A stretch of 64,000 nucleotides of DNA. It comes from Patescibacteria group bacterium. Its GTDB lineage: Bacteria > Patescibacteriota > Patescibacteriia > PEXW01. This document shows positions 1 through 64,000 of the stretch, one piece after another. Numbering within the stretch: position 1 is the stretch's first letter; each line of letters begins with the position of its first letter. The DNA lies in NCBI GenBank assembly GCA_041665345.1, contig JBAYJA010000003.1, positions 39,202 through 103,201 on the forward strand. Direction: 5' to 3'. A model generated the notes under the pieces. It saw only the letters and a list, made by a program, of their open reading frames with translations, did no database searches and had not been told where the DNA came from. A program made the translations under genes and the position numbers.

Positions 1-157
1 CGCGGAAAGGTACCTGCTTCTTGCCAGTCTGGATTTCCGGGAAATCCTTGATAGTCAAATCACCGACGTGGGCGTAGCGACTTTCATCAATCTCTTTCCA
101 TTGAGGTTCGTCGTAGTCAACTACCTCAATGGTGGGTGTGGTCATGGAATTTTCCAT
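1..157 (-). CDS. hypothetical protein, 5' part only (gene continues past the left window edge); paralog of the 11932..12375 product
   Basis: Reverse translation from ATG at 157 gives MENSMTTPTIEVVDYDEPQWKEIDESRYAHVGDLTIKDF..., closely matching MKNPVTTSTIEEVDYDDPQWKKINESRYAYVGDVTIKDY at 11932. A GGAGGA Shine-Dalgarno site lies 6 nt upstream at 163-168 on the minus strand. Confidence 0.5.
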   Translation of the reverse strand, partial: MENSMTTPTIEVVDYDEPQWKEIDESRYAHVGDLTIKDFPEIQTGKKQVPFR

Positions 158-560
158 GGCGTTTTCCTCCTAATATAAAGTATTGGTACACATCATCCAG
201 ACCAGTCGCTTGTAGACCAGGTGGAATATTTTGCCAGATTTTAAGAACAGTCTTCTCGCAACCTAACAACGTAGGTTTTTACAGAAGGCTGTTCTTAAAC
301 GGAGTGCCAGTTTCTTTACTTGATTTCTATACTTATTAAAGTGCAGACGTGACAAACAAACCTATCATTTATGGATGGGTTTGTCAAGCCCACGGGGGTG
401 GAGGCTGCACGATCCCCGTGAATGTCCTATCTACATGAGTTGCTAAAAAGTAAAAACTTTTTCCCTATTTTCTTACGCTGAAAGATTCGATCTTCGCCTA
501 AGGGTTCAAGAGGTTGTTCTTGGGAACATGTTTTCCAGGTGCCATCACCCCAGTGATATA

Positions 561-590
561 GAAAAACGACCACTTGCTGGTCGTTTTTTC
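561..590 (-). terminator. rho-independent terminator downstream of dnaN (bidirectional hairpin)
   Basis: Stem acgacca/tggtcgt (565-571/577-583) with loop cttgc, flanked by an A-run upstream and a T-run downstream. It lies 13 nt past the dnaN stop. Confidence 0.5.
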
Positions 591-602
591 TTTGTCTTGT
601 AC

Positions 603-1712
603 TTACTGCCGAATGGGCATGAGGAGGTATCGGTACGTTGCCTGACCCTTCCCTGTTTGCTTTGGCAAAATGAGACCAGGACCTTTTTCATCGTTCAATT
701 CCAGAAGGCACTCTTCGGTCTGCAAAGCATTCACTCCATCCAAAAGGTACCGCCAGTTAAAGACGATGCTCCCGCCTTTGCCTTGCACCTGTACATCAAG
801 ATCGGTTTCACTGGTACCCACCTGCGCATTGGCAGCATTCAGGTGTAGTTGCTTGCCGTCGGTATCGTACGTGAGCGTCACATCGTTAATCCCTGCTTTG
901 CAGAAGAGGCTCACTTGGCGTACCACTTTTGCAAAAGCGGAGGTTTCAACCGTGCAGCTGGTGGTGAAACTCTCAGGAATAATTTGGGTGTAGTCTGGGA
1001 ACTGTCCCTCAATGAGCCGCGACACCAGCTCCGTATCACCAACCACGAAACTCACCTGGCTTTCACTCAGACGAATCACCACATCATCAGTTTCCGGGAG
1101 GATGCGGTTTAGCTCTTGCATGGTGCGGCTGGGGAGAATCACACTCTGCTCTTCTTTGCTGGTGGGAAGCGGGATGGTGACCTCTGCCAGGCGGAAGCTA
1201 TCTGTTGCCGCCAGGGTGAGTACTTGGCCCTGCAAGCGCATGAATACCCCATTCAACTCTGGACGAGCATCATCTGCCGCGACCGCAAAAACGACTTGAT
1301 TTAAAGCGGTTTTACACACTTTTGCCGGAAGGACGATGGATACCCCACCCTGCACCTTTGGAATGACTGGAAAATCTTCGGCAGGTAATCCTTTGAGTAC
1401 AGTTTTGGAAGCGCTGCTGGAAATATGGAGATCGGCTTCTTGTAAGGCGCAGGTAACATTCCCTGACCCAAGGAGACTAAGGTACTCATGGAGTAAACGC
1501 GCTTGCACGGTAAAACTCCCTGGTACTTCCACTTTTCCACGGACGTGGGTGGTCATGCCAATTTCTAAATTTGTGGTACTGAGGGTAATACCATCCGCTT
1601 CAGCGGTGATGAGAAGATTTTTTAGGATTGGAAGAGTAGTTGTCTTCCCAGTAATGTGGCTCACTGCATTGAGGGCTGTGGTTAAGTTCTCCTGGGTGCA
1701 AGTAAATTTCAT
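603..1712 (-). CDS. dnaN: DNA polymerase III beta subunit (sliding clamp)
   Basis: 369 aa with three-domain beta-clamp architecture (MKFTCTQENLTTALNAVSHITGKTTTLPILKNLLITA...). It sits immediately downstream of dnaA in the canonical dnaA-dnaN order. Confidence 0.93.
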   Translation of the reverse strand: MKFTCTQENLTTALNAVSHITGKTTTLPILKNLLITAEADGITLSTTNLEIGMTTHVRGKVEVPGSFTVQARLLHEYLSLLGSGNVTCALQEADLHISSSASKTVLKGLPAEDFPVIPKVQGGVSIVLPAKVCKTALNQVVFAVAADDARPELNGVFMRLQGQVLTLAATDSFRLAEVTIPLPTSKEEQSVILPSRTMQELNRILPETDDVVIRLSESQVSFVVGDTELVSRLIEGQFPDYTQIIPESFTTSCTVETSAFAKVVRQVSLFCKAGINDVTLTYDTDGKQLHLNAANAQVGTSETDLDVQVQGKGGSIVFNWRYLLDGVNALQTEECLLELNDEKGPGLILPKQTGKGQATYRYLLMPIRQ

Positions 1713-1921
1713 ATATAGAGAGAAAGAGAAGAAGAGAGTAGAGGTTGGGGAAAAGTGGATAGCTTTTTGAAAGAGGAAAATGTGTTACCTGGGTTGTGTA
1801 TGTATCGCGAGAAAACTTTTAGGTTTGGTGTGTGACTTGTGGGTAGTGTGTGCGGACGAATTGGGGAAAGAATTTTCATCCACATTTTTCTTTTTTCATG
1901 CACACGTCATCCACAAGAACT
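1713..1921. promoter_or_regulatory. candidate oriC / DnaA-box cluster between dnaA and dnaN
   Basis: TCATCCACA at 1876-1884 and 1908-1916 (8/9 to TTATCCACA), AGTGGATAG at 1755-1763 and TGTGGGTAG at about 1838-1846. An AT-rich tract ttttcttttttc lies at 1885-1897. Confidence 0.45.
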
Positions 1922-3298
1922 TCACGTGTTATACAATCGCTGGCGAATGAGTTTTACATCCTGCTGCATTTTTTGGTCCTCCTTAATTTGCTTGGAGACT
2001 TTATCAACGGCGTGCATGGCAGTGGTATGGTCTCGGCCACCAAGTTCCTCACCAATCGTTGGGAAAGACGCGTGAATTTCTTCCCGCATGAGGAACATGA
2101 CGAGTTGGCGTGGCCGCACAAGCTCCTGGCGCCGGCTTTGGCTCAGCAAATCAGAGACTTTAATATCGTAGTACTGGCAAACCGCGCCAATGAGCTGCTT
2201 GGGTGTTACCGCGTGCTGGCGCTTCACCTCAGCCGCCTGTGCCACCGAGGACAGCACTTCTTTAATACTCGTGAGGGTTGGTGGGTCATTCCGCAAGCGC
2301 TGGATAGCAATAATGCGGTTCAACGCGCCTTCTAGTTCCCGAACATTGTTTTGTATTACAGTGCCAATGTAGTTGAGGATTTCATCACTCAGTGGGAATT
2401 TTCGGTCCGAACACTTTGACCGGAGAATGGCAATGCGGGTTTCAAGGTCGGGCTCTTGGACATCAGCGATCATTCCCCACTCAAATCTGGACAGCAGCCG
2501 AGACTCCAAAGCGGCGATGGCTTTGGGTGGCCGGTCAGAGGAGAGGATGATTTGCTTGTTCTGTTGGTGGAGTGCGTTGAAGGTGTGGAAGAATTCTTCC
2601 TGCGTTCCCTCTTTCGCGGTGAAGAATTGGACATCGTCAACCAGCAGGAGGTCAGCGGAGCGCCAGTGCTCGCGGAATTGCACCATGGTGCCTTTGAAGA
2701 TGGCTTGGATGAAGTCATTCGTGAATTGCTCACTGCTGACGTACAGCACTTTTGCTTTGGGGTTGCGCTTCAGGGCGTCGTTGCCAATGGCGTGCATGAG
2801 GTGGGTTTTCCCTAAACCTGCCCCGCCGTAGACGAAGAGGGGGTTGTACACTTCACCCGGTTTTTCTGCACAGGTCATGGCTGCTGCCTGGGCAAGTTCG
2901 TTTCCTTTTCCCACGATGAAGCTGGTGAAGGTGTATTTGGGGTTCAGGCCGGTTTTTTGGGAAACTTTTGCTGGCATGTCGCCTGCCGGTGGGGTTGCAC
3001 TGTCAATTGACGGGGAAAGCGCGTCGGCGGGCGCGGCTTTCATGCTTTCTACCCGGTAGGTCACTTCCGTGATAGCGTTTTGGGTCAAATGCTGGAGGGC
3101 CTGGAGGATATGCGTGTGGTACTTCTTCTCCAGCCACTCTTTGGCAAAGGCGGTGGGGACGGCAACCAGGACTTTACCTTGTTCGTACGCGCTAATGAAG
3201 GTATTGCGGAACCAGGTGGTGAAATTTGCCTTACTTAAATGCAGCTCTAGTTCGCCTAAAGTTGCTTGCCACAGTTGTTCATTAGATAGCTCAGCCAT
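1922..3298 (-). CDS. dnaA: chromosomal replication initiator protein DnaA
   Basis: 458 aa with the AAA+ Walker A motif GGAGLGKTHLMHAIGN, sensor motifs and a C-terminal DNA-binding domain (...TTAMHAVDKVSKQ...). Confidence 0.96.
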   Translation of the reverse strand: MAELSNEQLWQATLGELELHLSKANFTTWFRNTFISAYEQGKVLVAVPTAFAKEWLEKKYHTHILQALQHLTQNAITEVTYRVESMKAAPADALSPSIDSATPPAGDMPAKVSQKTGLNPKYTFTSFIVGKGNELAQAAAMTCAEKPGEVYNPLFVYGGAGLGKTHLMHAIGNDALKRNPKAKVLYVSSEQFTNDFIQAIFKGTMVQFREHWRSADLLLVDDVQFFTAKEGTQEEFFHTFNALHQQNKQIILSSDRPPKAIAALESRLLSRFEWGMIADVQEPDLETRIAILRSKCSDRKFPLSDEILNYIGTVIQNNVRELEGALNRIIAIQRLRNDPPTLTSIKEVLSSVAQAAEVKRQHAVTPKQLIGAVCQYYDIKVSDLLSQSRRQELVRPRQLVMFLMREEIHASFPTIGEELGGRDHTTAMHAVDKVSKQIKEDQKMQQDVKLIRQRLYNT

Positions 3299-3492
3299 TA
3301 ATTTTTTGGCTAATATTAGCGGTTTTTTGATAATACCATAAAACTGCCTGTGGAAAAACCCCCAGAAAGTGCATGCCTGGGGAATAACCTGTGGATTGCC
3401 TATGGATAACTTTTCCTCCCCTGTTTAGGCCTTTGACTGGGAACGAAAGGGTTGGTACACTGCTCGTACTCCTTACTTTTGATAGGTTTTGT
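3299..3492. promoter_or_regulatory. dnaA upstream region with DnaA-box-like sites (dnaA promoter / second oriC module)
   Basis: TGTGGAAAA at 3350-3358, TGTGGATTG at 3390-3398 and TATGGATAA at 3401-3409 (8/9 to TGTGGATAA). AT-rich at 3301-3345. Confidence 0.4.
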
Positions 3493-3630
3493 ATGCCCAA
3501 GCGAACGTACCAACCCAAGAAGCGCCGCCGCGCCCGCGTGCATGGCTTTCTTAAGCGTCAGCGCTCAGCAACCGGGAAAACCGTCCTCCGCCGCCGCCGC
3601 CGGAAGGGTCGGGCTCGGATTGCGGTGTAA
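3493..3630 (+). CDS. rpmH: 50S ribosomal protein L34
   Basis: [45 protein letters not shown] is a near-consensus L34 sequence. It is the first gene of an rpmH-rnpA-yidD-yidC cluster. Confidence 0.9.
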
Positions 3631-3636
3631 ACGCTC

Positions 3637-4044
3637 ATGCTCCCCCGCCCGCGCCGTCTCCATCGTGAACGGGACATTCTGCGGGTTCTGCGCACCGGCC
3701 CACGGAAGCAAGGCCGGTTGGTGCAGCTAGTGGTTACCCCAAGCGCGCACGTCGTCAGTCGAGCAACTGTCGTGGTGGCAAAATCCGTCCATAAACGTGC
3801 GGTTGTCCGTAACCAAGTGCGCCGCCGCCTCCAAGCGCTGCTCCCAACGTTCCTCCCCCGCACACCAGAGGCAATTGATGTGCTGGTTCGTGCACTCCCC
3901 GCGTCCGCGACTGCCACCTCCGCCACTTTTCGCACCGAACTCACCGCCCTTTGGCCAACCCATGCTCCACGTCTCTCACCTCGTGCGTCGCAGCCTCATC
4001 GGCGCCATCCGCGTGTACCAGCGCGTCCTCTCGCCCGACCATAG
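3637..4044 (+). CDS. rnpA: ribonuclease P protein component
   Basis: Basic protein directly after rpmH with the RnpA-like motif ...[18 protein letters not shown].... The 3' end is uncertain because no stop codon occurs before 4044, and it overlaps the yidD start. Confidence 0.75.
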
Positions 4045-4255
4045 CTGGTTGCGCTACCGGCGCCTGACCCGCGCCTGCCGGTACGAGCCAACCTGCTCCA
4101 TGTACGCCATCACCGCAATTGAACGATTTGGCGTTTTCCATGGGAGCTGGCTAACCTTGAAGCGACTGAGCCGGTGCACGCCCTTCCATACCGGCGGCTA
4201 CGATCCTTGCCCTGACGCAACTCCCACGCCTCACCATCACCCCCTTCACTCGTAA
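3962..4255 (+). CDS. yidD: membrane protein insertion efficiency factor YidD
   Basis: [57 protein letters not shown] carries the conserved YQ..SP...CR(F/Y)xPTCS.YA YidD signature. Confidence 0.8.
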
Positions 4256-4264
4256 TTTGCTCCT

Positions 4265-5044
4265 ATGGAAATCTTCGTCCACATTCTGTACAACCCACTC
4301 TTCAATGGTTTGATGTTCCTCTACCGTTACGTGGGCGACTTAGGTGTGGCGATTATTCTCCTGACCATTCTCATTAAACTCATCCTTTTCATCCCCTCGC
4401 TGTCCGCCATTCGAAGCCAGCAGAAAATGCAGGAAATTCAGCCGAAGATGAAGGAGCTGCAAGCAAAGTATAAGGACAACAAAGAGGAGCTTTCACGGCA
4501 GCTCATGGGTTTCTACAAGCAGCACAAGGTGAATCCTTTTTCCTCGTGCTTGCCACTTCTCATCCAACTCCCCATCCTCATTGCGCTCTACCGGGTGTTC
4601 TTCTCTGGGATCATGGTGGATCCTGCCACCGGCATTTTTTCAGCGGATCAGCTAAGCCACCTCTACCCCGCGCTCCGTGGTTTTTTTGAGGGGTTACACA
4701 TTGATATCATGTTCCTGAATTTTGTGAACCTGACTGCCAAGCACAACATTATTCTAGCTGCGCTCGCCGCAGGCGCGCAGTTCTGGCAGAGCTGGATGAT
4801 GCAAGCCAAGCGTCCACCCAAGGTGCCAGGCGCGAAGGATGAGGACACGGCTGCGCTGGTCAACCGGAACATGATGTACCTCCTGCCGGTCATGACCTTT
4901 ATCTTTGGCTACCAATTCCCAGCCGGGCTGGCACTGTACTGGTTAGCCTCAACTTTCTTCCAAGTTGCCCAGCAGTACTACTACTTCAAGTGGAAGCACA
5001 CCCCGCTCTCCCCTGCCCAGCCTGAGGTGCTGCCAAAGCAGTAA
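4265..5044 (+). CDS. yidC: membrane protein insertase YidC/Oxa1 (short form)
   Basis: 259 aa with multiple TM segments and the conserved YidC core (...MQEIQPKMKELQAKYKDNKEELSRQLMGFYKQHKVNPFSSCLPLLIQLPILIALYRVF...). Confidence 0.9.
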   Translation: MEIFVHILYNPLFNGLMFLYRYVGDLGVAIILLTILIKLILFIPSLSAIRSQQKMQEIQPKMKELQAKYKDNKEELSRQLMGFYKQHKVNPFSSCLPLLIQLPILIALYRVFFSGIMVDPATGIFSADQLSHLYPALRGFFEGLHIDIMFLNFVNLTAKHNIILAALAAGAQFWQSWMMQAKRPPKVPGAKDEDTAALVNRNMMYLLPVMTFIFGYQFPAGLALYWLASTFFQVAQQYYYFKWKHTPLSPAQPEVLPKQ

Positions 5045-5054
5045 GCGAAAACCT

Positions 5055-5351
5055 ATGCGCATGGCCTGGGATCAACTGAAGCACCTACCCGTGGTCACCA
5101 AGAGTGGCCAGCACTTGGGGAAAGTGTCTGGTTTCATTTTTGATCCCGAAGGGCACAGCATTCTGCAGTACGAAGTGAAAGCCAGCATGCCTTTTGGCCG
5201 AACCTTGCTGGTTGCCGTAACTCAAGTGCTGAGCGTTACCAGTCAGCAGATGACAGTAGATGACCTCACTGGTAGCCAACCCGCGGTTGCAGAAAATGCC
5301 ACGTCCGTTCCAGACGCGGCAGGGACACTGGCAGCACTGCGGGATAGTTAG
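5055..5351 (+). CDS. PRC-barrel-like domain protein
   Basis: MRMAWDQLKHLPVVTKSGQHLGKVSGFIFDPEGHSILQYEV has the G.hlG.V.dh.fD...g.I..h.V pattern of PRC-barrel proteins. The start was chosen at the in-frame ATG at 5055. Confidence 0.4.
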   Translation: MRMAWDQLKHLPVVTKSGQHLGKVSGFIFDPEGHSILQYEVKASMPFGRTLLVAVTQVLSVTSQQMTVDDLTGSQPAVAENATSVPDAAGTLAALRDS

Positions 5352-5767
5352 CGGATTGTTGCACGGCGTTGGTCGCCGTGGAGGGATAGTTCTACCCACA
5401 CTGGAACGTATGGGCCCAGGTCAGTTTTCAGTTTCTCTGCCCACTCCACAATCACCAAGGTCTTGGGTCGGCTGCACCAGTGCGCAAGGTCTAACGCCGG
5501 TAGTTCGTGTGGCCCGGCAATCCTGTACGCATCAATATGCACCACCGTGTCGTAGTCCGGGTGCTGGCAGGGGTGGATGTGCTGCAGGGTGTACGTGGGT
5601 GACGTCATGGCGCCAGCCACCTTCAAGCGTTTCCCCATTGCCTGGGTTAGGGTGGTTTTACCAGCACCTAATGGTCCAGTGAGCGCGATGACCCGTGGTT
5701 TTTTTGCCAGCACCTGAGCAGCGAGTGTTCGGAGGTCGGCAAGATTGTGGATGACGTGGGTAGACAT
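5348..5767 (-). CDS. tsaE: tRNA threonylcarbamoyladenosine biosynthesis ATPase TsaE
   Basis: P-loop ALTGPLGAGKTTLTQAMGKRL, TSPTYTL and HIDAYRI motifs typical of YjeE/TsaE. The start was taken at MSTHVIHNL (ATG at 5767). Confidence 0.85.
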   Translation of the reverse strand: MSTHVIHNLADLRTLAAQVLAKKPRVIALTGPLGAGKTTLTQAMGKRLKVAGAMTSPTYTLQHIHPCQHPDYDTVVHIDAYRIAGPHELPALDLAHWCSRPKTLVIVEWAEKLKTDLGPYVPVWVELSLHGDQRRATIR

Positions 5768-5839
5768 AGTGGCACGTCGATTGTAGCACCCCGGTGGGTA
5801 AAAAAAGAGCCCCATCCAGATCTGGATGGGGCATGAGCA

Positions 5840-6517
5840 TTAGAATCGTCGTTGCTTTTCAAACGCAACTTGGATATGTGAGTACTTCACCGCAGTATCA
5901 TCTGTATTCCAAGACGTATTCACGAAAGCGCACTGTACGCACTCGCGTGCCGTTGAATCACTTGCGCTGGTTTTCGCTAGCCGAAGTCGTCGAGAGAATT
6001 CATTTCGGCAAGCTGCGTAGTAGTTTTCTGGAGTCCCGTACAGTTCGTGCACAAGCAGCAACATTTCCGGTTCCGGGGTAAAGGTTGCGAAGATCTGCAC
6101 CTCCTCGGCTGCGGCGGTTTTTGCCGTGTAGTGCGTACCTTCAGTGCTGGGTGTCCATAGAAATTCAACATCGTGGACCACATGCGCCGTACCGTTTTGC
6201 AGAAGCAGTAGGTTGTCTTTGTGCAGTGGGAGCACCATGAAAAGCGGAAGTATGAGCACGCAAACCGTCAACGGTATATTCACAAAGCATGCGATGCTGA
6301 AGATTTTTCTCGTTTTCCCCATGCCGCTTCGAAGCGGGAGAAGTGTGAACATGGCGAAAATGATAGAAGGCAAGACCGCTAGAGTGCTGAACACTTGCGC
6401 TCGCCAATTCCACTCTGGGTACCAGCTCCCCATCACACCACAGAATGCCATTAGCCACAGCACCAAGGTAATCACCGAGGCAATTCTGGCAGAACGTGCA
6501 AGATGCGTTCCTTCCAT
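5840..6517 (-). CDS. 4-TM membrane protein with Cys-containing extracytoplasmic C-terminal domain; paralog of 6645..7319
   Basis: Start chosen at MEGTHL (ATG 6517, AGGAGT SD 6 nt upstream). WYPEWNW, 4 TM segments and a CxxCAFxNxSWNT C-terminal motif are shared with the neighbouring gene. Confidence 0.6.
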   Translation of the reverse strand: MEGTHLARSARIASVITLVLWLMAFCGVMGSWYPEWNWRAQVFSTLAVLPSIIFAMFTLLPLRSGMGKTRKIFSIACFVNIPLTVCVLILPLFMVLPLHKDNLLLLQNGTAHVVHDVEFLWTPSTEGTHYTAKTAAAEEVQIFATFTPEPEMLLLVHELYGTPENYYAACRNEFSRRLRLAKTSASDSTARECVQCAFVNTSWNTDDTAVKYSHIQVAFEKQRRF

Positions 6518-6611
6518 ATAGACTCCTATTTTTTGGTTGTTAGATGGCGATTTCTTTTCAGGCAACCTTATCGCAGTAATGAGGGGTTGTCAATGTGATG
6601 ATTGGTATATA

Positions 6612-6639
6612 GAAAACCCCGCCTGGTGAAGGGCGGGGT
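6612..6639 (-). terminator. rho-independent terminator (minus strand) for 6645..7319
   Basis: ccccgcc/ggcgggg stem (6617-6623/6632-6638) with loop tggtgaa. A-run on plus equals a T-run on the minus strand. Confidence 0.65.
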
Positions 6640-6644
6640 AGTAC

Positions 6645-7319
6645 TTATTTGAGCGTTGTTTTGAAAGTGACTACAATATCTGAGTTTCGGACAAGCTCTT
6701 CGTTCGTGTTCCAAGACAGATTTGCAAAGGCGCAGAAAACACAGGCCGCACTTGAGCTATCCGTCGTCAGCAGCCTTGCATCGCGCAGGCGTTTTAATGT
6801 TGAAAGCTCGCATGCGGTATAGTATTCTTCTGAGGAACGGTACGTTTCGCGCAGGCGTAGAGCGGCACCTGGCTTTGGCGAGAACGTTACGGTAATATCA
6901 CCATCTTCTACCCTGGTGATATGCGGTTCGTAATATATTCCTGTGTAACTTGGCACCCAAAGGATAGAGGTGCTCTTCACAATCGTCGTTTTCCCGTCTT
7001 TCTCAATAAGTAGTTCGCCAGTTTCTGCCGGGATGACGACTAGTAGAGGGAGAAGTGTAAAAAGTACCAAGAACGCCGCATTCACGTAGCAGGTAATCTC
7101 CACCACTCTTTTCAATCGAGAGCACGTTTCAAAGTACACAGTGAATGCGGTTCCGGCAATCAGTATCAGGAATAGGCCGTACATGAGAAAGGTAAAATTC
7201 GTATTGAAATTCCAAGCAGGGTACCACCTAAGAAATGTCGCTCCACCAAGGAGCACCCATGAAGTGATTCCGAGCACGCAAGCTAGCCTTGCTCTCGTAG
7301 AAATTTTTATGTTTTCCAC
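6645..7319 (-). CDS. 4-TM membrane protein, paralog of 5840..6517
   Basis: MENIKIST...WYPAWNFN...CVFCAFANLSWNTNE is conserved with the neighbour. GGAGGA SD upstream of ATG at 7319. A TTGACA-N17-TAACGT promoter lies on the minus strand at about 7345-7373. Confidence 0.65.
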   Translation of the reverse strand: MENIKISTRARLACVLGITSWVLLGGATFLRWYPAWNFNTNFTFLMYGLFLILIAGTAFTVYFETCSRLKRVVEITCYVNAAFLVLFTLLPLLVVIPAETGELLIEKDGKTTIVKSTSILWVPSYTGIYYEPHITRVEDGDITVTFSPKPGAALRLRETYRSSEEYYTACELSTLKRLRDARLLTTDSSSAACVFCAFANLSWNTNEELVRNSDIVVTFKTTLK

Positions 7320-7386
7320 GTCTCCTCCAAGTTTTTAAGGTTTTAATTTTCAGGTACGTTACCACCCAAGAAAGAGCATGTCAAAT

Positions 7387-7413
7387 TAAAACCCCGCCTG
7401 GTGAAGGACGGGG
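7387..7413 (-). terminator. rho-independent terminator for 7437..8153
   Basis: ccccgcc tggtgaa ggacgggg hairpin with an A-run upstream on plus. This is a near-duplicate of the 6612-6639 terminator. Confidence 0.65.
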
Positions 7414-7436
7414 TTGTTGAGAGAGTTGCACACGTG

Positions 7437-8153
7437 CTATTTGCACGGGTCGTCGGAGTATTCCTCATACTCAAGTGAGAAATCAACAATAGTCTTTTTT
7501 TGAGTTCGGACCCTTACATTCTTTACTGTAATCCACTGCGTTTCGTTTTCATACACGGTTAACGTGTAGATCCCAGCAGGGATATTGGCCAGAATATAAC
7601 CGCCAAGGGAATCAGATTCCGCGCGGAATTCTTGGTCGTTGATTTGGATCACGAGACCAATGAGTGGTTCTCGCCCAAATGCACCCTGGCAAAGACCCTC
7701 GATACTGCCAAAGCTTCCAGAATCTGAATCAGTACCTTCTAAAGGCCAAAACCCTACAATGTCTGCGGTTCGACGAAAACCGAAATGTATTTCACCATCG
7801 GTTGTTGCTTCATTCATCTGGATTTTGACATGCGTCGTGGAATCAGGCTTTACAATAACGTACGGAACTTTTTTCGTGCACCAACCGGCCAGTTGTGCGG
7901 TTAGTGAGTATCTCCCCGGCGGCACATTGAGCATTTCAAACGTACCATTGATATCTGCTTGGCAACCCAGTGTCGTTCTGTCAATCTGCACAATAGCGTA
8001 GGGTACACCACCTCCACCATGCTTGTTGTAGACTTTGCCGGTGATTGAGCCAAAGGCAGTAGCGGTAGCTGGTTGATAGCCAATTATCCAGGTTAGTACG
8101 AACGCAATAATTATTTCCGTTCCAAAGTTTGCAATTCGTTTTTGCATGAACAT
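7437..8153 (-). CDS. secreted protein with two carboxypeptidase-regulatory-like (CarboxypepD_reg) domains
   Basis: N-terminal signal MFMQKRIANFGTEIIIAFVLTWIIGYQPATATAFG. Two GKV...G.P.A.V...........G.F....V.PG.Y.L transthyretin-like repeats. AGGAGG SD before ATG 8153. Confidence 0.7.
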   Translation of the reverse strand: MFMQKRIANFGTEIIIAFVLTWIIGYQPATATAFGSITGKVYNKHGGGGVPYAIVQIDRTTLGCQADINGTFEMLNVPPGRYSLTAQLAGWCTKKVPYVIVKPDSTTHVKIQMNEATTDGEIHFGFRRTADIVGFWPLEGTDSDSGSFGSIEGLCQGAFGREPLIGLVIQINDQEFRAESDSLGGYILANIPAGIYTLTVYENETQWITVKNVRVRTQKKTIVDFSLEYEEYSDDPCK

Positions 8154-8196
8154 GTCTTCCTCCTGTTTTAACAGTTTTTAGACGAATAAATACTTC

Positions 8197-8727
8197 TTAA
8201 TCATGGATGAGGCGCACCGCTGCCTGGCCATGACCACTTTTGTATGCCCATTCATTAATCCCCTCGGTATCAAAAACATGTGCCCAGGCAAAGGTCGGGT
8301 CATTGTTGTCCTGTGTCGATGACCAGTACCGACCGGTGGGTTCATACTCTCCCGCATCACTAAAACCGCCAATAATGGCACGGTTTTCATACATCACTCT
8401 GAGTTCGGATCTTGTGGGAAGACGGAATTCTACAGTTACACTAGGCACTTCGTCTGGGATGCGGAAGGATCCATCAAGATGATCTAACCCGTTGAAGTGA
8501 GTAGCGTAGGACATTGCTGCTTCCCATTCCATGGTAGAAGGGAGATCAACTGGGAGTACGTAGAACAGCTTGCCAGTTTCCGGAGAAATGCCAGCGATGA
8601 TCGTCCCATCTGATACTTTACTGCCTATACTGCCGGCAGATACGAACTGGAAACTCGTCGCCCAGGTTAGCGTGAACGCAATGAAAACGATAGTCCGAAA
8701 GTCCGTTATTCGCTTTTTAATGTGCAT
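8197..8727 (-). CDS. DUF1566 (Lcl C-terminal domain-like) secreted protein
   Basis: FRLPTRSELRVMYEN...GRYWSSTQDNNDPTFAWAHVFDTEG... matches the DUF1566 signature (WRLPT..EL...YWSST...AW.V.F..G). Start taken at MHIKKRITDF (ATG 8727, GAGGAGG SD). The N-terminal leader resembles the neighbouring genes. Confidence 0.6.
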   Translation of the reverse strand: MHIKKRITDFRTIVFIAFTLTWATSFQFVSAGSIGSKVSDGTIIAGISPETGKLFYVLPVDLPSTMEWEAAMSYATHFNGLDHLDGSFRIPDEVPSVTVEFRLPTRSELRVMYENRAIIGGFSDAGEYEPTGRYWSSTQDNNDPTFAWAHVFDTEGINEWAYKSGHGQAAVRLIHD

Positions 8728-8774
8728 GTGTTCCTCCTCTTTGCACAGATTTTCTGCTTCTTTCAATGCAGACT

Positions 8775-8803
8775 AGCTTAAGCCCAAGACACAGATTCGT
8801 CAA
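8775..8803 (-). promoter_or_regulatory. sigma70-like promoter (TTGACG-N17-TAAGCT) for the DUF1566 gene
   Basis: On the minus strand ttgacg (8798-8803), a 17-nt spacer containing cttggg, then taagct (8775-8780). The same architecture is duplicated at 9623-9651 and 10430-10458. Confidence 0.45.
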
Positions 8804-8807
8804 ATAA

Positions 8808-8833
8808 GAAAACCCCGCTTGTGCTAGGCGGGG
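8808..8833 (-). terminator. rho-independent terminator for 8861..9577
   Basis: ccccgc ttgtgctag gcgggg hairpin with an A-run upstream on plus. Confidence 0.6.
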
Positions 8834-8860
8834 TTGGTAATAAAGTTACATTTTTTAGTA

Positions 8861-9577
8861 TTAGTCGCACGGACCGTCACTGCCCTCTTGGTAACGCTCG
8901 GTTGAGAACTGCACAACGGTCATTCTTTGCGCCCGAACTTCCACGCCTTTTACCAGCAGTCCGGGCAGCCCAGGCATAGACGCGTAAATTGTGTAGATTC
9001 CAGGCGGTATGTTTTCCAGAGCGTACCAGCCGCTCGAATCGGTTACTGCGCTACATGCCTGGCCGTCAATTTGCACGGTGAGACCTTCGATTTTGTCTCT
9101 ACCCCAAGCATTGCTACAGCGGCCCTGGATTCCGCCAGCATTTTCCGTAGTAGGAACTGCTAGTGGCCAAAATTCCTCAAAAATCATTGCAATGAGGCGA
9201 GGACGGAGGTGCGCCACCATTCCGTCCACAATTTCCTCAAGCCGAATTTCAACGTAAGTGGTGTTATAGGGTGACACAACGACGTTTGGAATATGCGCTG
9301 TTCGCCAGCCCTGCAATTGTGCTGTGATTGAGTACGTCCCCGGCTCAACGCTGGGAAATTCATACTCACCTCTGCAATTAGCCTGGCAACTTATTTGCAT
9401 TCCATCAATACACATGAGCGGAAAGGCCACAGACCCATTCGTACTTTTGTTAATTAGCCTGCCCTTAATTTTGCCAAATGTGTCGGCGACCGCAGGTTGG
9501 TAGCCAGATACCCAAGTCAGCGCGAACGCAACAAGCGCGGAAGTCGTAACATTTGTTACTCGGTTTTGAATGAACAT
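8861..9577 (-). CDS. secreted protein with two CarboxypepD_reg-like domains (paralog of 7437..8153)
   Basis: MFIQNRVTNVTTSALVAFALTWVSGYQPAVADTFGKIKGRLINK.... About 40% identity to the 7437..8153 product over its whole length. GGAGGA SD before ATG 9577. Confidence 0.7.
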   Translation of the reverse strand: MFIQNRVTNVTTSALVAFALTWVSGYQPAVADTFGKIKGRLINKSTNGSVAFPLMCIDGMQISCQANCRGEYEFPSVEPGTYSITAQLQGWRTAHIPNVVVSPYNTTYVEIRLEEIVDGMVAHLRPRLIAMIFEEFWPLAVPTTENAGGIQGRCSNAWGRDKIEGLTVQIDGQACSAVTDSSGWYALENIPPGIYTIYASMPGLPGLLVKGVEVRAQRMTVVQFSTERYQEGSDGPCD

Positions 9578-9622
9578 GTATTCCTCCGGTTCAACAGAAT
9601 AGTTTTTCTTTTAATGCAGACT

Positions 9623-9651
9623 AGCATAATCCCAAGGCGGAGATTCGTCAA
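9623..9651 (-). promoter_or_regulatory. sigma70-like promoter (TTGACG-N17-TATGCT) for 8861..9577
   Basis: RC of cgtcaa (9646-9651) and agcata (9623-9628), with a 17-nt spacer containing cttggg. The surrounding 50 nt are about 80% identical to 8761-8812. Confidence 0.45.
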
Positions 9652-9654
9652 TAA

Positions 9655-9688
9655 TAATAAAAACCCCGCTTGTGCTAGGCGGGGTTTC
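9655..9688 (-). terminator. rho-independent terminator for 9699..10397 (bidirectional)
   Basis: ccccgc ttgtgctag gcgggg hairpin (9664-9684) flanked by an A-run and a T-run. It duplicates the 8808-8833 terminator. Confidence 0.6.
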
Positions 9689-9698
9689 AAAGTGCGGT

Positions 9699-10397
9699 TT
9701 ACTCGCTAATGCGCAGCGGCGCTCGGTTGTCGGAGTTTGCCGTAACCCCAGTTTCCATAACCGAGTCCTCCAGTAAGAACTCAACTTGAGTGGTAGTCCC
9801 GGCCTGCACAATGACGTTGGTAGCGTGCGCTGAGCAGTATCCCGTCAAACTCCCTCGTAGGGAGTATATTCCGGGCGGCACTCGACGGATTTGGTACACG
9901 CCGTCGGCATTGGCCTGGGCGCCCATAGGGGTGCCGTCAATTTCTGCAATAGCAAATGCAATAGCCCGATTTCTTTGGTAGTACAAGATACGACCACCAA
10001 TAACCCCAAAAATTGCAGTGCTGTCATTCCAGCTTTGTGGTCTGGACAACGGATCTTCCAGGGCAATGTCTACCCGAATTACCTTTGCCGTGACTTCGAA
10101 AGTATGGACAATGGTTGGCATGAAGCCATCCAGTTTCGCAGTGAGCTTGTGCATTCCTGGTGGAACGTGGTCAAGGACGTACCAGCCAGTGGAGTCGGTC
10201 TGGGTTTCCAGCGCCGTGCTGTCTACTCGGACAGTGACCTGGGCAAGAGGTGCTGCACCCCTGTCTTTGCGAACGACCTTTCCGGTGATTGTGCCATAGG
10301 TTTCTGCAGACGTGGTTTGGTAGCCAACCACCCAGGTCAGGACGAGCGTAAGTAGGACGGTAATCTTGTAGCTCACTGTTCGTTGTTTTATGAACAT
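9699..10397 (-). CDS. secreted protein with two CarboxypepD_reg-like domains (third paralog)
   Basis: Start at MFIKQRTVSYKITVLLTLVLTWVVGYQTTSAETYGTITGKVVRK (ATG 10397, GGAGGA SD). The same leader and repeat architecture as the other two. Confidence 0.7.
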   Translation of the reverse strand: MFIKQRTVSYKITVLLTLVLTWVVGYQTTSAETYGTITGKVVRKDRGAAPLAQVTVRVDSTALETQTDSTGWYVLDHVPPGMHKLTAKLDGFMPTIVHTFEVTAKVIRVDIALEDPLSRPQSWNDSTAIFGVIGGRILYYQRNRAIAFAIAEIDGTPMGAQANADGVYQIRRVPPGIYSLRGSLTGYCSAHATNVIVQAGTTTQVEFLLEDSVMETGVTANSDNRAPLRISE

Positions 10398-10429
10398 TGT
10401 TTCCTCCGTGTGTGATGTTTTTCCGTTTT

Positions 10430-10458
10430 GATTCACCCCAGCTTAAACCTGGATACAG
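10430..10458 (-). promoter_or_regulatory. sigma70-like promoter (TTGACT-N17-TAAGCT) for 9699..10397
   Basis: RC of agtcaa (10453-10458) and agctta (10430-10435), 17-nt spacer. Confidence 0.4.
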
Positions 10459-10558
10459 GGGAAGTCAATGAACGTCCAACCAGCCCCCCAGACCTCAGCC
10501 CTTGACGCATTGGCTGGGATCTTGTACTTTCAAAGACTTGGCTACGCCAGGTGCATTT

Positions 10559-11701
10559 ATGGAATCCACCCCCTTGCAGCAAACCATAGACCTTGTGAAA
10601 AAAGCCCAGCGCGTGCTGGTGTGCTTGCCGCGCGTGCTTTCTACCGATGCGGTAGCAGCCGGTGTGGCGCTCCACGCTGCCCTGAGCAAGCAAGGGAAGC
10701 AGGTTCGGGTTGTGGCTACGGATATCACCCTCCCGGCCACCCACGCCTTTCTGCCCAAGACCGGAGACATTTCCTCAGAGCTGAATAGCCTGCGGAAGTT
10801 TGTGATTACGGTGGATACTGCCAAGGCGCCGGTGGCAGAATTGAGCTACGACGTGGTGGGTGATAAGCTCAACATTTTTTTGACTCCCAAGCACGGCGCG
10901 TATGAATCAAAGGATGTGCAGCTGGCGCCCATGCCACCCAGCTACGATTGCGTCATTACTCTGGACTGCCAAGACTACGATGATCTGGGCCGGCTGTTTG
11001 AAGAGAACGCAGACTTCTTCTACGCCACGCCGGTCATCAACATTGACCACAGCCCAGCCAATCAGCACTTTGGTCAGGTGAACCTGGTGGACCTGGTGGC
11101 GACCTCCGTGTGCGAAATGATGTATGACATTTTGAAAACTCTGGACGAGCGCCTGATTACCGAGGATGTGGCAACCGCACTGCTCGCTGGTATCATTGCC
11201 AAGACCAAGAGCTTCCAAACTGCCACGGTTACGCCCAAGGCGTTGACCGTCGCATCTGCGCTGATGGCCGTGGGCGCGCGGCGGGATGAAATTATTCGCA
11301 ACCTGTTCCAGACCAAGTCGCTGGCCGTCATGAAACTCTGGGGCCGCGCCTTGGCCCGTCTCCGCGTGTCCGACGATGGCCGGCTGGTGTGGGCCGTGCT
11401 GAACCGCGCGGACTTTGAACGCGCAGGCGCCAATCCCGACTCTCTCCCCGGCATTTTGGATGAGCTGATGGTGAATACCCCTGATGCGAGCATTATGGCC
11501 GTGGTGTACGAAGACCCGGCCGGTGGCGTCACCGTGCTGGTGCAAACCCACCGGACTATTCATGCGGGCAAACTCTTTGCCCAGCAGCAGCCCACGTCCA
11601 TGGGGCATGTGGTGTCCTGGCATGTGGACGGCACCATTGCCGATGCCGAGACGAAGCTGATGCTGGCTCTGGAGTCGTTGCCAAAAGTGAGCGCCAGCTA
11701 A
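10559..11701 (+). CDS. DHH-family phosphoesterase (NrnA-like oligoribonuclease/pAp phosphatase), with variant DHS motif
   Basis: DHH/DHHA1 architecture: ...VINIDHSPANQHFG... (DHS in place of DHH), DLVATSVCEMMY, ...GIIAKTKSFQ.... Start taken at MESTPLQQ because the 10502 ATG overlaps a TTGACG-N17-TACTTT promoter-like site. Confidence 0.7.
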   Translation: MESTPLQQTIDLVKKAQRVLVCLPRVLSTDAVAAGVALHAALSKQGKQVRVVATDITLPATHAFLPKTGDISSELNSLRKFVITVDTAKAPVAELSYDVVGDKLNIFLTPKHGAYESKDVQLAPMPPSYDCVITLDCQDYDDLGRLFEENADFFYATPVINIDHSPANQHFGQVNLVDLVATSVCEMMYDILKTLDERLITEDVATALLAGIIAKTKSFQTATVTPKALTVASALMAVGARRDEIIRNLFQTKSLAVMKLWGRALARLRVSDDGRLVWAVLNRADFERAGANPDSLPGILDELMVNTPDASIMAVVYEDPAGGVTVLVQTHRTIHAGKLFAQQQPTSMGHVVSWHVDGTIADAETKLMLALESLPKVSAS

Positions 11702-11931
11702 CTCTGAGAATTGTTGATTTGATAGTAGAACATAGGTTTTCACAATGTGGGCTTTATGCGGAGCTGTTGATTTTACGAGAAAGTTTTTTGGATCGTAGGC
11801 CGTACGTATTAACAAAATCCTAATGTAATGATACGCTACTTTGTTAGTTGTACATTCACAAACCTGATGCATTGACGCATCCATACTGGATGCTTAGCAA
11901 TGTTATCGCAAAACCTAAAGGAGATAACACC

Positions 11932-12375
11932 ATGAAAAATCCCGTGACCACATCCACCATTGAGGAGGTCGACTACGACGACCCTCAATGGAAGAAGATT
12001 AATGAAAGTCGCTACGCCTACGTTGGCGATGTGACTATCAAGGACTATCACGAGACCCAAATCGGCAAGAAGTCAGTTGTTTTCCGTGAACTTAGGTTCG
12101 ATCATAAGTTCACAGACCACGAGGTATTGGCGAAGGTGGCCAAATTGAAGTGCCGTCTGCCCTCTAGAGCCGAGGCGGAGACGTACATCCGTCGGCGCTA
12201 TACGCCCGAACAGTTGGCGAAGAACCCCCGTATCGCCCTTGTTGGTCCTGCGGTGAAGCTTCACGGCCTCTTGGGTCGGGCCTTCGTCCGTGCTGACGAG
12301 GATGGCGTGCAGTTGTCTAGGCGCTGGCCTGACGATCCTTGGCTTCAGCGGTGCCGCGTCGTCGTCCGCAAGTAG
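11932..12375 (+). CDS. hypothetical protein (paralog of the partial gene at the left window edge)
   Basis: AAAGGAGA SD 6 nt upstream of ATG 11932. MKNPVTTSTIEEVDYDDPQWKKINESRYAYVGDVTIKDYHE... matches the 1..157 product. Confidence 0.55.
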   Translation: MKNPVTTSTIEEVDYDDPQWKKINESRYAYVGDVTIKDYHETQIGKKSVVFRELRFDHKFTDHEVLAKVAKLKCRLPSRAEAETYIRRRYTPEQLAKNPRIALVGPAVKLHGLLGRAFVRADEDGVQLSRRWPDDPWLQRCRVVVRK

Positions 12376-12481
12376 TCCTCATACCTTCGGTCATTTTTTG
12401 ATCGGAGGTATATTTTTACCCACGTGTAGGTGTTGGGCGAAGTAGTAGCCGATCTCTCATGCGCCCTGCTATACTAGGCTC

Positions 12482-14164
12482 ATGGACGAAGACCATGGGC
12501 ACATTCAGGTTGCATCCGAAGAAGCGCAGGAGAAATTCCGTGACAAGCTGACGGAAATTCAACTGAAGGAGAAAGAGCAGCTGGCAGCCAAAAGCGCGCA
12601 GAGCCTGGGCTTGGGGTACATTAACCTCAAGGGTTTTCCCATTGGCCCAGAGGTGCTCATTCTGATTCCCGAAACCGTTGCCCGAGATTTACGGGTGATT
12701 ATTTTCTTTGCCCAGCGGGGCGAAATTCGGGTTGGCTGTGTGGACCCCATGAACGAGCACGTGCTGGCGTTGTTGGAAGCCTTGCAGAGTGAGCGTCACT
12801 CCAATGTGATTCCCTACGTCATCTCGCAGCACAGTTTTGACATGGCGATTCAGCTGTACGCGGCGGTGCCAAAAATTCGGCAGTTTGTGAGTGGCGTACA
12901 GGTGAGCGCGCAAGATATTGCAACTTTTGAAAAAGAGCTGACCACCATTCAGGACGTGGACGCAAAGCTGAAACAGGTGAATCTGACGCAGGTCATTACC
13001 CTGCTCATTGCCGGGGCAATTATTAGCCGCGCGTCAGATATTCACATTGAAGCGGAGGAGAAGGATGTGAAAATTCGTTATCGCATTGACGGCGTGCTGC
13101 ACGACATTGCGCACCTGCCCGTTGCAGACTGGAAGAAAGTCATTTCCCGCATCAAACTCCTCAGTCACCTGAAGCTCAACATTACGGTCAAACCCCAAGA
13201 CGGTCGCTTTACCATTGCCCTGGAGAAGGAGACGATTGACGTGCGTGTTTCCACCCTCCCAACCGCGTATGGCGAAAGCGTCGTGATGCGCTTACTGCGC
13301 TCTTCGTCCGTGGGGTTGAAGTTGGCTGACCTGGGTATGCGGGAAAACACCCTGAAGATTGTGGAAAAGCAAATTCAGCGGCCAACCGGGATGCTCCTCA
13401 CCACCGGTCCCACCGGGTCTGGGAAAACCACGGCGCTGTACGCGTTCCTCACGTTGCTCAACACGCCGGAGAGCAACATCATTACCATGGAGAACCCAAT
13501 TGAATATCACTTGGCTGGGATTAACCAGAGCCAGGTGGATGAAGAGCAGGGGTATACCTTTGCGAAAGGCTTGAAGTCCATTCTCCGCCAAGACCCAGAC
13601 GTGGTCATGGTGGGTGAAATCCGGGACGGCGAAACTGCGGACATTGCGGTGAATGCGGCGCTCACTGGTCACTTGGTGCTCAGCACCTTGCACACCAACG
13701 ATGCGGCCGGGGCAATCCCCCGCCTGCTGGCCTTGGGGGTCAAGCCATTTTTACTCGCCCCAGCACTCAATGCGGTCATGGCGCAGCGTTTGGTTCGCCG
13801 GCTGTGCCAAACCTGCCGAAAGGAAATGACCTTGGACGCTGAGACCTTGCAACGGGTGAAAGAGCTGCTCCAAACCATTCCGCCCGCCAGTGGGGAGAAG
13901 GTGGATTTGGAAAATCTCCATTTCTTCCAAGCTGTGGGGTGTGAGACATGCCACGGTATTGGGTACAAGGGGCAGATTGGGATTTACGAAATCATCACCA
14001 TGAATGCAGACGTGGAAAAGGTCATTCTGGCCAGCCAAGTATCTGAATATGAAATGCGGGAAATTGGCCGAAAGCACGGCATGGTCACCATGGTGCAGGA
14101 TGGGCTGCTGAAAGCCGTGGAAGGCATAACCACGGTGGATGAAGTATTCAAAGTTACTGAATAA
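12482..14164 (+). CDS. pilB: type IV pilus assembly / type II secretion ATPase (PilB/GspE family)
   Basis: GSPII_E N-terminal domain, Walker A TGPTGSGKTT, Asp box and His box, and a C-terminal tetracysteine CQTCRK...CETCHG. Confidence 0.9.
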   Translation: MDEDHGHIQVASEEAQEKFRDKLTEIQLKEKEQLAAKSAQSLGLGYINLKGFPIGPEVLILIPETVARDLRVIIFFAQRGEIRVGCVDPMNEHVLALLEALQSERHSNVIPYVISQHSFDMAIQLYAAVPKIRQFVSGVQVSAQDIATFEKELTTIQDVDAKLKQVNLTQVITLLIAGAIISRASDIHIEAEEKDVKIRYRIDGVLHDIAHLPVADWKKVISRIKLLSHLKLNITVKPQDGRFTIALEKETIDVRVSTLPTAYGESVVMRLLRSSSVGLKLADLGMRENTLKIVEKQIQRPTGMLLTTGPTGSGKTTALYAFLTLLNTPESNIITMENPIEYHLAGINQSQVDEEQGYTFAKGLKSILRQDPDVVMVGEIRDGETADIAVNAALTGHLVLSTLHTNDAAGAIPRLLALGVKPFLLAPALNAVMAQRLVRRLCQTCRKEMTLDAETLQRVKELLQTIPPASGEKVDLENLHFFQAVGCETCHGIGYKGQIGIYEIITMNADVEKVILASQVSEYEMREIGRKHGMVTMVQDGLLKAVEGITTVDEVFKVTE

Positions 14165-14173
14165 GAAAATTCT

Positions 14174-14587
14174 ATGCGAAGAAGTCCTGAAAGAGGTCAC
14201 CCTCAAGAGCTGGAGCAAACCCCAGTTCAAAAATACTGGGCTCAATACAATTTTTCCGGCATGGCGCCGCCTCCCGGCTCACCGGTTGAAGAGCGGTTGC
14301 TGAATATTTGCCAGCAGTATGTGAAGATTTGCCTTGAAACGACGGATTCTGGAAGAGTAACCCCTAGTCCGAATGTGCAAAAAGAAGCACTTCAGCATTA
14401 CACAAAATTAGAATCAGAAAGACGTATGCTGCACAATCAAATAGCAATTATGACTCTCGGGAGTATTCGAAGTAAGCTCCCCGAGCATGAAGCGAAACGT
14501 ATCGCAGATTTTGCAGCACAGGTAACGAATAATGGTTTGCGGATGAATGATTTAGAAGAGCTGCAAAAATCTGAACCAGAAGAGTAA
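14174..14587 (+). CDS. hypothetical protein (low confidence)
   Basis: 137-aa ORF in a lower-GC stretch, followed by a hairpin atagccaac gcgcatgtg ttggctat at 14615-14640. No recognisable domain and no clear SD site. Confidence 0.3.
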   Translation: MRRSPERGHPQELEQTPVQKYWAQYNFSGMAPPPGSPVEERLLNICQQYVKICLETTDSGRVTPSPNVQKEALQHYTKLESERRMLHNQIAIMTLGSIRSKLPEHEAKRIADFAAQVTNNGLRMNDLEELQKSEPEE

Positions 14588-14978
14588 AGTCTCAGCTAGA
14601 TTTGTGTGAAAAAATAGCCAACGCGCATGTGTTGGCTATTTATGAAAATGAATGGGGGTGGCAGTTGAATGTAGGAAGCTACGTCCTTTATAGGTCACAC
14701 AGTGTGACCAACTGGTATCACCCTCATCTTGGTTGAGATACTCCGCTTTTCCTCCTGCTTGAAGCAAAAGGTGCAATTCTTCAAGGGTAGCGGGGTAGAA
14801 AGTTCTTTCTCCAAGATCCCTTGTGTATCCGTGGAGTATTTTCCGCGCCCGGGGTCTGTAGAAAAGACTTCGAAGGGCTCGGTAAGAACAAAGAATAAAG
14901 TGCAATGAACCTCCTTGGAAGAAAACCTAAGCTGCGGAAGAATAGCAGGTAATCCTCCTTCTGTCAAGGGTAATGATA

Positions 14979-17555
14979 TTATGCGCCCTGGATATGCTGC
15001 AATTTTTCCTTTGCCGCGGCCAGCTTCTGCTTCTCCCCTGCGACAACCGCAGCTGGAGCGTGGGCGGTGAACGCGGCGTTGCTTAGCTTCTTTTCCAAAG
15101 CCGAAATGTACTGCTGGAGCTGAGCAACCTCTTTGTCTACCGATGCTTTGGTTGCTTGCGGGAGTTCCAACCAGAAGCTCAATCCCCCAGTATGGCCATG
15201 GGCTTTCTGGCTGAGCTTTTTCACCACGTTGACCTGCGTCCGTGTCAGACGTTCAATAATTGCTTGCGCCTGACGAACCACCGCCAGGCTTTCGCCAGCC
15301 AATTGCAACGGGAGCGTTGTTGCCGGCGCGATTTTGTGATTGGCGCGGACATTCCGGATTTCCGTGACCAGAGTTCGGATTGTTTCAAACTGCTTTGCCG
15401 CGGCAGCAGAACTCGCTTTGGCCTTGGGCCAAGGTTGGATCATGAGTAAATCTTTGTCAGCTTTTCCATGCCGGCGTTCCCACAGCGCTTCCGTAATGAA
15501 AGGCGTGAGCGGGTGCAGAAGGGTGAGTAGCGTCTCAAAAGTGTGTACGAGCACCGCAGTGTTGGGCTGGACCTTTTGGATTTCCACGTACCAGTCAGCC
15601 AGGTCATGCCAGGCAAAGTCGTACAGGGCTTGGCCGGCTTCGGAAAAGCGGAAGGCGTGGAAGTCTTTGGTCACGTTGGCTACCAAAGCGTTCAGCCGTT
15701 GGGTTATCCACTTGTCTGCTAATGACAGCGTTTTGGGGGTGTCGAGCTTTGCCGCCTCTTGGCGCTGAACAAAGTTCCCAATGTTCCAGAGCTTGTTGAT
15801 GAAGTTCCGGTAGCCGGCAATTTTCTCTTCGGACAGGCGGAAGTCTTGGCCAGCCGTGGTGCCCAGAGTCAGTGCCAAGCGGACGGCATCTGTACCGTAC
15901 TTCTCGCCCATGAGCAAGGGGTCAATGCCCGTGCCTTTGGACTTGGACATTTTTTTGCCGTCCTTATCCAGCACCAAGCCGTGGAGGTACACGGTTTTGA
16001 ATGGGATTTGCTTGGTGAACTTCAGGGAGAGCATGATCATGCGTGCGACCCAGAAGAAGAGAATGTCCCAGCTGGTTTCCATCACCGACGTGGGGTGGAA
16101 GTGCTTCAGGTCAGGAGTCTTCGTCGGCCAGCCCAGGGTAGAGAACGTCCACAAGCCCGAGGAGAACCAGGTGTCCAAGGTGTCTTGGTCTTGCACGAAG
16201 TGCATGCCTTTGCACTTGGGGCAGTGTTCTGGCATGGTCGTGGCGGCAATGGGCGGACAGGTGTTGGGTTGCCCTTGTTCGGTTCGGCAGTACCAGACGG
16301 GAATTTGGTGGCCCCACCATAGCTGGCGGGAAATGCACCAGTCCCGGATGTTGGTCATCCAGTGGAAGTACACTTTTTCAAAACGCTTGGGGAGAATGGT
16401 AATTTTTCCGTTGCGCACCGCGGCAATGGCGGGCTTGGCCAGAGATTGCATTTTCAAAAACCACTGCTTGGACACCAAAGGTTGGACCACCGAACCGCAC
16501 CGGTCGCAGTGCGGCACATTGGAAGTGTATGGCTCCACTTTCTGCAGCAAGCCTTTGGCCTGCAGGTCAGCCACAATCCGGTCTCGCGCTTCGGAAATGA
16601 GCAGCAGCGCATAGTGTCCCGCGTGGGTGGTCATGCGGTTATCCTCGCCAATCACCTGGACAATGGGCAGCTTGTGCCGCTCCCCCATTTCCCAGTCTGC
16701 GGGGTCGTGCGCTGGGGTGACTTTCACCACGCCCGTGCCAAATTTTGGGTCAACAAGCTTGTCGCCAATGACCGGCAAGGTTTTGTCACCTGACTCCGTG
16801 GTGAACGTCACGTGCTTGCCAATATATTTTTTGTAGCGCTTGTCGCTGGGGTTCACGGCCAAGGCGGTATCTCCCACTTTGGTCTCCGGCCGGGTGGTGG
16901 CTACGGTGAAGGGACCGTAGGTGATGTAGTAGAGGTGTCCTGCTTCCTGCACGTGCTTCACTTCCAAATCCGAGAGCGCGGTTTGGCACCGGCTACACCA
17001 GTTGATGAGCCGCTCACCGCGGTAGATAAGCTTCTCGTTGAAGAGTTGGATGAACGCTTTTTGTACGGCCTGGGTGAGCGCCGGATCCATGGTGAAGTGC
17101 TCGCGGGACCAGTCGCACGACGCGCCAATCTTCCGGGTTTGGTCCGTTATGCGCGTGCCGTACTTCTGCTTCCACCGCCACACGTGCTTCAGGAATTTTT
17201 CCCGACCAATTTCGTGCCGGCTGATGCCCTCTTTCTGCAGCAGGCGTTCCACCATAATCTGCGTGGAAATGCCGGCGTGGTCGGTGCCTGGCAACCAGAG
17301 TGCGCGTTCGCCGAGCATGCGGTGGAAGCGCGTCAGGGCGTCTTGGATGGTGAAGCCCTCAGCATGTCCCAGGTGCAATTCACCAGTCACATTGGACGGC
17401 GGCATGGCAATGGAAAAAGATTTGGTACGCTTCCCAAGCAAATTGTCGGGATTGAAATACCCAGACGCTTCCCAGCGCTTGTAGATAAGCTCTTCCACGC
17501 CCAGCGGATTGTACGCTTCGTTGGCCATATGTAGGTATTGTACCAGGAAAGCCAA
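14979..17555 (-). CDS. valS: valine--tRNA ligase
   Basis: 858 aa class I aaRS with HIGH-type motif PPSNVTGELHLGHA, KMSKS, an editing domain and a C-terminal coiled coil. Confidence 0.95.
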   Translation of the reverse strand: MAFLVQYLHMANEAYNPLGVEELIYKRWEASGYFNPDNLLGKRTKSFSIAMPPSNVTGELHLGHAEGFTIQDALTRFHRMLGERALWLPGTDHAGISTQIMVERLLQKEGISRHEIGREKFLKHVWRWKQKYGTRITDQTRKIGASCDWSREHFTMDPALTQAVQKAFIQLFNEKLIYRGERLINWCSRCQTALSDLEVKHVQEAGHLYYITYGPFTVATTRPETKVGDTALAVNPSDKRYKKYIGKHVTFTTESGDKTLPVIGDKLVDPKFGTGVVKVTPAHDPADWEMGERHKLPIVQVIGEDNRMTTHAGHYALLLISEARDRIVADLQAKGLLQKVEPYTSNVPHCDRCGSVVQPLVSKQWFLKMQSLAKPAIAAVRNGKITILPKRFEKVYFHWMTNIRDWCISRQLWWGHQIPVWYCRTEQGQPNTCPPIAATTMPEHCPKCKGMHFVQDQDTLDTWFSSGLWTFSTLGWPTKTPDLKHFHPTSVMETSWDILFFWVARMIMLSLKFTKQIPFKTVYLHGLVLDKDGKKMSKSKGTGIDPLLMGEKYGTDAVRLALTLGTTAGQDFRLSEEKIAGYRNFINKLWNIGNFVQRQEAAKLDTPKTLSLADKWITQRLNALVANVTKDFHAFRFSEAGQALYDFAWHDLADWYVEIQKVQPNTAVLVHTFETLLTLLHPLTPFITEALWERRHGKADKDLLMIQPWPKAKASSAAAAKQFETIRTLVTEIRNVRANHKIAPATTLPLQLAGESLAVVRQAQAIIERLTRTQVNVVKKLSQKAHGHTGGLSFWLELPQATKASVDKEVAQLQQYISALEKKLSNAAFTAHAPAAVVAGEKQKLAAAKEKLQHIQGA

Positions 17556-17659
17556 GCCTACGCTGGATACGCGGGTTTTTCAAGGGTTGTTGACTACTCC
17601 AGGTGTGCGCGATAGGGTTAGAAAAACAAGACATTGCTCACTGATAGAAAGGAGCCAGC

Positions 17660-18040
17660 TTGAAGAAAATACTTTCCGCTTGTGCCAGGCACCCCATTCG
17701 ATTCTGGGTTAGCGTCGTTCTGGGCACGATCTTCATCTTTTGGTTTGTGGCTTCCAGGTTTGTACTAAGCCTATCCAATACCTTTGGAATCATTTTCCTC
17801 CTTGGCATACTCATTGGGTCGCTTGCGGCACGGCCTGATATATTCACGAAGTGCATGCAACGTTGGAAGTCGGTACTACAAGACGAAAGTGAAGATGCTA
17901 TGGTTCTGCGTTACCGTTGTACTTCCTGTGAGGCGATCTATACCGAAAAGACCCTCCCGAAGGATAAAGTCTGCTCTAAGGACTATGGTCGGCTCGTTAC
18001 TTACGATGCTATCGAAGACCGGCACCGGTCTCCCCTGTAG
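17660..18040 (+). CDS. small 2-TM membrane protein with C-terminal Cys-containing tail (CxxC...C)
   Basis: TTG start with an AAAGGAG SD. Two TM helices, then ...RYRCTSCEAIYTEKTLPKDKVCSKDYGRL. The tail motif C-x2-4-C-x-YTEK-x-VC-x-Y is shared with the next gene. Confidence 0.5.
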   Translation: MKKILSACARHPIRFWVSVVLGTIFIFWFVASRFVLSLSNTFGIIFLLGILIGSLAARPDIFTKCMQRWKSVLQDESEDAMVLRYRCTSCEAIYTEKTLPKDKVCSKDYGRLVTYDAIEDRHRSPL

Positions 18041-18133
18041 ACAATTACCCCACGCTCCTCGTGGGGTTTTTCTTGTTGACGAAAATCGCTGCAGAGATTA
18101 GGGTACGTGCAGAAACACACAGGAAAGGGAATT

Positions 18134-18496
18134 ATGAAAGCTCATTTTTTTCGCATACTTTGGTACGTGCTCATACTCATCGTGGCGCTGACGAATATTA
18201 CTATGCTTGGGTTTCTTACAGGCGCCATGGTGTTTATCATCACACCCAAGCCGGCTGATATTTTGCTCTGGAGCAGCATCGTTGTCGGGGTAGTTGCTGG
18301 GGTACTTTTGACGGTGCAGGAGGTACGTTATCTACGAAGACGTCGTCAACGCAAAACTATTATCCAACCCACAACGAACGTGATGTACCATTGCCCGCTC
18401 CCAGCGTGTCAGTACGAAACCGAAAAAGACGGAGTGTGCCCAGAATACTATACGCTCCTCAAAGCCCGGACGCGTGAAAATCGGCCAACGCCGTAA
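18134..18496 (+). CDS. small 2-TM membrane protein with C-terminal Cys-containing tail, paralog of 17660..18040
   Basis: GGAAAGGG SD before ATG 18134. Two TM helices, then ...MYHCPLPACQYETEKDGVCPEYYTL. Confidence 0.5.
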   Translation: MKAHFFRILWYVLILIVALTNITMLGFLTGAMVFIITPKPADILLWSSIVVGVVAGVLLTVQEVRYLRRRRQRKTIIQPTTNVMYHCPLPACQYETEKDGVCPEYYTLLKARTRENRPTP

Positions 18497-18526
18497 ACGC
18501 CTGCTCATCTGAGTCAGGCGTTTTTC
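18494..18526 (+). terminator. rho-independent terminator after the small membrane protein pair
   Basis: cgcctgctca tc tgagtcaggcg hairpin (18497-18519) followed by a ttttt run. Confidence 0.6.
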
Positions 18527-18609
18527 TATCGTCCCAACTCCCGCATTTCGTCGATTGTTAAACTCCTTTAAATATGTAATAGTTTATACACATTTACTGC
18601 AATGTTTGT

Positions 18610-19980
18610 ATGAGTGAAATATCACCTGAATTCGAAAATCAAGATGATGTGCAGCCACTTCCTGAGCATGAAGAGGCGCGAAAGGCATGGCCGAATATCC
18701 CCGAAACTTTTCCTGAGGGATTCCCGCCTGGTTACCGTCCGTGGGTAGACGGCTGGGCTTTTTCTTTGGAGAAAATGAAAGAGAAGAATGCTGATGGTAC
18801 CTACAAACTCCTCACCCTGGATTTGAGTATTAGTGAGGAGGAGTACATTGAGCGCGTCAATAGTGGACCGGCGGAATCACTAAGCGAGCGCGCGGAAAAA
18901 GAGTACAAGTGTGATATTCGTTGCAAGCACTGCTTTGAATGCAAAACAGACACCAATAACCCGCTCATGACATTCGACGAGGTGAAGGGCGTGGTCGAGC
19001 GCGCGAAAGCACTGGGGCTCGAAACGGTAAAATTTTTGGGACCCGGCGAACTGCTCCACAACCCAAAGCTTTTTGAGATTCTGGACTACTTCGAACAGGA
19101 GGGTATTACCATTTCTATTTTTACCAAAGGAGTTATCCTGGGTGACGATACATTAGCTGAAAAGAATTTTCACCTGTCCGCAAGCGAGTTGTGCAATAAA
19201 ATTGCATCGTATAGTACCGCGCGATTATTGGTTGGGTTTACCTCTGCTTCTCCTGACGTAGAGCAAGCGCGCATTGGTTCCACCATTCAAGACTTCAGTG
19301 AGAAGCGGAATCGAGGCCTAGAAAATGCAACGGAAGCAGGTATGAACAGTAACCCCCAGTTGCAGCGGATGGCACTCATTTGCGCGCCGGTGCTCCGGGA
19401 TAATATTGACGAGGTCCTTGCTATTTACCAGTGGGGAGCGAAGAGAAATATTCCCACGGTTGTAGCGCCAACTATGGTGAGTGGGAAAGGGCAGGAGCAA
19501 CCGGAAGTGACTGACACTGATTTTAAAGAACGCAGGCTTGTTGATCTGTATGCCAGCATTTACGAATGGATGGTACGTGAGGGCATTATGACGCTTGATG
19601 ACGTGAAACAGGAAAGTGTTTCTCCCTATGCGGGGTATGCATGCAATCAATTCATTAATGGTATGTTCATACGGAAAGACGGACGGGTGCAGGCATGCCC
19701 AGGCAACGAAAGTTACGTTTTCCGATACAGCAACGATATCCGCAAGGAAAATCTTGCTGAGGTGTGGAAGCACAGTGTTGGCTACAAGAAGCGAGAGCAG
19801 CTTGTGGAGAGTGGGAAAATTACCCTCACGCAGCCGTGCTACGCGAAGACCGAGGGCGAGCTTATGCTTGGGAATAAACCTGGCTCTATTCCAAAAGATT
19901 TCTACGAATCAGTTCTCCGCCGACTGGAGGTACGGTTGGGTGCACCGCAACCAGAAGCAAACGAACCATTTGAAGTGTAA
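18610..19980 (+). CDS. radical SAM enzyme with C-terminal SPASM-like Cys-rich domain (peptide/protein-modifying maturase family)
   Basis: CDIRCKHC (CxxxCxxC) at residues about 101-108, then a GPGELL glycine-rich SAM motif. C-terminal cysteines YAGYACNQF...GRVQACPGN...QPCYAK are typical of SPASM/twitch extensions. Lower GC than its neighbours. Confidence 0.75.
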   Translation: MSEISPEFENQDDVQPLPEHEEARKAWPNIPETFPEGFPPGYRPWVDGWAFSLEKMKEKNADGTYKLLTLDLSISEEEYIERVNSGPAESLSERAEKEYKCDIRCKHCFECKTDTNNPLMTFDEVKGVVERAKALGLETVKFLGPGELLHNPKLFEILDYFEQEGITISIFTKGVILGDDTLAEKNFHLSASELCNKIASYSTARLLVGFTSASPDVEQARIGSTIQDFSEKRNRGLENATEAGMNSNPQLQRMALICAPVLRDNIDEVLAIYQWGAKRNIPTVVAPTMVSGKGQEQPEVTDTDFKERRLVDLYASIYEWMVREGIMTLDDVKQESVSPYAGYACNQFINGMFIRKDGRVQACPGNESYVFRYSNDIRKENLAEVWKHSVGYKKREQLVESGKITLTQPCYAKTEGELMLGNKPGSIPKDFYESVLRRLEVRLGAPQPEANEPFEV

Positions 19981-20038
19981 AACGCCTGATGGTTTGTGTA
20001 GCGCCTTCATTCCCACATGGGATCAACCTCAATTTCTT

Positions 20039-20629
20039 ATGGCCTACAAAATTCTGTTCAATAACGAGGAATTCCATTTTCACGAGAATGACCTTCCTTG
20101 CCTGGTGCATTACAGAGAAAAGCAAGGCGGTTCACAATTCACGGTAACGCTGGTTGCTGATTTATTTTTGCGGGGGTCAAAGATACTTTTCCTTACAGCA
20201 TATCCCATGGCCAAGGATAACTTTGTAGAGCAGGTGAAAGGCGAGGAATCAAAAATCGCATTTATCACCAATGAAAGCCAGTTCAATACGAACGCACAGG
20301 TAATTATTCTGGAAAGCGGTAATGAAAAGCTGTTTTTGAAGGCTGTTGAAAAACTCGGCGATCTTCACGAGCGCGTCGTGCTAATAAAAAATATGGAAGT
20401 ATTCAGTGACGCAGTTTTTGATGCTTGTGAAAAACTGCAAAAAAGTATCCTTTCTGGAGATATTGATTCATGTGTGGCAAAAAAACGCATTAGCCACAAG
20501 CTCTATACAACAACAATTACATTTTCTGAGCCAGAAACTTCCTTGCCTTTCAAAACCCCAGTGCTGAAAACATACGTTGGATATCTGAAGACCGCCACCA
20601 AGGAAGGGTTTGTACAATTAGAAATGTAA
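20039..20629 (+). CDS. hypothetical protein downstream of radical SAM gene
   Basis: 196 aa from the first in-frame ATG after the rSAM stop. No SD site and no recognisable domain. The longer ORF 19616..20629 overlaps the rSAM gene out of frame and is not credible upstream of 19980. Confidence 0.35.
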   Translation: MAYKILFNNEEFHFHENDLPCLVHYREKQGGSQFTVTLVADLFLRGSKILFLTAYPMAKDNFVEQVKGEESKIAFITNESQFNTNAQVIILESGNEKLFLKAVEKLGDLHERVVLIKNMEVFSDAVFDACEKLQKSILSGDIDSCVAKKRISHKLYTTTITFSEPETSLPFKTPVLKTYVGYLKTATKEGFVQLEM

Positions 20630-20683
20630 AATTGATCGCCGTTTGTTTATCTCCCCAGTTCCCACATAGAGCCAGCAGCAAAT

Positions 20684-20717
20684 AAAAAAGCAATCGACAG
20701 GAGTTCCATCGATTGCT
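20684..20717 (-). terminator. rho-independent terminator for 20728..21183
   Basis: gcaatcga (20690-20697) / tcgattgc (20709-20716) stem with an A-run upstream on plus, which is a T-run on minus. Confidence 0.55.
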
Positions 20718-20727
20718 GATAGCTGGG

Positions 20728-21183
20728 TTACAGCGACTGGAGATGCTTGACGCAAGCCCCCAGTGGATCGCAGGTTACTTTCAACGGGTAGTTGGCTTTC
20801 TGAGTGGCTTGGGTAAACACCAACCCTATTTGTGCAAAGAGCTCAGTATCGTTTGGTGTGATGTACACGTCGCAAACCTTTCGGCTATTCCAGCGGTAGG
20901 CCGGATCATCGACCGTCAACTGGTAAACGTGCCAATGCACCTTTGGGTCCAAGTCACGGTACGGACAGGGGATAAGTGGCCCACGGTAGTCTTTCAGCAA
21001 TGCGTTGTGCTTGCCATGTTCGCCCACATAGAAGCGCCGAAGGGTAATGACAAGCAGCTGTTTGGGAATGACGGCTGTCACTCCTTCGTAGTAGCGCGTT
21101 TGCCACCCACCCCACTGCATTTCCTGCTGTGCGTCTGCAATAATATTAGTGAGCTCAGCTAGACGTTTAACATCGATTGCCAT
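20728..21183 (-). CDS. hypothetical protein
   Basis: 151-aa ORF with its own terminator. No recognisable domain. Confidence 0.45.
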   Translation of the reverse strand: MAIDVKRLAELTNIIADAQQEMQWGGWQTRYYEGVTAVIPKQLLVITLRRFYVGEHGKHNALLKDYRGPLIPCPYRDLDPKVHWHVYQLTVDDPAYRWNSRKVCDVYITPNDTELFAQIGLVFTQATQKANYPLKVTCDPLGACVKHLQSL

Positions 21184-21355
21184 TCACTATTCTCCTTTGG
21201 GAAAGATCGGTTAATGGATGACTGTATCGTCTACCTTAAAATATGTCAATACTACCCCACCCTCTTTGTGAGGTTATGCTTTTTTCCGTGTGCCCAAACC
21301 CTCACCTCACCCTCCATCTATACCTCCATCCAAACCTAAACCACTCATCCTGCAA

Positions 21356-22411
21356 CTACCGTCCCAACTCCCACATGGGGTCAACTTCAATCTTATCCCA
21401 CGGTGTGCGGTGGCCAGCAGCCAGGCTGAAGGCACCAGCCACGGCGATCATGGCGCCGTTGTCCATGGTGTAGGCAAGCGGAGCTACGTGCAGCGGGGTA
21501 TGCTCGGGCAGCAATGCTTTGCCAAGCGCGCTTCGAAGTGGCGCATTCGCTGCCACGCCACCACCCAGAATGACGCTGGCGGGTTTCCGCGTCTTTACTT
21601 CGCGTACGGTTTTGCCAACCAGCACATCCACAATTGCCTGTTGCACAGACGCGGCCAAGTTCGCGCGCTGCTGCAGAGTGAGTTTCGGGTGGAGCTCCAG
21701 GTACCGGCGCACGGCAGTTTTCAAACCCGCAAAGCTGAATTCCGCGTTCGCCTCATGGAGCATTGGTCTGGGCAGATCGATATTTGGTTTTCCACGCTCG
21801 GCAAGTTTGCTCAGCGCTGGGCCGCCGGGGTATGGGAGTCCCAACATCTTCGCCGTTTTATCAAACGCTTCGCCGGCCGCGTCATCCCGCGTGCAGCCAA
21901 TGAGGCTCACTTTCCCCCACCCGTGGATGCCCTGAGGCAAACGCGTGGCTGTATTTTTGGTTGGTGCAATCCACAAAAGTTCTGTATGCCCACCCGAAAC
22001 CACCAATGCTAAGGCAGGAAGTTTGGGAACAATTGGACCCAGCCACGCACTGGCCACGTGCCCGGCAATGTGGTTTACGCCAATGAGGGTTTTCCCAGTG
22101 GCAAAAGCCAGCGTGCGGGCGGTCTCCACGCCCACGAGTAATGCGGTAGACAAACCTGGTCCAGAGGTGACGGCAATTGCGTCTATAGCAGCTAATGATT
22201 TTCGGGCGCGACGGAGGGCTTCCATCAGTGTGGGCATAATGGTTGCTGCATGCTCACGTGCGGCAACTTCGGGCACCACCCCACCAGTCTTTTGATGCGT
22301 GAGCACTTGGGAGGCGGTGACCATGCTCTGCACGGCAAAGCCGGTTCGCCCCACATCCACCACAGCTATGGAGGTGTCGTCGCAGCTCGTCTCAATTCCA
22401 AGAATATGCAT
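21356..22411 (-). CDS. tsaD: tRNA N6-adenosine threonylcarbamoyltransferase TsaD (Kae1/Gcp)
   Basis: MHILGIETSCDDTSIAVV..., HIAGHV metal site and GGVAAN motif. Start taken at ATG 22411. The upstream extension of the track ORF is unsupported. Confidence 0.9.
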   Translation of the reverse strand: MHILGIETSCDDTSIAVVDVGRTGFAVQSMVTASQVLTHQKTGGVVPEVAAREHAATIMPTLMEALRRARKSLAAIDAIAVTSGPGLSTALLVGVETARTLAFATGKTLIGVNHIAGHVASAWLGPIVPKLPALALVVSGGHTELLWIAPTKNTATRLPQGIHGWGKVSLIGCTRDDAAGEAFDKTAKMLGLPYPGGPALSKLAERGKPNIDLPRPMLHEANAEFSFAGLKTAVRRYLELHPKLTLQQRANLAASVQQAIVDVLVGKTVREVKTRKPASVILGGGVAANAPLRSALGKALLPEHTPLHVAPLAYTMDNGAMIAVAGAFSLAAGHRTPWDKIEVDPMWELGR

Positions 22412-22521
22412 GCTCGTAGCGTAGCATAGGCGTTTCTGCTGCGCACAACTTGACCAAAGGTGAGCAAGCACGTACGCTCTTTTCAGAACATTGTACCTAA
22501 AAAATCCAGGAAGGAGTTTGC

Positions 22522-23064
22522 GTGACCAACATTGCATTGCCCAACAGTATTCCGCCTGTCTTCCGAGCAATAATCCCCCACGTGCGACACCAGGAAGGCC
22601 TGTGCCCCACCTTTGAGTACTTGCTCCTCAAGCGTTCGCCTACTGCTGATCGGGATAAGGATCAGTTTGAATGTCCCGGCGGCGTCGCACAGCCAACGGA
22701 AATGAATCCGCTGCAAACGTATATCCGAGAGACCTTCGAAGAAACCGGCCTGAAGGTTACACGCGTGGTGCAGGAAATTTTTTCGTACGAAGTCCCCTAC
22801 GCCATTGACGGATCCTTTGCCGCCGGCCTGGTACGGAAAGTACATTTTGCAATTGTGGAAGTACTCCCGCCGTTTGTTATTGTCCTGAGTTCGGAGCATG
22901 TGGATAGTGCATGGATGACTATTGATGAGATCCTGCGCACCCCAATGGAACACATTCGCAGGGGTTCTGCGCGGGCAATCATCCTTGCGGATCGATCAGT
23001 GCTCACCCCACGCTTTTTGGCCGCTGAGCAGAAAAAAATGTCCGCAAATCGACTCGCTCTTTAA
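22522..23064 (+). CDS. NUDIX hydrolase
   Basis: Nudix box GGVAQPTEMNPLQTYIRETFEETGL (GX5EX7REUXEEXGU). GTG start with an AGGAAGGAG SD. Confidence 0.8.
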   Translation: MTNIALPNSIPPVFRAIIPHVRHQEGLCPTFEYLLLKRSPTADRDKDQFECPGGVAQPTEMNPLQTYIRETFEETGLKVTRVVQEIFSYEVPYAIDGSFAAGLVRKVHFAIVEVLPPFVIVLSSEHVDSAWMTIDEILRTPMEHIRRGSARAIILADRSVLTPRFLAAEQKKMSANRLAL

Positions 23065-23159
23065 GGCAAACCTACATCAATCCCAATCCACCAAGGATTG
23101 GGATTTTTTTACCCAAGAGTATTTTTTGCATTGACTCCAGATCACCGGCAGAGGTAGGC

Positions 23160-23609
23160 TTGAGCAAGAACACTACTTTCGCGAATGGTAAACATATGAC
23201 CCAGCCATCAATTATCCAAAAAGTCGGCGGCATTATCACCAAGGACAAACGGTTGCTGGTGGTGCGGAAGAAGACCGCGGACAATCGGTCGGAGTTTATT
23301 ATTCCCGGTGGTCGCAAGGAAGGAGATGAGTCGCACCAGGAAACGTTGACGAGGGAACTTATGGAAGAGTTAGGCGTTACCCTGCGTGGCATGCGGCTGT
23401 TTGGGAGTTTTGACGAAACGGCAGTATTTGAAAATATTCCATTGCACATGGATGTGTACTACGCGGAGGTCGAAGGCGAACCTACTCCCCACTCGGAAAT
23501 TAAGGAGTACATGTGGATTGACCGGGCGTATGCTGACCACGGCATTGTGCTGGGGTCGGTATTGGCCAAGCACGTGGTACCGAAATTGGTTGCAGAAGGC
23601 GTGCTGTAG
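23160..23609 (+). CDS. NUDIX hydrolase (second copy)
   Basis: Nudix box GGRKEGDESHQETLTRELMEELGV. The start is uncertain between TTG 23160 and ATG 23196. Confidence 0.75.
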   Translation: MSKNTTFANGKHMTQPSIIQKVGGIITKDKRLLVVRKKTADNRSEFIIPGGRKEGDESHQETLTRELMEELGVTLRGMRLFGSFDETAVFENIPLHMDVYYAEVEGEPTPHSEIKEYMWIDRAYADHGIVLGSVLAKHVVPKLVAEGVL

Positions 23610-23628
23610 GACTGAGACTAAAAATACA

Positions 23629-23653
23629 CGGGAGCCGCTTGGCTCCCGTTTTC
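23629..23653 (+). terminator. rho-independent terminator after NUDIX genes
   Basis: cgggagcc gctt ggctcccg hairpin followed by a tttt run. Confidence 0.65.
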
Positions 23654-23735
23654 TATAGGGAAAGTATAGTACTTACTAGGTTGGGTATTCTTATAAGTGA
23701 CATCAGGGATCGCTATAGTGTAAGACATCTCACCC

Positions 23736-24428
23736 TCACTTTTTTGGGGTGCAGGCGTATACCCTATGTACTGTGAGATCTTTTTCTCCCTCTGCCATGA
23801 GCATTCCCTTTGTATCAACAATTCGTATGCTGTAGCCAAGTCGCTTCGCATGGTTTTCAATTTCGTCCAAACGCGCATACGCACTCGTTCCAATGAGCAC
23901 AACTCCTGATGCTGTAAGAAAAGCTGGTGCTTCCTTCAAGAATTGTTGCAGTGCGTTGTAGTTCTCATCAAAGCCTGATTGCAGAAGAATGTCCGTAACC
24001 GGCGACTCCGCCCGGTTAAAAGGGTGATTCCAGAAAATGAAGTCAAACTTTTCTTCATTCCGGAAGGCAGCAAATAAATTACTTTCCCTTACGTCCATTT
24101 GTACGGCAAATCTCTGAGCATTGAGTAAACAGTTTTGGACAGCGGCTGGATTGATATCGGTGGCAGTTACCGTTGCACCATGTAACGCAGCAAAGACCGC
24201 AACGATGCCCGTTCCAGTCCCAATCTCCAGCAATTTTTGTTTCTGAACAAGTTTTGGGATTACGTTTGCGAAATACGCACTATCTGTAAAGTATTTGGGG
24301 GAAAAAACTTCAGGGAGCACCAAAATCTTTTTTCCAAAAATTTCCACTTCATAAGGCGTGGCGTGCTTCCGCATTTTTGCAAATTGTTGCTCTACTTTTT
24401 TTGACCATTCTGGGTAGTCCATATTCAA
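23736..24428 (-). CDS. SAM-dependent methyltransferase, small-domain (MTS/HemK/RsmC-like) family
   Basis: Motif I LEIGTGTGIVAVFAALHGA, D-I-N at ...TATDINPAAV and the motif IV variant NHPF (NPPY-like). Confidence 0.7.
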   Translation of the reverse strand: MNMDYPEWSKKVEQQFAKMRKHATPYEVEIFGKKILVLPEVFSPKYFTDSAYFANVIPKLVQKQKLLEIGTGTGIVAVFAALHGATVTATDINPAAVQNCLLNAQRFAVQMDVRESNLFAAFRNEEKFDFIFWNHPFNRAESPVTDILLQSGFDENYNALQQFLKEAPAFLTASGVVLIGTSAYARLDEIENHAKRLGYSIRIVDTKGMLMAEGEKDLTVHRVYACTPKK

Positions 24429-24562
24429 AAAGAATAATAATCCAGAGACTGCTCGAAGTTTGAATCTGGTAGCCCTTATAGGAAAAGGCTGGAATCAGCT
24501 TATTGTAAGTCTTGTTAGTTTCAACGAGTTATATAGTGGTCAATTTTCCGAGCAACAGCAGG

Positions 24563-25702
24563 CTACTCTAAATTTGGCACCTGCCCATAATGTGTGAGCC
24601 CATTGTGTAGTAGATTGTATATTTCCATGTCGGGCAAAGGGTGCTTAGTAAAGCGCTCGATAATTGCTACATGCTCTGCTGGGTCAGCCTCTTTATCAGT
24701 TTGGTAGTGAAATGAAAAATTAGTTATATATAAGGCATTCTCGCTTGCGGGATTTTTTTCATCATGTTCGCCCAATTCTTCAACATTGTTTCGGATATCC
24801 ATAAACCAGGGCTTATCGGGGAAATTTAATCCAGGCGTTAAAATGCAGTTAATATCAATAAAGATCATAAATGGCATGTCACCTGGATTTTGCGTCATTG
24901 CGGATTTGATTAACCTACCAACATCTCCACGGATTAACTGCTCTTCATGCATTACTCCAGGTGTATGGATAACACCAGGTCTATGACGACTCTTCGCTTC
25001 TACAGCGACTCTTATTCCTCTCTCTTGATGGGTTGCTATGAACTCGCAATGTCTCGTTTGTGGCTTGCTCCTATCAAGAAACTCAATGGTGAATCCAAGT
25101 TGAGTAAATAAAGACGCGATTGCTACTTCATAGCGTGCGCCCTGGTATTGATTTTGGTCTTTCAATCTATTCAACAAACGTACGGGAAGTTTGGCACGAT
25201 GCTGAAGGCAGTAAATATCAAAAGCTAAAGACAATAGAGACCTGCTCCAACCATCAGGAATTGCGCTCCATTTTTTATTTTCAGAATTTTGAGCAGTAGC
25301 ATTCTTTTGTTTCCATGCTTGGAAATGTATGTAACATTGAGTAATAAAGTGTTGCTGCACAGAAGGTAATTGTAGCTGATCCTTTATCCATGCCCGTCCT
25401 AAAGTAACTGCGAGAATATCTATCAGAAACTCATGAAAAGTTTGTTCTATTGGAAGAGAGTGGAACAATCTTGAACCAACTGCTCTAACTCGTTTACCTT
25501 GAAAAATACTTTGTACGTGTGGGAGAAAGTACCCTTGTGCTTGAAGTCGTGATTGCTCAGCCTGCATGTCAAGAATGTATTTTTTAACAGCCTGAAAATC
25601 CTCAGGAGTCGGAGGATTGTTATCAGCATCATGATGACATTTTTTATACTTCTTCCCACTGCCACAATGGCATGGATCATTCCGACCAATTTTTTTTGTC
25701 AT
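24563..25702 (-). CDS. SEC-C motif protein fused to a PD-(D/E)xK (Mrr/restriction-endonuclease-like) fold domain
   Basis: N-terminal RNDPCHCGSGKKYKKCH SEC-C zinc motif. Later YEVAIASLFTQLGFTIEFLD ... IRVAVEAKSR fits the E / D / ExK nuclease core. Overlaps the upstream gene by 26 nt. Confidence 0.55.
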   Translation of the reverse strand: MTKKIGRNDPCHCGSGKKYKKCHHDADNNPPTPEDFQAVKKYILDMQAEQSRLQAQGYFLPHVQSIFQGKRVRAVGSRLFHSLPIEQTFHEFLIDILAVTLGRAWIKDQLQLPSVQQHFITQCYIHFQAWKQKNATAQNSENKKWSAIPDGWSRSLLSLAFDIYCLQHRAKLPVRLLNRLKDQNQYQGARYEVAIASLFTQLGFTIEFLDRSKPQTRHCEFIATHQERGIRVAVEAKSRHRPGVIHTPGVMHEEQLIRGDVGRLIKSAMTQNPGDMPFMIFIDINCILTPGLNFPDKPWFMDIRNNVEELGEHDEKNPASENALYITNFSFHYQTDKEADPAEHVAIIERFTKHPLPDMEIYNLLHNGLTHYGQVPNLE

Positions 25703-26897
25703 TCGGTACTAATTTAGCACTGTTGTCTACAAGATATTTTTGAAGTGCGGGAGGTAGATCTATGCTTCCTGCATCGTGTAATTTGACCCCCACAATTTGC
25801 TTGAACAATGACATTGCCGATCGAAAAACAAGAAGGGCATCTGCCTTTTCATTTCTGGGTTTACGTGCCCAGAAGTGTAGGTAAGAACGACGAACGCCCT
25901 GGATGTCTGAAAACTTTTTTTGCTGCTCTGGTGGGATACGATTGAATGCCTTTAATACACCTAATCTTCTTTCGTGCATCAACCTCTCAAAAGTCCTCTG
26001 GAAAAGCAAAGCCTCCTCCTCTTCGGTGATCGGATGATTTTTAAAAGTCACACTGCTTGTTTTCCAAAGAAAAATTGCTAACATTTCTCCAACAACACCA
26101 CAAACAGCGATGCAAGAGAGGTAGTCACCCAGGCAAAAGTTTCTCTTTGCAGAAACCAAGGGATCCACAAGGTATTTCGAAATTTCTGGATGAGCGGAGA
26201 CGATACCTTGGTGCGTTTCAATTGTCGTGGCCTCGACATATCGATCAAGTATTTCCACAGTTAAGTCAGTCACTTGCCTTTGAAAAAACTCTCCTAATTG
26301 AAAGGATGTGTGGGTAAACTCATCTTTGATTCCATCTGCAGTTATATCCCCATAAGAAAGATAGTCCTTAATTTGAGTACGTTTGATAATTGGGCCAAAT
26401 ACACCAAACTTAATTACTGCTTTCTTGGGGCCACTTTTGGGCAACAACTCCTTTACTGCGTCCTGAACATCTGTTTCCCAGTTCTCAAAAGAAACAAGAG
26501 CGGGTTGTGTTGGAATAGCATCAAACTCACTTTGTGTAATACCTTCAATTTTTTCCCATGACAAACCTAGAGCATTAAAGGTAAGTGGATTAGGGACGTG
26601 CCTTTTGTGCAATTCTGGGAAAGGGAGAACCGCGAATACGTCAGTAGGATTGCTAATGGATTTAATAAGACGAACATTTTTTATGTCCACTAGGCTCCTA
26701 CCATCTTGCAATATATCCAGCTCTTCTTGAGTCTTTTGTGTAAAGTCATCAACCTTAAGCCCCAATGCATTTCGTGTAATGGAGTCAGGGATTAGGAACC
26801 TTTTCCCGTGGTTGATGATATATTTTCTTCCATCTGGCCCCTGTGCTTTGTCCATAGAATTACGTAGTTGTTTTCCTTTTTCTATATAATTTTGCAC
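25677..26897 (-). CDS. hypothetical 406-aa protein, translationally coupled to the SEC-C/nuclease gene
   Basis: GTG start at 26897, or ATG at 26855. No recognisable domain. Tight overlap with both neighbours. Confidence 0.5.
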   Translation of the reverse strand: MQNYIEKGKQLRNSMDKAQGPDGRKYIINHGKRFLIPDSITRNALGLKVDDFTQKTQEELDILQDGRSLVDIKNVRLIKSISNPTDVFAVLPFPELHKRHVPNPLTFNALGLSWEKIEGITQSEFDAIPTQPALVSFENWETDVQDAVKELLPKSGPKKAVIKFGVFGPIIKRTQIKDYLSYGDITADGIKDEFTHTSFQLGEFFQRQVTDLTVEILDRYVEATTIETHQGIVSAHPEISKYLVDPLVSAKRNFCLGDYLSCIAVCGVVGEMLAIFLWKTSSVTFKNHPITEEEEALLFQRTFERLMHERRLGVLKAFNRIPPEQQKKFSDIQGVRRSYLHFWARKPRNEKADALLVFRSAMSLFKQIVGVKLHDAGSIDLPPALQKYLVDNSAKLVPNDKKNWSE

Positions 26898-27411
26898 GCT
26901 CCAAAATTGGTTCTAGTTCTGCTAGTTTTTCATCTAGTTCTTCAAGGCTTAGACCTTCCAAGAACCCATTGTGCAAGACGGAGGATTTGTACAAGTCGCG
27001 TAATTTGTAAGCCTTATCTAGCCCATTAGCGCGCGCTCGCCAATCAGGGTTATCCAGTAGACCTAAATGAACTTGTAAAAGTTTCTCATCGGGCAAGCTT
27101 TCGGTCATCAACTCCTGCCAACCCTTACTCTTCGTAAGCTCCTGAGGCTTTTCGGCAGATCGGTCACTGTAACCCCCTTGGCGCATAGCAGCAGAGACCG
27201 ATTTTCGGGGATTTTCGGATAAAATACGGGCTACGTTGCGCTGTTTGTGAGTAGGCATATCTAACCTAATTATACCCTCAAAACAGCGTTCTGTGACCAA
27301 CTCTGGACCTATAAACGGGTTTCTAGCTAGCCTTCTTACCCCCGCGATACTTAAAGGCCCTCCTAAAGCCTTTGTCTTCAGCCTCTTCGACAGTAGCGCA
27401 ATAGAACTCAC
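26860..27411 (-). CDS. HTH protein with Terminase_2 (phage terminase small subunit)-like DNA-binding motif
   Basis: ...KSVSAAMRQGGYSDRSAEKPQELTKSKGWQEL resembles the NATQAAIRAGYSEKTA...N motif of Terminase_2. The start is uncertain (GTG 27411 or ATG 27258) and overlaps the Mrr-like gene. Confidence 0.4.
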   Translation of the reverse strand: MSSIALLSKRLKTKALGGPLSIAGVRRLARNPFIGPELVTERCFEGIIRLDMPTHKQRNVARILSENPRKSVSAAMRQGGYSDRSAEKPQELTKSKGWQELMTESLPDEKLLQVHLGLLDNPDWRARANGLDKAYKLRDLYKSSVLHNGFLEGLSLEELDEKLAELEPILERAKLYRKRKTTT

Positions 27412-28438
27412 CCTTTCGTGTTTCTATTTTAGTTTTATCGTATTGCTGGTCGAAAGGAAGATGATATATCTTTGTACTATCTACCTTTGAAATGTTGCAC
27501 TTAATACAGGGGTATTGTTTATCTAATGGTAAGTTTTCTTTTAATTCGATATGAAGCTCAGATGCAAAACGGCGAGCGAGATCGGAAAGCTTAGTTGCAG
27601 TGTAGAAAATCGCACGAACTTTTTTATCTGGATTTTTATCTTTGTATTGGAAAACCGTGCCAAAAAATTGAAAAATGTGTTTTTCATATATAGTTCTAAA
27701 TTGTGCCCAATTTTTACATTGCACAATTATAAAGTCTTTACCTTTTCGACAGATCAAATCGCGCCCTAGATCCTCGAAGCCTTTTAGTATACCCACATAC
27801 TCAACATCATATCCCTCTGCTTCAAATAGAAATCCAATGTACCGTTCATAAATCCTACCAATTAACCAGGATGATTTTGGGCGTTTCCAAAATCGATCCA
27901 GAGCCATTTGATTCCGTTCAACACTTGGGAGTTTACGGTATTCTTCCTTTGAGAGATATTGAGTAACCTGATCTACCTTTTCTTCATCAGAGTACTCCGC
28001 GAACATTTTCCGATCCTCTTCAGTTGGAACATCAACCTCTTCTTTTAAATCAACAAGAAAAGGAGCTATCGATTCATAGTATTCAATTATGTACTTTGCG
28101 ATACGAGCTTCTTTCTCTGCTTCACGTCGTAATCTTGACTGTTCTTTCACAACCTCACTGGCTTGGATTGCGGGATGTTTTTTTCTTCTTAAGTAATCAG
28201 ACTGGGCTGCGTCACGGGCTTTAAATAACTCTTTATAAGCATTTGCTAGCCATGGAAATCCCTGTTGGCGTTCTCGAGCCATTTGATGCACACCCTCTTC
28301 AAGTTTTTTATACCATGCAATACCGACATTACGTTCTTGTTTTTCAGATTTTAAATATAGTTCGTAGGATGATTTTTCTGAGGCGATTAACCTAAGAATG
28401 TTATTAAGTTCGTTTTTCTTTTCTTCAAAATATCCCAT
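27323..28438 (-). CDS. Mrr-like (PF04471-type) restriction endonuclease with N-terminal coiled-coil region
   Basis: ...RIYERYIGFLFEAEGYDVEYVG...GFEDLGRDLICRKGKDFIIVQCKNW... matches the Mrr_cat E / DxGxD / QxK pattern. The N-terminal roughly 180 aa are charged and helical. Confidence 0.7.
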   Translation of the reverse strand: MGYFEEKKNELNNILRLIASEKSSYELYLKSEKQERNVGIAWYKKLEEGVHQMARERQQGFPWLANAYKELFKARDAAQSDYLRRKKHPAIQASEVVKEQSRLRREAEKEARIAKYIIEYYESIAPFLVDLKEEVDVPTEEDRKMFAEYSDEEKVDQVTQYLSKEEYRKLPSVERNQMALDRFWKRPKSSWLIGRIYERYIGFLFEAEGYDVEYVGILKGFEDLGRDLICRKGKDFIIVQCKNWAQFRTIYEKHIFQFFGTVFQYKDKNPDKKVRAIFYTATKLSDLARRFASELHIELKENLPLDKQYPCIKCNISKVDSTKIYHLPFDQQYDKTKIETRKGEFYCATVEEAEDKGFRRAFKYRGGKKAS

Positions 28439-28441
28439 AAA

Positions 28442-28798
28442 TTATAGTTTATTTTTTGTATAGCTGCATGATGGGTAATTAGCGCATCCCCAAAATGCAC
28501 CATACCGCCCGCTTCTTGGTATCAACGTACCTCCGTCATTTGGGCATTTTAGTCGGTTATCATTTTTCTCAAGCAGCATTTGATGAATAAATCCTCTGCC
28601 CTTAACTTTTTCATTGACCTCGTCCGGCATGATAGATGGCCCGAGTTGAACAATTTCTGAAACTAAAGTGGCTGTGTCTAAATTACCAGCAACCTCAAAA
28701 GCAGCTTGATCTCGAAGCTTTTGACGATGTTTGTCAACGAAATGTTTAACAACACTCCAAATTATAATTATGGCTACAATTGCCCAAAATACGTACAT
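28442..28798 (-). CDS. membrane-anchored topoisomerase-type C4 zinc-ribbon protein (zf-C4_Topoisom)
   Basis: N-terminal TM MYVFWAIVAIIIIWSV. C-terminal KCPNDGGTLIPRSGRYGAFWGCANYPSCSYTK is the TopA-type zinc-ribbon signature. Its stop is 4 nt from the Mrr-like start. Confidence 0.65.
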   Translation of the reverse strand: MYVFWAIVAIIIIWSVVKHFVDKHRQKLRDQAAFEVAGNLDTATLVSEIVQLGPSIMPDEVNEKVKGRGFIHQMLLEKNDNRLKCPNDGGTLIPRSGRYGAFWGCANYPSCSYTKNKL

Positions 28799-28859
28799 AT
28801 TCTAATTATACGCTTAAAACAATTATCTGTGATGATTGCTGTATTATATTCGCGCTAGC

Positions 28860-29111
28860 CTAGATTCCTATAATGGCCGCCTTAACATCTCCCCGCTTTT
28901 TTCCCCAGCCTTTCCAAGATAATCCTTTTTTACCCTTTCGTTTAGTTCTTTGAGCTTTTAGTTCTTCGGTTGCTAAATCTCTAAGGGATCTCATTGTAGG
29001 GTCGTCCCCATCATCCTTTATGCTTTCTTGGATGCCACGATTCAGCGCTTTAGTAAACCTTTGGCCCCAGTTTGTACTAGGTCTTCTAGATTTTTTAACA
29101 CTTTTTTTCAT
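28860..29111 (-). CDS. small basic hypothetical protein
   Basis: 83 aa, Lys/Arg-rich (MKKSVKKSRRPSTNWGQRFTKALNRG...KRKGKKGLSWKGWGKKRG). First gene downstream of the membrane protein in the operon. Confidence 0.4.
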   Translation of the reverse strand: MKKSVKKSRRPSTNWGQRFTKALNRGIQESIKDDGDDPTMRSLRDLATEELKAQRTKRKGKKGLSWKGWGKKRGDVKAAIIGI

Positions 29112-29122
29112 AATGATTCAAA

Positions 29123-29494
29123 CTAAGAAAATAACTTATATATTAAACCCATAAATAACCAAAAACATGGGATTGCTAAACCAAAAATTGTTATCCATCC
29201 GTGATAGTAAGTTGAGATTGCGCGACCATCAACATTTTCAGACGCTGCTGATTTCCAGAAATATGTTAATTTCTTATTGTGAAGGCTTCCGATTAACCAA
29301 AATGCTGTTACGTAAATGACGCCGAGTGTTAAGCCAGTGCTACCATATTGCCAAATTATACTGCCACCAATTAGCAATGTGGCCAAAGTTTCTTGAGTTT
29401 CCTTTTTCTTTACATGGCTACGCCATAGGAGTAAATATCCTAAAACTCCAGTTATTGAAATTATGAAAAAGTTTGCAATTATATTCCAATCCAT
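29123..29494 (-). CDS. small multi-TM membrane protein
   Basis: MDWNIIANFFIISITGVLGYLLLW... with 4 predicted TM segments. Start at ATG 29494 is preferred over 29563. Confidence 0.45.
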   Translation of the reverse strand: MDWNIIANFFIISITGVLGYLLLWRSHVKKKETQETLATLLIGGSIIWQYGSTGLTLGVIYVTAFWLIGSLHNKKLTYFWKSAASENVDGRAISTYYHGWITIFGLAIPCFWLFMGLIYKLFS

Positions 29495-29628
29495 ATCTCT
29501 GAACGGTTTTATCTGGTAGAAAGCACAAAGCCCCCCGCCAGCGATGACCTTTCGGCCACCCATACCCCTTTCGGAGCATGACCGTTCAGAGTGCTCTGGA
29601 CGAGGAGCTTTATACTCTGAACGGTTTT
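29495..29628. promoter_or_regulatory. repeated 13-14 nt motif (CTCTGAACGGTTTT) in divergent intergenic region; candidate operator sites
   Basis: ctctgaacggtttt at 29497-29510 and 29615-29628 (direct), accgttcagag at 29581-29591 (inverted). These sit between the divergent genes 29123..29494(-) and 29739..30557(+). Confidence 0.35.
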
Positions 29629-29738
29629 GTTGCCATGCCCTAGCAAAGCTAAGGTTTAGGCGATAAAATTAAATTGCTAGTATTTATACTTCAATTGCTT
29701 GATAATTAGAGTGAAACATATCAATTTTACTCGAAAAA

Positions 29739-30557
29739 ATGATAAATGTAAAGGATAATCCGAGTCTTTCAAAGGCGTATTATCGGTGGTTACGAAGAAA
29801 AAAGACCGTGGATTTTGATGTTCTACGTAGTGGATTTTTGAATGCGAATAAAACGTATCTCCATCAAATCAAGTCGTGTATAAATGATGATAAGTTTCAT
29901 AGCATTATGTCAGTTGGAATGGAAGTCGCAGCGTTCTTTAATGCAAACAGAGCGTATTCGGGCTATGAAACTTTAGTAGAAAAAAACATTCTCCCAAAAA
30001 AGGTTTTTAAAATAAAACCACTGACTGAGACATCAGAGGACTTTGCAAATCATTTAATCAATAAATACCATTTGTCAGAAACTACGCTTAGAGAACTCTC
30101 CGAAATTGCGTTTAAGTATCTTCGATCGATTCTTTCAAAGACGAAAAACGGTATACTTCCTTTAGAAAAGGCGAGGTCAGTACAATTCATAAACAATTGC
30201 ATCGATAGATATTTCCCGATTTTAATCCGTTATCTTAAAAAGAAGTACAAATTAAAAAAACTTATATATCTTCGCAAGATAAATAGTCACACATGTAACA
30301 CAGCATGTCCTCGTTGTGGCAAACTTTTGATACGGACGAAAATATATGAACGATGTACAAGGACAGAGAACCGGCATTGCCAAATGGGTTCTAACGCACT
30401 CAGAAGAGGAAGGAAAAAAGATGACAAAAGCTTTGTTGGTAGTTGTAGTTGTTGTGGGGTGTTTTCCCCTTTACTCAAAAGCCACGTATTAAGTGGCGAA
30501 CAACTGCTTTTTTGCAGCCAAAGGTGTTATGAAAGAGTAAGAAAAAAACTTCACTAA
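29739..30557 (+). CDS. AT-rich hypothetical protein with C-terminal Cys-rich (zinc-finger-like) region
   Basis: 272 aa. C-terminus ...HTCNTACPRCGKLLIRTKIYERC...HCQ...CSCCGVFSP...CSQRC. Followed by a terminator. Confidence 0.45.
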   Translation: MINVKDNPSLSKAYYRWLRRKKTVDFDVLRSGFLNANKTYLHQIKSCINDDKFHSIMSVGMEVAAFFNANRAYSGYETLVEKNILPKKVFKIKPLTETSEDFANHLINKYHLSETTLRELSEIAFKYLRSILSKTKNGILPLEKARSVQFINNCIDRYFPILIRYLKKKYKLKKLIYLRKINSHTCNTACPRCGKLLIRTKIYERCTRTENRHCQMGSNALRRGRKKDDKSFVGSCSCCGVFSPLLKSHVLSGEQLLFCSQRCYERVRKKLH

Positions 30558-30576
30558 TTTTAAGTAAAGCTGAATT

Positions 30577-30597
30577 GGCCCATAATGGGCTTTTTTT
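30577..30597 (+). terminator. rho-independent terminator
   Basis: gccca taa tgggc hairpin followed by ttttttt. Confidence 0.6.
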
Positions 30598-30860
30598 GTT
30601 TCCCATTTAATTATGTCCAAAAAGCTGGGGATAAGTTAGCGCGTGCATAATCAAAATGTCGCGAGGAGCACACTCACAGTGCTCAAAGGGCGACAGTAAA
30701 TAAATCCTTTGAAGATTGTGAGCTACGCCTCTAGACCAGCTCGCCAAACGGTGATGATAAGCAGTCTCATAGTACTAGCAGTAAATACTATAAGACTACT
30801 ATCACCGGCGGCAGACTGGGGAGAGGGAAGGTGCCTTAAGTAACTAATCCGGTGGGTAAT

Positions 30861-31043
30861 ATGTCAACTAAGCGACAAGAAGCAAACCAGACAAAGCAGA
30901 TCAGGGTTGCAAAAGGTAACCATAAAGGGTTGAAGATTTTTGCCGCTCGCGAAGGAATGCCAATGATGGCCTTAGCAGATCAAATTATCAGCCAATATCT
31001 TTACGAAACATATCGCTGGCCAGAATACCATGTTGACGATTAA
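30861..31043 (+). CDS. small putative ribbon-helix-helix-like regulator upstream of integrase
   Basis: MSTKRQEANQTKQIRVAKGNHKGLKIFAAREGMPMMALADQIISQYL has a beta-strand then two helices. GGTGGG SD before ATG 30861. Confidence 0.35.
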   Translation: MSTKRQEANQTKQIRVAKGNHKGLKIFAAREGMPMMALADQIISQYLYETYRWPEYHVDD

Positions 31044-31221
31044 ACAGTGTAGACAAATTGAGCCAAGCCTTTCTGAACTTTCTGATGAGGAAATTGTTCA
31101 TCTTCGTGATTCTATGTATGAACTAGCCACTCTGGCTTTTGAATCCACTCAAAAACAAGGGGGTGTTTCCAAAAATCCCACTTGGGTAATGCCAACTTTT
31201 AAAGAAGACGCTAATATATAA
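31030..31221 (+). CDS. small hypothetical protein upstream of integrase (low confidence)
   Basis: 63-aa ORF overlapping the previous stop by 14 nt and ending 6 nt before the integrase start. Confidence 0.3.
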   Translation: MLTIKQCRQIEPSLSELSDEEIVHLRDSMYELATLAFESTQKQGGVSKNPTWVMPTFKEDANI

Positions 31222-31226
31222 ATGCG

Positions 31227-32756
31227 ATGACTACTAAAGAACAAAATATCAAACGAGGAGTTATATACGTTCGTGTTTCCTCAAAAGATCAGGTAGATAA
31301 CACCAGCCTTGAATCTCAGGAAAAGGCCTGTGGGGAGTATTGCCTTCGAAACCATATTGAAGTTGTTAAAGTTTTTATTGAACAAGGTGAATCCGCAAAG
31401 AGTGCAGATCGGACAGAGTTTAATAAGGCAATCCAATTTTGTGGCATCCAAAAAAATAACATTGGGTATTTTGTTGTTTACAAACTTGACCGCTTTGCTC
31501 GAAATCAAGAAGACCATGTGACTGTTCGGGCATTGTTAAAAAAGTATGGCGCTGAGCTGAAGTCGGCAACTGAACCGATCAATGATTCGCCAATAGGAAA
31601 AGCGATGGAAGGTATGCTTTCAGTTTTTGCAGAGTTTGATAACAATGTTCGTACTGAACGAACACGGGGAGGAATGCTTGAAAGAATTCGACAAGGGGCT
31701 TGGGTTTGGTCTGCGCCGCTTGGATATAAACGTGTGGGCGGGGTAAAAAATATCTCGCCGGATGAATTAACTGCGCCACATATAAAACAAATCTTCAATT
31801 TGTACGCAAAAGGCATATACACGTATAAGGCAATTGCTAATTTAATGGACACGGCTGGAATGCGCACGAGGTATGGCAAGCGCCCACGCGCTCAGCTGAT
31901 TGAGAAGATACTACGCAATCCAATTTATTACGGTCACATAGAGGCGTTTGGTGAAGAACACAAAGGTAGTTTCCCGCCATTGATTAGTGAAGAGCTTTAC
32001 TTAAGTTGTCAGCCAAACAGCAAGAACTTAAAAGGCCACGCGGCACCTCGATCGGCAAATAACCCCATGTATCCGCTTAGAGGAGTTGTAGTGTGCGAAG
32101 AGTGCGGCACGAGTTTTACAGGAAGTACTTCTACAGGGCGTGCCAGTCAACGATATTCCTATTATCATCATTACAAAAAAAGTTGTTCTAAAGCCAAGAG
32201 CATCCCTCGCGAATCTTTTGAACAAGAGTTCGTAGAGTATTTGGAGTCAATTACGCCAAGCCTAAAATACGAAAAATGGTTTAAGGCAATAGTTATCGAT
32301 ATTTGGCAAAATAACTACAAAAACATTAGCTCACAAAATCAGAAAGCGAGATTAGAGCTTACACGACTTGAGGCTGAGAGAGATCGTGTATTTACCATGA
32401 TGCGTCAAGGCAAGCTAACTGATGACGAGTTTAGTGAACAAAAAAATGCCGTCAATTTACAAATAGCGAATAAATACCAGCAGCTGAATGAAAAGCAGTA
32501 TGAGGGCTTAGACATGGAGAAAACTTTAGACGCCTGTTTTAGCTTTGTTCGAAACACAGCAAAAACCTGGCGCGAGGCCGATTATGCTGGGCGATTACAA
32601 TTCCAGAAACTTGTTTTTCAAGATAAGCTCCAATTTAATGGGAAGAGGTTTGGAAACGCCAAATTGTCCCCAATCTACGAGATGAATAGGATGTTTGACG
32701 GGAATAAATCTAGCTTGGTAGCCCCACGGGGAATCGAACCCCGATTACCGGCTTGA
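31227..32756 (+). CDS. large serine recombinase (serine integrase)
   Basis: Resolvase catalytic domain GVIYVRVSSKDQ (nucleophilic Ser), recombinase domain, and a C-terminal Zn-ribbon CEECGTSF...YYHHYKK.C, coiled coil. The last 41 nt overlap tRNA-Glu on the other strand (...GIEPRLPA reads through the T-arm). Confidence 0.9.
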   Translation: MTTKEQNIKRGVIYVRVSSKDQVDNTSLESQEKACGEYCLRNHIEVVKVFIEQGESAKSADRTEFNKAIQFCGIQKNNIGYFVVYKLDRFARNQEDHVTVRALLKKYGAELKSATEPINDSPIGKAMEGMLSVFAEFDNNVRTERTRGGMLERIRQGAWVWSAPLGYKRVGGVKNISPDELTAPHIKQIFNLYAKGIYTYKAIANLMDTAGMRTRYGKRPRAQLIEKILRNPIYYGHIEAFGEEHKGSFPPLISEELYLSCQPNSKNLKGHAAPRSANNPMYPLRGVVVCEECGTSFTGSTSTGRASQRYSYYHHYKKSCSKAKSIPRESFEQEFVEYLESITPSLKYEKWFKAIVIDIWQNNYKNISSQNQKARLELTRLEAERDRVFTMMRQGKLTDDEFSEQKNAVNLQIANKYQQLNEKQYEGLDMEKTLDACFSFVRNTAKTWREADYAGRLQFQKLVFQDKLQFNGKRFGNAKLSPIYEMNRMFDGNKSSLVAPRGIEPRLPA

Positions 32757-32790
32757 AAAGCCGATGTCCTAACCGTTAGACGATAGGGCC
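32716..32790 (-). tRNA. tRNA-Glu (anticodon UUC)
   Basis: RC gives GGCCCTA TC GTCT AACGGTTA GGAC A TCGGC TTTTCAA GCCGG TAATC GGGGT TCGATTC CCCGT GGGGCTA CCA, a cloverleaf with T-loop GTTCGATTC, anticodon loop UUUUCAA (UUC) and encoded CCA. Closely resembles bacterial tRNA-Glu. Confidence 0.85.
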
Positions 32791-32930
32791 GTGATACAGC
32801 AACCTATAACGAATAATACCTGCGGTCAAGGGTTTTGCCTAGGACTTGATGGGTTACTTACCCCCGGCGAAAAGTTTTCTGCATTTAGGCTTGCGCGTCT
32901 TCGAACGAGCATTAAACCCCGCCTCCCTCT

Positions 32931-34298
32931 TTACTTGAACCCGAAGAGTGGTGGGAAGAGGAAGATGACAAGGGAAGCCCAGGCTGCATAGACCGGTATG
33001 TAGTTCGTTTGCCATCGCTCAATGTGCGCGAACGTCCCCCGCCCGCGGAGGAAACGCACGTACAGCACGGTTGACCACGCAAGATTGACGAGCAAGATAA
33101 AATTTTCGCCCAAGGCCGCAACCCGGTTTGGGCTAAAGCCGAATTCAGAGATGCGCGAGGCAATTGCCCACAGTGCCACTGCATCGGCCAAGAGGGCGCT
33201 CACCAGCAGGACCACTTGCAAGACATCAAAGGCGTTGCGAGGGGCCAGCGGGGCGCGGGCGGAGATGGAGTAGACCAGCAAGCCAAGGACGACCACTAAG
33301 AGCAAATCGAAGGCAATGAGGATGTTGCGGTCAACGTCTATGCCATGGCCTGACACCACGATGGTGACCAGGAACACCACCAAGACGATGGCGAAGAGGG
33401 GCGTGAACAGCCGGGTTAACACTGGCGCCATGTTTTCAATCACACTCTGCTTCGCTTCCACCAACCACGAGCCAATGATAACCGCTCCCGCTGCACCGCA
33501 CGGGATAATCCAGGTGCCAACAATTGGCTCTACATTGAAACCGATTGACTGAAAAATCGCAAAGAGAAAGCCAGTGAGCACGCCGCCACCCAAGGCAATG
33601 AGCACGTAGTAAATGAGCAGCTCGCCTGTGTAGCGGATGAAGTCCATGCGGCCGGCAACGTCACGCCAGCGTTTTCCGGCATAGGCCAGACCCACAATGA
33701 GCCACATTGCAATGGGCACGTGCAAGCTGGTGAGAGCTTCGGTGGAGCCGCCGGCCAGGAAAGGGTAGGCGTTCGCACCTATCGCACCAATGACAAACCC
33801 AATAGCCGCGGGAATGATCGTCTGACGAGAGACGCCCCGCTTCCAGATGAAGTAGGCAGCCAAGATGGGCAGGACGAAGAAGCTGATATTCCGCATGTAG
33901 AAACTTTCATCATGCTCAATATCCAGGCCGAAGATCGTCGGAAGCTTCACCAGTAAGCCCGCGACTATCGCCAAGCCAAAAGCGACGGCTGTTTCTCTGC
34001 GGCTCCCCCGCTTGGAGTGCTCTGCATCCGGAGAAGTGAGCACGAGCTGCTTCCACAGCCGATCCGAATGCTCCCGGGCGAATTCTTTGGACAGTGCATC
34101 CAGATTCCCCATCCGCTTGACGGCAATCAGAAACGCTTCATCCGCAGCTAAGCCGGCATCGGTCAGCCCGGTGATGTGCTCGCGCAGATGGTCTTCCAGT
34201 TCGGCCACGTCGGTTGCCTGGATAACTTGGTGGCGCTGGAGGAAGTTTCGCCACTGATTGATTTGCTCCTCAAGCTGTTCGGTCTGGGGTGTTGGCAT
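32931..34298 (-). CDS. HAAS (DUF1700)-like N-terminal domain + polytopic membrane (DUF4153-like) protein, partner of PadR
   Basis: N-terminal ...LEDHLREHITGLTDAGLAADEAFLIAVKRMGNLDALSKEF fits the HAAS pattern, followed by at least 8 TM segments. Its start is 9 nt after the PadR stop. Confidence 0.55.
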   Translation of the reverse strand: MPTPQTEQLEEQINQWRNFLQRHQVIQATDVAELEDHLREHITGLTDAGLAADEAFLIAVKRMGNLDALSKEFAREHSDRLWKQLVLTSPDAEHSKRGSRRETAVAFGLAIVAGLLVKLPTIFGLDIEHDESFYMRNISFFVLPILAAYFIWKRGVSRQTIIPAAIGFVIGAIGANAYPFLAGGSTEALTSLHVPIAMWLIVGLAYAGKRWRDVAGRMDFIRYTGELLIYYVLIALGGGVLTGFLFAIFQSIGFNVEPIVGTWIIPCGAAGAVIIGSWLVEAKQSVIENMAPVLTRLFTPLFAIVLVVFLVTIVVSGHGIDVDRNILIAFDLLLVVVLGLLVYSISARAPLAPRNAFDVLQVVLLVSALLADAVALWAIASRISEFGFSPNRVAALGENFILLVNLAWSTVLYVRFLRGRGTFAHIERWQTNYIPVYAAWASLVIFLFPPLFGFK

Positions 34299-34307
34299 AT
34301 GCGTTGC

Positions 34308-34667
34308 TTAGACTACGGCTGCAGGGTGAAATGATTGGAGCAGCGTGGAACCGATTCCCCGAATTGTCGCTTCAACTGCCCGCCACTGCTCAAGTTCTTC
34401 CGCCAGCTGCGTTTTACCACTGGCGGTGATGCGGTAGTACTTCCGCTTCCGTCCATTCTCCGCGGCTTTCCACTGCCCTTCAATAAATCCCAGCCGCTCC
34501 AGGCGATGCAGGACGGGGTAGAGCATGCCGTCGGTCCAGGTGATTTGGCGGGCAGAAGCTTCCTGCACCTGTTTGAGGATTGCGTAGCCGTAATTCTCCT
34601 GCTGTACCAAAGTGGCAAGGACAATTGGGGTAGAAGAGGCGGCAATCAGGTCTTTGTTAATCTCCAT
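34308..34667 (-). CDS. PadR family transcriptional regulator
   Basis: YGYAILKQV...GMLYPVLHRLERLGFIEGQW....RKRKYYRITASG is the PadR winged-helix signature. Confidence 0.85.
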   Translation of the reverse strand: MEINKDLIAASSTPIVLATLVQQENYGYAILKQVQEASARQITWTDGMLYPVLHRLERLGFIEGQWKAAENGRKRKYYRITASGKTQLAEELEQWRAVEATIRGIGSTLLQSFHPAAVV

Positions 34668-34709
34668 ACGTTCCCAAGATGCGTTAGGTAATCAAACGTG
34701 ATTCCACTA

Positions 34710-34728
34710 TACATAGCACATCTATGTA
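34710..34728. promoter_or_regulatory. perfect 7-bp inverted repeat TACATAG-N5-CTATGTA upstream of padR; candidate PadR operator
   Basis: tacatag cacat ctatgta at 34710-34728, 43 nt upstream of the padR start. PadR operators are typically ATGT/ACAT-containing palindromes. Confidence 0.35.
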
Positions 34729-34939
34729 TGTAAAGACCCACAAAACCGGGGTAATGGAATTGAATCTCTGTTTTTGCTACGACGGAAAAGGCTTTTCTGA
34801 TCTGCATCCCCCACTTGTTGCAAGCCATAACCCTTACCAGCAGCTGTTCACAATTGAGTGATTCCAATTTGACAAATCCGCTAAAAATAGGCAAGATATC
34901 AGGCCATGCCCAAACGTTTTTTGCTCGTTTCGATCCAAT

Positions 34940-37315
34940 ATGATTTTCTACAGTTCCGGACGCCTTCGGAAGCTGATTTTTCGTGGAATGGTAGTTGTTG
35001 TCTTGGCAAGTGCCGTGGTCACCACAACCTTTTTTTCCTACGGACTGCTCTCCGCTTCGCGCCCGCCCGCCCAAATTAATATCAACTACTACTACAACAA
35101 CGTAGGATCTTCAAAGGTCCTGGCGTTAACTTTTGACGATGGCCCGTTTCCTGGCCGCACCGAGGCAATCATGGACGTGCTGGAGAAAGAAAAAGTACCT
35201 GCCACTTTTTTCTTCATTGGCTCGCGTGCGCTGCGGTATCCAGATTTGGTGAAGCAGGTTGCAGAGCGGGGTTTTGAAATTGGGAATCACAGCTTCACGC
35301 ACGCCCCGTCGGTCCACGCTGCGCCCTGGCGGCTGCGGCTGGAGCTCAACCTAGCCGCGACAATGATTGAGTCGGTGACCGGCCAACCCATTCGTTTGTA
35401 TCGCCCACCTTTTCTCCTGGACATTGGCAGCGACCCCACCACGACATTTCCGGGGTCACGCCCAGAACTTGCTTGGGCCGTGCAAGATGGGTACGTGGTC
35501 GTGGGCGCAGATGTTGATCCCAAAGACTGGCTGGCAACGTCATCCAAAGACATTGTGGAGGATTTGGTGAAGCAGCTGGAGAACGGCGGCCACATTATCC
35601 TCCTCCATGATGGGAGCAGCGAGCACCACACCGTGGAAGCTTTGCCTGGGATGATTAAAGAATTACGAAAGCGGGGGTATACCTTCGCCACGGCGTCCGA
35701 CCTGCTGGGCCTGGATGCGGCAAAGAAAATGGTTATCACCCATGACTTGAAACTGGGCGCCGTGGATGCGAAGACGCAGGGCTCGGTGACTGCCTTGCAA
35801 GAATTTTTGATCATGACCGGCTTTCCCATTGTTGACCAGGGCGGCGTCTACGGGCCTTCAACGCAGCGTGCAGTGGCAACGTGGCAAGGCCAACGTAACG
35901 TGGGAGACACAAGTGGCCAAGTGAACCTCCCTACCCGCTTGGCCATTGTGCAGGCACTGGAGGAGACCACCTACCAACCCCTACCCCCCAGTAAGCTGAA
36001 TGACGTTTTTCTCTTCACCCAAGCAACCCGGCTGTACATGTGGATTGCACCGTACTTTGCCACGGGCATTGTGTGGATTGTGAAGAGCGTGCTACTCCTG
36101 GTAGCCATTCGGCTGTTCTTCGCTTTGCTCCTCCGCGGGTACGCCGTGTGGAAAGCGAAGGCCAAGCACGAGCAGTGGAAAGGATTGGTATCGGTTATCA
36201 TTCCGGCGTACAACGAGGAAGAGAATATTGGCGCGACGGTGAAAAGCGTCCTCCGGAATACGTATAGGAATATCCAGGTACTGGTGATCAATGACGGTTC
36301 CAAAGATAACACGGAGAAAATTGTGCAGCAGTTGGTGAAGCAACACCCCAAGCGTTTGCAACTGCTGACCATTGAGAATGGCGGAAAAGCGCAAGCGCTG
36401 AATTATGGTTTTGCGCGGGCGCAGAGTGACGTTGTGGTCACCTTGGATGGTGACACGATTTTTGATCGGGAGACAATTACCAACATGGTGCAGCATTTTC
36501 GTGATCCTAATGTGGGCGCGGTGGCGGGGAAAGTGTGCACCACGCGGTCACGAAATATCCTCAATCTCTTCCAAGCGGCGGAGTACGTCATTTCCCAAAA
36601 CATGGATAAGCAAGGCTTCAATACCATTAATGCCGTGGGAATTGTGCCGGGTCCGGTTGGGGCTTGGCGAAAATCTTTCGTGCTGGCGGCAGGCGGGTAC
36701 AGTGTTGATACGTTGGTGGAAGACCAAGACCTTACCCTGGCGCTGCTGGCTGCCGGCCACCGGGTAGTGTACGAACCCCAGGCCCGGGCGTACAGCGAGA
36801 CGCCGTACCATGTCAAAGACTTTGCCAAGCAGCGGTTCCGCTGGATTTTTGGCACGGTCCAGTGCCTGTGGAAGTACAAGCGCTACACGTTTAGTTTCCG
36901 TCGGCCGGCGTTGGGCTGGGCTGTGCTGCCAAACACTTTTTTCTTTACGGTGGTGCTGCCGTTGCTCATCCCGCTCATGGATATCTTGCTCATCCTGGCG
37001 CTGGTGACCGGCTTTGGTCGTTCCACCTTCTTGCTCTACCTCATTTTTGTGGGCGTGGATTTTACCTATGCCGCGTTGGCCTTCTGGCAAGAGAATAGAC
37101 GGCGTTGGCTACTACTCCTGCTCCCCGTGCAACGCATTTTCTACCGCGTTCTCATTTTCCTGGTGGTGGCGCGCAGCGTGATTAAAGCAATTGAAGGTGC
37201 CGCACCAAATTGGAATAAAGTGCGGAAGCGGGGTGACGTGCACACCTACCACTTGCAGCTTCTGCAGGAAGCAAAGGTGAAAGTGTCAGTCGATAGCATT
37301 CACCACGAGACATAA
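34940..37315 (+). CDS. fused polysaccharide deacetylase (NodB) - peptidoglycan-binding domain - family 2 glycosyltransferase (PNAG/chitin-synthase-like)
   Basis: N-terminal TM, then the NodB motifs ALTFDDGP, FFFIGSRA, GNHSFTH, LLHDGS. PG_binding_1-like GGVYGPSTQRAVATWQ. GT2 motifs VSVIIPAYNEEENI, INDGSKDNT, DGD, QRFRW with multiple C-terminal TMs. Confidence 0.85.
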   Translation: MIFYSSGRLRKLIFRGMVVVVLASAVVTTTFFSYGLLSASRPPAQININYYYNNVGSSKVLALTFDDGPFPGRTEAIMDVLEKEKVPATFFFIGSRALRYPDLVKQVAERGFEIGNHSFTHAPSVHAAPWRLRLELNLAATMIESVTGQPIRLYRPPFLLDIGSDPTTTFPGSRPELAWAVQDGYVVVGADVDPKDWLATSSKDIVEDLVKQLENGGHIILLHDGSSEHHTVEALPGMIKELRKRGYTFATASDLLGLDAAKKMVITHDLKLGAVDAKTQGSVTALQEFLIMTGFPIVDQGGVYGPSTQRAVATWQGQRNVGDTSGQVNLPTRLAIVQALEETTYQPLPPSKLNDVFLFTQATRLYMWIAPYFATGIVWIVKSVLLLVAIRLFFALLLRGYAVWKAKAKHEQWKGLVSVIIPAYNEEENIGATVKSVLRNTYRNIQVLVINDGSKDNTEKIVQQLVKQHPKRLQLLTIENGGKAQALNYGFARAQSDVVVTLDGDTIFDRETITNMVQHFRDPNVGAVAGKVCTTRSRNILNLFQAAEYVISQNMDKQGFNTINAVGIVPGPVGAWRKSFVLAAGGYSVDTLVEDQDLTLALLAAGHRVVYEPQARAYSETPYHVKDFAKQRFRWIFGTVQCLWKYKRYTFSFRRPALGWAVLPNTFFFTVVLPLLIPLMDILLILALVTGFGRSTFLLYLIFVGVDFTYAALAFWQENRRRWLLLLLPVQRIFYRVLIFLVVARSVIKAIEGAAPNWNKVRKRGDVHTYHLQLLQEAKVKVSVDSIHHET

Positions 37316-37316
37316 A

Positions 37317-37353
37317 AAAACCGCCCGCACCTTTCGGTGCTGGTGGTTTTTGC
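37317..37353. terminator. bidirectional terminator between convergent genes
   Basis: aaaaa ccgcccgcacc tttc ggtgctggtgg ttttt imperfect hairpin with an A-run and a T-run. Confidence 0.4.
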
Positions 37354-37372
37354 CGTTGCTACCCTGAAATTA

Positions 37373-38524
37373 TTATTTGATGGTGTAACTGTCTCCGTAG
37401 GTTTTCCAGCTGAGGGGTGTGTTCAAGTCAAGATTGCCGGCGTTCAAGAACACTCGCTGCGCCGTGTCCACTCGGCTGGTGTCATCATGCGCGGCTTCGG
37501 TAAGCATGGCTGCTTTGCGGGCATCCAAAAATGCGTGGAGGTAGGTGGTTTCATTGCCACCCTGCGCGGGGCTCTTCGCTTTCTTCAAGGCCGTCGCGCG
37601 GATACCGCCGAAGCTCACGGAATCATTCCCCGGGCCGTGCATAACCATGGCATCGTAGTAGATGAACTGCCCCAAAGCGCGCAGGCCATCAGCTTTGGCT
37701 TGGTTCACTGCCGGGTTGAAGTACACCACGTCACGTTCGTGGTTCTGCGCTTCTTGGAATTTTGGATCAGCGGCTGCTGTCTTCCAGTCATTCACGTAGG
37801 CCGTACCCAGGCCGCTATGCGAACTGGAGCCATCAACCTGCTGTAAGGCAGGAATGTACTTCTGTAAAATATTGCCGGGCGCAATTTGTGCGTAGTACTG
37901 CACCATTTGTAACATGTCATGCGTGCCAGAGGTGAAGCCAATGATGCCACCGGTGTAGCCCCGGCTATCGCCAATATCTTCAATGTAGCCGTACTGCGCC
38001 TTCCAGTTCAGCGTCGAGTTCTCTGCGCTGGAAACCAGCTGCATGGTGATCTCTTTTTTGGCTGCGTCAAACAAGTCTGCAGTGGAAGTGGGTGCCGGCG
38101 CGCTATTCGTATTGACAGCGGTGTTCGTGTTCGCCGATGTATTCGTTGGCTTCGTCACGTTCGTATTTTTCTTCACCGGGGTTTTCTTCTTCACCGGCAC
38201 GGCCTTCTTCGTCGCCTGCTTCGCCGTCGTTGGTTGTGCGGCCGCGGTATTGGTTTGTACGTCCGCTGTAGCATTCACATTCATCATTTCGGGAACCACA
38301 AGCACGGCGGAATTGACCATTTCGCCTTCTACCATCCCGTCGACGTATGGTATCTCATACGCATTTACCAAAACCTCCTCATTCGTGGACACGGCCACGG
38401 TTGGGGCTTCTTCTTGCTGGGCCGCAATGGCGACCCCGATGGTGACTGCGAGCACGACTATGCTAAAGAGGAGCACCACTGAGAATGCGTGTCTTTTTGT
38501 CATAGAATACACAGTATAGCGCAT
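37373..38524 (-). CDS. secreted GH46-family chitosanase-like protein with Lys/Thr/Asn-rich linker
   Basis: NSTLNWKAQYGYIEDIGDSRGYTGGIIGFTSGTHDML closely matches the GH46 chitosanase catalytic-region signature. Signal peptide MRYTVYSMTKRHAFSVVLLFSIVVLAVTIGVAIAA. AGGAGGA SD before ATG 38524. Confidence 0.65.
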   Translation of the reverse strand: MRYTVYSMTKRHAFSVVLLFSIVVLAVTIGVAIAAQQEEAPTVAVSTNEEVLVNAYEIPYVDGMVEGEMVNSAVLVVPEMMNVNATADVQTNTAAAQPTTAKQATKKAVPVKKKTPVKKNTNVTKPTNTSANTNTAVNTNSAPAPTSTADLFDAAKKEITMQLVSSAENSTLNWKAQYGYIEDIGDSRGYTGGIIGFTSGTHDMLQMVQYYAQIAPGNILQKYIPALQQVDGSSSHSGLGTAYVNDWKTAAADPKFQEAQNHERDVVYFNPAVNQAKADGLRALGQFIYYDAMVMHGPGNDSVSFGGIRATALKKAKSPAQGGNETTYLHAFLDARKAAMLTEAAHDDTSRVDTAQRVFLNAGNLDLNTPLSWKTYGDSYTIK

Positions 38525-38819
38525 TTTTGTCCTCCTGTCCAGATTAGCCCAACTTGCGTTGAGCTTTTCCGTTTGCAAAGTGCGTCCTTTCCCGTTACGA
38601 AGTGCGGCAAAAGTCGGCCATGGAAAGTGTGAAAAATGTCACTTTTTAACATATTTAACTCATACTGTCAAGGGATAAGTTTTAAATTGACAGCGGTTCA
38701 CAAAAATGATAAAAAGCATTACTAGCCGAAATACAGAAGCAGGCACCAACACTAAAATTCAGCCAAAAATCCCCCCTTACATTTTCGTGGGCACTTCTCT
38801 TTGGTAACGTTACAAGCCT

Positions 38820-41285
38820 ATGCAACGCATCTACAGTCGGGTATCTCTCTTTCGGAATCGCCGCGCTATTCAGCGCCGCGCCTTTTTGCAGAATCTGAAA
38901 AAAGGTCTCCATGTGTTGGTCATCACTGTGACCATCTCCAACCTGGGCATGCTCAGCTCCGTTATTCGTCCCCTGACAGCCAGCGCTGCCACACTTGACG
39001 GCACCATTAGCGTCCAGAAGCAGTTTGACACAAATGGTGATGGCGTGGTTGATATCAACGGCACTACCGCGGATCCAATTTTGAGCGGCTGGGATTTTAC
39101 GGTGGAGGACGCCCTTGCGGCAACGCAAACCCAAACCACCACCGACACCGGTTTCCTGACCTTCGATGTGTACAACGGAACCTACTCGCTGCAGGAGTCT
39201 GGCTACTCCACTGGTTTCCACTTCGCAGATGCACGCTGCACCAATGCGGCCGGCGCACCAGTGGGAACGGTTGATCCAGCGGCGTTCGCGGTAACCGGAA
39301 TTCCGGTGAACACAGATGCAATTAGCTGCATTTTTATTAATACAATAGATACGGCCTCCATTAACGGCCAAAAGTGGAATGACCTGAATGGGAATGGCCA
39401 GTGGGATGAAGTTGCTCCAGCGCAAATTGGCGGCTGGCAGGTTTTCTTAGATACCAACAGCAATGGCGTCCTCGATGCTGGTGAGCAGACTGCCTCCACG
39501 ACGAATGTGCATGGTCCAAACGAGTACAACGCTATAGATGATTATGGATGGTATCATTTTGAAGATCTGCCCTACGGCACGTACCGTGTGTGCGAAACTA
39601 CAGTTGCAGGTTGGAACCAAACTTTCCCCGGTACTGCGAACGGCTGCCACACAGTCTCTATTCTCGACCCGCAGCAAGGCGACACCTGCTCTCCAGCTGC
39701 ACCCGAAGACCCGTACAACCTGGTTTGCGACTTTGGCAACCAAGAGCAGGCTCGCATAACCGTGCTGAAGAATGTGGACATGAATGGCGACGGCGACGTA
39801 CTGGATGCTGAAGATGTTGTGGGTGCCACAAACTGGACGTGGGATCTGAACAACGGCAACCAAAATTTTGCTACGGGTGGCACGCAGTACGCGACACCTG
39901 GTACGACCGTGACGGTGAAGGAAGACCAGAAGTCTGGTTTCCACTTCACCAGCGTCAGTTGTGTGGATGGCCGGGGTACAGTGCAAGTTGCGCAGAACGA
40001 GGAAGTGAGCTTTGCCGTGGCAACTGGCGTCACGTACACCTGCACGTATACGAATACGAAGAATCTTTCCACAACTATCGACAAGCAAGGTCCCGCCACG
40101 GCCGCTGCAGGTGCCAATGCGACCTACACCATCAACTGGACGGTTACGGGCGCACCTGCGGCAACCAATGTGACCATTACCGATCCCCTGCCAGCCAACA
40201 CCAGCTTTGTCTCTGCAGACAACAGCGGCGCGCTGAGTGGCAGCACGGTTACCTGGAACCTGGGCACGCAAGCGCCTGGTACCAGCGGCACGGTGTCCGT
40301 CACGGTGAAAGTGAACAGCCCCCTGGCCAATGGCACAGTACTGACGAACGTTGCGACCTTGGATACAGATCAAACTGAACCAGTGTCAGACACTGTCACG
40401 ACCACGGTTACTTCCGCACCAAGCTTGTCTATTACCAAAACGCACTCCGCTGCCAGTTTTGTGAATCCTGGTGCAGCGGTCACGTATACCGTTGTGGTTA
40501 CGAACGCAGCGAGCGCGACGGATAGCGCCAATGCAGTTGTGCTGACGGACGTCTTGCCCAGTGGTTTCACCTACACCACGGGTGGTACCACCAAGACCTT
40601 TGCCCTGGGGAACATTGCGCCTGGTGCGTCTGTGACCACGACCTACACAGTGACGGTAAGCGCCAGCCAGAAGGCGGGCAGCTTTACCAACACGGCGACG
40701 GCCAAAGGCAGTAACACCAGCACGGTGACCGCAACCTCTGCCGTTGAAGTCCGCGTGCCAGCAGTCTTGGGTGAGCAAACCCCATCGATTACCCCAACTC
40801 TCAAACCAACATTGACGCTGACCAAAACCGTGAGTGCGACCATGGCAAATCCTGGACAGGTGGTGACGTACACCATGGTGGTGAAGAACACGGGCACGCT
40901 CAAGGTTGCCAACGTGGTTATTACAGACACGCTCCCAACTGGCTTTACGTTCTTGGATGGTGGGAAAATCACCAAGACTTGGACCTTCGCCAGCATCGCT
41001 GCGGGAGCTAGCCAAACCGTAACCGCGTTGGTGAAAATTGGTTCGGGCGTGAAAGCTGGTACATACCCCAACACCGCGAAGGTGTCTGCCACAGCTGTAG
41101 ATCCTATTACTGCCACGGCAACCCTGCGCATCGCAGTGCCGCAAGTGAAGGGCGAACTGGCAGCGACAGGTGCCTCAGCATCTGACTACGGCATCTTTGG
41201 CCTGGGCATGCTCTTGCTCAGCTTTGGCTTTGTCGCCCTCCACGACTCCCGACGCAAAAACCCGGAAGTTGAGGAAGTCAAGTAA
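38820..41285 (+). CDS. cell-surface repeat protein (SdrD B-like / Cna-B folds and DUF11 repeats) with C-terminal LAATG sorting signal
   Basis: N-terminal QRRAFLQNLKKG plus a hydrophobic stretch. SdrD-B-like GNGQWDE...GWYHFEDLPYGTYRVCE. Multiple DUF11-type repeats (TYT.TV.N.G...A.NVV.TD.LP.G). C-terminal LAATG, then a hydrophobic segment and RRKNPE tail. Confidence 0.8.
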   Translation: MQRIYSRVSLFRNRRAIQRRAFLQNLKKGLHVLVITVTISNLGMLSSVIRPLTASAATLDGTISVQKQFDTNGDGVVDINGTTADPILSGWDFTVEDALAATQTQTTTDTGFLTFDVYNGTYSLQESGYSTGFHFADARCTNAAGAPVGTVDPAAFAVTGIPVNTDAISCIFINTIDTASINGQKWNDLNGNGQWDEVAPAQIGGWQVFLDTNSNGVLDAGEQTASTTNVHGPNEYNAIDDYGWYHFEDLPYGTYRVCETTVAGWNQTFPGTANGCHTVSILDPQQGDTCSPAAPEDPYNLVCDFGNQEQARITVLKNVDMNGDGDVLDAEDVVGATNWTWDLNNGNQNFATGGTQYATPGTTVTVKEDQKSGFHFTSVSCVDGRGTVQVAQNEEVSFAVATGVTYTCTYTNTKNLSTTIDKQGPATAAAGANATYTINWTVTGAPAATNVTITDPLPANTSFVSADNSGALSGSTVTWNLGTQAPGTSGTVSVTVKVNSPLANGTVLTNVATLDTDQTEPVSDTVTTTVTSAPSLSITKTHSAASFVNPGAAVTYTVVVTNAASATDSANAVVLTDVLPSGFTYTTGGTTKTFALGNIAPGASVTTTYTVTVSASQKAGSFTNTATAKGSNTSTVTATSAVEVRVPAVLGEQTPSITPTLKPTLTLTKTVSATMANPGQVVTYTMVVKNTGTLKVANVVITDTLPTGFTFLDGGKITKTWTFASIAAGASQTVTALVKIGSGVKAGTYPNTAKVSATAVDPITATATLRIAVPQVKGELAATGASASDYGIFGLGMLLLSFGFVALHDSRRKNPEVEEVK

Positions 41286-41326
41286 TTCTTTCCCTTTTCC
41301 ATCTCAGTTCGCCTAACCGTTACCGT

Positions 41327-43024
41327 ATGAAGAAAGTCCTCGCTGTGCTCTCCGTGCTCGCACTTACCATTGCCGTGCTCCCACTGCGCCCATCGGCAGC
41401 GGTGGCTGCGGGTGTGAACCTCGTACTCAACCCATCCTTTGAGACGGGAACCACCAGCCCAACCTCGTGGTCCAAGGTGAATGGCTCCTCACGGAATCGG
41501 GCGACCTTTACTTACCCCGCTACCCCAGCCTTTGACGGGGCGAAGGCAGCGCGGATTACCGTGACCACGTATAAATCCGGTGATATTGGCTGGGCGTCTG
41601 CCAACTTTCCTGTGACCGCAGGGCTGCAGTATGATCTGTCCGTTTCCTCCAAGTCCGGCGTTTCCAGCACAGTCTTGGCAGTCTACAAACGCGCCGGCGG
41701 TGTTTCATCCACGGTCTCCCTGGGAACCGTGTCCGGAACAAATGCCTGGAAGACATTCACCAAAGTCGTCACCATCCCCGCGGGTGTGACCTCCATGTCC
41801 TTGCGCCAAGTGCTTCGGCGCACAGGTACTTTGGATGTAGATGCGTACTCCTTCAGCCTGCACGTCACAACCCCAACAACCCCAAACTTGATTGCGAACG
41901 GCGATTTGGAAAGCCTAACGCCTGGCACGCCTTCTCAGCCGCTATCGTGGACGACGGGATACTGGGGTACGCTCACGCCAGTCTTCACGTATCCCGTGGC
42001 AGGGAAGACCGGCAACGGCGCAAAAGTGCAGGTGACCAGCTACACCTCCGGTGATGCCAAGTGGGTGTTCAACCCCGTGGCCACCTCCGGTGGGAAGACG
42101 TACACGATCGCCTTTGACTACGCTGCAAACGTGGCGACGAACGTGTCCATTGAGTTTCACATGACTGATGGTTCGTACACTTACGCCTGGTTGGGTGACC
42201 CTGCAGCCAGCGCTGCCTGGACGACCTTCAACAGCCAGTTCACCTCCCCGGCTGGTTCGGACTCCTTCACCGTTTTCCAATCCCTGGTGAGCGTGGGGAC
42301 GTTGACTATTGATAACTACGTTGCCATGGATATCACCTCTGGTGCGCTGAACTTTGCCAACGGGATGATCACCCTGGACTTCGACGACACAATTTTGGAT
42401 CACTACACGGTGGCTCGGCCAATTCTTAATGCCGCTGGTATCAAGGCTAGCTTCTTCGCTATTACAGATCCAAGTGTTGGCATTGGTTCAGATGGGTACA
42501 TGACCTGGACCCAGGTGCAGCAGCTCCAAGCTGACGGTCACGAAATTGGCGCACACACCCGTACGCATGCTGATCTGGCCTCGCTGACTTTGGCACAGGC
42601 GCAGGCAGAAATTGTCGGTTCCAAAGCAGACCTGGCAGCGCGCGGCATTACAGCAACGAGCTTTGTGTACCCTTATGGCGTGCACAATGCCGCCATTCGG
42701 CAGATGGTGCAAGACGCAGGCTTCACCAGCGCCCGGAGCGTGAGCGATGGGTACAACTTCCCGGGCTCCAACAAGTTTGCCTTGCTGGACAAGCACGTTG
42801 AGTCCACCACCACGCTGGCGGATGTGCAGGGCTGGATTAACCAAGCCAAAGCCAACAAGACCTGGCTGATGCTGGAATTGCACGAGCAGACCAACACCCC
42901 CGGGCCAGACACGGGTGTGTACTACAACACCCCAGCAATGCTGCAGAATATCGTCAACGCGATTACTGCCAGCGGGATTCAGGTAGTGACCCAAGCGCAA
43001 GGTCGAGCCTTGATGAATCCGTAA
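41327..43024 (+). CDS. secreted polysaccharide deacetylase with two N-terminal CBM4/9-like carbohydrate-binding modules
   Basis: Signal peptide MKKVLAVLSVLALTIAVLPLRPSAAVAAG. Two NPSFE.G...W CBM-like repeats. NodB motifs ITLDFDD, HEIGAHTRTH, then YGV and ELHEQ. Confidence 0.85.
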   Translation: MKKVLAVLSVLALTIAVLPLRPSAAVAAGVNLVLNPSFETGTTSPTSWSKVNGSSRNRATFTYPATPAFDGAKAARITVTTYKSGDIGWASANFPVTAGLQYDLSVSSKSGVSSTVLAVYKRAGGVSSTVSLGTVSGTNAWKTFTKVVTIPAGVTSMSLRQVLRRTGTLDVDAYSFSLHVTTPTTPNLIANGDLESLTPGTPSQPLSWTTGYWGTLTPVFTYPVAGKTGNGAKVQVTSYTSGDAKWVFNPVATSGGKTYTIAFDYAANVATNVSIEFHMTDGSYTYAWLGDPAASAAWTTFNSQFTSPAGSDSFTVFQSLVSVGTLTIDNYVAMDITSGALNFANGMITLDFDDTILDHYTVARPILNAAGIKASFFAITDPSVGIGSDGYMTWTQVQQLQADGHEIGAHTRTHADLASLTLAQAQAEIVGSKADLAARGITATSFVYPYGVHNAAIRQMVQDAGFTSARSVSDGYNFPGSNKFALLDKHVESTTTLADVQGWINQAKANKTWLMLELHEQTNTPGPDTGVYYNTPAMLQNIVNAITASGIQVVTQAQGRALMNP

Positions 43025-43047
43025 TTGTTGCAACAATTTTCCCACGA

Positions 43048-43072
43048 ACCCGGCCACATGGTCGGGTTTTTG
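43048..43072 (+). terminator. rho-independent terminator after the deacetylase gene
   Basis: cccggcc acat ggtcggg hairpin followed by ttttt. Confidence 0.55.
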
Positions 43073-43200
43073 GTACATTACGAATTACGAAATAAAGATA
43101 CGAAAATACGTCCGGCGAAGCCGGATCCGGCTCCGCCGGAAATTATGAAAAGAAAGGAGTTACGCCCCGCGGTGTGAGGTCCCGCAGCTCGACCAGGGAT

Positions 43201-43262
43201 TATTGAACGGGAGGTAGAGGTGTGGAGGCTCGTTAGGTTGGAGGGTGGAGGTTTGGGATGGG
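43201..43262 (+). repeat. G-rich intergenic repeat (family GAGGTGTGGA.GCT.GTTAGG.TGGAGG), copy A
   Basis: ggaggtagaggtgtggaggctcgttaggttggagggtggaggtttgggatggggagggagg. Related copies occur at 47027-47054 (+) and 47100-47134 (-), with weaker ones at 53893-53925 and 21290-21340. Confidence 0.55.
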
Positions 43263-43446
43263 GAGGGAGGGGTCTGTGAAAATTTGGCTTGATTTGAAGC
43301 AATCTAGATTTTTGTAGTACAGACTTTGGGCCAGTAAGGGTTACCCCTCCTAACCCCGGGGTGCTTCCGATGGGTCGCACCCGCCTGCTGGCCCCCTTGG
43401 AAAGGGGAGGACAGATACAAACAGACTTGGTCTGTAATGAACCGCA

Positions 43447-43504
43447 AACTCCTCCCCTCCTTTTGAAGGAGGGGGGAGGGGGAGGTAACCCTGATGGGGA
43501 AGAC
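43447..43504 (+). repeat. approx. 60-nt GC-rich hairpin repeat, copy 1 (inverted copy at 53834-53890)
   Basis: aactcctcccctcc ttttgaa ggaggggggagggggaggtaaccctgatgggga is about 92% identical to the reverse complement of 53834-53890. Stem ctcccctcc/ggagggg with loop ttttgaa. Confidence 0.6.
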
Positions 43505-43701
43505 TAAGGTGCAAAGAACCAGGAGCGCAAGAAGAACACGTTTGGCATACCCTTCCCTATCTTATTCGGGCTGAAGGTTTTCCTCTTGACGACTACACCC
43601 TACCGGCGTAAGGTGTTCTGAAACCCACACCCTGGCAGTGCCAGGGGTATAACATAAACAACTGCAGCGAGCAGTGCTCGAAAGGCAGTACGGAGGTAAC
43701 A

Positions 43702-44085
43702 GTGTTTAACAAATTTATCATCCTAAAACTCATTGGGGTTACTGCGGCACAATTGCATGGCCTGCATGATTATGCAAGTAGTGATGCCTCACGGTTATTT
43801 TCAAGTTTAAAGAATGAAATTCCCTTAAAGTGCGTATCTATTCTTTCGGCGAAGCTTGATGAGACCCATGGGACGTATACCATTGAGGTGCAGGTAATGA
43901 CTGTATTTCAGTATAGCGAGTACAATGATGCGGAGGGAATACGACACAGATGCCCATCGATGATCAAGGGGCAGACAAGAATTTTGGGTTCTTATTACAT
44001 TCAAGTCCCTTCCAGCATTCTTAACCACGTCTTGAACATTCTTGGTTTACTGGAAAACGAGTTGCAGGTAACCGAGACATATTAA
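43702..44085 (+). CDS. hypothetical protein (low GC)
   Basis: GTG start with GGAGGT 8 nt upstream. 127 aa, followed by a terminator. No recognisable domain. Confidence 0.45.
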   Translation: MFNKFIILKLIGVTAAQLHGLHDYASSDASRLFSSLKNEIPLKCVSILSAKLDETHGTYTIEVQVMTVFQYSEYNDAEGIRHRCPSMIKGQTRILGSYYIQVPSSILNHVLNILGLLENELQVTETY

Positions 44086-44106
44086 ACTGAATTATGTTCT
44101 TTCAGC

Positions 44107-44135
44107 CCGCAGTATACGTACTGCGGACTTTTTTA
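44107..44135 (+). terminator. rho-independent terminator
   Basis: ccgcagta tacg tactgcgg perfect 8-bp stem followed by a cttttttatt run. Confidence 0.65.
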
Positions 44136-44147
44136 TTCCAGGGGTTG

Positions 44148-44176
44148 TTGCGTATCCGGTCAAAAGTTGGTATAGT
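44148..44176 (+). promoter_or_regulatory. sigma70-like promoter TTGCGT-N17-TATAGT driving hsp20 (predicted leaderless or very short leader)
   Basis: ttgcgt at 44148-44153 and tatagt at 44171-44176. ATG at 44186 is only about 3 nt after the predicted TSS, and there is no SD site. Confidence 0.45.
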
Positions 44177-44185
44177 ACATGCACC

Positions 44186-44605
44186 ATGCCAAAGAAAGTG
44201 CAAACCAAAAATGTGGCGGTGGCGGAGGGAAATGCTGTCCCACAGAAAGACTGGCTGGAAGAGCGGTACGACGGCCAACTGGCAGTCGACGTTTTTCAAA
44301 CCCCAGACAGCATTGTCATTCAGTCCACGGTGGCTGGAGTGCGTTCGGAAGACCTGGATGTGGCGGTGAGTAATGACCTGGTGACCATCCGCGGCGTACG
44401 GCACAATGACCAGCAGGTAGATGACGAGCAGTACTTCACCCAGGAGTGCTACTGGGGCGGGTTTTCCCGGTCCATTGTGCTGCCGGTGGATGTGCTGAGC
44501 GAGAAAGCTGATGCCAGCATGAAGAATGGTGTCCTGACCATTACCATCCCCAAAGTCAAAACCGCCAAGACCCAGGTTTTGAAAGTGAAGAGTGAGGACG
44601 AGTAA
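44186..44605 (+). CDS. Hsp20/alpha-crystallin family small heat-shock protein
   Basis: Alpha-crystallin domain ...DVFQTPDSIVIQSTVAGVRSEDLDVAV...GVLTITIPK. Confidence 0.9.
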   Translation: MPKKVQTKNVAVAEGNAVPQKDWLEERYDGQLAVDVFQTPDSIVIQSTVAGVRSEDLDVAVSNDLVTIRGVRHNDQQVDDEQYFTQECYWGGFSRSIVLPVDVLSEKADASMKNGVLTITIPKVKTAKTQVLKVKSEDE

Positions 44606-44691
44606 CGTCCCTTTTCGTCCGCACGCGCGGCAAGAGTCTGTGCGGTGGGCGTTTCCCACCGTTTTTTGTTAGCTCCAATCCCTTACTTTTT

Positions 44692-44910
44692 ATGCGTGGA
44701 GTGATTGAAAAAATTGACGGCGGCCTGGCTACCATCCACTGCGATGACGGCCAAGTGCTGCAGTGGCAAACCCGGCAGCTGCCCATTGGCAGCAGGGTGG
44801 CTTCGGTGGTGGACATCACCGTGACCGTCGTCAACGTGCCAGCGCATGATCACGCTGAGGTTTCTCGCAAAGCCCTGAACACGATTCTCCAAAGCCATCC
44901 ACCGGCATGA
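44692..44910 (+). CDS. DUF3006-like small protein
   Basis: MRGVIEKIDGGLATIHCDDGQVLQWQTRQLPIGSRVASVVDIT fits the DUF3006 pattern (G.VdriEg..A.ie.ddG....vP...LP.ga.eG.vl). Overlaps the VanW start by 4 nt. Confidence 0.5.
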   Translation: MRGVIEKIDGGLATIHCDDGQVLQWQTRQLPIGSRVASVVDITVTVVNVPAHDHAEVSRKALNTILQSHPPA

Positions 44911-46736
44911 AGCGGAATTTCCTTCACCACGTGCGCAAGCAGGCCAAGAAAGTCCGTGGACCAGATGGCTGGTTTGCATTAGGGTTGCTGGTGCTCCTGG
45001 TTGCTGTCCTGGTGGCCGTGCCCAAACTCTATGCCAAGACCATTGTCCCTGGAGTGTGGATTGGGAATATGCCCGTGGGCGGGAAGACCGTGGCCGAAGC
45101 AACAGAGTTGCTGAATGTTCGGATGGATGTGCTGTACGACAAAGGCGTGAAAGTAACCATTGATGGGAAGACCACGAACCTGGCGACGCAGCAAGCGATT
45201 ACGGCCAGCGACGTGGCTCCCCCACTGGTGGATGTGAATGTGGAAGCCAGTGTGGACGGGGCGTTTGCCTATGGTCGAAACTTCGGCGTGGTACGCAGCA
45301 CGTTGCAGGCCTGGCGCGCCATGCTCTTCCGCAAACATGTTGACCCAGCCATGGAAGCAGATCCAACCTACATTGCTGATGCCTTGCACAAGCAGTACGG
45401 CGCGAAAGACAATCCAGCACAGGATGCACACCTGCAGTACGTTGGCGGTACGTTTCAAACCAAACCCGAGCAAGCCGGCAAAGCGTTGCAGTACGAGCCA
45501 GCAGCCATCGAAGTAGTTCGTGTCTGGAAAGCCTTGGCCGAGCCAGCGGTGACTCTGGTGGAAGGTGAAGATGTGGCGAAGGTGAAGGTTGCAGATGTGG
45601 AAAAGTTTTTTGATGATGCGCAAGAGATTGTTGACCGTGCGCCGGTAACCTTGCAGGTACCGGATGGTGAGGCGGTAACGTTGAACGCGGCAGCCGTGGC
45701 TGGGGGTCTGGACGTGATTCCTGGTACCAAGCGCGGGTCGTTCACATTGGCGTTTACCGAAGCGAAGTTACAGAAAACCCTAGACAGCATTCGGGCGAAG
45801 ACCGATGTGGAAGCCCAGGATGCGCGTTTCCAGATCAGCGGAGGAAAAGTTACTGAGTTTGCTGCCGGGAAAATTGGGAAGCAGCTTGATGACGCGGCAA
45901 CGGTGGCTGCGCTGAACACTCAGGTCATTGGGAAAGACGCAAGTGTTGCGGTTGCTGTAGTGACGACTGTCCAACCGCAGTCAGCGGCAGACAGCGCAGC
46001 GGAGCTGGGCATTACTGAGCTGGTGGCGACCGGGAAAACGAATTTCGCCGGCAGTCCTACCAATCGCCGGAAGAACATTGCCAACGCGGTGAGGTTACTG
46101 AATGGATTGCTGATTCAGTCCGGCGAGGAATTTTCATTGGTGAAAGCGCTGTCCCCCATCGAACTTAGCAACGGGTACTTCCCAGAGTTGGTCATTAAAG
46201 GTAATCGGACCATCCCAGAAGTTGGCGGCGGTCTCTGTCAGGTTGGTACCACCATGTTCCGTTTGATTCTCAATTCCGGCCTGCCCGTCTTGGAACGGCG
46301 GAACCACAGCTACCGGGTGAGCTACTACGAGCCGCCCGTGGGCATGGACGCTACCATTTACGATCCCAGTCCAGATTTCCGATTCACAAACGACTACGCC
46401 ACAGCCTTGCTCCTCCAAACTCGGGTGGTGAAAGACGATCTCATCTTTGACTTCTACGGTACCAAAGATGGCCGCGTGGCGCACTCCTCTACGCCCAAGC
46501 TTTTCAATGTCACCAAGCCACCAGCGGTGAAGTACATTAAGACCACAGACATGGCCGTGGGGCAGAAGAAGCGTCTGGAGCGGGCGCACAACGGCGGGTC
46601 AGCGGAGTTTACCTATACGGTGACCAAAGATGGGAAGACCACCACCAAAGTCTTCACCAGTAAGTACCGTGCCTGGCAGGAAGTCTGGTTGGTTGGCGCC
46701 ACTGCTGAGGAAGTTGCAGCTGAGCAAGCAGCGTGA
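44907..46736 (+). CDS. VanW family protein (membrane-anchored)
   Basis: N-terminal TM anchor. C-terminal VanW core GEEFSLVKALSPIELSNGYFPELVIKGNRTIPEVGGGLCQVGTTMFRLILNSGLPVLERRNHSYRVSYY. Confidence 0.85.
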   Translation: MKRNFLHHVRKQAKKVRGPDGWFALGLLVLLVAVLVAVPKLYAKTIVPGVWIGNMPVGGKTVAEATELLNVRMDVLYDKGVKVTIDGKTTNLATQQAITASDVAPPLVDVNVEASVDGAFAYGRNFGVVRSTLQAWRAMLFRKHVDPAMEADPTYIADALHKQYGAKDNPAQDAHLQYVGGTFQTKPEQAGKALQYEPAAIEVVRVWKALAEPAVTLVEGEDVAKVKVADVEKFFDDAQEIVDRAPVTLQVPDGEAVTLNAAAVAGGLDVIPGTKRGSFTLAFTEAKLQKTLDSIRAKTDVEAQDARFQISGGKVTEFAAGKIGKQLDDAATVAALNTQVIGKDASVAVAVVTTVQPQSAADSAAELGITELVATGKTNFAGSPTNRRKNIANAVRLLNGLLIQSGEEFSLVKALSPIELSNGYFPELVIKGNRTIPEVGGGLCQVGTTMFRLILNSGLPVLERRNHSYRVSYYEPPVGMDATIYDPSPDFRFTNDYATALLLQTRVVKDDLIFDFYGTKDGRVAHSSTPKLFNVTKPPAVKYIKTTDMAVGQKKRLERAHNGGSAEFTYTVTKDGKTTTKVFTSKYRAWQEVWLVGATAEEVAAEQAA

Positions 46737-46745
46737 GGAAGTCGT

Positions 46746-46780
46746 AAAGCTGTAAAGCCATAGAGCTGTAGAGGTCTTGA
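46746..46780 (+). repeat. tandem short repeats gtaaagctgtaaag / atagagctgtagag (also at 53702-53735)
   Basis: cgtaaagctgtaaagccatagagctgtagagg versus gccgtagagctgtagagcggtaaagctgtaaggg at 53702-53735. Confidence 0.5.
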
Positions 46781-46883
46781 AGGCTCGTGCCATTCTGTAA
46801 TTGTGAAGTCTCGCCTTTGGCGGGGTGTGGCCGACGAGGCAGGTATTGTAGTACGGAGTCGTAACGCGGCAAACGTTTTATTT

Positions 46884-46961
46884 TTCTGTCATCCTGAATC
46901 ATATGAAGGATCTCCAGACTATGGATGAACCTCGGAGATTCTTCGTCAGACTCAGAATGAC
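46884..46961 (+). repeat. nested inverted-repeat (double hairpin) element
   Basis: Outer IR tgtcatcctga (46886-46896) / tcagaatgaca (46948-46958). Inner IR gaaggatctcc / ggagattcttc. Related tctgtcat motif at 53741. Confidence 0.45.
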
Positions 46962-47026
46962 AAAGGGAGGGAAGGATTAAGGTTAGGTTTTCGATGGTGG
47001 ATGGAAGAGGGGGATGCGGGTCAGGC

Positions 47027-47134
47027 AAGGGTATGGATGCTCGTTATGGTATAGGGTATGGAAGAAGGGTGCTCTGCATTTTTTCACCAAACCCAAGACC
47101 TCCACCCTAACAAGCATCCACACCTCTATCCTTC
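47027..47134. repeat. imperfect palindrome formed by two inverted copies of the G-rich repeat family
   Basis: gggtatggatgctcgttatggtataggg (47027-47054) and the RC of 47100-47134 (gaggtgtggatgcttgttagggtggagg) align at about 80% identity, forming potential long hairpin arms about 45 nt apart. Confidence 0.5.
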
Positions 47135-47196
47135 AACCATGCTCGTCATACCCAAACCCCCGCTACATAAGCTTGTGTACGTAAAAAAGTAGGTAA

Positions 47197-47230
47197 GAAA
47201 AAACCAGGCGTCCGAAGCGTCTGGCTTTTT
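47197..47230. terminator. bidirectional rho-independent terminator
   Basis: aaaaaa ccaggcg tccgaag cgtctgg cttttt, a 7-bp stem (one G-U pair) with both an A-run and a T-run. It lies 76 nt downstream of gene 47307..47951(-). Confidence 0.55.
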
Positions 47231-47306
47231 GGTAGGAACAATTTGGGGAAGGGAGGTTCGTCGTCGGGCACGATCCGTGTGCTCGGGAAGTAGGTTATCA
47301 CTGGTT

Positions 47307-47951
47307 CTAGAACATAGTTGCGAGTGAACGTTTCAGTGACTGGTACATATTATCGTTCTGCTCAAGTCTCGCCTGCGCCTGATTCTCGCTCAAGCCGCTG
47401 ATCCAGGTTTTTCCCTGTGAAAGGGAGATTTCAATGAATGCTCCAGGCTGCAAAGATGTGCCTGTTGCTATTTCCATCTCACCCGCTTTGAAGACTGAAC
47501 CTTCGGGTTTCTGTGCGACTTGCTCTGCCTCATCTAGATGTAGCTGTCTACAGTAGAGAACGGTTTTGCCAGTCTCTTCTCCGCAGTTCATCATGATTTC
47601 GTACTGTCCAGATTCAAGGTTTGTTAATCCAGATCCAGCATCGGCAACTGCGCCATTTCTCTGACTGCCGACCGTTATGAATGCGAAGGCCAAGAATACG
47701 GATGATGCAGTTAGTCCCCAGCGAAGGACGCGGTTACGCCCCTCATGGACTTTAATAGCAGCTTTCCCCCACCACTTTTCCTGGAGTTCAGCAGCATTAA
47801 AGTTCTTCGTGTACTTGGCAGCGAGGTAGCGTAAACCACCAGTCGCTGCGAGGCACAGAAGAAATAATGTCCCCCAATCGATGTCCGTAATGATCCAGGA
47901 TTTCGTGGCAACGAAGAAATCGAGGATTAACCGGATAATGTCTTGAACCAC
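47307..47951 (-). CDS. hypothetical membrane protein
   Basis: 214 aa with N-terminal TM segments. No recognisable domain. Confidence 0.5.
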   Translation of the reverse strand: MVQDIIRLILDFFVATKSWIITDIDWGTLFLLCLAATGGLRYLAAKYTKNFNAAELQEKWWGKAAIKVHEGRNRVLRWGLTASSVFLAFAFITVGSQRNGAVADAGSGLTNLESGQYEIMMNCGEETGKTVLYCRQLHLDEAEQVAQKPEGSVFKAGEMEIATGTSLQPGAFIEISLSQGKTWISGLSENQAQARLEQNDNMYQSLKRSLATMF

Positions 47952-48395
47952 GTTTACCTCCTTGTGTAGTGTAACGTGCGTTGTTAGGTTACGGTTTATT
48001 TCCCTTCAATCTAATAATAACAAAAATCAGCTACCCATCTGCAGCCGAGGGCAAGAGGAATCTGCAGCCAAGAAGATTGTAACGTGGTAGGACGCAGAAA
48101 AAATCCGTGTCCACCGCGCTACAACCCCCATGCTTGTCGTGGCTGCAGGTTGCTCCTGCCGGGGTTGTATCGGGGTGCAAATGGCTAGCTGGTTTATCAA
48201 GGTGGTGCGTTTGGGAACAGCACTGCTGTACACGCAAAACACCTCTTTCAGAACGTGTGACCTTAGCACTGGGTGCAAATCCTGTCAAGGCCTGGGGAGC
48301 GAATTTGGCTAAGGTTAGCCAAAAAGTGCCTTGATTCTTCTGAAAAAGGGTGGTACGCTTGGCAAGCTACAGTATTTTCCCCTTCATTATCGCAT

Positions 48396-49907
48396 ATGAT
48401 TGTTACTCCCGTCCCCTACCGTTCCAAACCCACAAGCCGCGTGACGATTCTCGCCCTCTTTGCCAAGGCAGAGGTGCGACAGCACCCGTTCTTTTCCGGT
48501 TTACCCAGTGGTGTGCAGCAAACTGTCCTTGCATTTGTGAAGTCCAAAGAATTTGCAGGCCGGGCTGATGAAGTGCGGGTGATCCCCTACGGCAGTACCG
48601 GCAAGTCAGTACTCCTGCTGGGATTAGGTGAGAAGAAAACCTGGAACCATCGGACAGCAATGGTAGCGAGCCGACGCATTGTCATGGTGGCAAAGCAGCA
48701 CCGTTTGGTGGATGTGGCAGTGCGTTTGGAAGATTTGGCGTGGGCGAATGCTTCTCCTTCGGCAGTGGCCCAGGTGATTACGGAGAACGCGCACCTGGCA
48801 CACTACGATTACACGCGGTACCGCAGCTCGCCCACGGGTGGCTGGCCGAATGTCCGCAAGCTCACCCTGCTTTGTGCAGTAGGCATCCTCCCAGCAGTGA
48901 AGCGCGGGGTGAAGGCTGGTACGGTGATTGCTGACGCGACGAATCACGCGCGGGATTTGGCAAACACGCCGGGTGGCGACTTAACACCCGAGGGGGTTTC
49001 TGCTGCTGCGGTGAACGTTGGGAAGGACCACGGTGTCCGCGTACACGTTCTTCATAAGAAAGATTTAGAAAAGTTGGGTGCTGGTGGCATCCTGGGTGTT
49101 GCCCGAGGTTCTGATGCGCCCCCAACGCTGACCATCATGGAGTACGCCGCACCAGGCCATGCCAAAGACCAGCCACTTGTCTTCATTGGTAAAGGGGTGA
49201 CCTTTGATTCCGGTGGTTTGAATGTGAAGCCAGATACGTCCATGTACGAGATGCACATGGATATGTCGGGTGGTGCAGCCGTCATTGGTGCCCTGGCGGC
49301 GGTGGCGCAGCTGAAGCTCCCTGTCCGGGTCATTGGACTTATCCCAGCGGCTGAGAATATGTCGGCGGGCGCGGCGTACCGGCCAGGTGACCAGCTGAAG
49401 AGTTTATCAGGCAAGACTATTGAGGTGATGCACACTGATGCCGAAGGTCGCATTCTGTTGGCTGACGCCCTCACCTATGCGGAACGCTACCAGCCCGCAG
49501 CAGTTATTGATGTGGCCACACTGACCGGAGCCGCGGTTGTAGCCTTAGGAAATCGTGCTGCAGCGCTGCTCTCCCCCAATGAAACATTCTCTCAGGAATT
49601 GCGGACGCTGGCGGAAACGAGCGGAGATTTTGCCTGGCCGCTCCCTTTGTGGACAGAGTACGAAGCTGAAATAAAAGGCACGTTTGGAGACTTCTCGAAT
49701 ACAGGGAAAAGTCGGAGTGGTGGGGCGATTACCGCCGCTGCGTTCCTGTGGCAGTTTGCCAAGAAGTTTTCCAAATGGGCGCACATGGACATCGCGCCAA
49801 CTATGACCAGTATTGAAGGGCAGCACTTGGCCAAAGGTGCCACCGGAGCAGGTACGCGCTTGTTGGTTGCTTACGCTCGGAGTCTCGTTGCGTCATTGCA
49901 AGAGTAA
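48396..49907 (+). CDS. pepA: leucyl aminopeptidase (M17 family)
   Basis: M17 signatures NHARDLANTPGGDLTPEG, VFIGKGVTFDSGGLNVKP and NTDAEGRILLADALTYAE. Start at ATG 48396. The alternative GTG at 48273 would add 41 aa. Confidence 0.85.
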   Translation: MIVTPVPYRSKPTSRVTILALFAKAEVRQHPFFSGLPSGVQQTVLAFVKSKEFAGRADEVRVIPYGSTGKSVLLLGLGEKKTWNHRTAMVASRRIVMVAKQHRLVDVAVRLEDLAWANASPSAVAQVITENAHLAHYDYTRYRSSPTGGWPNVRKLTLLCAVGILPAVKRGVKAGTVIADATNHARDLANTPGGDLTPEGVSAAAVNVGKDHGVRVHVLHKKDLEKLGAGGILGVARGSDAPPTLTIMEYAAPGHAKDQPLVFIGKGVTFDSGGLNVKPDTSMYEMHMDMSGGAAVIGALAAVAQLKLPVRVIGLIPAAENMSAGAAYRPGDQLKSLSGKTIEVMHTDAEGRILLADALTYAERYQPAAVIDVATLTGAAVVALGNRAAALLSPNETFSQELRTLAETSGDFAWPLPLWTEYEAEIKGTFGDFSNTGKSRSGGAITAAAFLWQFAKKFSKWAHMDIAPTMTSIEGQHLAKGATGAGTRLLVAYARSLVASLQE

Positions 49908-49910
49908 GGT

Positions 49911-50939
49911 ATGGCGAAAGTGATAAATAATGTTCTGACCCCGGAAGAGCAACCAGAAGAGCAGACTTTTGACATTAGCCTGCGACCAAAGAAATTGGCG
50001 GAGTACGTGGGGCAGTCGCAGATTAAGGAGAGCCTGGTCATTGCTATTCGAGCAGCGCAGCACCGCAAAGAAGCGCTGGACCACGTGCTGCTGTACGGCG
50101 GCCCGGGTTTGGGCAAGACCACGCTGGCACACGTCATTGGCGAAGAGCTAGGCACCACTGTCCGCGTGACCAGTGGTCCGGCCTTGGAGCGCGCGGGTGA
50201 CCTGGCTGCCATTCTCACTAACCTGGCCGAAGGTGACATTCTCTTCATTGATGAAATCCACCGCTTGCCCCGCGCCGTGGAAGAAATTCTGTACCCGGCG
50301 TTGGAAGATTTTGCCATCGACATTGTCGTGGGTAAAGGCCCCGGCGCCCGCACGCTGCGTTTGGATTTACCGCACTGCACCATTGTGGGTGCGACCACGC
50401 GTTTAGCGCTTCTCTCGGGGCCACTTCGAGACCGGTTTGGGTTGACGTTCCATTTGGACTACTACACGGACGAAGACATTGCGGCAATTTTGGAACGCTC
50501 GGCTCGGTTGCTGAATATCACATTGGATCCAGCAGCCAAGCAGCTGCTCTCCACCCGCGCGCGCCGTACCCCCCGGGTTGCGAATCGACTACTGAAGCGG
50601 GTTCGGGACTTTGCTCAGGTACGGCACGATGGCGTGGTTACCGTGCCCGCGGCAACTGCAGCCCTGGAGCAGCTGGGCATTGATACGCTGGGCCTGGATG
50701 TGGTTGACCGGCGCGTGCTCACCACGATCATTGACCAATTTAATGGCGGGCCGGTAGGTTTGAGCACGGTCGCAGCAACTACCGGTGAAGACATGCAAAC
50801 GCTGGAAGATGTGGTGGAACCGTTCCTCTTGCAAATGGGCTTGCTCGCTCGTACCCCGCGGGGTCGGGTAGCCACGCCCGCCGCGTACACACACCTGGAG
50901 CGGGAGATGCCCAAGGATTTGCAGCAAAGGTTGGTCTGA
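49911..50939 (+). CDS. ruvB: Holliday junction branch migration helicase RuvB
   Basis: AAA+ Walker [29 protein letters not shown] and a C-terminal winged helix. Confidence 0.95.
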
Positions 50940-51002
50940 GGGGTAGCGAGTTAGTGCGTTGGCAAGCTGGCGAGTTAGTAAGTATTCATATTTTGGGTAT
51001 AC

Positions 51003-51028
51003 AAAAACCGACACGGGTGAGGTGTCGG
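51003..51028 (-). terminator. rho-independent terminator for 51051..52055
   Basis: ccgacac gggtgag gtgtcgg hairpin with an A-run upstream on plus. Confidence 0.55.
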
Positions 51029-51050
51029 CTGAAAGGTGCATGATAGAAAA

Positions 51051-52055
51051 CTACAAATTTGCGTAGTACCGCTCGGCGCATTTTTGTGCCATTGTGATCG
51101 CAGCCTGCTCATTCGGAAAGTCGCCGAACTGAGCGAGGAGGCTCACAGTGGCGCCGTCAGCACTCCGGACGTATAGGACAGGTTCAACATTAGGTTCAGC
51201 ATCAGGTCGGTAGCTCCCCTCCACAATACTAATAGCATCCGGTGTGACCGCAACACAGGCATGGTAGTCGGCTCTCTGAACAGCGAGCAAGCGATTCCCG
51301 AATTCTTGTGGCGGCGTGGGAAAGTGGACGATAACTGATGCATTTCCATTTACCGGATAGTCGAACAAATTTGGCCAGTAGTTTTTGAGCCTTTTTTGTT
51401 CCCATAAACGCCTCTGCTGTTCATGGACACTATTGGATCGGAGTTTACTAGCTTTCTTTGAGTCCAAGACGATTAATGTGATGACGCATAAAATTGTCAG
51501 GATCCCGACTGGGAGCCATATTGCACTTTTCTGCAACCTGAGCACGCATGTTCCCACAAAGGAGAGAAGCATTAGGATGATTGTGATTTTCGTCGCGGTG
51601 TCTTCCATTCTTTGAGAATATAAGAGTTTTTTCTCAAATTCATCGTGTCGGAATAGTATTCCTGTGCGCCCCTGCGCATCCATGTTTTCAAAGCGGTACA
51701 GTCCGCAGGCCAGGCAGAAGTCTTGCCAAAGCTTTGCGGGTAGTGTGGCCAAAGGCATGGTACCGGTCTTGGAGAGCACCTCGGCTTCAAAGTTCCGAAT
51801 CGCAAGTTCTTCGGCGTCCAGCGATCCCAATTGCTGCGGGTTCTTGTAGCCCACAACCGTTGAGACAGTAAATCCTGCGAGTTCCTCCTGTTGGTAGATG
51901 GGCTCACCTGGTTCATTGTGATCAATGCTCGCTCGGATAGATGACCGCAGTTGGTTCCGACGTTCTTCGGTTACCTCTGCGAGAGTAAGAATTGGGTTCA
52001 TGTATTCCTCCTGCACGAAGGGTTTTAGGTTTTCAAGATTACTTTCTTTATTCAA
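51051..52055 (-). CDS. hypothetical membrane protein
   Basis: 334 aa with two central TM helices. No recognisable domain. Confidence 0.5.
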   Translation of the reverse strand: MNKESNLENLKPFVQEEYMNPILTLAEVTEERRNQLRSSIRASIDHNEPGEPIYQQEELAGFTVSTVVGYKNPQQLGSLDAEELAIRNFEAEVLSKTGTMPLATLPAKLWQDFCLACGLYRFENMDAQGRTGILFRHDEFEKKLLYSQRMEDTATKITIILMLLSFVGTCVLRLQKSAIWLPVGILTILCVITLIVLDSKKASKLRSNSVHEQQRRLWEQKRLKNYWPNLFDYPVNGNASVIVHFPTPPQEFGNRLLAVQRADYHACVAVTPDAISIVEGSYRPDAEPNVEPVLYVRSADGATVSLLAQFGDFPNEQAAITMAQKCAERYYANL

Positions 52056-52134
52056 CTGACTTTACAATGCTGGATGTTCATTGTCAAGCATTTGTCGACT
52101 TTCTTTGATTCGACCAAAAAGCTATACTAATGAT

Positions 52135-52389
52135 ATGGAATTTAGCGCGTCGCTCATGCTCATCCCTTTCATCCTCCTGCTTTTGGCTTGGGGGTTTTTC
52201 AGTATTATCGCCATCCGGCAGGTGCTGCGCTTTGGATTCCTCACCCCAGTTGCTGTCCTCTCATCTTGTGCATACCTAGCTTTCTCTCTGATTATTGTCA
52301 CCATGGTGATCACTGAACTCCGGGGCGTTGACTGGTCAGCGGTTGTTACCGTGCCACTTCCCTCATTCTCCAGTACCCCAACCCTATGA
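52135..52389 (+). CDS. small membrane protein (3 TM)
   Basis: MEFSASLMLIPFILLLLAWGFFSIIAIRQVL.... Its stop overlaps the start of the next gene (ATGA). Confidence 0.4.
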   Translation: MEFSASLMLIPFILLLLAWGFFSIIAIRQVLRFGFLTPVAVLSSCAYLAFSLIIVTMVITELRGVDWSAVVTVPLPSFSSTPTL

Positions 52390-53039
52390 GGTTGCGCCCC
52401 ACATTTCCGGGGATGGTGCCGGGGGAGAAAGTTGTCCTGCTCTTGCACCGGCACTGGGTCTTTGGCTTGCGTTTGATTCTCGCTCACTTTGTTTTTATCA
52501 TTCCCCCGCTCGCTGCCTGGTGGGTACTGGGGCGGTACTCAACCGTCCTGGTGGATGGGACAAGCGCAGCGTACGCTTTTACCATTCTCCTCTTTGGGAC
52601 GTATGCACTTTTTTGGGCACTCGCCTTCTTCATTGCGTGGTTAAATTTTTACTTGGATACGTGGATTATCACTAACGAACGCATTATCAACATTGAACAG
52701 TTGCGCCTTTTCTACCGAACGGTTTCCGAGCAAAAGCTTTTTCGGGTGCAGGACGTCACGACTGATGTGCATGGGTTCTTTGCTGGCATTTTCCGGTACG
52801 GCAACGTGAGTGTGCAAACCGCCGCAGAAAAAGAGCGCTTCGTCTTTGAGCAAGTGCCGCACCCAGAAGACGTGGCGAAGACGATTATGCACCTCTTGGA
52901 ATCCATTGAATCGCAAATTGGCCTGGACGCCATGGCCAGGATTGAAGGGGACATTCCGCCGCCGGGACCAGCTACGCCGCGTTCCCAATCGCCGAAAGTC
53001 CCGCCCGCTCCAAAAGCACCAACCGGCTCAGCTGGGTAG
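52386..53039 (+). CDS. bacterial PH domain (bPH_2/YdbT-like) membrane protein
   Basis: GEKVVLLLHRHWVFGLRLIL..., two TM segments, then the bPH core ...TWIITNERIINIEQ...QDVTTDVHGFFAGIFRYGNVSVQTA. Confidence 0.65.
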   Translation: MRLRPTFPGMVPGEKVVLLLHRHWVFGLRLILAHFVFIIPPLAAWWVLGRYSTVLVDGTSAAYAFTILLFGTYALFWALAFFIAWLNFYLDTWIITNERIINIEQLRLFYRTVSEQKLFRVQDVTTDVHGFFAGIFRYGNVSVQTAAEKERFVFEQVPHPEDVAKTIMHLLESIESQIGLDAMARIEGDIPPPGPATPRSQSPKVPPAPKAPTGSAG

Positions 53040-53670
53040 CGTAGCCAAGCCAGTACTTCTGCTGGCGGCTCGCTTCCAATTCCACGGAGAAATTTTGCCA
53101 CACCGTTGGCTGCAGCCGCAGCCGAGTTTTTGCGCGGTCGCTATCAATGTCTGCTAAGCACGCACTCAGCCGGAACACTGCATCCCAGTTGGCGCTGTTG
53201 TTCTCCGCGTCAATGACATTTTGCACGCTGTCCCAGTCTGTGTCCGTCACCAACGCTGGCCGAAACCGATCTGCATCTGCGCCGTGCAAGTGCATGGCGT
53301 GAATGGTAAAGGCGGCCCAGTTTTGGGCTGCGCGGTGCGCATCAAGAACCCCAAGCATGGCTGCCCACAGATCTTCTGGTACCACAAGAATTGCTCCACG
53401 GGCAGGGTCGAGTTTCTTGAGGTGTGCCAGCCAGGCGGCGACGTTCTGCCAGTCTGCAGTTGCTTCCACTCTGGAGAGTTCACCCATAAGCCCTTCCCAA
53501 TCCACATCCGTCACTTCAAGCTGTTGTGTTCGCATTGGATCAATCATCATCAAATGCGCGCCCAACCAGGCAAAGTCATGCCAGCGTCGGCTCGCCGAAG
53601 CATTGGTGAGTTCTTGGACCATCGCTGCCCAGGTTTCCCCGTCGAGTAATTCCGTTGCAGACTTGAACAT
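52972..53670 (-). CDS. hypothetical protein with about four tandem approx. 45-aa repeats
   Basis: Start at MFKSATELL (ATG 53670). Repeat units ...TDxDWxxLxxxLxxxxAxxNWxAxxxHLxxLD.... Overlaps the 3' end of 52386..53039 (convergent). Confidence 0.45.
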   Translation of the reverse strand: MFKSATELLDGETWAAMVQELTNASASRRWHDFAWLGAHLMMIDPMRTQQLEVTDVDWEGLMGELSRVEATADWQNVAAWLAHLKKLDPARGAILVVPEDLWAAMLGVLDAHRAAQNWAAFTIHAMHLHGADADRFRPALVTDTDWDSVQNVIDAENNSANWDAVFRLSACLADIDSDRAKTRLRLQPTVWQNFSVELEASRQQKYWLGYATQLSRLVLLERAGLSAIGNAA

Positions 53671-53833
53671 GCAGGAAGTATAGCAGGGGGGAGGGGGAAG
53701 CCGTAGAGCTGTAGAGCGGTAAAGCTGTAAGGGCTTTTCTCTGTCATTGCGAGCTCCAGCAGGAGCGTGGCAATCTTTCGGTAATACGGAACCAGGCTGC
53801 ACCCTTTTTGCATACCTGGTTTATTTCACAATG

Positions 53834-53890
53834 TCTCCCCATCAGGATTACCTCCCCCACCCCCTCCTTCAAAAGGAGGGGAGGAGTTTT
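53834..53890 (-). repeat. approx. 60-nt GC-rich hairpin repeat, copy 2 (inverted relative to 43447-43504)
   Basis: RC reads aaactcctcccctccttttgaaggagggggtgggggaggtaatcctgatggggagac. Confidence 0.6.
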
Positions 53891-53975
53891 AGCTCTCAGC
53901 CATACCTCCTATCCGGCCCACACCTCCACCCAAAAACTCCACTCGCTGCCCCAACAAAACCGAGGCTTAATTACC

Positions 53976-55877
53976 TCAGTACACCTTCCGCAGGCTAATG
54001 CCGGTGTAGTAGTTGGTGAGAATCCAGTCGTAGGTTTTGCCTTGGTCTTTGGCGTACTTCAAGGCGCCAAAGGCAGACATGCCCACCATGTGGTTTCCCG
54101 AGCCGCCAGTAAGGTAGCTGGTTGGGTAGGGTGGCGTGGTGCAGGTGCCAATGGCATCTGGCACAGTCAGGAGGTACGGAAAGTAGATTTGATCGTAGCC
54201 CCACACTTCAGGGATGCTGCGCGTCCGGCCGTCCGTGCAGGAAGAGTACGCGGCGACAATTGCGCCCACAGTGTTCTTGGGTGACACGGCTGCGCTGTGC
54301 GTGGCGACAATGCCACGTGTCGCAACGACTGCTGCTACCAAGTTTGGCACTTTCAGTTCATACCCATACCCACGGTATACCTGGTCCGTGGTTGCATTGA
54401 TATCGTAGAATTCATCTGCGTGCTTGGTCTGCCGAAGATTGTGGAAGAGCGCGTACGTCCGCGCCGCAACAACCAAACTTTTCATAAATTCGGTTGGACC
54501 AGTATTCCCAGTTTCCGCTAAGCCGCTGACGTACTGCTCCATAAGGAGCTCATTAATCACCCAAACTTTTCCCGTGGCCGGGGTGGAACGAAATTCCAGG
54601 AGGTTGCGGAATTTGTTGTACTGGCCGTTCCAGCTGGTGATGGTGAGAATTGCAGGCGTGGATTTACCGAAGAAACGGTACGGCCCCGTCACCTTCTTGG
54701 TCACCCCGTTGAGCGTGTAGCTGTACGCACCTTGGAGATAGGTGAAGCGGACTATTGTCGCTGCTGGAATTTCTTCCAGCGTTGTGCCGTCCGCGTCGGT
54801 CAGTAGTGCAAGCTGGTCACTGCTCACTTCCACCCAGCCGTCAGACGTCGTGACCACACCCACACGCACGGTTGGCTCAGCAGCCAGCACAGCGCCAGCT
54901 CCTTCTACAACCGGGGCAGGAACAACCACGGTCAGCGTCACCTCGCCATTCACCACGCGGGTCAAGTTTGGAACCACTATTTGCGCGGCTTGGCTAAATT
55001 CACCGTACGCATCTGGTGCCTGCAAGGCAAAGCGGAAGGTCCCCTTCTTGCCGGGTTTCACTTCCCCAGTCGTCAGACGGCCAATGATGGTTTTGGAAAT
55101 CCAATTCGCATGGTAGAACGCGCTGGTTTTTGACGGATCCACCAAAGCCAGAACCACGGCGCCAGGTCCGGAGCGTTTCCAGGTTTGCGTGCCGGTGTTC
55201 GTCACGGTGAAGGAAAACGTTTTTGCCTTGCCTTTGGGCATGGTGAAGGTCGTGTCCGTAGACACGCCACCGCTCATCCGATACTGCGCAGCCTTGGGAT
55301 CGTCTGCTCGCAAGAGGAGTTCAAATGCACCGCCAGGCATCCAGTCCACGCCCTTGATCGCCAGGGAAAATCGCTCTCGATACTCCCCCGCTTTGGTTGG
55401 CGCGCGGAGTTTGAAGCTGAGGCGAACAGTTTCTCCAGGCTTCACATTTTTGGCGAGCTTGGCTGGCCGATTAAAGGCGTTCCAGGATTTGTCGCGGAGT
55501 TTGGTGGCGGTGTTTGGGACGAGTTCAGTTTTCTCCAAACGGACGGGGTTGAGCGCAACGAGATTGTTGCCGTTGGCGAGCCAGGTCTTGGTTCCGGTAT
55601 TCTTCACGTCCACCCAAAAGTCCACGGCGGCTTTGGGTTCCACAAACAGCGCATCGGTGGAACGACGAAGAATTTCCGCGCGGTACGGCGGGGTGACCGG
55701 TTTCTTTGCAGGAGCCGCGTTACTGTACAAGGGCAAGGACAGCCCAGCCATGACAAACAGCGCCCCAAAAATTTGTAGGGCGGGTCGGAAGAAAACGTAA
55801 CGCGGCAGTGCGGGGTACTTTTTCGTTTCCACGCTTGCATCATAGCATGAAAAGTGGTCAAATGTCAATTCGTTCAT
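53976..55877 (-). CDS. SpoIID/LytB domain protein (secreted peptidoglycan-remodelling)
   Basis: C-terminal ...LMEQYVSGLAETGNTGPTEFMKSLVVAARTYAL...YDINATTDQVYRGYGYE...THSAAVSPKNTV...EVWGYDQIYFPYLLTVPD matches SpoIID/LytB. N-terminal TM plus repeated beta-rich domains. The start is uncertain. Confidence 0.8.
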   Translation of the reverse strand: MNELTFDHFSCYDASVETKKYPALPRYVFFRPALQIFGALFVMAGLSLPLYSNAAPAKKPVTPPYRAEILRRSTDALFVEPKAAVDFWVDVKNTGTKTWLANGNNLVALNPVRLEKTELVPNTATKLRDKSWNAFNRPAKLAKNVKPGETVRLSFKLRAPTKAGEYRERFSLAIKGVDWMPGGAFELLLRADDPKAAQYRMSGGVSTDTTFTMPKGKAKTFSFTVTNTGTQTWKRSGPGAVVLALVDPSKTSAFYHANWISKTIIGRLTTGEVKPGKKGTFRFALQAPDAYGEFSQAAQIVVPNLTRVVNGEVTLTVVVPAPVVEGAGAVLAAEPTVRVGVVTTSDGWVEVSSDQLALLTDADGTTLEEIPAATIVRFTYLQGAYSYTLNGVTKKVTGPYRFFGKSTPAILTITSWNGQYNKFRNLLEFRSTPATGKVWVINELLMEQYVSGLAETGNTGPTEFMKSLVVAARTYALFHNLRQTKHADEFYDINATTDQVYRGYGYELKVPNLVAAVVATRGIVATHSAAVSPKNTVGAIVAAYSSCTDGRTRSIPEVWGYDQIYFPYLLTVPDAIGTCTTPPYPTSYLTGGSGNHMVGMSAFGALKYAKDQGKTYDWILTNYYTGISLRKVY

Positions 55878-55903
55878 CAGAATGATTATGCTAGTGTACT
55901 AGT

Positions 55904-57334
55904 ATGTCACTCACCAAGGCTTTAGTCTGGAATTCAGGCGTGCAAGTAGCTGGGAAAGCTGCGAGTACGGCTTTGGGTTTTGTGGTTATTGCCCTGGTGG
56001 CGCGGGCGCTGGGACCCACCGGCGCCGGGCACTACTACACCGCCCTGGCCTTCCTGCAAATTATTGGCGTGCTGGCAGACCTGGGGCTGTACATCGTGCT
56101 CATCAAGAAACTGGCTGAAGATCCAACCAATGCCGATGCTTGGGCCAGCACTGCATTTACGCTTCGGCTCATTACTGCTGCGGCCATTCTCATCATCGCA
56201 CCGGCGGTGGGTGCGCTGACCAGCTACCCGGGTGACGTGAAAGTTGGCATTGCCATTGGCGCCTTCTCCACCTTCGCCATTGTGGTGAACCAAGTCCTGG
56301 TGGGGATTTTCCAACGTGGATTGCAAATGGGTCGGGTGGTCATTGCAGAAATTGTTGGACGGGTGGTTCTCCTGGGCGCCACACTCGTGGTGGCAGCAAC
56401 CCACCCAACCGTGCCGTGGGTGCTGGGTGCGGTGGCTATTGGCGCGCTGGCGAATCTCGGTTTCAGCTTCTGGTTTAGCCGCGGACTTGTTCGCATCCGC
56501 CTGGTGTGGGACCGCGTGCGGACAATAACTATCATACGTGAAGGCTGGCCCATTGCACTGTCCGTTGGCTTCAACCTCATTTACTTTAAAACGGACATGC
56601 TGGTTCTAGCTGCGACGCACCCGGCCAGTGATGCAGGTCTGTACGGCCAGGCCAATAAAGTGCTGGAAGTGCTGGCGACCTTCCCGGCCATGCTCGCTGG
56701 TCTGCTCACTCCCATCCTCGCCAATGCTTTTGCCAGCCACGACCGTGAACGTTTTCGGTCCATTCTCCAACGCGCTGTCGATGGTTTGGCGCTCCTGGCA
56801 TTGCCGCTGGCCGTGGGCACGCCGTTTGTCGCCGTCCAAGTGATGCGGCTGTCTGGCGGTGAAGAGTTCACTGCCGCATCGGGTGCCCTCACTGCACTGA
56901 TGGTTGCCACGGCTGTCATTTTCTTTGGGAACTTGTTTGCGAATACCGTGGTGGCAGTTGGGCAGCAGCGCCGCATGCTCTGGGGGTACATGGCCGTGGC
57001 CATGGGCGCGCTCGTTGCGTACCTGCTGGCCATTCCGGCAGCGGGCATGATGGCGGGCGCGTACATCCGGGTGGCAAGTGAAGTGGCAATCACCGTGGTG
57101 GCAGTCATTCTGGTCTTCCGCACGGTTCGGATTCGTTTGGATCTTCGGGCGTGCTTTCGCATTGCGTTAGCCTGCGCAGCCATGGCATTGGTGCTGTGGG
57201 TGACGCCAACCTGGCTCCTCCTCCCCCGCCTGAGCATTGCGGTTGCGGTCTACGGCATTGCGCTCCTCCTGCTGCGCGCCATCCCTTCAGAACTCTTAGG
57301 CTCGTACCTCAAACGTTTTGCGTATGCGCGTTAG
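55904..57334 (+). CDS. polysaccharide biosynthesis protein / Wzx-like flippase (MOP superfamily)
   Basis: 476 aa, about 12-14 TM segments, N-terminal ...KAASTALGFVVIALVARALGPTGAGHYY... typical of PST-family flippases. Confidence 0.75.
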   Translation: MSLTKALVWNSGVQVAGKAASTALGFVVIALVARALGPTGAGHYYTALAFLQIIGVLADLGLYIVLIKKLAEDPTNADAWASTAFTLRLITAAAILIIAPAVGALTSYPGDVKVGIAIGAFSTFAIVVNQVLVGIFQRGLQMGRVVIAEIVGRVVLLGATLVVAATHPTVPWVLGAVAIGALANLGFSFWFSRGLVRIRLVWDRVRTITIIREGWPIALSVGFNLIYFKTDMLVLAATHPASDAGLYGQANKVLEVLATFPAMLAGLLTPILANAFASHDRERFRSILQRAVDGLALLALPLAVGTPFVAVQVMRLSGGEEFTAASGALTALMVATAVIFFGNLFANTVVAVGQQRRMLWGYMAVAMGALVAYLLAIPAAGMMAGAYIRVASEVAITVVAVILVFRTVRIRLDLRACFRIALACAAMALVLWVTPTWLLLPRLSIAVAVYGIALLLLRAIPSELLGSYLKRFAYAR

Positions 57335-58391
57335 CATTGATTGCCAAGCACTGGCTGGGAAGCAAACGGGCTTTGGGACGTACCTGAGTCAGTTGCTGCC
57401 AGCCTTGCGACACGTTGCAGGTCCAGACGATGTCTTTCAGGAAATACGTTCCATTGTGAAAGACTTGCGTACGCCCAGCCGGATGTTCTGGGATCAGGTA
57501 CGACTTCCTCTGGTGGCCATGCGCCAGCGACCAGACGTGCTCTTTGTTCCGGCATTTACCGCCCCCCTGCTGTGGCGAGGAAAATTAGTGGTCACGTGCC
57601 ACGATGTGATTGGCATGATTTTTCCACAGTACTTTTCCAAGAGCGCGCAGCTGTACTGGAAGACCCTGCTCCCGGCAAGCTTACGACATGCGGACCATGT
57701 GCTTACGGTGTCCACGGCGAGCAAGCGGGATATTGTCCGCTTGGTTGGGATTCCTGAGTCACGCATTACGGTCACTCCCCTGGCGGCAAAAAAAGTATTC
57801 CAGCCGCAATCCAACCCCGCATTGCTGACGCAGGTGCGGAGGACGTACAACCTGCCCCGCCCATTCTGCCTGGCTGTGGGTACCATAGAACCCCGCAAGA
57901 ATCTCCCGTTTCTCATTGAAACCTTTGCCACGGCCAAGCGGGAGAGCCATGATTTGGTCATCGTGGGCAAGCGAGGGTGGGACGCACCGCAAGTGGACCA
58001 GCGTATCCGGCAATTGCACTTAGGTGACCGGGTGCACATTCTGGAGTACGTCGCGGAAGCTGAGGTGGTGCAGCTCATGGCCGGGGCCACGGCACTGCTC
58101 TTCCCCTCGCGCTACGAAGGCTTTGGGTTGCCTGTTTTGGAGGCCATGGCTAGTGGGACGCCAGTGGTTGCAAGTACGTCCTCTTCCATTCCTGAAGTTG
58201 CGGGTGATGCAGTGCTGTACGCTGATCCATCGGACATGGACGCTTGGCGGAGTCACATTGGTAACGTCATTAACGACAGTTTCCTGCGAGCGAAACTTCG
58301 GGCCAACGGCTTGCAGCGTGCCAAGCAGTTTACCTGGGAGAACACGGCGCAGCGTACCCTCGCCGTTTTCCATACCGTATGCAAAGTGTAG
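57318..58391 (+). CDS. glycosyltransferase family 4 (GT-B, group 1)
   Basis: EGFGLPVLEAMASGTPVVAS...PEVAGDAVLY is the E-X7-E motif region. Confidence 0.85.
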   Translation: MRMRVSIDCQALAGKQTGFGTYLSQLLPALRHVAGPDDVFQEIRSIVKDLRTPSRMFWDQVRLPLVAMRQRPDVLFVPAFTAPLLWRGKLVVTCHDVIGMIFPQYFSKSAQLYWKTLLPASLRHADHVLTVSTASKRDIVRLVGIPESRITVTPLAAKKVFQPQSNPALLTQVRRTYNLPRPFCLAVGTIEPRKNLPFLIETFATAKRESHDLVIVGKRGWDAPQVDQRIRQLHLGDRVHILEYVAEAEVVQLMAGATALLFPSRYEGFGLPVLEAMASGTPVVASTSSSIPEVAGDAVLYADPSDMDAWRSHIGNVINDSFLRAKLRANGLQRAKQFTWENTAQRTLAVFHTVCKV

Positions 58392-59809
58392 GCATCACCT
58401 GGTCACGTGGGCGCGTATGGCTGCTTGCCAGCGTTGCGCTGGTGCTCAGCTTGCCCATTGCCTGGGCAGCCAGCCGCGAACCACTCTTGGTTCTGGGGGG
58501 CATTGTGGGAATGCTAGCTTTGGGCGTGTGCATTGCTCGGCCGTGGTGGGGCATGCTTGGGGTGATTTTCCTTTTGCCGTTTGAACGCATTGGCTCCATT
58601 GATCTGGTTGGTATCACCATTCGGCCCAGTCAAGTGTTGGCTGTGTGCGTTTTGGTGGCCTGGCTGGTTCGGGTCATGGTGCGCGGGCGGCTGCGCTGGG
58701 AAGCGCAGCCCTTGCTGTGGCCCATGCTTGTCTTCTTGGCGGTGCAGGCAATTGCGCTGACGCACGTAGCGAATTCCACGCGGGGCATTGCCGTCTTTGC
58801 CTTTACCGCCTTCACCTTTGCGGTGTGCTTGGTGGTGCCACAGCTCGTGCGCTCCGAAGCGCACGCCCGCGCCGTCATTCTTACCCTGTCCATCAGCACG
58901 TTCTTGGTAGCGGGCTTTGGGTTGTTCCAATTCCTGGGTGATTTTGCGGGTTTACCAACATCGGTGACTGGTCTGCGCGACCTCTACACGAAAGCCGTGT
59001 TGGGTTTCCCCCGCGTGCAATCCACAGCATTGGAGCCGTTGTACTTTGCAAACTTCCTCCTGCTCCCGCTCTCCTTCCTCACGGCGCTCCTCTTTGGGCG
59101 GGAAGCACGCCGGGGTTTGTTGGGCATTCCCCTGCTCCTCATCGCTGGGCTGGCCTTCGTACTCACCGTGGCGCGGGGTGGGTACATTGCATTCGCCGCT
59201 TCCCTCATAGTCATCCTCGCCTTGTCCTGGCGCCAGCTGCTTCACCCTGGACGCATCCTGGCATTTGGCGCAGGCGCAGTGGTCATTGGCGTTTTTGCTT
59301 TGCAACTGTTGAACCTGGGGACCGATGCGTTTTCCGCACAGAAGTTTTCTGACCATGTTCGCAACCTTTTCACCGGTGCGTCATACGAAGAACGCATTGA
59401 TACGTTTACCTTGGCACAGCAAGCGTTCCGCGAGCAGCCGCTGGTGGGTATTGGCCCCGGGCAGTTTGGCCCGTACGCATCCATCAATCCGTTCTACCAA
59501 CCCAAAGACGGCTGGAAAATTGTGAACAATCTCAGCTTAGAATTGCTGGCCGAAACTGGGCTGCTTGGAACATTTGCAATTGCTAGTGCGTTCCTTATTC
59601 TGCTGATCAGAAGTGTACGCGCTTTGCGTGCTAAGCCACAGCCCTACGTCCGAGCATTGATTGTGGGTGGGACAGCGGTGGTTGTTGGCATCATGGTGCA
59701 GTACCAAACGTTTTCCATTCTCTACATCATGCACGTGTGGGTAGCGATTGGTTTGCTTATAGCGTTCCAAAATCTCGCATTGCGTAAACCAGCTGTCCCC
59801 AATGTCTGA
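58379..59809 (+). CDS. O-antigen ligase/polymerase (Wzy_C)-like membrane protein
   Basis: Polytopic membrane protein. ...LTVARGGYIAFAASLIV... central periplasmic loop typical of the Wzy_C family. Confidence 0.65.
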   Translation: MQSVGITWSRGRVWLLASVALVLSLPIAWAASREPLLVLGGIVGMLALGVCIARPWWGMLGVIFLLPFERIGSIDLVGITIRPSQVLAVCVLVAWLVRVMVRGRLRWEAQPLLWPMLVFLAVQAIALTHVANSTRGIAVFAFTAFTFAVCLVVPQLVRSEAHARAVILTLSISTFLVAGFGLFQFLGDFAGLPTSVTGLRDLYTKAVLGFPRVQSTALEPLYFANFLLLPLSFLTALLFGREARRGLLGIPLLLIAGLAFVLTVARGGYIAFAASLIVILALSWRQLLHPGRILAFGAGAVVIGVFALQLLNLGTDAFSAQKFSDHVRNLFTGASYEERIDTFTLAQQAFREQPLVGIGPGQFGPYASINPFYQPKDGWKIVNNLSLELLAETGLLGTFAIASAFLILLIRSVRALRAKPQPYVRALIVGGTAVVVGIMVQYQTFSILYIMHVWVAIGLLIAFQNLALRKPAVPNV

Positions 59810-61070
59810 TTGGTTCCTTCTGGGATTCATTGTGCTGAGCCTGACTGCAGGCGCGGTTGCTTGGTGGCGACCACAAGCTGGTGCACTCCTGCTAGTGCTC
59901 GCCTTGCCAGCGTACCAAGTTCGGGGAAGCATCTTCCACCTACCAACAACCTTGCTTGAGGGTATGCTTTTGCTTGCAGTTGCTGGTGCAGTGCTGCACT
60001 GGTGGTCTGGCCGGTCGCCCTGGCCGCGGATACCTAGCACCTGGTTGGTTTTTGCCGGTTTGTGGCTGGGCGTTGGGGTGGTGGGAGTGCTGGCCGCCCC
60101 AGATCACTGGCAGGCATTGGGGTTGTGGCGGGCGTACTTTCTGGAACCACTACTGACCATCCCCCTCTGGTGGTCGGTTGCTTCTTCGGAGGTTTGGCGC
60201 ATTCGGCTGCTCAATTTGGTTGCAGTGCAACTTGTGGTGATCGGTAGCATTGCTGTGCTGCAGCGATTGGGCTGGGTGTGGAGCCCAAGCCCCTGGATCG
60301 AGGAAAGTCCAGCACGCGTCACCAGCTGGTTTGCGTACCCCAATGCTGCGGCACTCTACGTCGCGCCACTCACTGCCTACCTTTTTGGCGCGGCAATCCG
60401 CTTACGAGAGCGCATTTCGGTGGTTCATTCCAGCCTGTGGATAACTGCCGCACTTTTTGGCTTTTTCACCTGTTTCTTGGTCTACTCGCGCGGCGCACTC
60501 TTCGCCCTTGGGGTTGGGATTGTCCTGACCAGCTTTTGGGCAGCACATCGGAAGCGTTGGTGGACGGTCATCGCGCTGGTCATCGTCGTTGGCTTGCTGC
60601 TCCCCGCAACGCGCCAGGTAGTAACCAAAGTTTTGACCAAGCAAGACACTTCCACCGACGTGCGGTCTGTCCTCTGGCAAGGGACGTGGCGTGTGGTGCG
60701 TGCCGAACCAATTTCCGGCGCTGGCTTGGGCGGGTTTCCCGTTGCGTACCAGAAGTACAAGCTCCCACAGCACATTGAATTTTTGCAGTACCCGCACAAT
60801 GCACTCCTGAATGTATGGACTGAACTTGGGATACTGGGCGTCGTGGCGAGCTGCATAGGCGTTTTCGGGCTTGGTGTAGCCCTTTTTCGGGGCTTGCGCA
60901 GGCGGGATCCGTGGGCAGTACCTGCACTCATTGCGTGGAGCGTGCTGCTCATCCATGGAATGATTGATGTACCGTACTTCAAAAATGATTTGGCAGTTCT
61001 GGCAGTGCTCCTGGCTGCACTGACGGTGTGTGCGCCAACCGGAGAAAACAAAAACGTCGTTCGCCACTGA
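59802..61070 (+). CDS. O-antigen ligase/polymerase (Wzy_C)-like membrane protein (second copy)
   Basis: ...LVYSRGALFALGVGIVL.... About 10 TM segments. Overlaps the previous gene by 8 nt. Confidence 0.65.
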   Translation: MSDWFLLGFIVLSLTAGAVAWWRPQAGALLLVLALPAYQVRGSIFHLPTTLLEGMLLLAVAGAVLHWWSGRSPWPRIPSTWLVFAGLWLGVGVVGVLAAPDHWQALGLWRAYFLEPLLTIPLWWSVASSEVWRIRLLNLVAVQLVVIGSIAVLQRLGWVWSPSPWIEESPARVTSWFAYPNAAALYVAPLTAYLFGAAIRLRERISVVHSSLWITAALFGFFTCFLVYSRGALFALGVGIVLTSFWAAHRKRWWTVIALVIVVGLLLPATRQVVTKVLTKQDTSTDVRSVLWQGTWRVVRAEPISGAGLGGFPVAYQKYKLPQHIEFLQYPHNALLNVWTELGILGVVASCIGVFGLGVALFRGLRRRDPWAVPALIAWSVLLIHGMIDVPYFKNDLAVLAVLLAALTVCAPTGENKNVVRH

Positions 61071-61138
61071 TCGGCTACGACGTCCTTGCTGTCTCAGCAG
61101 TGCGCACAGGGTGCGACTGCTGAGGAAGAGAAACGCGT

Positions 61139-61216
61139 TTAGCGCTTCTTTTTCTTTTTTGCAACTTTCTTTTTCTTTGTTGCTTTCTTGGTCTTCTTTA
61201 CCTTTTTCTTTGCCAT
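61139..61216 (-). CDS. candidate 25-aa lysine-rich small protein MAKKKVKKTKKATKKKKVAKKKKKR
   Basis: ATG at 61216 on the minus strand, preceded by AGGAGGTG 7 nt upstream. TTGACT-N17-TTTTAT promoter-like site upstream. A hairpin (61097-61125) lies downstream. Below the 60-aa threshold of the ORF track. Confidence 0.35.
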   Translation of the reverse strand: MAKKKVKKTKKATKKKKVAKKKKKR

Positions 61217-61345
61217 GGTGGTCGCACCTCCTTCCAATAAAAGCGTTAGTGACTATGAAAGTCAACGCTCACTCGAACGTGCAGACAGTGTAGCACAAAA
61301 AAACGTACTGCACAATGAAGTGCATGAAGTGTCAAGCAAAATGTA

Positions 61346-62143
61346 TTACCAGGGATGAGGTGCTCGTTCTCTTTCGGTGAAAAAAGTGTAAAAACCAACT
61401 GCAGCAAGTACCTCCACTACCCCGACGAAAAAAAATTCTTCATATGGAATTCCGGGAGTGCCGAAAAAAGTGAGCTTTTGGATTGCGTAGTTTCCGTGAA
61501 ACAGCCACTGTCCCAGGAAGGTCTCGGTGTATTCAAGGAGGAACGTCAGGAAGAGAAAATAGACGATAAGGTAGCCTACTTTTGCGTATGCGCGCCAGAA
61601 GCGCATCATGAGTATAGCCGTTGGAATGCCAGCGAACGTGAGGCCGAGCGTAAGATAGGCAAACGAACCGTGCCACACAAACAGTTCCGGGTACACCGTG
61701 CTGCTCATACAAAAGACAGCCAAGCCAATTGCTGCTATTGCGCAGAAGTAGAGAAGTTTTCGAGGCGCTAGTTTGTCTTGCGCCTTGTTTGAAAAAAATG
61801 TGTAGCAGGTAATTATGGTGTAGACTCCACAGGCCATCCAAACAAAATCTTCCAAAGGAATCACACCGTAGATTCGCCAGGGTAGGAATGTATGCGGAAC
61901 ATACCACAGATTGCTTACGGTTCCAATATAGTCAACGACAAATGCAAACGGGAATGGGATCAGTAACGCAAAAGTTGCGTGTTGCGCAGCTTGACGCCAA
62001 TTTGCCTTGCGCAAGGTGAGGTACAATCCAGGAACAAGGTACATGAGTATGACATTTGTGAAAAATGAAAGTTCGTAGTGAATCGCGAAAAAACATCCGA
62101 GGACGGGGAGTAGTAGCAGCATGAGTATCGTCACAGGTTGCAT
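61346..62143 (-). CDS. lycopene cyclase domain-containing membrane protein (CrtYcd-like fold, function unclear)
   Basis: 7-TM protein with two PxEE-type motifs (GVIPLEDFVW, GIPYEEFFFV) characteristic of the lycopene cyclase domain family. Confidence 0.45.
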   Translation of the reverse strand: MQPVTILMLLLLPVLGCFFAIHYELSFFTNVILMYLVPGLYLTLRKANWRQAAQHATFALLIPFPFAFVVDYIGTVSNLWYVPHTFLPWRIYGVIPLEDFVWMACGVYTIITCYTFFSNKAQDKLAPRKLLYFCAIAAIGLAVFCMSSTVYPELFVWHGSFAYLTLGLTFAGIPTAILMMRFWRAYAKVGYLIVYFLFLTFLLEYTETFLGQWLFHGNYAIQKLTFFGTPGIPYEEFFFVGVVEVLAAVGFYTFFTERERAPHPW

Positions 62144-62253
62144 GTGCGTAGCTCTTACTCTAGATTTTCGTCATTTTCCTCTCGACCAGGAGGGTTTTGT
62201 TCGTCTCATTCATACAGTCATTTCTTCATGTAGTATACCCGTTGATCGTTGAA

Positions 62254-62286
62254 AGAAAAAGCAGAGGAACGAATAATGTTCGTTCC
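62254..62286 (-). terminator. rho-independent terminator for bipA
   Basis: ggaacgaa taatg ttcgttcc perfect 8-bp stem with an A-run upstream on plus. It lies 22 nt past the bipA stop. Confidence 0.6.
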
Positions 62287-62308
62287 CCTCTCGTCGTTCT
62301 TGAAGATG

Positions 62309-64000
62309 TTAGCGACCGCTGCGGCCAGCGCGCTTGCGATCATTCGGATCCAGCAAGCGTTTGCGCACGCGGACACTCTTGGGTGTAACTTCGACCAGTT
62401 CATCACCGCCAATGTACTCCAGCGCAGCCTCTAAGGTGAGGAGACGGGCGGGTGCCAGCTGAATTGCTTCATCGGCGCCCGAGGCGCGCATGTTGGACAG
62501 GCGCTTGGACTTGCAAATGTTCACTTCAATATCCTCATCCCGGCTGTTTTGACCCACGACCATACCCTGGTACACCGGGGTGGCCGGGTTAATGAAGAGC
62601 ACGCCACGACCCTGGGCAGCTTCCAAACCGTAGGCATTTGCTTCCCCGGCTTCGGTGGCAATCAGGGAGCCATGCGGGAACGGGTTCATATCTCCGGCGG
62701 CTGGGCGGTAGCCTTCCACCAGGTGGTGCATGATGACTGTGCCGCGGGTGGCCGTGAGCAGTACGTTCTTCAGGCCAATCAGTCCACGGGTGGGAATTTG
62801 GTACTCCAGGTGCGCCTCGCCATTGGGTGTTACTTCCAAGTGCGTGAGCTCGGCACGGCGCTTTCCCACTTCGGCAATCACGTCGCCCTGGTTTGCTTCG
62901 GGCACATCAATGGTTAGCTCTTCCCAGGGTTCGTGGATGACGCCGTTCACCTCTTTGGTAATGACGCGTGGCTGTGCAATTTGCAATTCAAAGCCTTCGC
63001 GCCGCATGGTTTCAATGAGCACGCTTAGGTGGAGCTCGCCGCGACCCGAAACCAGGAATTGGTCTGAACCACTGGTCACTTCTACGCGAAGTGCAACGTT
63101 CGTTTCCAGCTCTTTGGCCAGCCGCGCTTGCAGGTGGCGGGAGGTCACAAACTTTCCTTCCTTGCCGGCAAAGGGACTGTTGTTCACCCCAAAGGTCATT
63201 TGAATGGTGGGTTCATCAATCGCCACCGGTGGCAAGGGGCTGGGGTTAACGGCGCTGGTGACGGTTTCACCAATCCGGATGTCATCAAAACCTGCCACGG
63301 CAACAATATCACCAACAGTTGCAGAGGGAACGCTCACCCGGTCAAGCCCGTGGTAGACCAGGAGATCCGTAGCTTTCGCTTTGGTTAAGGTTTTATCTAG
63401 ACGAGCAAGAGCAACTTCTTCAGCGCGGGTAATGGTGCCGGCCGTCACTTTGCCAATGCCCATGCGGCCTTTGTAATTATCGTACGCAATGGACAGGGTG
63501 AGGATTTGCAGGGGGGCGTTGGGGTCGCCTTTTGGCTCGGAGACGGTTTTGAGAATAGTTTCAAAAAGCGGTTGCATGTCCACGCCGGGGACGGCCATGT
63601 CCAAGGTAGCCTGCCCGTGGACGGCAGCGGTGTAGACAATGGGAAATTCCAGCTGCTCGTGCGTGGCGCCCAGCTCAACGAATAAATCAAATGTCCGGTT
63701 CACGACATGCTCCACTTGCGCGTCCTTTCGGTCAATTTTGTTGATGACCACAATGGCGCGGTGGCCCAGTTCCAGAGCTTTCCGGAGGACGAACTTGGTT
63801 TGGGGCATGGGGCCTTCTTTCGCGTCAATCAGCAGCAGCACACCGTCCACCATGCGCAGGGTTCGTTCCACTTCCCCGCCAAAGTCGGCGTGGCCAGGCG
63901 TGTCCACAATGTTTATCGTTGTATCGTGGTACACCACGCTAGCGTTCTTGGCCTTGATGGTAATGCCGCGTTCCCGCTCCAAATCCATGGAGTCCATGAT
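62309..64000 (-). CDS. typA: translational GTPase BipA/TypA (N-terminus beyond the window)
   Basis: ...RERGITIKAKNASV...VDTPGHADFGGEVER...INKIDR... are the G-domain motifs, with EF-G-like domains II, III and V. The ORF runs to the window edge, and the true start with the G1 P-loop lies outside. Confidence 0.9.
   Translation of the reverse strand: MMDSMDLERERGITIKAKNASVVYHDTTINIVDTPGHADFGGEVERTLRMVDGVLLLIDAKEGPMPQTKFVLRKALELGHRAIVVINKIDRKDAQVEHVVNRTFDLFVELGATHEQLEFPIVYTAAVHGQATLDMAVPGVDMQPLFETILKTVSEPKGDPNAPLQILTLSIAYDNYKGRMGIGKVTAGTITRAEEVALARLDKTLTKAKATDLLVYHGLDRVSVPSATVGDIVAVAGFDDIRIGETVTSAVNPSPLPPVAIDEPTIQMTFGVNNSPFAGKEGKFVTSRHLQARLAKELETNVALRVEVTSGSDQFLVSGRGELHLSVLIETMRREGFELQIAQPRVITKEVNGVIHEPWEELTIDVPEANQGDVIAEVGKRRAELTHLEVTPNGEAHLEYQIPTRGLIGLKNVLLTATRGTVIMHHLVEGYRPAAGDMNPFPHGSLIATEAGEANAYGLEAAQGRGVLFINPATPVYQGMVVGQNSRDEDIEVNICKSKRLSNMRASGADEAIQLAPARLLTLEAALEYIGGDELVEVTPKSVRVRKRLLDPNDRKRAGRSGR

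Follow-up and report, generated by a model that had tools for sequence, protein, structure and literature searches.

The window analyzed here, a 64,000-nucleotide stretch of DNA, contains a locus in which a true chitosanase of family GH46 occupies a slot held in relatives by other presumed sugar-chain-handling proteins, next to the gene of a synthase-deacetylase of an already known type. We read the locus as chromosomal, from a Patescibacteria (Kerfeldbacteria-like) bacterium, and as serving a synthase-dependent surface polymer of N-acetylglucosamine, with GH46 as the cognate partner that acts on glycans. Taken jointly, these propositions have about an even chance of being correct. Patescibacteria are bacteria with tiny genomes. 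All four open reading frames are present at the positions below, with domains verified by profile searches; direct observation covers domains and catalytic residues as well as topology signals and synteny.

34940..37315, + strand: MatB-type bifunctional enzyme, 791 aa (Pfam, NCBIfam, 26 colinear orthologs, AF2 model)
34964..35053, + strand: its TM1 signal-anchor, residues 9-38 (hydropathy, charge count, AF2 helix 8-38)
35108..35719, + strand: CE4/NodB deacetylase domain, predicted extracytoplasmic, residues 57-260 (Polysacc_deac_1 3.6e-31, five CE4 motifs)
35747..35974, + strand: PG_binding_1-like three-helix module, residues ~270-345 (Pfam, AF2 helices)
35996..36151, + strand: TM2, long helix, residues 353-404 (AF2, hydropathy/charge)
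36188..36889, + strand: GT2 catalytic domain, predicted cytoplasmic (Glyco_tranf_2_3 5e-35; DGS, DGD, ED and QRFRW motifs)
36905..37195, + strand: three C-terminal hydrophobic helices, residues 656-752 (AF2 helices 656-690, 693-717 and 719-752; hydropathy)
37314..37352, no strand: hairpin between an A-run and a T-run, with the look of a bidirectional terminator (sequence; terminator-like match 37327-37340)
37373..38524, - strand: GH46 chitosanase, 383 aa (Pfam Glyco_hydro_46 1.4e-97)
37376-38080, - strand: GH46 catalytic domain, residues 149-383 (alignment to CsnA)
38820..41285, + strand: surface protein, 821 aa (Pfam, NCBIfam)
41157-41282, + strand: its C-terminal LAATG sorting signal (LAATG, hydrophobic segment, RRK)
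41327..43024, + strand: secreted second deacetylase, 565 aa (Pfam)

Architecture of the synthase-deacetylase

The 791-aa protein runs from TM1 through the CE4/NodB deacetylase, PG_binding_1 and TM2 to the processive GT2 synthase and three C-terminal TM helices. The Pfam match to Polysacc_deac_1 covers residues 57-158, and all CE4 motifs are present: TFDD (64-67), HSFTH (117-121), RPPF (155-158), DPKDW (193-197) and LLHDG (221-225). These motifs are invariant or at least 90% conserved in the 26 orthologs, the conserved residues being D66, D67, H117, H121, R155, D196, W197 and H223. The closest PDB entry to this domain is 7y51/7fbw (6e-32). The PG_binding_1 match in the window protein spans residues 281-329 (E 4e-4, 20.9 bits against a Pfam gathering score of 23); 25 of the 26 aligned orthologs match as well, with a best E of 3e-13, and the AF2 model places helices at 282-292, 306-318 and 330-343. 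As an insert, the module is peculiar to the Patescibacteria branch; tblastn detected it in the closest loci only.

Family matches to GT2 span residues 417-689 (5e-35, Pfam), and the DGS (452-454), DGD (503-505), ED (594-595) and QRFRW (631-635) motifs are retained, with catalytic columns invariant in the 26-ortholog alignment. PgaC_IcaA is the best NCBIfam match at 179.7 bits (cut-off 422), NodC reaches 93.6 bits (cut-off 550), and the Chitin_synth_2 score lies below its Pfam gathering score. The AF2 model (pLDDT 85.8) has hyaluronan and cellulose synthases and CE4 deacetylases as top Foldseek matches. The C-terminal helices, which match HAS and BcsA in fold, are presumed to form the translocation channel.

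Because the N-terminus carries three K/R and no acidic residues, it is predicted to be cytoplasmic; a K/R-rich loop comes after TM2 (five K/R in 399-416). From this positive-inside charge distribution and the AF2 model, NodB and PG_binding_1 are predicted to lie outside and GT2 inside, in line with the topology that a sequence-only reading of the window had proposed for NodB and GT2; its domain calls on this protein likewise agree with Pfam and NCBIfam.

The linked genes and the convergent slot

A signal peptide opens the second deacetylase; the two CBM_4_9-like modules that follow (residues 31-177 and 187-335) are homologous to each other, and its CE4 domain spans residues 343-560. Pfam (Polysacc_deac_1, 1.3e-20) bears out the earlier call of a secreted deacetylase with two CBM-like modules; among NCBIfam models HfsH scores best, with 86 bits against a cut-off of 400. 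Its orthologs adjoin the synthase in L001 (59% identity) and L003 (45%), and the two genes are neighbors at 23 distinct loci among the 46 Patescibacteria loci compared. The 821-aa surface protein carries SpaA/SdrD_B-like domains and three DUF11 (CLIPPER) domains behind a basic N-terminal signal; CLIPPER is a stalk domain in fibrillar adhesins (PMC12617251). Its LA[AT]TG motif, hydrophobic segment and basic tail are conserved in four orthologs, and this signal, with Pfam and NCBIfam, confirms the proposed LAATG-anchored DUF11/SdrD-B repeat protein. An RRxFL motif that had been taken for a twin-arginine-like N-terminus is not conserved in three orthologs. The synthase, CBM-deacetylase and LAxTG DUF11 genes keep their synteny in the window, L084, L088 and L089, four related genomes; together with the 23 loci, this sustains the claim of a linked gene set. 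Upstream, the window synthase is flanked by a divergent PadR gene. Genes for VanW/PG_binding_4 and SpoIID lie near the locus.

The GH46 protein comprises a signal peptide or anchor (residues 9-38), an N/T/K/P-rich linker of ~110 aa and the catalytic domain. Its Pfam match is full-length (profile positions 1-210 of 210), and the catalytic domain aligns without gaps over 234 residues with Streptomyces N174 CsnA at 76% identity, with the catalytic Glu22 and Asp40 as well as Arg42 and Thr45 conserved. Judged by sequence, it is a genuine chitosanase; "chitosanase-like", as it was first described, gave the correct enzyme class and understated a 76% identity to a crystallized, characterized chitosanase. 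To our knowledge, GH46 enzymes have been reported as chitosanases only, and we know of none that cleaves β-1,6 PNAG. The enzyme is of the actinobacterial group-A type (76-85% identity to Streptomyces, Kitasatospora and Streptacidiphilus enzymes), and its gene has a host-like GC3 and a composition native to the genome. Family GH46 is monospecific, with chitosanase as its activity (PMC6097792). No chitosan-oligomer transporter (csnEFG-type uptake genes), GlcN kinase or CsnR box was found within the window.

The GH46 and synthase genes lie tail-to-tail over the common hairpin terminator at 37314-37352. Their sequence marks them as separate, convergent transcription units, not as the divergent pair described before; GH46 is divergent from the DUF11 gene only. 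Of the 46 loci, 25 carry family X in the convergent slot, which lies 6-30 bp downstream of the synthase, and a further seven have family Y alone nearby. GH46 takes this slot in only two loci, the window and L084, whose synthase is 58% identical to that of the window. It is missing in the closest relatives (synthases 65%, 63% and 61% identical), and GH46 genes on other Patescibacteria or metagenome contigs (L086, L090, L091) are not adjacent to a synthase. Homologs of family Y often carry a LysM or PG_binding_1 fusion, and the family Y model gave only non-significant DPBB matches (expansins, GH45; E 0.13 or worse). Some family X proteins have N-termini that appear SLH-like by eye.

Outside Patescibacteria, a GH18 domain lies directly upstream of CE4 on the same strand in all non-truncated relatives (32/32), and wherever this was checked (L061, L051, P0109-P0120) the two belong to one protein. 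GH46 and the synthase may plausibly be linked in function, because GH46 fills the X/Y slot and other phyla have a GH18 domain fused to their synthase. Operons for synthase-dependent exopolysaccharides typically include a gene for a hydrolase or lyase that acts on the operon's product, such as BcsZ, PelA, PslG, AlgL or the C-terminal domain of PgaB. The placement of GH46 in the synthase-partner slot hints at a β-1,4 chitosan-like polymer.

Proposed pathway and competing explanations

We propose that the cytoplasmic GT2 of the MatB-type enzyme polymerizes UDP-GlcNAc, that the chain would cross the membrane by way of the enzyme's own transmembrane helices, and that its extracytoplasmic CE4 would de-N-acetylate part of the emerging chain. 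The PG_binding_1 module may tether the outer part of the protein to the cell wall, and the secreted enzyme with two CBM-like modules would deacetylate the polymer farther from the membrane. The convergent slot would supply a glycan-active partner, X or Y in most relatives and an endo-chitosanase in the window and L084; in other phyla this partner would be the fused GH18 domain. GH46 would act on GlcN-rich β-1,4 stretches, trimming, releasing or remodeling them, and a sortase-type (LAxTG) CLIPPER adhesin would be provided from the same locus. We infer the substrate, the action of GH46 on the polymer of its own locus and the β-1,4 rather than β-1,6 linkage.

It is possible, though on the doubtful side, that the enzyme is instead an ordinary MatB/PgaC-like β-1,6 PNAG synthase-deacetylase and GH46 an unrelated chitosanase of past lateral acquisition, which landed by chance at a permissive site between convergent genes and either scavenges GlcN oligomers of fungal or environmental chitosan or gives protection against chitosan. 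The closest characterized GT2 relatives, PgaC/IcaA by NCBIfam (180 versus 94 bits for NodC) and MatB by architecture, make β-1,6 PNAG, the assigned product of MatB (PMC5972031), and so speak against β-1,4. The scarcity of GH46 (absent from 44 of the 46 comparable loci), its different gene contexts elsewhere and its separate transcription unit count against a chitosan-like system, and its group-A type and the catabolic or protective roles of actinobacterial GH46 enzymes (PMC6097792) would also suit a lateral acquisition. However, slot and orientation are identical in two genomes whose synthases are just 58% identical, the slot region otherwise carries secreted or anchored X or Y (32 loci), and GH18 is fused in the 32 non-Patescibacteria relatives. 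Scavenging also fits poorly with a window that lacks the transporter, kinase and CsnR box, and with an enzyme of native composition that, in the manner of the surface proteins encoded nearby, has a membrane anchor or sits on a long linker.

Quite improbable, in our judgment, is that the extracytoplasmic enzymes target peptidoglycan, their own or that of a host, rather than the synthase product, with CE4 de-N-acetylating it, PG_binding_1 aiding and GH46 cutting GlcN-containing strands in wall remodeling or host attack. The top CE4 matches are the peptidoglycan deacetylases PdaB, PdaA, PgdA and PdaC. The conserved PG_binding_1 module, the LysM or PG_binding_1 fusions of family Y homologs, the by-eye SLH-like N-termini in family X, the nearby VanW/PG_binding_4 and SpoIID genes and the membership of GH46 in the lysozyme superfamily (PMC6097792) would agree with such a role. 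Yet CE4 is covalently joined to a processive synthase in several phyla, so that a CE4 ignoring the nascent chain is hard to explain, and GH46 enzymes are, as far as we know, reported solely as chitosanases (PMC6097792).

An assembly or frameshift artefact uniting separate deacetylase and synthase genes has next to no probability and found no support: the reading frame is uninterrupted, more than 100 full-length homologs are colinear, the N-terminus and every linker region are conserved among colinear orthologs (38-65% identity), a second JGI contig (100% identity over 3,131 bp) carries the identical 791-aa gene call, and the AF2 model is confident across the domain junctions, short loops excepted. 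Over 1,400 homologs of the fusion were found, mostly in Patescibacteria, and NCBI carries a standard name for the CE4-GT2 architecture. The domain order, called unusual in the sequence-only reading, is also that of Streptomyces MatB (PMC4391728). That reading holds in its domain calls, topology and linked gene set, and fails on fusion order, divergent transcription and the Tat-like motif.

Relation to known systems

MatB (SCO2962/SLI_3306, matAB locus), compared by architecture, has the same CE4-GT2 order as the window fusion, with NodB at the N-terminus and a PgaC-like GT2 domain at the C-terminus (PMC4391728). It makes an extracellular poly-GlcNAc adhesive layer, and its deletion abolishes extracellular poly-GlcNAc (PMC4391728, PMC5972031). 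Its CE4, like that of the window, is closest to enzymes acting on β-1,4 substrates. The window protein differs by the PG_binding_1 module between CE4 and TM2. Its locus lacks both a translationally coupled MatA-like gene upstream, where the divergent PadR gene lies, and an IcaC-like acyltransferase; the CBM-CE4 deacetylase, GH46 and the LAxTG adhesin make up the accessory genes.

The PgaABCD/IcaADBC systems share a processive GT2 whose motifs are D, DxD, ED and QxxRW, a product partly de-N-acetylated by a CE4 enzyme outside the membrane, and a dedicated hydrolase activity, supplied by the PgaB C-terminal domain. Their synthase and deacetylase are separate proteins, whereas those of the window are fused and lack a PgaD-/IcaD-like partner, porin and c-di-GMP module. 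Since it scores 180 bits against a cut-off of 422, the window GT2 is not a PgaC_IcaA equivalog. The hydrolases also differ, GH153 or GH20 in PNAG systems and the β-1,4 GlcN-specific GH46 here.

NodB/NodC and chitin synthase/chitin deacetylase pairs likewise combine a GT2 GlcNAc polymerase with a CE4 deacetylase, and their products are β-1,4 linked. However, NodB is a protein of the cytoplasm, separate from NodC, unlike the fused extracytoplasmic CE4, and the window GT2 remains far from these synthases in profile scores (94 bits on NodC, cut-off 550; Chitin_synth_2 below gathering score). Compared with CsnA N174 (GH46 group A, crystal structure), the window GH46 adds a signal-anchor and a ~110-aa low-complexity linker; it resides in a Patescibacteria genome beside a polysaccharide synthase, in a window without a CsnR box or csnEFG-type genes.

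GH18-CE4-GT2 triple fusions occur in Bacillota, Myxococcota and other phyla, for example in Neobacillus vireti (L061, 8585-11902). Their CE4-TM-GT2 core is homologous to the window fusion (35-45% identity), with GH18 in cis and without PG_binding_1, whereas GH46 is a separate gene in the window. In both, an extracytoplasmic module of a glycoside hydrolase family accompanies the synthase.

The synthase fusion and its neighbours

The four genes that the sequence-only reading described at 34940-43024 are real and lie where it placed them; the observation is confirmed and its interpretation is partly supported. Pfam searches and sequence features assign the genes as follows.

34940-37315 (+), fusion of CE4 (NodB-type) deacetylase, PG_binding_1-like and GT2 domains, 791 aa (hereafter the synthase)
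37373-38524 (-), GH46 protein (Glyco_hydro_46, 1.4e-97)
38820-41285 (+), LAxTG surface protein with three DUF11 ('CLIPPER') domains
41327-43024 (+), secreted CE4 deacetylase with two homologous CBM_4_9-like modules preceding the CE4 domain (CBM-deacetylase)

The synthase matches Polysacc_deac_1 (3.6e-31) and several GT2 families (~1e-35). Across 26 aligned orthologues (38-65% identity), the CE4 motifs TFDD, HSFTH, RPPF, DPKDW and LLHDG, as well as the GT2 motifs DGS, DGD, ED and QRFRW, are invariant or at least 90% conserved. The PG_binding_1 match (PF01471) is weak in the window protein, at 20.9 bits (E 4e-4) and so short of the gathering score of 23 bits, while 25 of the 26 orthologues give a match, with a best E of 3e-13. 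A three-helix bundle occupies its position in the AlphaFold2 model (pLDDT 85.8), which runs from a TM helix through the CE4 domain, the bundle, a long TM helix, the GT-A domain and an interface helix bearing QRFRW to three long hydrophobic helices. Compared with PDB folds, the N-terminal half of the model comes closest to CE4 deacetylases and the C-terminal half to hyaluronan synthases, BcsA and yeast Chs1. A predicted topology in which CE4 and PG_binding_1 are outside and GT2 is inside fits both TM1 and the charge bias, with three K/R residues at the N-terminus and five in the loop after TM2. The GT2 domain is nearer to PgaC/IcaA (TIGR03937, 179.7 bits over residues 381-685; cut-off 422.3) than to NodC (TIGR04242, 93.6 bits; cut-off 550) and falls below both cut-offs; the match to Pfam Chitin_synth_2 (23.7 bits) is likewise below threshold (27).

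The start at 34940 is supported because F3, R10 and R15 of the 791-aa form are conserved across orthologues. The JGI call P0001 is 16 codons shorter (775 aa), and a second JGI contig (L092) carries the 791-aa call. This contig is 100% identical over the GT2-GH46-DUF11 stretch; together with the uninterrupted reading frame and more than 100 full-length colinear homologues, it rules out a frameshift or assembly artefact. The fusion order had been thought unusual, a view that does not hold: the protein belongs to a known and already named family, and MatB (Streptomyces SCO2962 of the matAB locus) has the same order. We found 1,486 homologues at E≤1e-10, the closest from Candidatus Kerfeldbacteria and other Patescibacteria MAGs, and NCBI gives such proteins, P0033 and P0102 among them, the name 'bifunctional polysaccharide deacetylase/glycosyltransferase family 2 protein'.

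DUF11 has been renamed 'CLIPPER' and is described as a stalk domain (PMC12617251). The C-terminus of the surface protein consists of LAATG, GIFGLGMLLLSFGFVAL and RRK, a motif, hydrophobic segment and basic tail that match the pattern of a putative sortase substrate (LPXTG-type, LAxTG variant). The LA[AT]TG signal is conserved in four orthologues; no sortase gene was found among the window ORFs scanned. The proposed twin-arginine-like N-terminus did not survive comparison: RRAFLQ in the window protein corresponds to RRQAWRS, RKRAWRT and KRQAIRR in three orthologues, and a Tat signal, which calls for a conserved S/T-R-R-x-F-L-K ahead of the hydrophobic region, was rejected on this lack of conservation. 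The CBM-deacetylase is a CE4 member and no equivalog of the holdfast oligosaccharide deacetylase HfsH (NF050820, 86.2 bits; cut-off 400).

The window was compared with 91 fetched loci. The CBM-deacetylase adjoins the synthase in 23 distinct loci, with 45-59% identity in L003 and L001, and in the clade of the window (L084, L088 and L089) the synthase, CBM-deacetylase and LAxTG CLIPPER protein are all syntenic. The gene upstream of the synthase encodes a divergent PadR regulator (34308-34667, -), which together with a 455-aa multi-TM 'permease prefix domain 1' protein occupies 32931-34667 (-). Neither these two proteins nor VanW are found near synthase homologues, which rules them out as members of the system.

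The gene position downstream of the synthase

The GH46 signature recognized from the sequence alone passes the Pfam search over the full profile (PF01374, 325.9 bits, gathering 27; positions 1-210 of 210). Over the catalytic domain, an ungapped alignment with the crystallised Streptomyces N174 chitosanase (CsnN174) gives 76% identity, and SSAENST and DIGDSRGYT align to E22, D40, R42 and T45 (CsnN174 numbering), columns that are invariant among 10 sequences. The product belongs to GH46, a family of chitosanases that is monospecific (PMC6097792), and is itself a predicted chitosanase. Its N-terminus has a hydrophobic anchor or signal followed by a low-complexity linker of ~110 residues. The gene was described as divergent from the synthase; it is in fact convergent with it and divergent only from the DUF11 gene. 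The stop codons of the two convergent genes are 58 bp apart, with a hairpin between them flanked by A- and T-runs.

In a neighbour-joining tree (no bootstrap), the window GH46 groups with that of L084, one Patescibacteria MAG and three metagenome sequences. Its GC3 is host-like and it has no CsnR box (matches to the box are no more frequent than chance, 4 compared to 3.2 expected), so that a recent transfer from actinomycetes is not supported; these two observations and the tree grouping indicate that any such transfer would be old.

The principal rival explanation is that the GH46 protein is an unrelated scavenging or protective chitosanase, present at this locus by chance. GH46 occurs at the synthase in none of the 83 loci of the first collection, which rules out general conservation beside it, and the closest relatives, L001 (65%), L088 (63%) and L089 (61%), lack it; GH46 genes of other contigs lie in unrelated contexts. 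However, in L084, found later and the only such case (synthase 58% identical), the GH46 gene has the location and orientation that it has in the window, at a position that is otherwise mostly held by another protein family. We regard a chance presence as a serious possibility, albeit a somewhat doubtful one.

This position, or slot, is the gene directly downstream of the synthase, convergent with it and 6-30 bp from its end. Among the 46 Patescibacteria loci with enough flank, the slot holds a protein of family X in 25, only a family Y protein is found nearby in 7 more, and 11 have none of X, Y or GH46; both X and Y are missing from the window itself. Family X proteins share a conserved domain of ~190 aa (FWVGE...ENPFYFALPY...CYAQWQDVGP...AGIDLSPA) and are encoded at L089 10659-11390 (-), at L003 12349-13257 (-) and in 23 other loci. 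Family Y is marked by a domain of ~160 aa at the C-terminus (e.g. L084 13465-14337 (-), L001 12428-13483 (-) and P0241-P0360); its homologues number 448, and fusions to LysM or PG_binding_1 are frequent among them. Proteins of both families are N-terminally anchored or secreted, and we read the N-termini of some family X members as possibly SLH-like.

Neither family has a Pfam or PDB match by sequence. With hhalign probabilities below 2%, we ruled out that either is a lysozyme-like protein or a divergent GH46, and also that X and Y are related to one another. An AlphaFold2 model of the family Y domain (pLDDT 85-95) gave no significant Foldseek match; the best were expansins, GH45 and cerato-platanin, and since these are non-significant (E 0.13-5), a DPBB fold for Y is just a suggestion. 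For family X, a DPBB-like fold is an impression from its motifs. A tblastn likeness between the N-termini of the GH46 protein and family Y (E 7e-5 unfiltered for low complexity, E 0.33 with composition correction) was treated as a shared low-complexity linker, not homology.

Outside Patescibacteria, the homologues of the synthase are GH18-CE4-GT2 triple fusions of ~1,100-1,290 aa (e.g. L061 8585-11902, L051 8498-11887 and P0109-P0120), from Neobacillus, Virgibacillus, Oceanobacillus, Polyangiales, Nannocystaceae, Blastocatellia and others. All 32 non-truncated non-Patescibacteria loci have GH18-like sequence immediately upstream on the same strand, and L061 carries the GH18 motif DGINIDFE. The X/Y/GH46 slot and the GH18 fusions together indicate that, in nearly every branch of its family, the synthase is accompanied by an extracytoplasmic glycan-related module, which in the window genome is GH46. 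For a specialist, the surprise would lie in this pattern of slot and GH18 and in its implications for the polymer, not in the CE4-GT2 fusion.

Genomic setting

The genes dnaN, dnaA and yidC are clustered at 603-5044, marking a chromosomal replication-origin region at the start of the window. This cluster and the housekeeping genes carried in the window indicate that the locus is chromosomal. Three tandem paralogous small CarboxypepD_reg proteins are encoded at 7437-10436 (-) (7437-8153, 8861-9577 and 9699-10436); in L090 and L091, too, GH46 is preceded by a protein of this kind (CarboxypepD_reg/Big_7).

A stretch of low GC content (0.38-0.42, compared to ~0.54) at 23700-32800 looks like an integrated mobile element. 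It is bounded by tRNA-Glu(UUC) (32716-32790, -), which abuts a large serine recombinase (31227-32756, +) at this edge. The stretch also contains a Mrr-type restriction endonuclease (27323-28438), a SEC-C motif protein (24563-25702) and a full-length match to LOOT RNA (Rfam RF03000; 29543-29662, -; 91.5 bits, gathering 46.4).

A second polysaccharide cluster, of the Wzx/Wzy type and with a SpoIID-domain protein, is located at 53976-61070 and includes the following genes.

55904-57334, Wzx flippase
57318-58391, GT4 glycosyltransferase
58379-59809 and 59802-61070, two adjacent Wzy_C/O-antigen-ligase paralogues

Putative polymer and comparison with MatB

The best-supported reading of the locus is a putative synthase-dependent surface poly-GlcNAc system. 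The chain would be polymerised in the cytoplasm by the GT2 domain and translocated by the synthase itself. The tethered CE4 domain would deacetylate it as it emerges, and the CBM-CE4 enzyme may deacetylate it further. Trimming or remodelling would fall to the slot-encoded enzyme, here GH46, with the LAxTG protein as a possible adhesin co-located with the polymer genes.

GH18 enzymes act on β-1,4 GlcNAc linkages; this and the monospecificity of GH46 for chitosan speak for a product that is β-1,4-linked and chitosan-like. The affinity of the GT2 domain to PgaC/IcaA, and the assignment of the MatB product as β-1,6 PNAG, point by analogy to the other side of the linkage question. MatB is needed for extracellular poly-GlcNAc, assigned as PNAG, and its authors noted that sequence is unable to decide between 1,4 and 1,6 linkage (PMC5972031). 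A more far-reaching proposal is that the CE4-GT2 family makes a β-1,4 chitin-like chain, deacetylated on emergence to wall-associated chitosan and not PNAG, with a dedicated β-1,4-specific remodelling module in each lineage (GH18 in cis, DPBB-like X/Y, or GH46); Patescibacteria could then attach to host cells by means of the cationic polymer, which PG_binding_1 would tether and the LAxTG adhesin accompany. We consider this proposal unlikely as it stands.

Little is known of the cell envelopes and attachment mechanisms of Patescibacteria (CPR), which are abundant episymbionts and for the most part uncultured. The locus is a concrete candidate for a surface polysaccharide system in this group, and the near-constant pairing of the synthase with GH18, X/Y or GH46 provides an internal clue to the polymer linkage. 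If the product is β-1,4-linked and deacetylated, bacteria would, like fungi, be de novo makers of chitosan, and the large 'bifunctional deacetylase/GT2' family would need re-annotation. If it is PNAG, the locus would simply add to the MatB-like systems, and its chitosanase would be incidental.

Neither the Patescibacteria version of the synthase nor the GH18-CE4-GT2 fusions turned up in our searches of the literature. As far as the searchable literature shows, the Patescibacteria architecture (PG_binding_1 insert, CBM-CE4 partner and X/Y/GH46 slot) is an undescribed variant. Compared with the published architecture of MatB (PMC4391728), the synthase shares an N-terminal extracytoplasmic NodB/CE4 domain with catalytic motifs MT1-MT5 and, after a TM helix, a C-terminal PgaC-like processive GT2 domain with D, DxD, ED and QxxRW. 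However, MatB has a translationally coupled upstream membrane partner (MatA), whereas no co-oriented ORF lies upstream of the window synthase. The PG_binding_1 insert and the accessory genes are particular to the Patescibacteria branch.

Follow-up and report, generated by a model that had tools for sequence, protein, structure and literature searches.

The unusually long gaps between genes in this Patescibacteria contig are mosaics of at least four unrelated modules, namely a 55-nt hairpin, G-rich tracts of ~100 nt, GTARAGCN octamers and GTCATT..AATCTC units. We conclude that the gaps are probably mosaics of small dispersed DNA repeats, comparable to E. coli BIME clusters, rather than the site of a small RNA or a conserved leader. 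Of the modules, the hairpin is conserved best, and its sequence makes it a predicted class II purine-motif intrastrand triplex motif. Because this main module belongs to a kind of bacterial repeat that has already been described, the observation is real but mostly ordinary. A sequence-only reading of the window (the whole 64,000-nt stretch of DNA analysed here) had assigned the repeats to a single family, for which the separate modules leave no room. Of the two identities that it had offered, a miniature repeat of REP/MITE type is supported, and a small or structured RNA is not.

Four gaps and the modules they share

The sequence-only reading had described unusually long non-coding stretches with shared modules, and we found three long gaps and a short one, among which repeated modules are shared far above chance:

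43025–43701 (no strand): region A, intergenic, 677 nt, delimited by public gene calls and Pfam; its 5' neighbour is a polysaccharide deacetylase gene (41327–43024, +) and its 3' neighbour an operon of a 127-aa ORF, HSP20, a 72-aa ORF and VanW (from 43702, +)
46737–47306: region B, separating the convergent VanW (+) and 214-aa ORF (47307–47951, −)
53671–53975: region C, separating two minus-strand genes, a SpoIID-like gene and a 232-aa gene
near 21276–21379: the fourth, short gap

The window lies within ENA ERZ27249449 k141_524871, a metagenome contig of 176,635 bp. One JGI contig, two Logan contigs and GCA_041660445.1 come from the same organism; over their overlaps all agree with the window at 99.8–100% identity, as do the contigs retrieved via VanW, HSP20 and DnaN. 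Searches for strain variants via the M17 peptidase ORF or the last ORF of the window returned no record.

One type of module consists of tracts of extreme base composition, for which we required 26 or more G and 5 or fewer C per 60 nt, or the inverse. In a composition scan of the window, long tracts of this kind were confined to the four flagged stretches. Elsewhere there are three borderline tracts, all short, of which at least two fall inside coding regions.

43191–43304 (+): G-rich/C-poor tract from the composition scan, holding the module TAGAGGTGTGGAGGCTCGTTAGGTTGGAGGGTGGAGGTTTGG (43215–43256)
46953–47174 (+): long imperfect hairpin, with a G-rich/C-poor arm (46953–47071) followed by a C-rich/G-poor arm (47072–47174)
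53885–53978 (+): C-rich/G-poor tract containing GGGTGGAGGTGTGGG, G-rich on the gene-sense minus strand
21276–21379 (+): C-rich/G-poor tract flanked by two genes of the minus strand and hence G-rich in the sense direction; one of the group's short members, with a weak match to locus L203 (19828–19840)

The G-rich module had been proposed to recur within region B, and this proved partly correct. The copy at 43215–43256 (+) matches the reverse complement of 47087–47128 (81% over 42 nt; 90% over 30 nt, E 5e-4), whereas the copy claimed at 47027–47054 is diverged, goes unmatched at up to three mismatches and pairs with 47099–47128 as a hairpin. Region A as one long element with G-rich and C-rich arms was rejected (arm score 20 versus 17.7 ± 2.9 in shuffles). 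Within the sampled data, both the G-rich tracts and the octamers appear to be specific to this genome, and further copies of them lie in the 9.4 kb beyond the window start.

The tandem units of the sequence-only reading were recovered as GTARAGCTGTARAG at 46744, 46760, 53703, 53711 and 53719, five occurrences against 0.02 expected. They fall into two arrays:

46744–46775 (+): four tandem GTARAGCN octamers, directly past the VanW stop codon
53703–53732 (+): four tandem GTARAGCN octamers, part of a ~60-nt AGTATAGC-plus-octamer module

The larger module lies directly upstream of the minus-strand start codon at 53670, and a second gene-upstream copy, at a different start codon, lies outside the window (L203, 16715–16800). 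On the gene strand the module reads GCTATACT and may be a duplicated promoter-proximal segment. Within it, a −10-like TATACT hexamer ends 6–7 nt ahead of the ATG and a Shine-Dalgarno sequence is absent, an arrangement that may point to a duplicated promoter for leaderless or near-leaderless messages.

Inverted repeats containing tctgtcat had also been reported, and these are real, with units at 46888–46914 (+), 46935–46961 (−) and 53743–53776 (+). They share the gaps with AT-rich runs and terminator-like hairpins:

46888–46961 (no strand): inverted pair of GTCAT-stem-loop-stem-ATCTC units, unit 1 (46888–46914, +) being degenerate and unit 2 lying at 46935–46961 (−)
53743–53776 (+): GTCATTGCGAG..GCAATCT hairpin unit, from sequence comparison
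43080–43112 (+): AT-rich short repeats of TACGAA type (ACGAATTACGAA...TACGAAAATACG), read from the sequence
43111–43140 (−): GC-rich hairpin of 13 pairs, then a T-rich tail on the minus strand, from a consensus terminator scan
47204–47224 (no strand): bidirectional terminator-like hairpin between the convergent VanW (+) and 214-aa ORF (−)

The stem of the GTCATT units covaries across copies (ATTGC/GCAAT, ATTCT/AGAAT, ATTCC/GGAAT). Units of this form, GTC-stem-loop-stem-CTC, occur across phyla with a variable interior and often as inverted doublets; in the syntenic contig of a relative (L125), an inverted doublet of the same type lies directly past the VanW stop codon, as in region B. We found no published name for the GTCATT..AATCTC unit type. 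A hammerhead ribozyme was considered for the GTCATTCTGAGGAG...CGAAG units and rejected, since most copies lack the CUGANGA core and a stem I. The ACGAATTACGAA motif is found in loci of the candidate phyla radiation (CPR) and in relatives' contigs as well. By its match to the terminator pattern, 43111–43140 looks like a minus-strand terminator. The bidirectional terminator of the sequence-only reading was recovered by the terminator scan as the hairpin at 47204–47224, with an A run before it and a T run after it. The G-rich tracts, octamers, GTCATT units and TACGAA runs would all be separate repeat types that share the same gaps.

The hairpin module as a predicted triplex motif

The GC hairpin of about 60 nt described in the sequence-only reading is confirmed: 43446–43500 (+) and the reverse complement of 53836–53889 are 94.5% identical over 55 nt (E ~1e-16), and the 26-nt core has two matches against zero expected. 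We scanned the window with our own implementation of the published ITxF rules (a minimum of 8 triads per stem, no more than one mismatch, loops of 1–6 nt). Exactly two motifs were returned from the 64 kb, and these are the two copies of the hairpin module; none was returned from 30 block shuffles that keep local composition.

43446–43507 (+): hairpin module, copy 1 (55–60 nt)
43454–43488 (+): predicted class II purine-motif intrastrand triplex motif in copy 1, from the ITxF-style scan
43454–43463, 43464 and 43465–43474 (+): pyrimidine arm, loop and purine arm of copy 1
43475–43478 and 43479–43488 (+): linker and reverse-Hoogsteen arm (GGGGAGGTAA) of copy 1
53829–53890 (−): hairpin module, copy 2 (55–60 nt), from module alignment, triplex scan and folding
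53881–53848 (−): predicted triplex motif of copy 2, with pyrimidine arm 53881–53872, purine arm 53870–53861 and reverse-Hoogsteen arm 53857–53848

In both copies the arms (CCCCTCCTTT, GAAGGAGGGG and GGGGAGGTAA) follow one another along the single strand in the order pyrimidine, purine, reverse-Hoogsteen, as ITxF class II demands. Each copy has 10 triads with one mismatch, nine of them contiguous and perfect (ITxF limit, 6–15 triads with at most one mismatch). Loop 1 is 1 nt in both copies, or 3 nt if the stem is counted as nine triads, and loop 2 is 4 nt in region A and 3 nt in region C, all within the 1–6 nt that ITxF allows. Folded as single-stranded DNA, copy 1 reaches −15.1 kcal/mol (z −2.55). 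Both copies are intergenic and lie on opposite strands, two within ~73 kb of the organism's sequence, and both are single units and not doublets. Relative to the flanking genes they have the same orientation, 165–215 nt upstream of a start codon and with a G-rich tract on their 5' side. Both also carry AAYCCTGATGGGGA, a conserved addition on the 3' side and a feature specific to this genome.

What fold could the module adopt? The pyrimidine arm (CCCCTCCTT) would pair with the purine arm (AAGGAGGGG) over a 3-nt loop and, after a linker of 3–4 nt, the G/T-rich segment (GGGGAGGTAA), a mirror image of the purine arm, would lie antiparallel to that arm in the major groove. The contacts of this third segment would be reverse-Hoogsteen triads (G*G-C, A*A-T and T*A-T). 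Such a fold would require single-stranded DNA, for instance at a replication fork or in negatively supercoiled DNA, and would not be an RNA structure.

We looked for the core in other genomes with the pattern TCCTCCCCTCCTT-N3-AAGGAGGGG in a one-genome-per-species scan, which gave at least 120 stretches; the main sequence class of the core is set by this search pattern itself, and the sequences are low in complexity. Among the listed matches are Phycisphaerae, several CPR groups, Thiomargarita and other Gammaproteobacteria, Betaproteobacteria, Nitrospinota, anammox Planctomycetota, Acidobacteriota, Armatimonadota and Chloroflexota. In the core copies inspected, a third conserved segment, GGGG[A/T]GGT(T), lies 3–4 nt past the purine arm. 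Perfect pyrimidine-arm/purine-arm hairpins were next counted throughout ~1.9 Mb of fetched loci, and this census recorded whether each purine arm is followed by its mirror image or by a direct copy:

GGAGGGG: mirror (GGGGWGG) 76/163, direct copy 1/163
GGGGAGG: mirror 9/19, direct copy 0
GGAGAGGG: mirror 6/11, direct copy 0
GGGGGAGA: mirror 4/5, direct copy 0
GAGGGGG: mirror 3/6, direct copy 0
GGGAGGGG: mirror 7/7, direct copy 4 (overlapping pattern)

The third segment is thus the mirror image of the purine arm, and neither its direct copy nor its reverse complement. At the base that mirrors the A of the arm, A and T are about equally frequent (A 59, T 58, C 2, G 1), a loop-proximal A pair of the purine arm is mirrored by TT, and the linker is 3–4 nt in 144 of 187 cases. 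At the level of sequence, this mirror covariation follows the triads (G*G-C, A*A-T, T*A-T) allowed in an antiparallel purine-motif triple helix. Because the triad rule is obeyed across many sequence variants, the census offers comparative evidence for maintenance of the three-arm arrangement as such. The 0.95 Mb of contigs with VanW relatives hold 46 G-rich motifs in many sequence variants, all 46 of class II.

One observation counts against the triplex reading: in other genomes the mirror segment often also has a Watson-Crick partner (AACCWCCCC), and part of its conservation could therefore reflect ordinary hairpins.

Alternative explanations

Are the gaps kept in relatives? L125 is syntenic with the window: its VanW is 59% identical, and it matches the window in the gene order of HSP20, the M17 peptidase, RuvB and the SpoIID-like gene. 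It has a 206-nt AT-rich gap at the position of region C and no long gap at that of region A; at the corresponding positions of L125 the gap sequences are not conserved, and the equivalents of A and C are much shorter. When the gaps were compared by blastn with 80 related contigs, just two short stretches matched: L144/L184 contain a triplex-type hairpin core and L126 a TACGAA-type stretch of 35 nt, and neither site is the counterpart of a window gap. Two independent assemblies break at or near the hairpin repeat, L122 ending at 53833 and L207 beginning at 43399.

These comparisons bear on the proposal of a structured 5' leader or a small RNA, made up of the hairpin and its flanking G- and C-rich tracts, that would control the HSP20-VanW operon and the 232-aa gene and might act by sequestering or presenting a Shine-Dalgarno-like GGAGG. 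We consider it improbable. Regions A and C do present their modules in the same orientation and order (end of the upstream gene, G-rich tract, hairpin, start codon), and the sense strand folds better than the antisense strand in both (−254.8 versus −222.3 kcal/mol in A; −118.5 versus −103.9 kcal/mol in C), but with two copies these similarities carry little weight as evidence. A further point for the proposal comes from some CPR and gammaproteobacterial genomes, where the core's reverse complement stops 5–15 nt short of a start codon and supplies GGAGGA. Against it, the start codon of the 127-aa ORF in the window is preceded at 5 nt by a separate GGAGGT, and in the other genomes sampled the core occurs in all gene contexts without favouring one orientation (25 tandem-same, 20 tandem-opposite, 14 convergent and 12 divergent cases outside the Phycisphaerales subfamily). 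An RNA controlling these genes also sits poorly with gap sequences that are unconserved in L125 and the 80 related contigs. The composition of the third segment points the same way: with A or T equally at the mirrored position, Watson-Crick pairing would leave a T-T mismatch with the 5' arm, whereas either base fits a triplex. Nor does Watson-Crick RNA folding explain a mirror-type, reverse-Hoogsteen third segment, one more point on which small-RNA identity is unsupported. FtsK KOPS, Chi, integron attC and Shine-Dalgarno sequestration were likewise set aside as reasons for the conservation across phyla, since the element occurs in both orientations and half of its copies carry T opposite the arm's A in the mirror.

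None of the gaps has a match in Rfam, a result that tells against the structured-RNA identity proposed by the sequence-only reading. At the gathering threshold of Rfam 15, the window and 15 core-containing loci returned nothing relevant, the window giving only LOOT and tRNA, both elsewhere. At permissive E-values, regions A, B and C and one CPR element gave no credible match: region A has weak sub-threshold matches, the weak matches of the permissive search are DUF1874, whalefall-1, Chlorobi-1 and generic miRNA hairpins, and 46700–54000 (regions B and C) has none at E ≤ 1. That the gaps are decayed protein-coding genes, with the repeats as coding leftovers, is a very remote prospect. Long ORFs do run through them, e.g., 43078–43380 (−), 46654–47028 (−) and 53747–53998 (+), but the gap ORFs have no Pfam match (including a 100-aa minus-strand ORF in region A), and their translations are, by eye, of low complexity and rich in proline. 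A tblastx search of the gaps against 0.95 Mb of relatives is empty, and against the 120 listed core loci it hits only the repeat itself. The Pfam and tblastx results thus give no sign of the coding decay that the sequence-only reading had named as grounds for refutation. It had also described the stretches as non-coding; regions A and C are empty in public gene calls, whereas region B has one entry, an 82-aa ORF (46654–46902, −) that lacks a Pfam match, overlaps the VanW 3' end and is probably spurious.

Mobile elements offer a different account, in which the window copies are MITE remnants moved by a transposase encoded elsewhere and the triplex-like core is mere cargo; we regard this as a minor but real possibility. 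In one Phycisphaerales genome, an identical core sits in a ~170-nt element bounded by terminal inverted repeats (CTAGTGCCGTTTC...GAAACGGCNCTAG) with CTAG ends, present in at least 23 copies, many of which begin right at a stop codon. The CPR genomes carry the core as an inverted doublet that forms one long hairpin, and the motif occurs in eight viral contigs. The window copies differ: what they share is a stretch of 55–60 nt only, and sequence inspection found no convincing terminal inverted repeats or target-site duplications at them. Outside Phycisphaerales, the lineages sampled lack the terminal repeats of that element, and a search for full-length elements bounded by them returned none. 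When all ORFs of the 120 listed core loci were clustered, no protein family, and no transposase family in particular, recurred beside the core, and neither this clustering nor the part of the window genes that was screened gave a RAYT-type transposase near the repeats.

A further account would make the Y-R-mirror element a selected single-stranded DNA structure in more than 10 phyla, including CPR. In its own right, the GTC-hairpin-CTC unit (GTCATTGCGAG..GCAATCTC) would be a repeat or structured element that crosses phyla and has not been described before. We think both unlikely. The selected structure may have different carriers, among them the Phycisphaerales MITEs, the CPR doublets, the arrays of Thiomargarita (in which the core occurs in 41-nt tandem arrays) and some phage contigs. 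If selection were indeed at work, the strict class II polarity and the mirror covariation would reflect a triplex formed in vivo, e.g., a recognition or pausing signal in replication or mobilisation.

We therefore return to dispersed DNA repeats as the probable nature of the gaps. The core occurs in many phyla, without orientation preference, without conservation in synteny, without an Rfam family and without signs of gene decay, and this combination favours repeats over a small RNA. The miniature-repeat proposal holds for similar reasons, as the elements are multi-copy, lie between genes in both orientations, are not kept in L125, coincide with assembly breaks and fit the BoxC/PIT class. By analogy with work in E. 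coli, the elements would be neutral or selfish repeats that pile up between genes, and they may raise local rearrangement rates, perhaps via replication stalling (PMC4666352). If so, the gaps are sites where structure-prone repeats accumulate and not hidden regulators, and their relevance is mainly to annotation and, given the two broken assemblies, to assembly.

Comparison with known repeat systems

MITEs of the IS630/Tc1-mariner group resemble the ~170-nt Phycisphaerales element in its terminal inverted repeats and CTAG ends, and differ from the window copies, which lack terminal repeats and target duplications. The IS630 family targets CTAG, which may link the Phycisphaerales element to IS630.

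Intrastrand triplex motifs are known as BoxC of E. coli, PIT elements (Hoyne and Maher 2000) and TM_ECO (Holder et al. 2015, PMC4666352). They are abundant and conserved in bacteria according to a survey of ~5,200 prokaryotic genomes and plasmids, and in class II the order is pyrimidine arm, purine arm, reverse-Hoogsteen arm (PMC4666352). The E. coli motifs are always intergenic, show no strand bias, sometimes form inverted pairs and have neither promoter nor terminator activity (PMC4666352). Isolated single strands form a stable triplex, as demonstrated for TM_ECO only; for a related element, no triplex was detected in duplex DNA or in vivo in E. coli, and the purine motif is reported to be unable to form in RNA (PMC4666352). 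The motifs go with more rearrangement between strains, and local genome instability is the only property with which published work links the class (PMC4666352).

The window copies agree with ITxF class II and PIT elements in arm order, in their G*G-C, A*A-T and T*A-T triads, in having 9–10 triads and loops of 1–4 nt, and in being G/C-rich, intergenic and multi-copy on both strands; class II is also the commoner class over class I in related contigs. They differ in being based on AAGGAGGGG and not on GGGNGAGGG, in their conserved 3' extension, and in their host, an uncultured bacterium outside the studied groups. With BoxC/TM_ECO they share the three-arm architecture, a core of 34–37 nt, the intergenic location and the occasional inverted pair, but they fail the BoxC/TM_ECO consensus, CCCTCNCCC-N3-6-GGGNGAGGG-N3-GGGNGAGGG (PMC4666352); the structural class is shared and the sequence family is not. 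BoxC-like sequences were found only in other loci, e.g., in Thiomargarita (L002, L175–L177). The triplex repeat class has been detailed in E. coli, and the present data extend it to uncultured lineages, among them CPR, Planctomycetota and Nitrospinota, and to the closest contigs to the window. At least one genome has the motif within a transposon-like element; the E. coli study found no such association (PMC4666352).

REP, BIME and REPIN sequences are likewise short extragenic palindromes in many copies, several types of which cluster as a mosaic within one gap, and the inverted doublets of the GTCATT units and of the CPR triplex cores recall REPINs in particular. REP sequences are usually species-specific, whereas the core pattern recurs across phyla, and the mirror-image third arm of the triplex module, which is not a REP feature, sets it apart from them.

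Contig ends at the hairpin repeat and a second repeat type

Both window copies of the hairpin repeat, the module that holds the triplex motif, adjoin contig ends (within about 50 nt or at the copy itself) in two independent assemblies of this organism: contig L122 ends at window position 53833 and contig L207 starts at 43399. These ends are consistent with assembly-graph breaks at a multi-copy sequence.

We also found a second type of hairpin repeat, the GTCATT-type unit, which occurs in several phyla. Its layout is GTCATT[SN]GAG, a variable inner hairpin and then GAAG[N'S']AATCTC, and its stem covaries (ATTGC/GCAAT, ATTCT/AGAAT, ATTCC/GGAAT). Units are frequently arranged as inverted doublets and were located as follows:

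Locations of GTCATT-type units
Window: 46888-46961 and 53743-53776
L125, a syntenic relative of the window: 11825-11897
L164, a further fetched locus: 9768-9840
L185, a further fetched locus: 7652-7717

In both the window and L125, GTCATT units directly follow the VanW stop codon. The unit had no match in an Rfam search, and we looked for a published name for this repeat and found none.

Probable origin region, low-GC island and candidate expression signals

The start of the window carries dnaN and dnaA, so a replication origin is probably close by. The region of these two genes is bordered on both sides by a 164-nt inverted repeat with 80% complementarity. Further in, at about 5800-10450, paralogous genes form a tandem array, most of them with CarboxypepD_reg domains, and after each paralogue comes a terminator-like hairpin of near-identical sequence (AAAACCCCGC..GCGGGGT). 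The segment at about 24000-33000 is a low-GC island (about 0.38-0.44 versus about 0.55 elsewhere), probably an integrated element.

Features of the probable origin region, gene array and low-GC island (window positions)
3-166 and 11923-12086: arms of the 164-nt inverted repeat
603-1712: dnaN
1922-3298: dnaA
6613, 7388, 8809 and 9660: terminator-like hairpins of the array
27323-28438: Mrr-type restriction endonuclease, in the island
29543-29662: LOOT RNA (91.5 bits) with a 146-aa ORF immediately downstream, in the island
31227-32756: large serine recombinase, in the island
32716-32790: tRNA-Glu, at the island end

Judged from its sequence, the minus strand of 43100-43195 is a candidate for an antisense-strand small RNA: ahead of a strong 13-pair hairpin (43140-43111) with a T-rich tail, it holds a weak promoter-like site and a single-stranded stretch rich in C and U (UAACUCCUUUCUUUUCAUAAUU). 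A module of about 60 nt, common to window 53655-53745 and to 16715-16800 of L203 (a sequence of the same organism reaching beyond the window start), lies directly upstream of the start codons of two unrelated minus-strand genes. It reads CATG..AGTATAGC..AAGCCGTARAGCTGTAG on the plus strand; on the gene strand, 6-7 nt separate the end of a TATACT box from the ATG, and a Shine-Dalgarno sequence is absent. This arrangement may represent a duplicated promoter for leaderless messages.

Settings of triplex-type motifs in other genomes

In a Thiomargarita MAG, a 41-nt unit (TCCTCCCCTCCTTACCAAGGAGGGGTTGGGGGTGGTTAAGT) is repeated head-to-tail in arrays (L002, about 7100-7300; L074, about 1350-1500; and L029), which are triplex-type motifs in tandem. 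A single 23.6-kb viral contig (IMGVR_UViG_3300044996_000692, fetched as L211 and L212) carries five triplex-type motif copies, all on the same strand.

In one Phycisphaerales MAG (CBDUZO01), the triplex core lies inside a roughly 170-nt element that has the terminal inverted repeats CTAGTGCCGTTTC...GAAACGGCNCTAG and is found at L024, L013, L049, L051, L076 and about 18 more loci. Many copies start 31-36 nt after the upstream ORF, and the TAG of the element is therefore often the stop codon. No link to mobile elements was reported for the triplex-type motifs studied in E. coli (PMC4666352).
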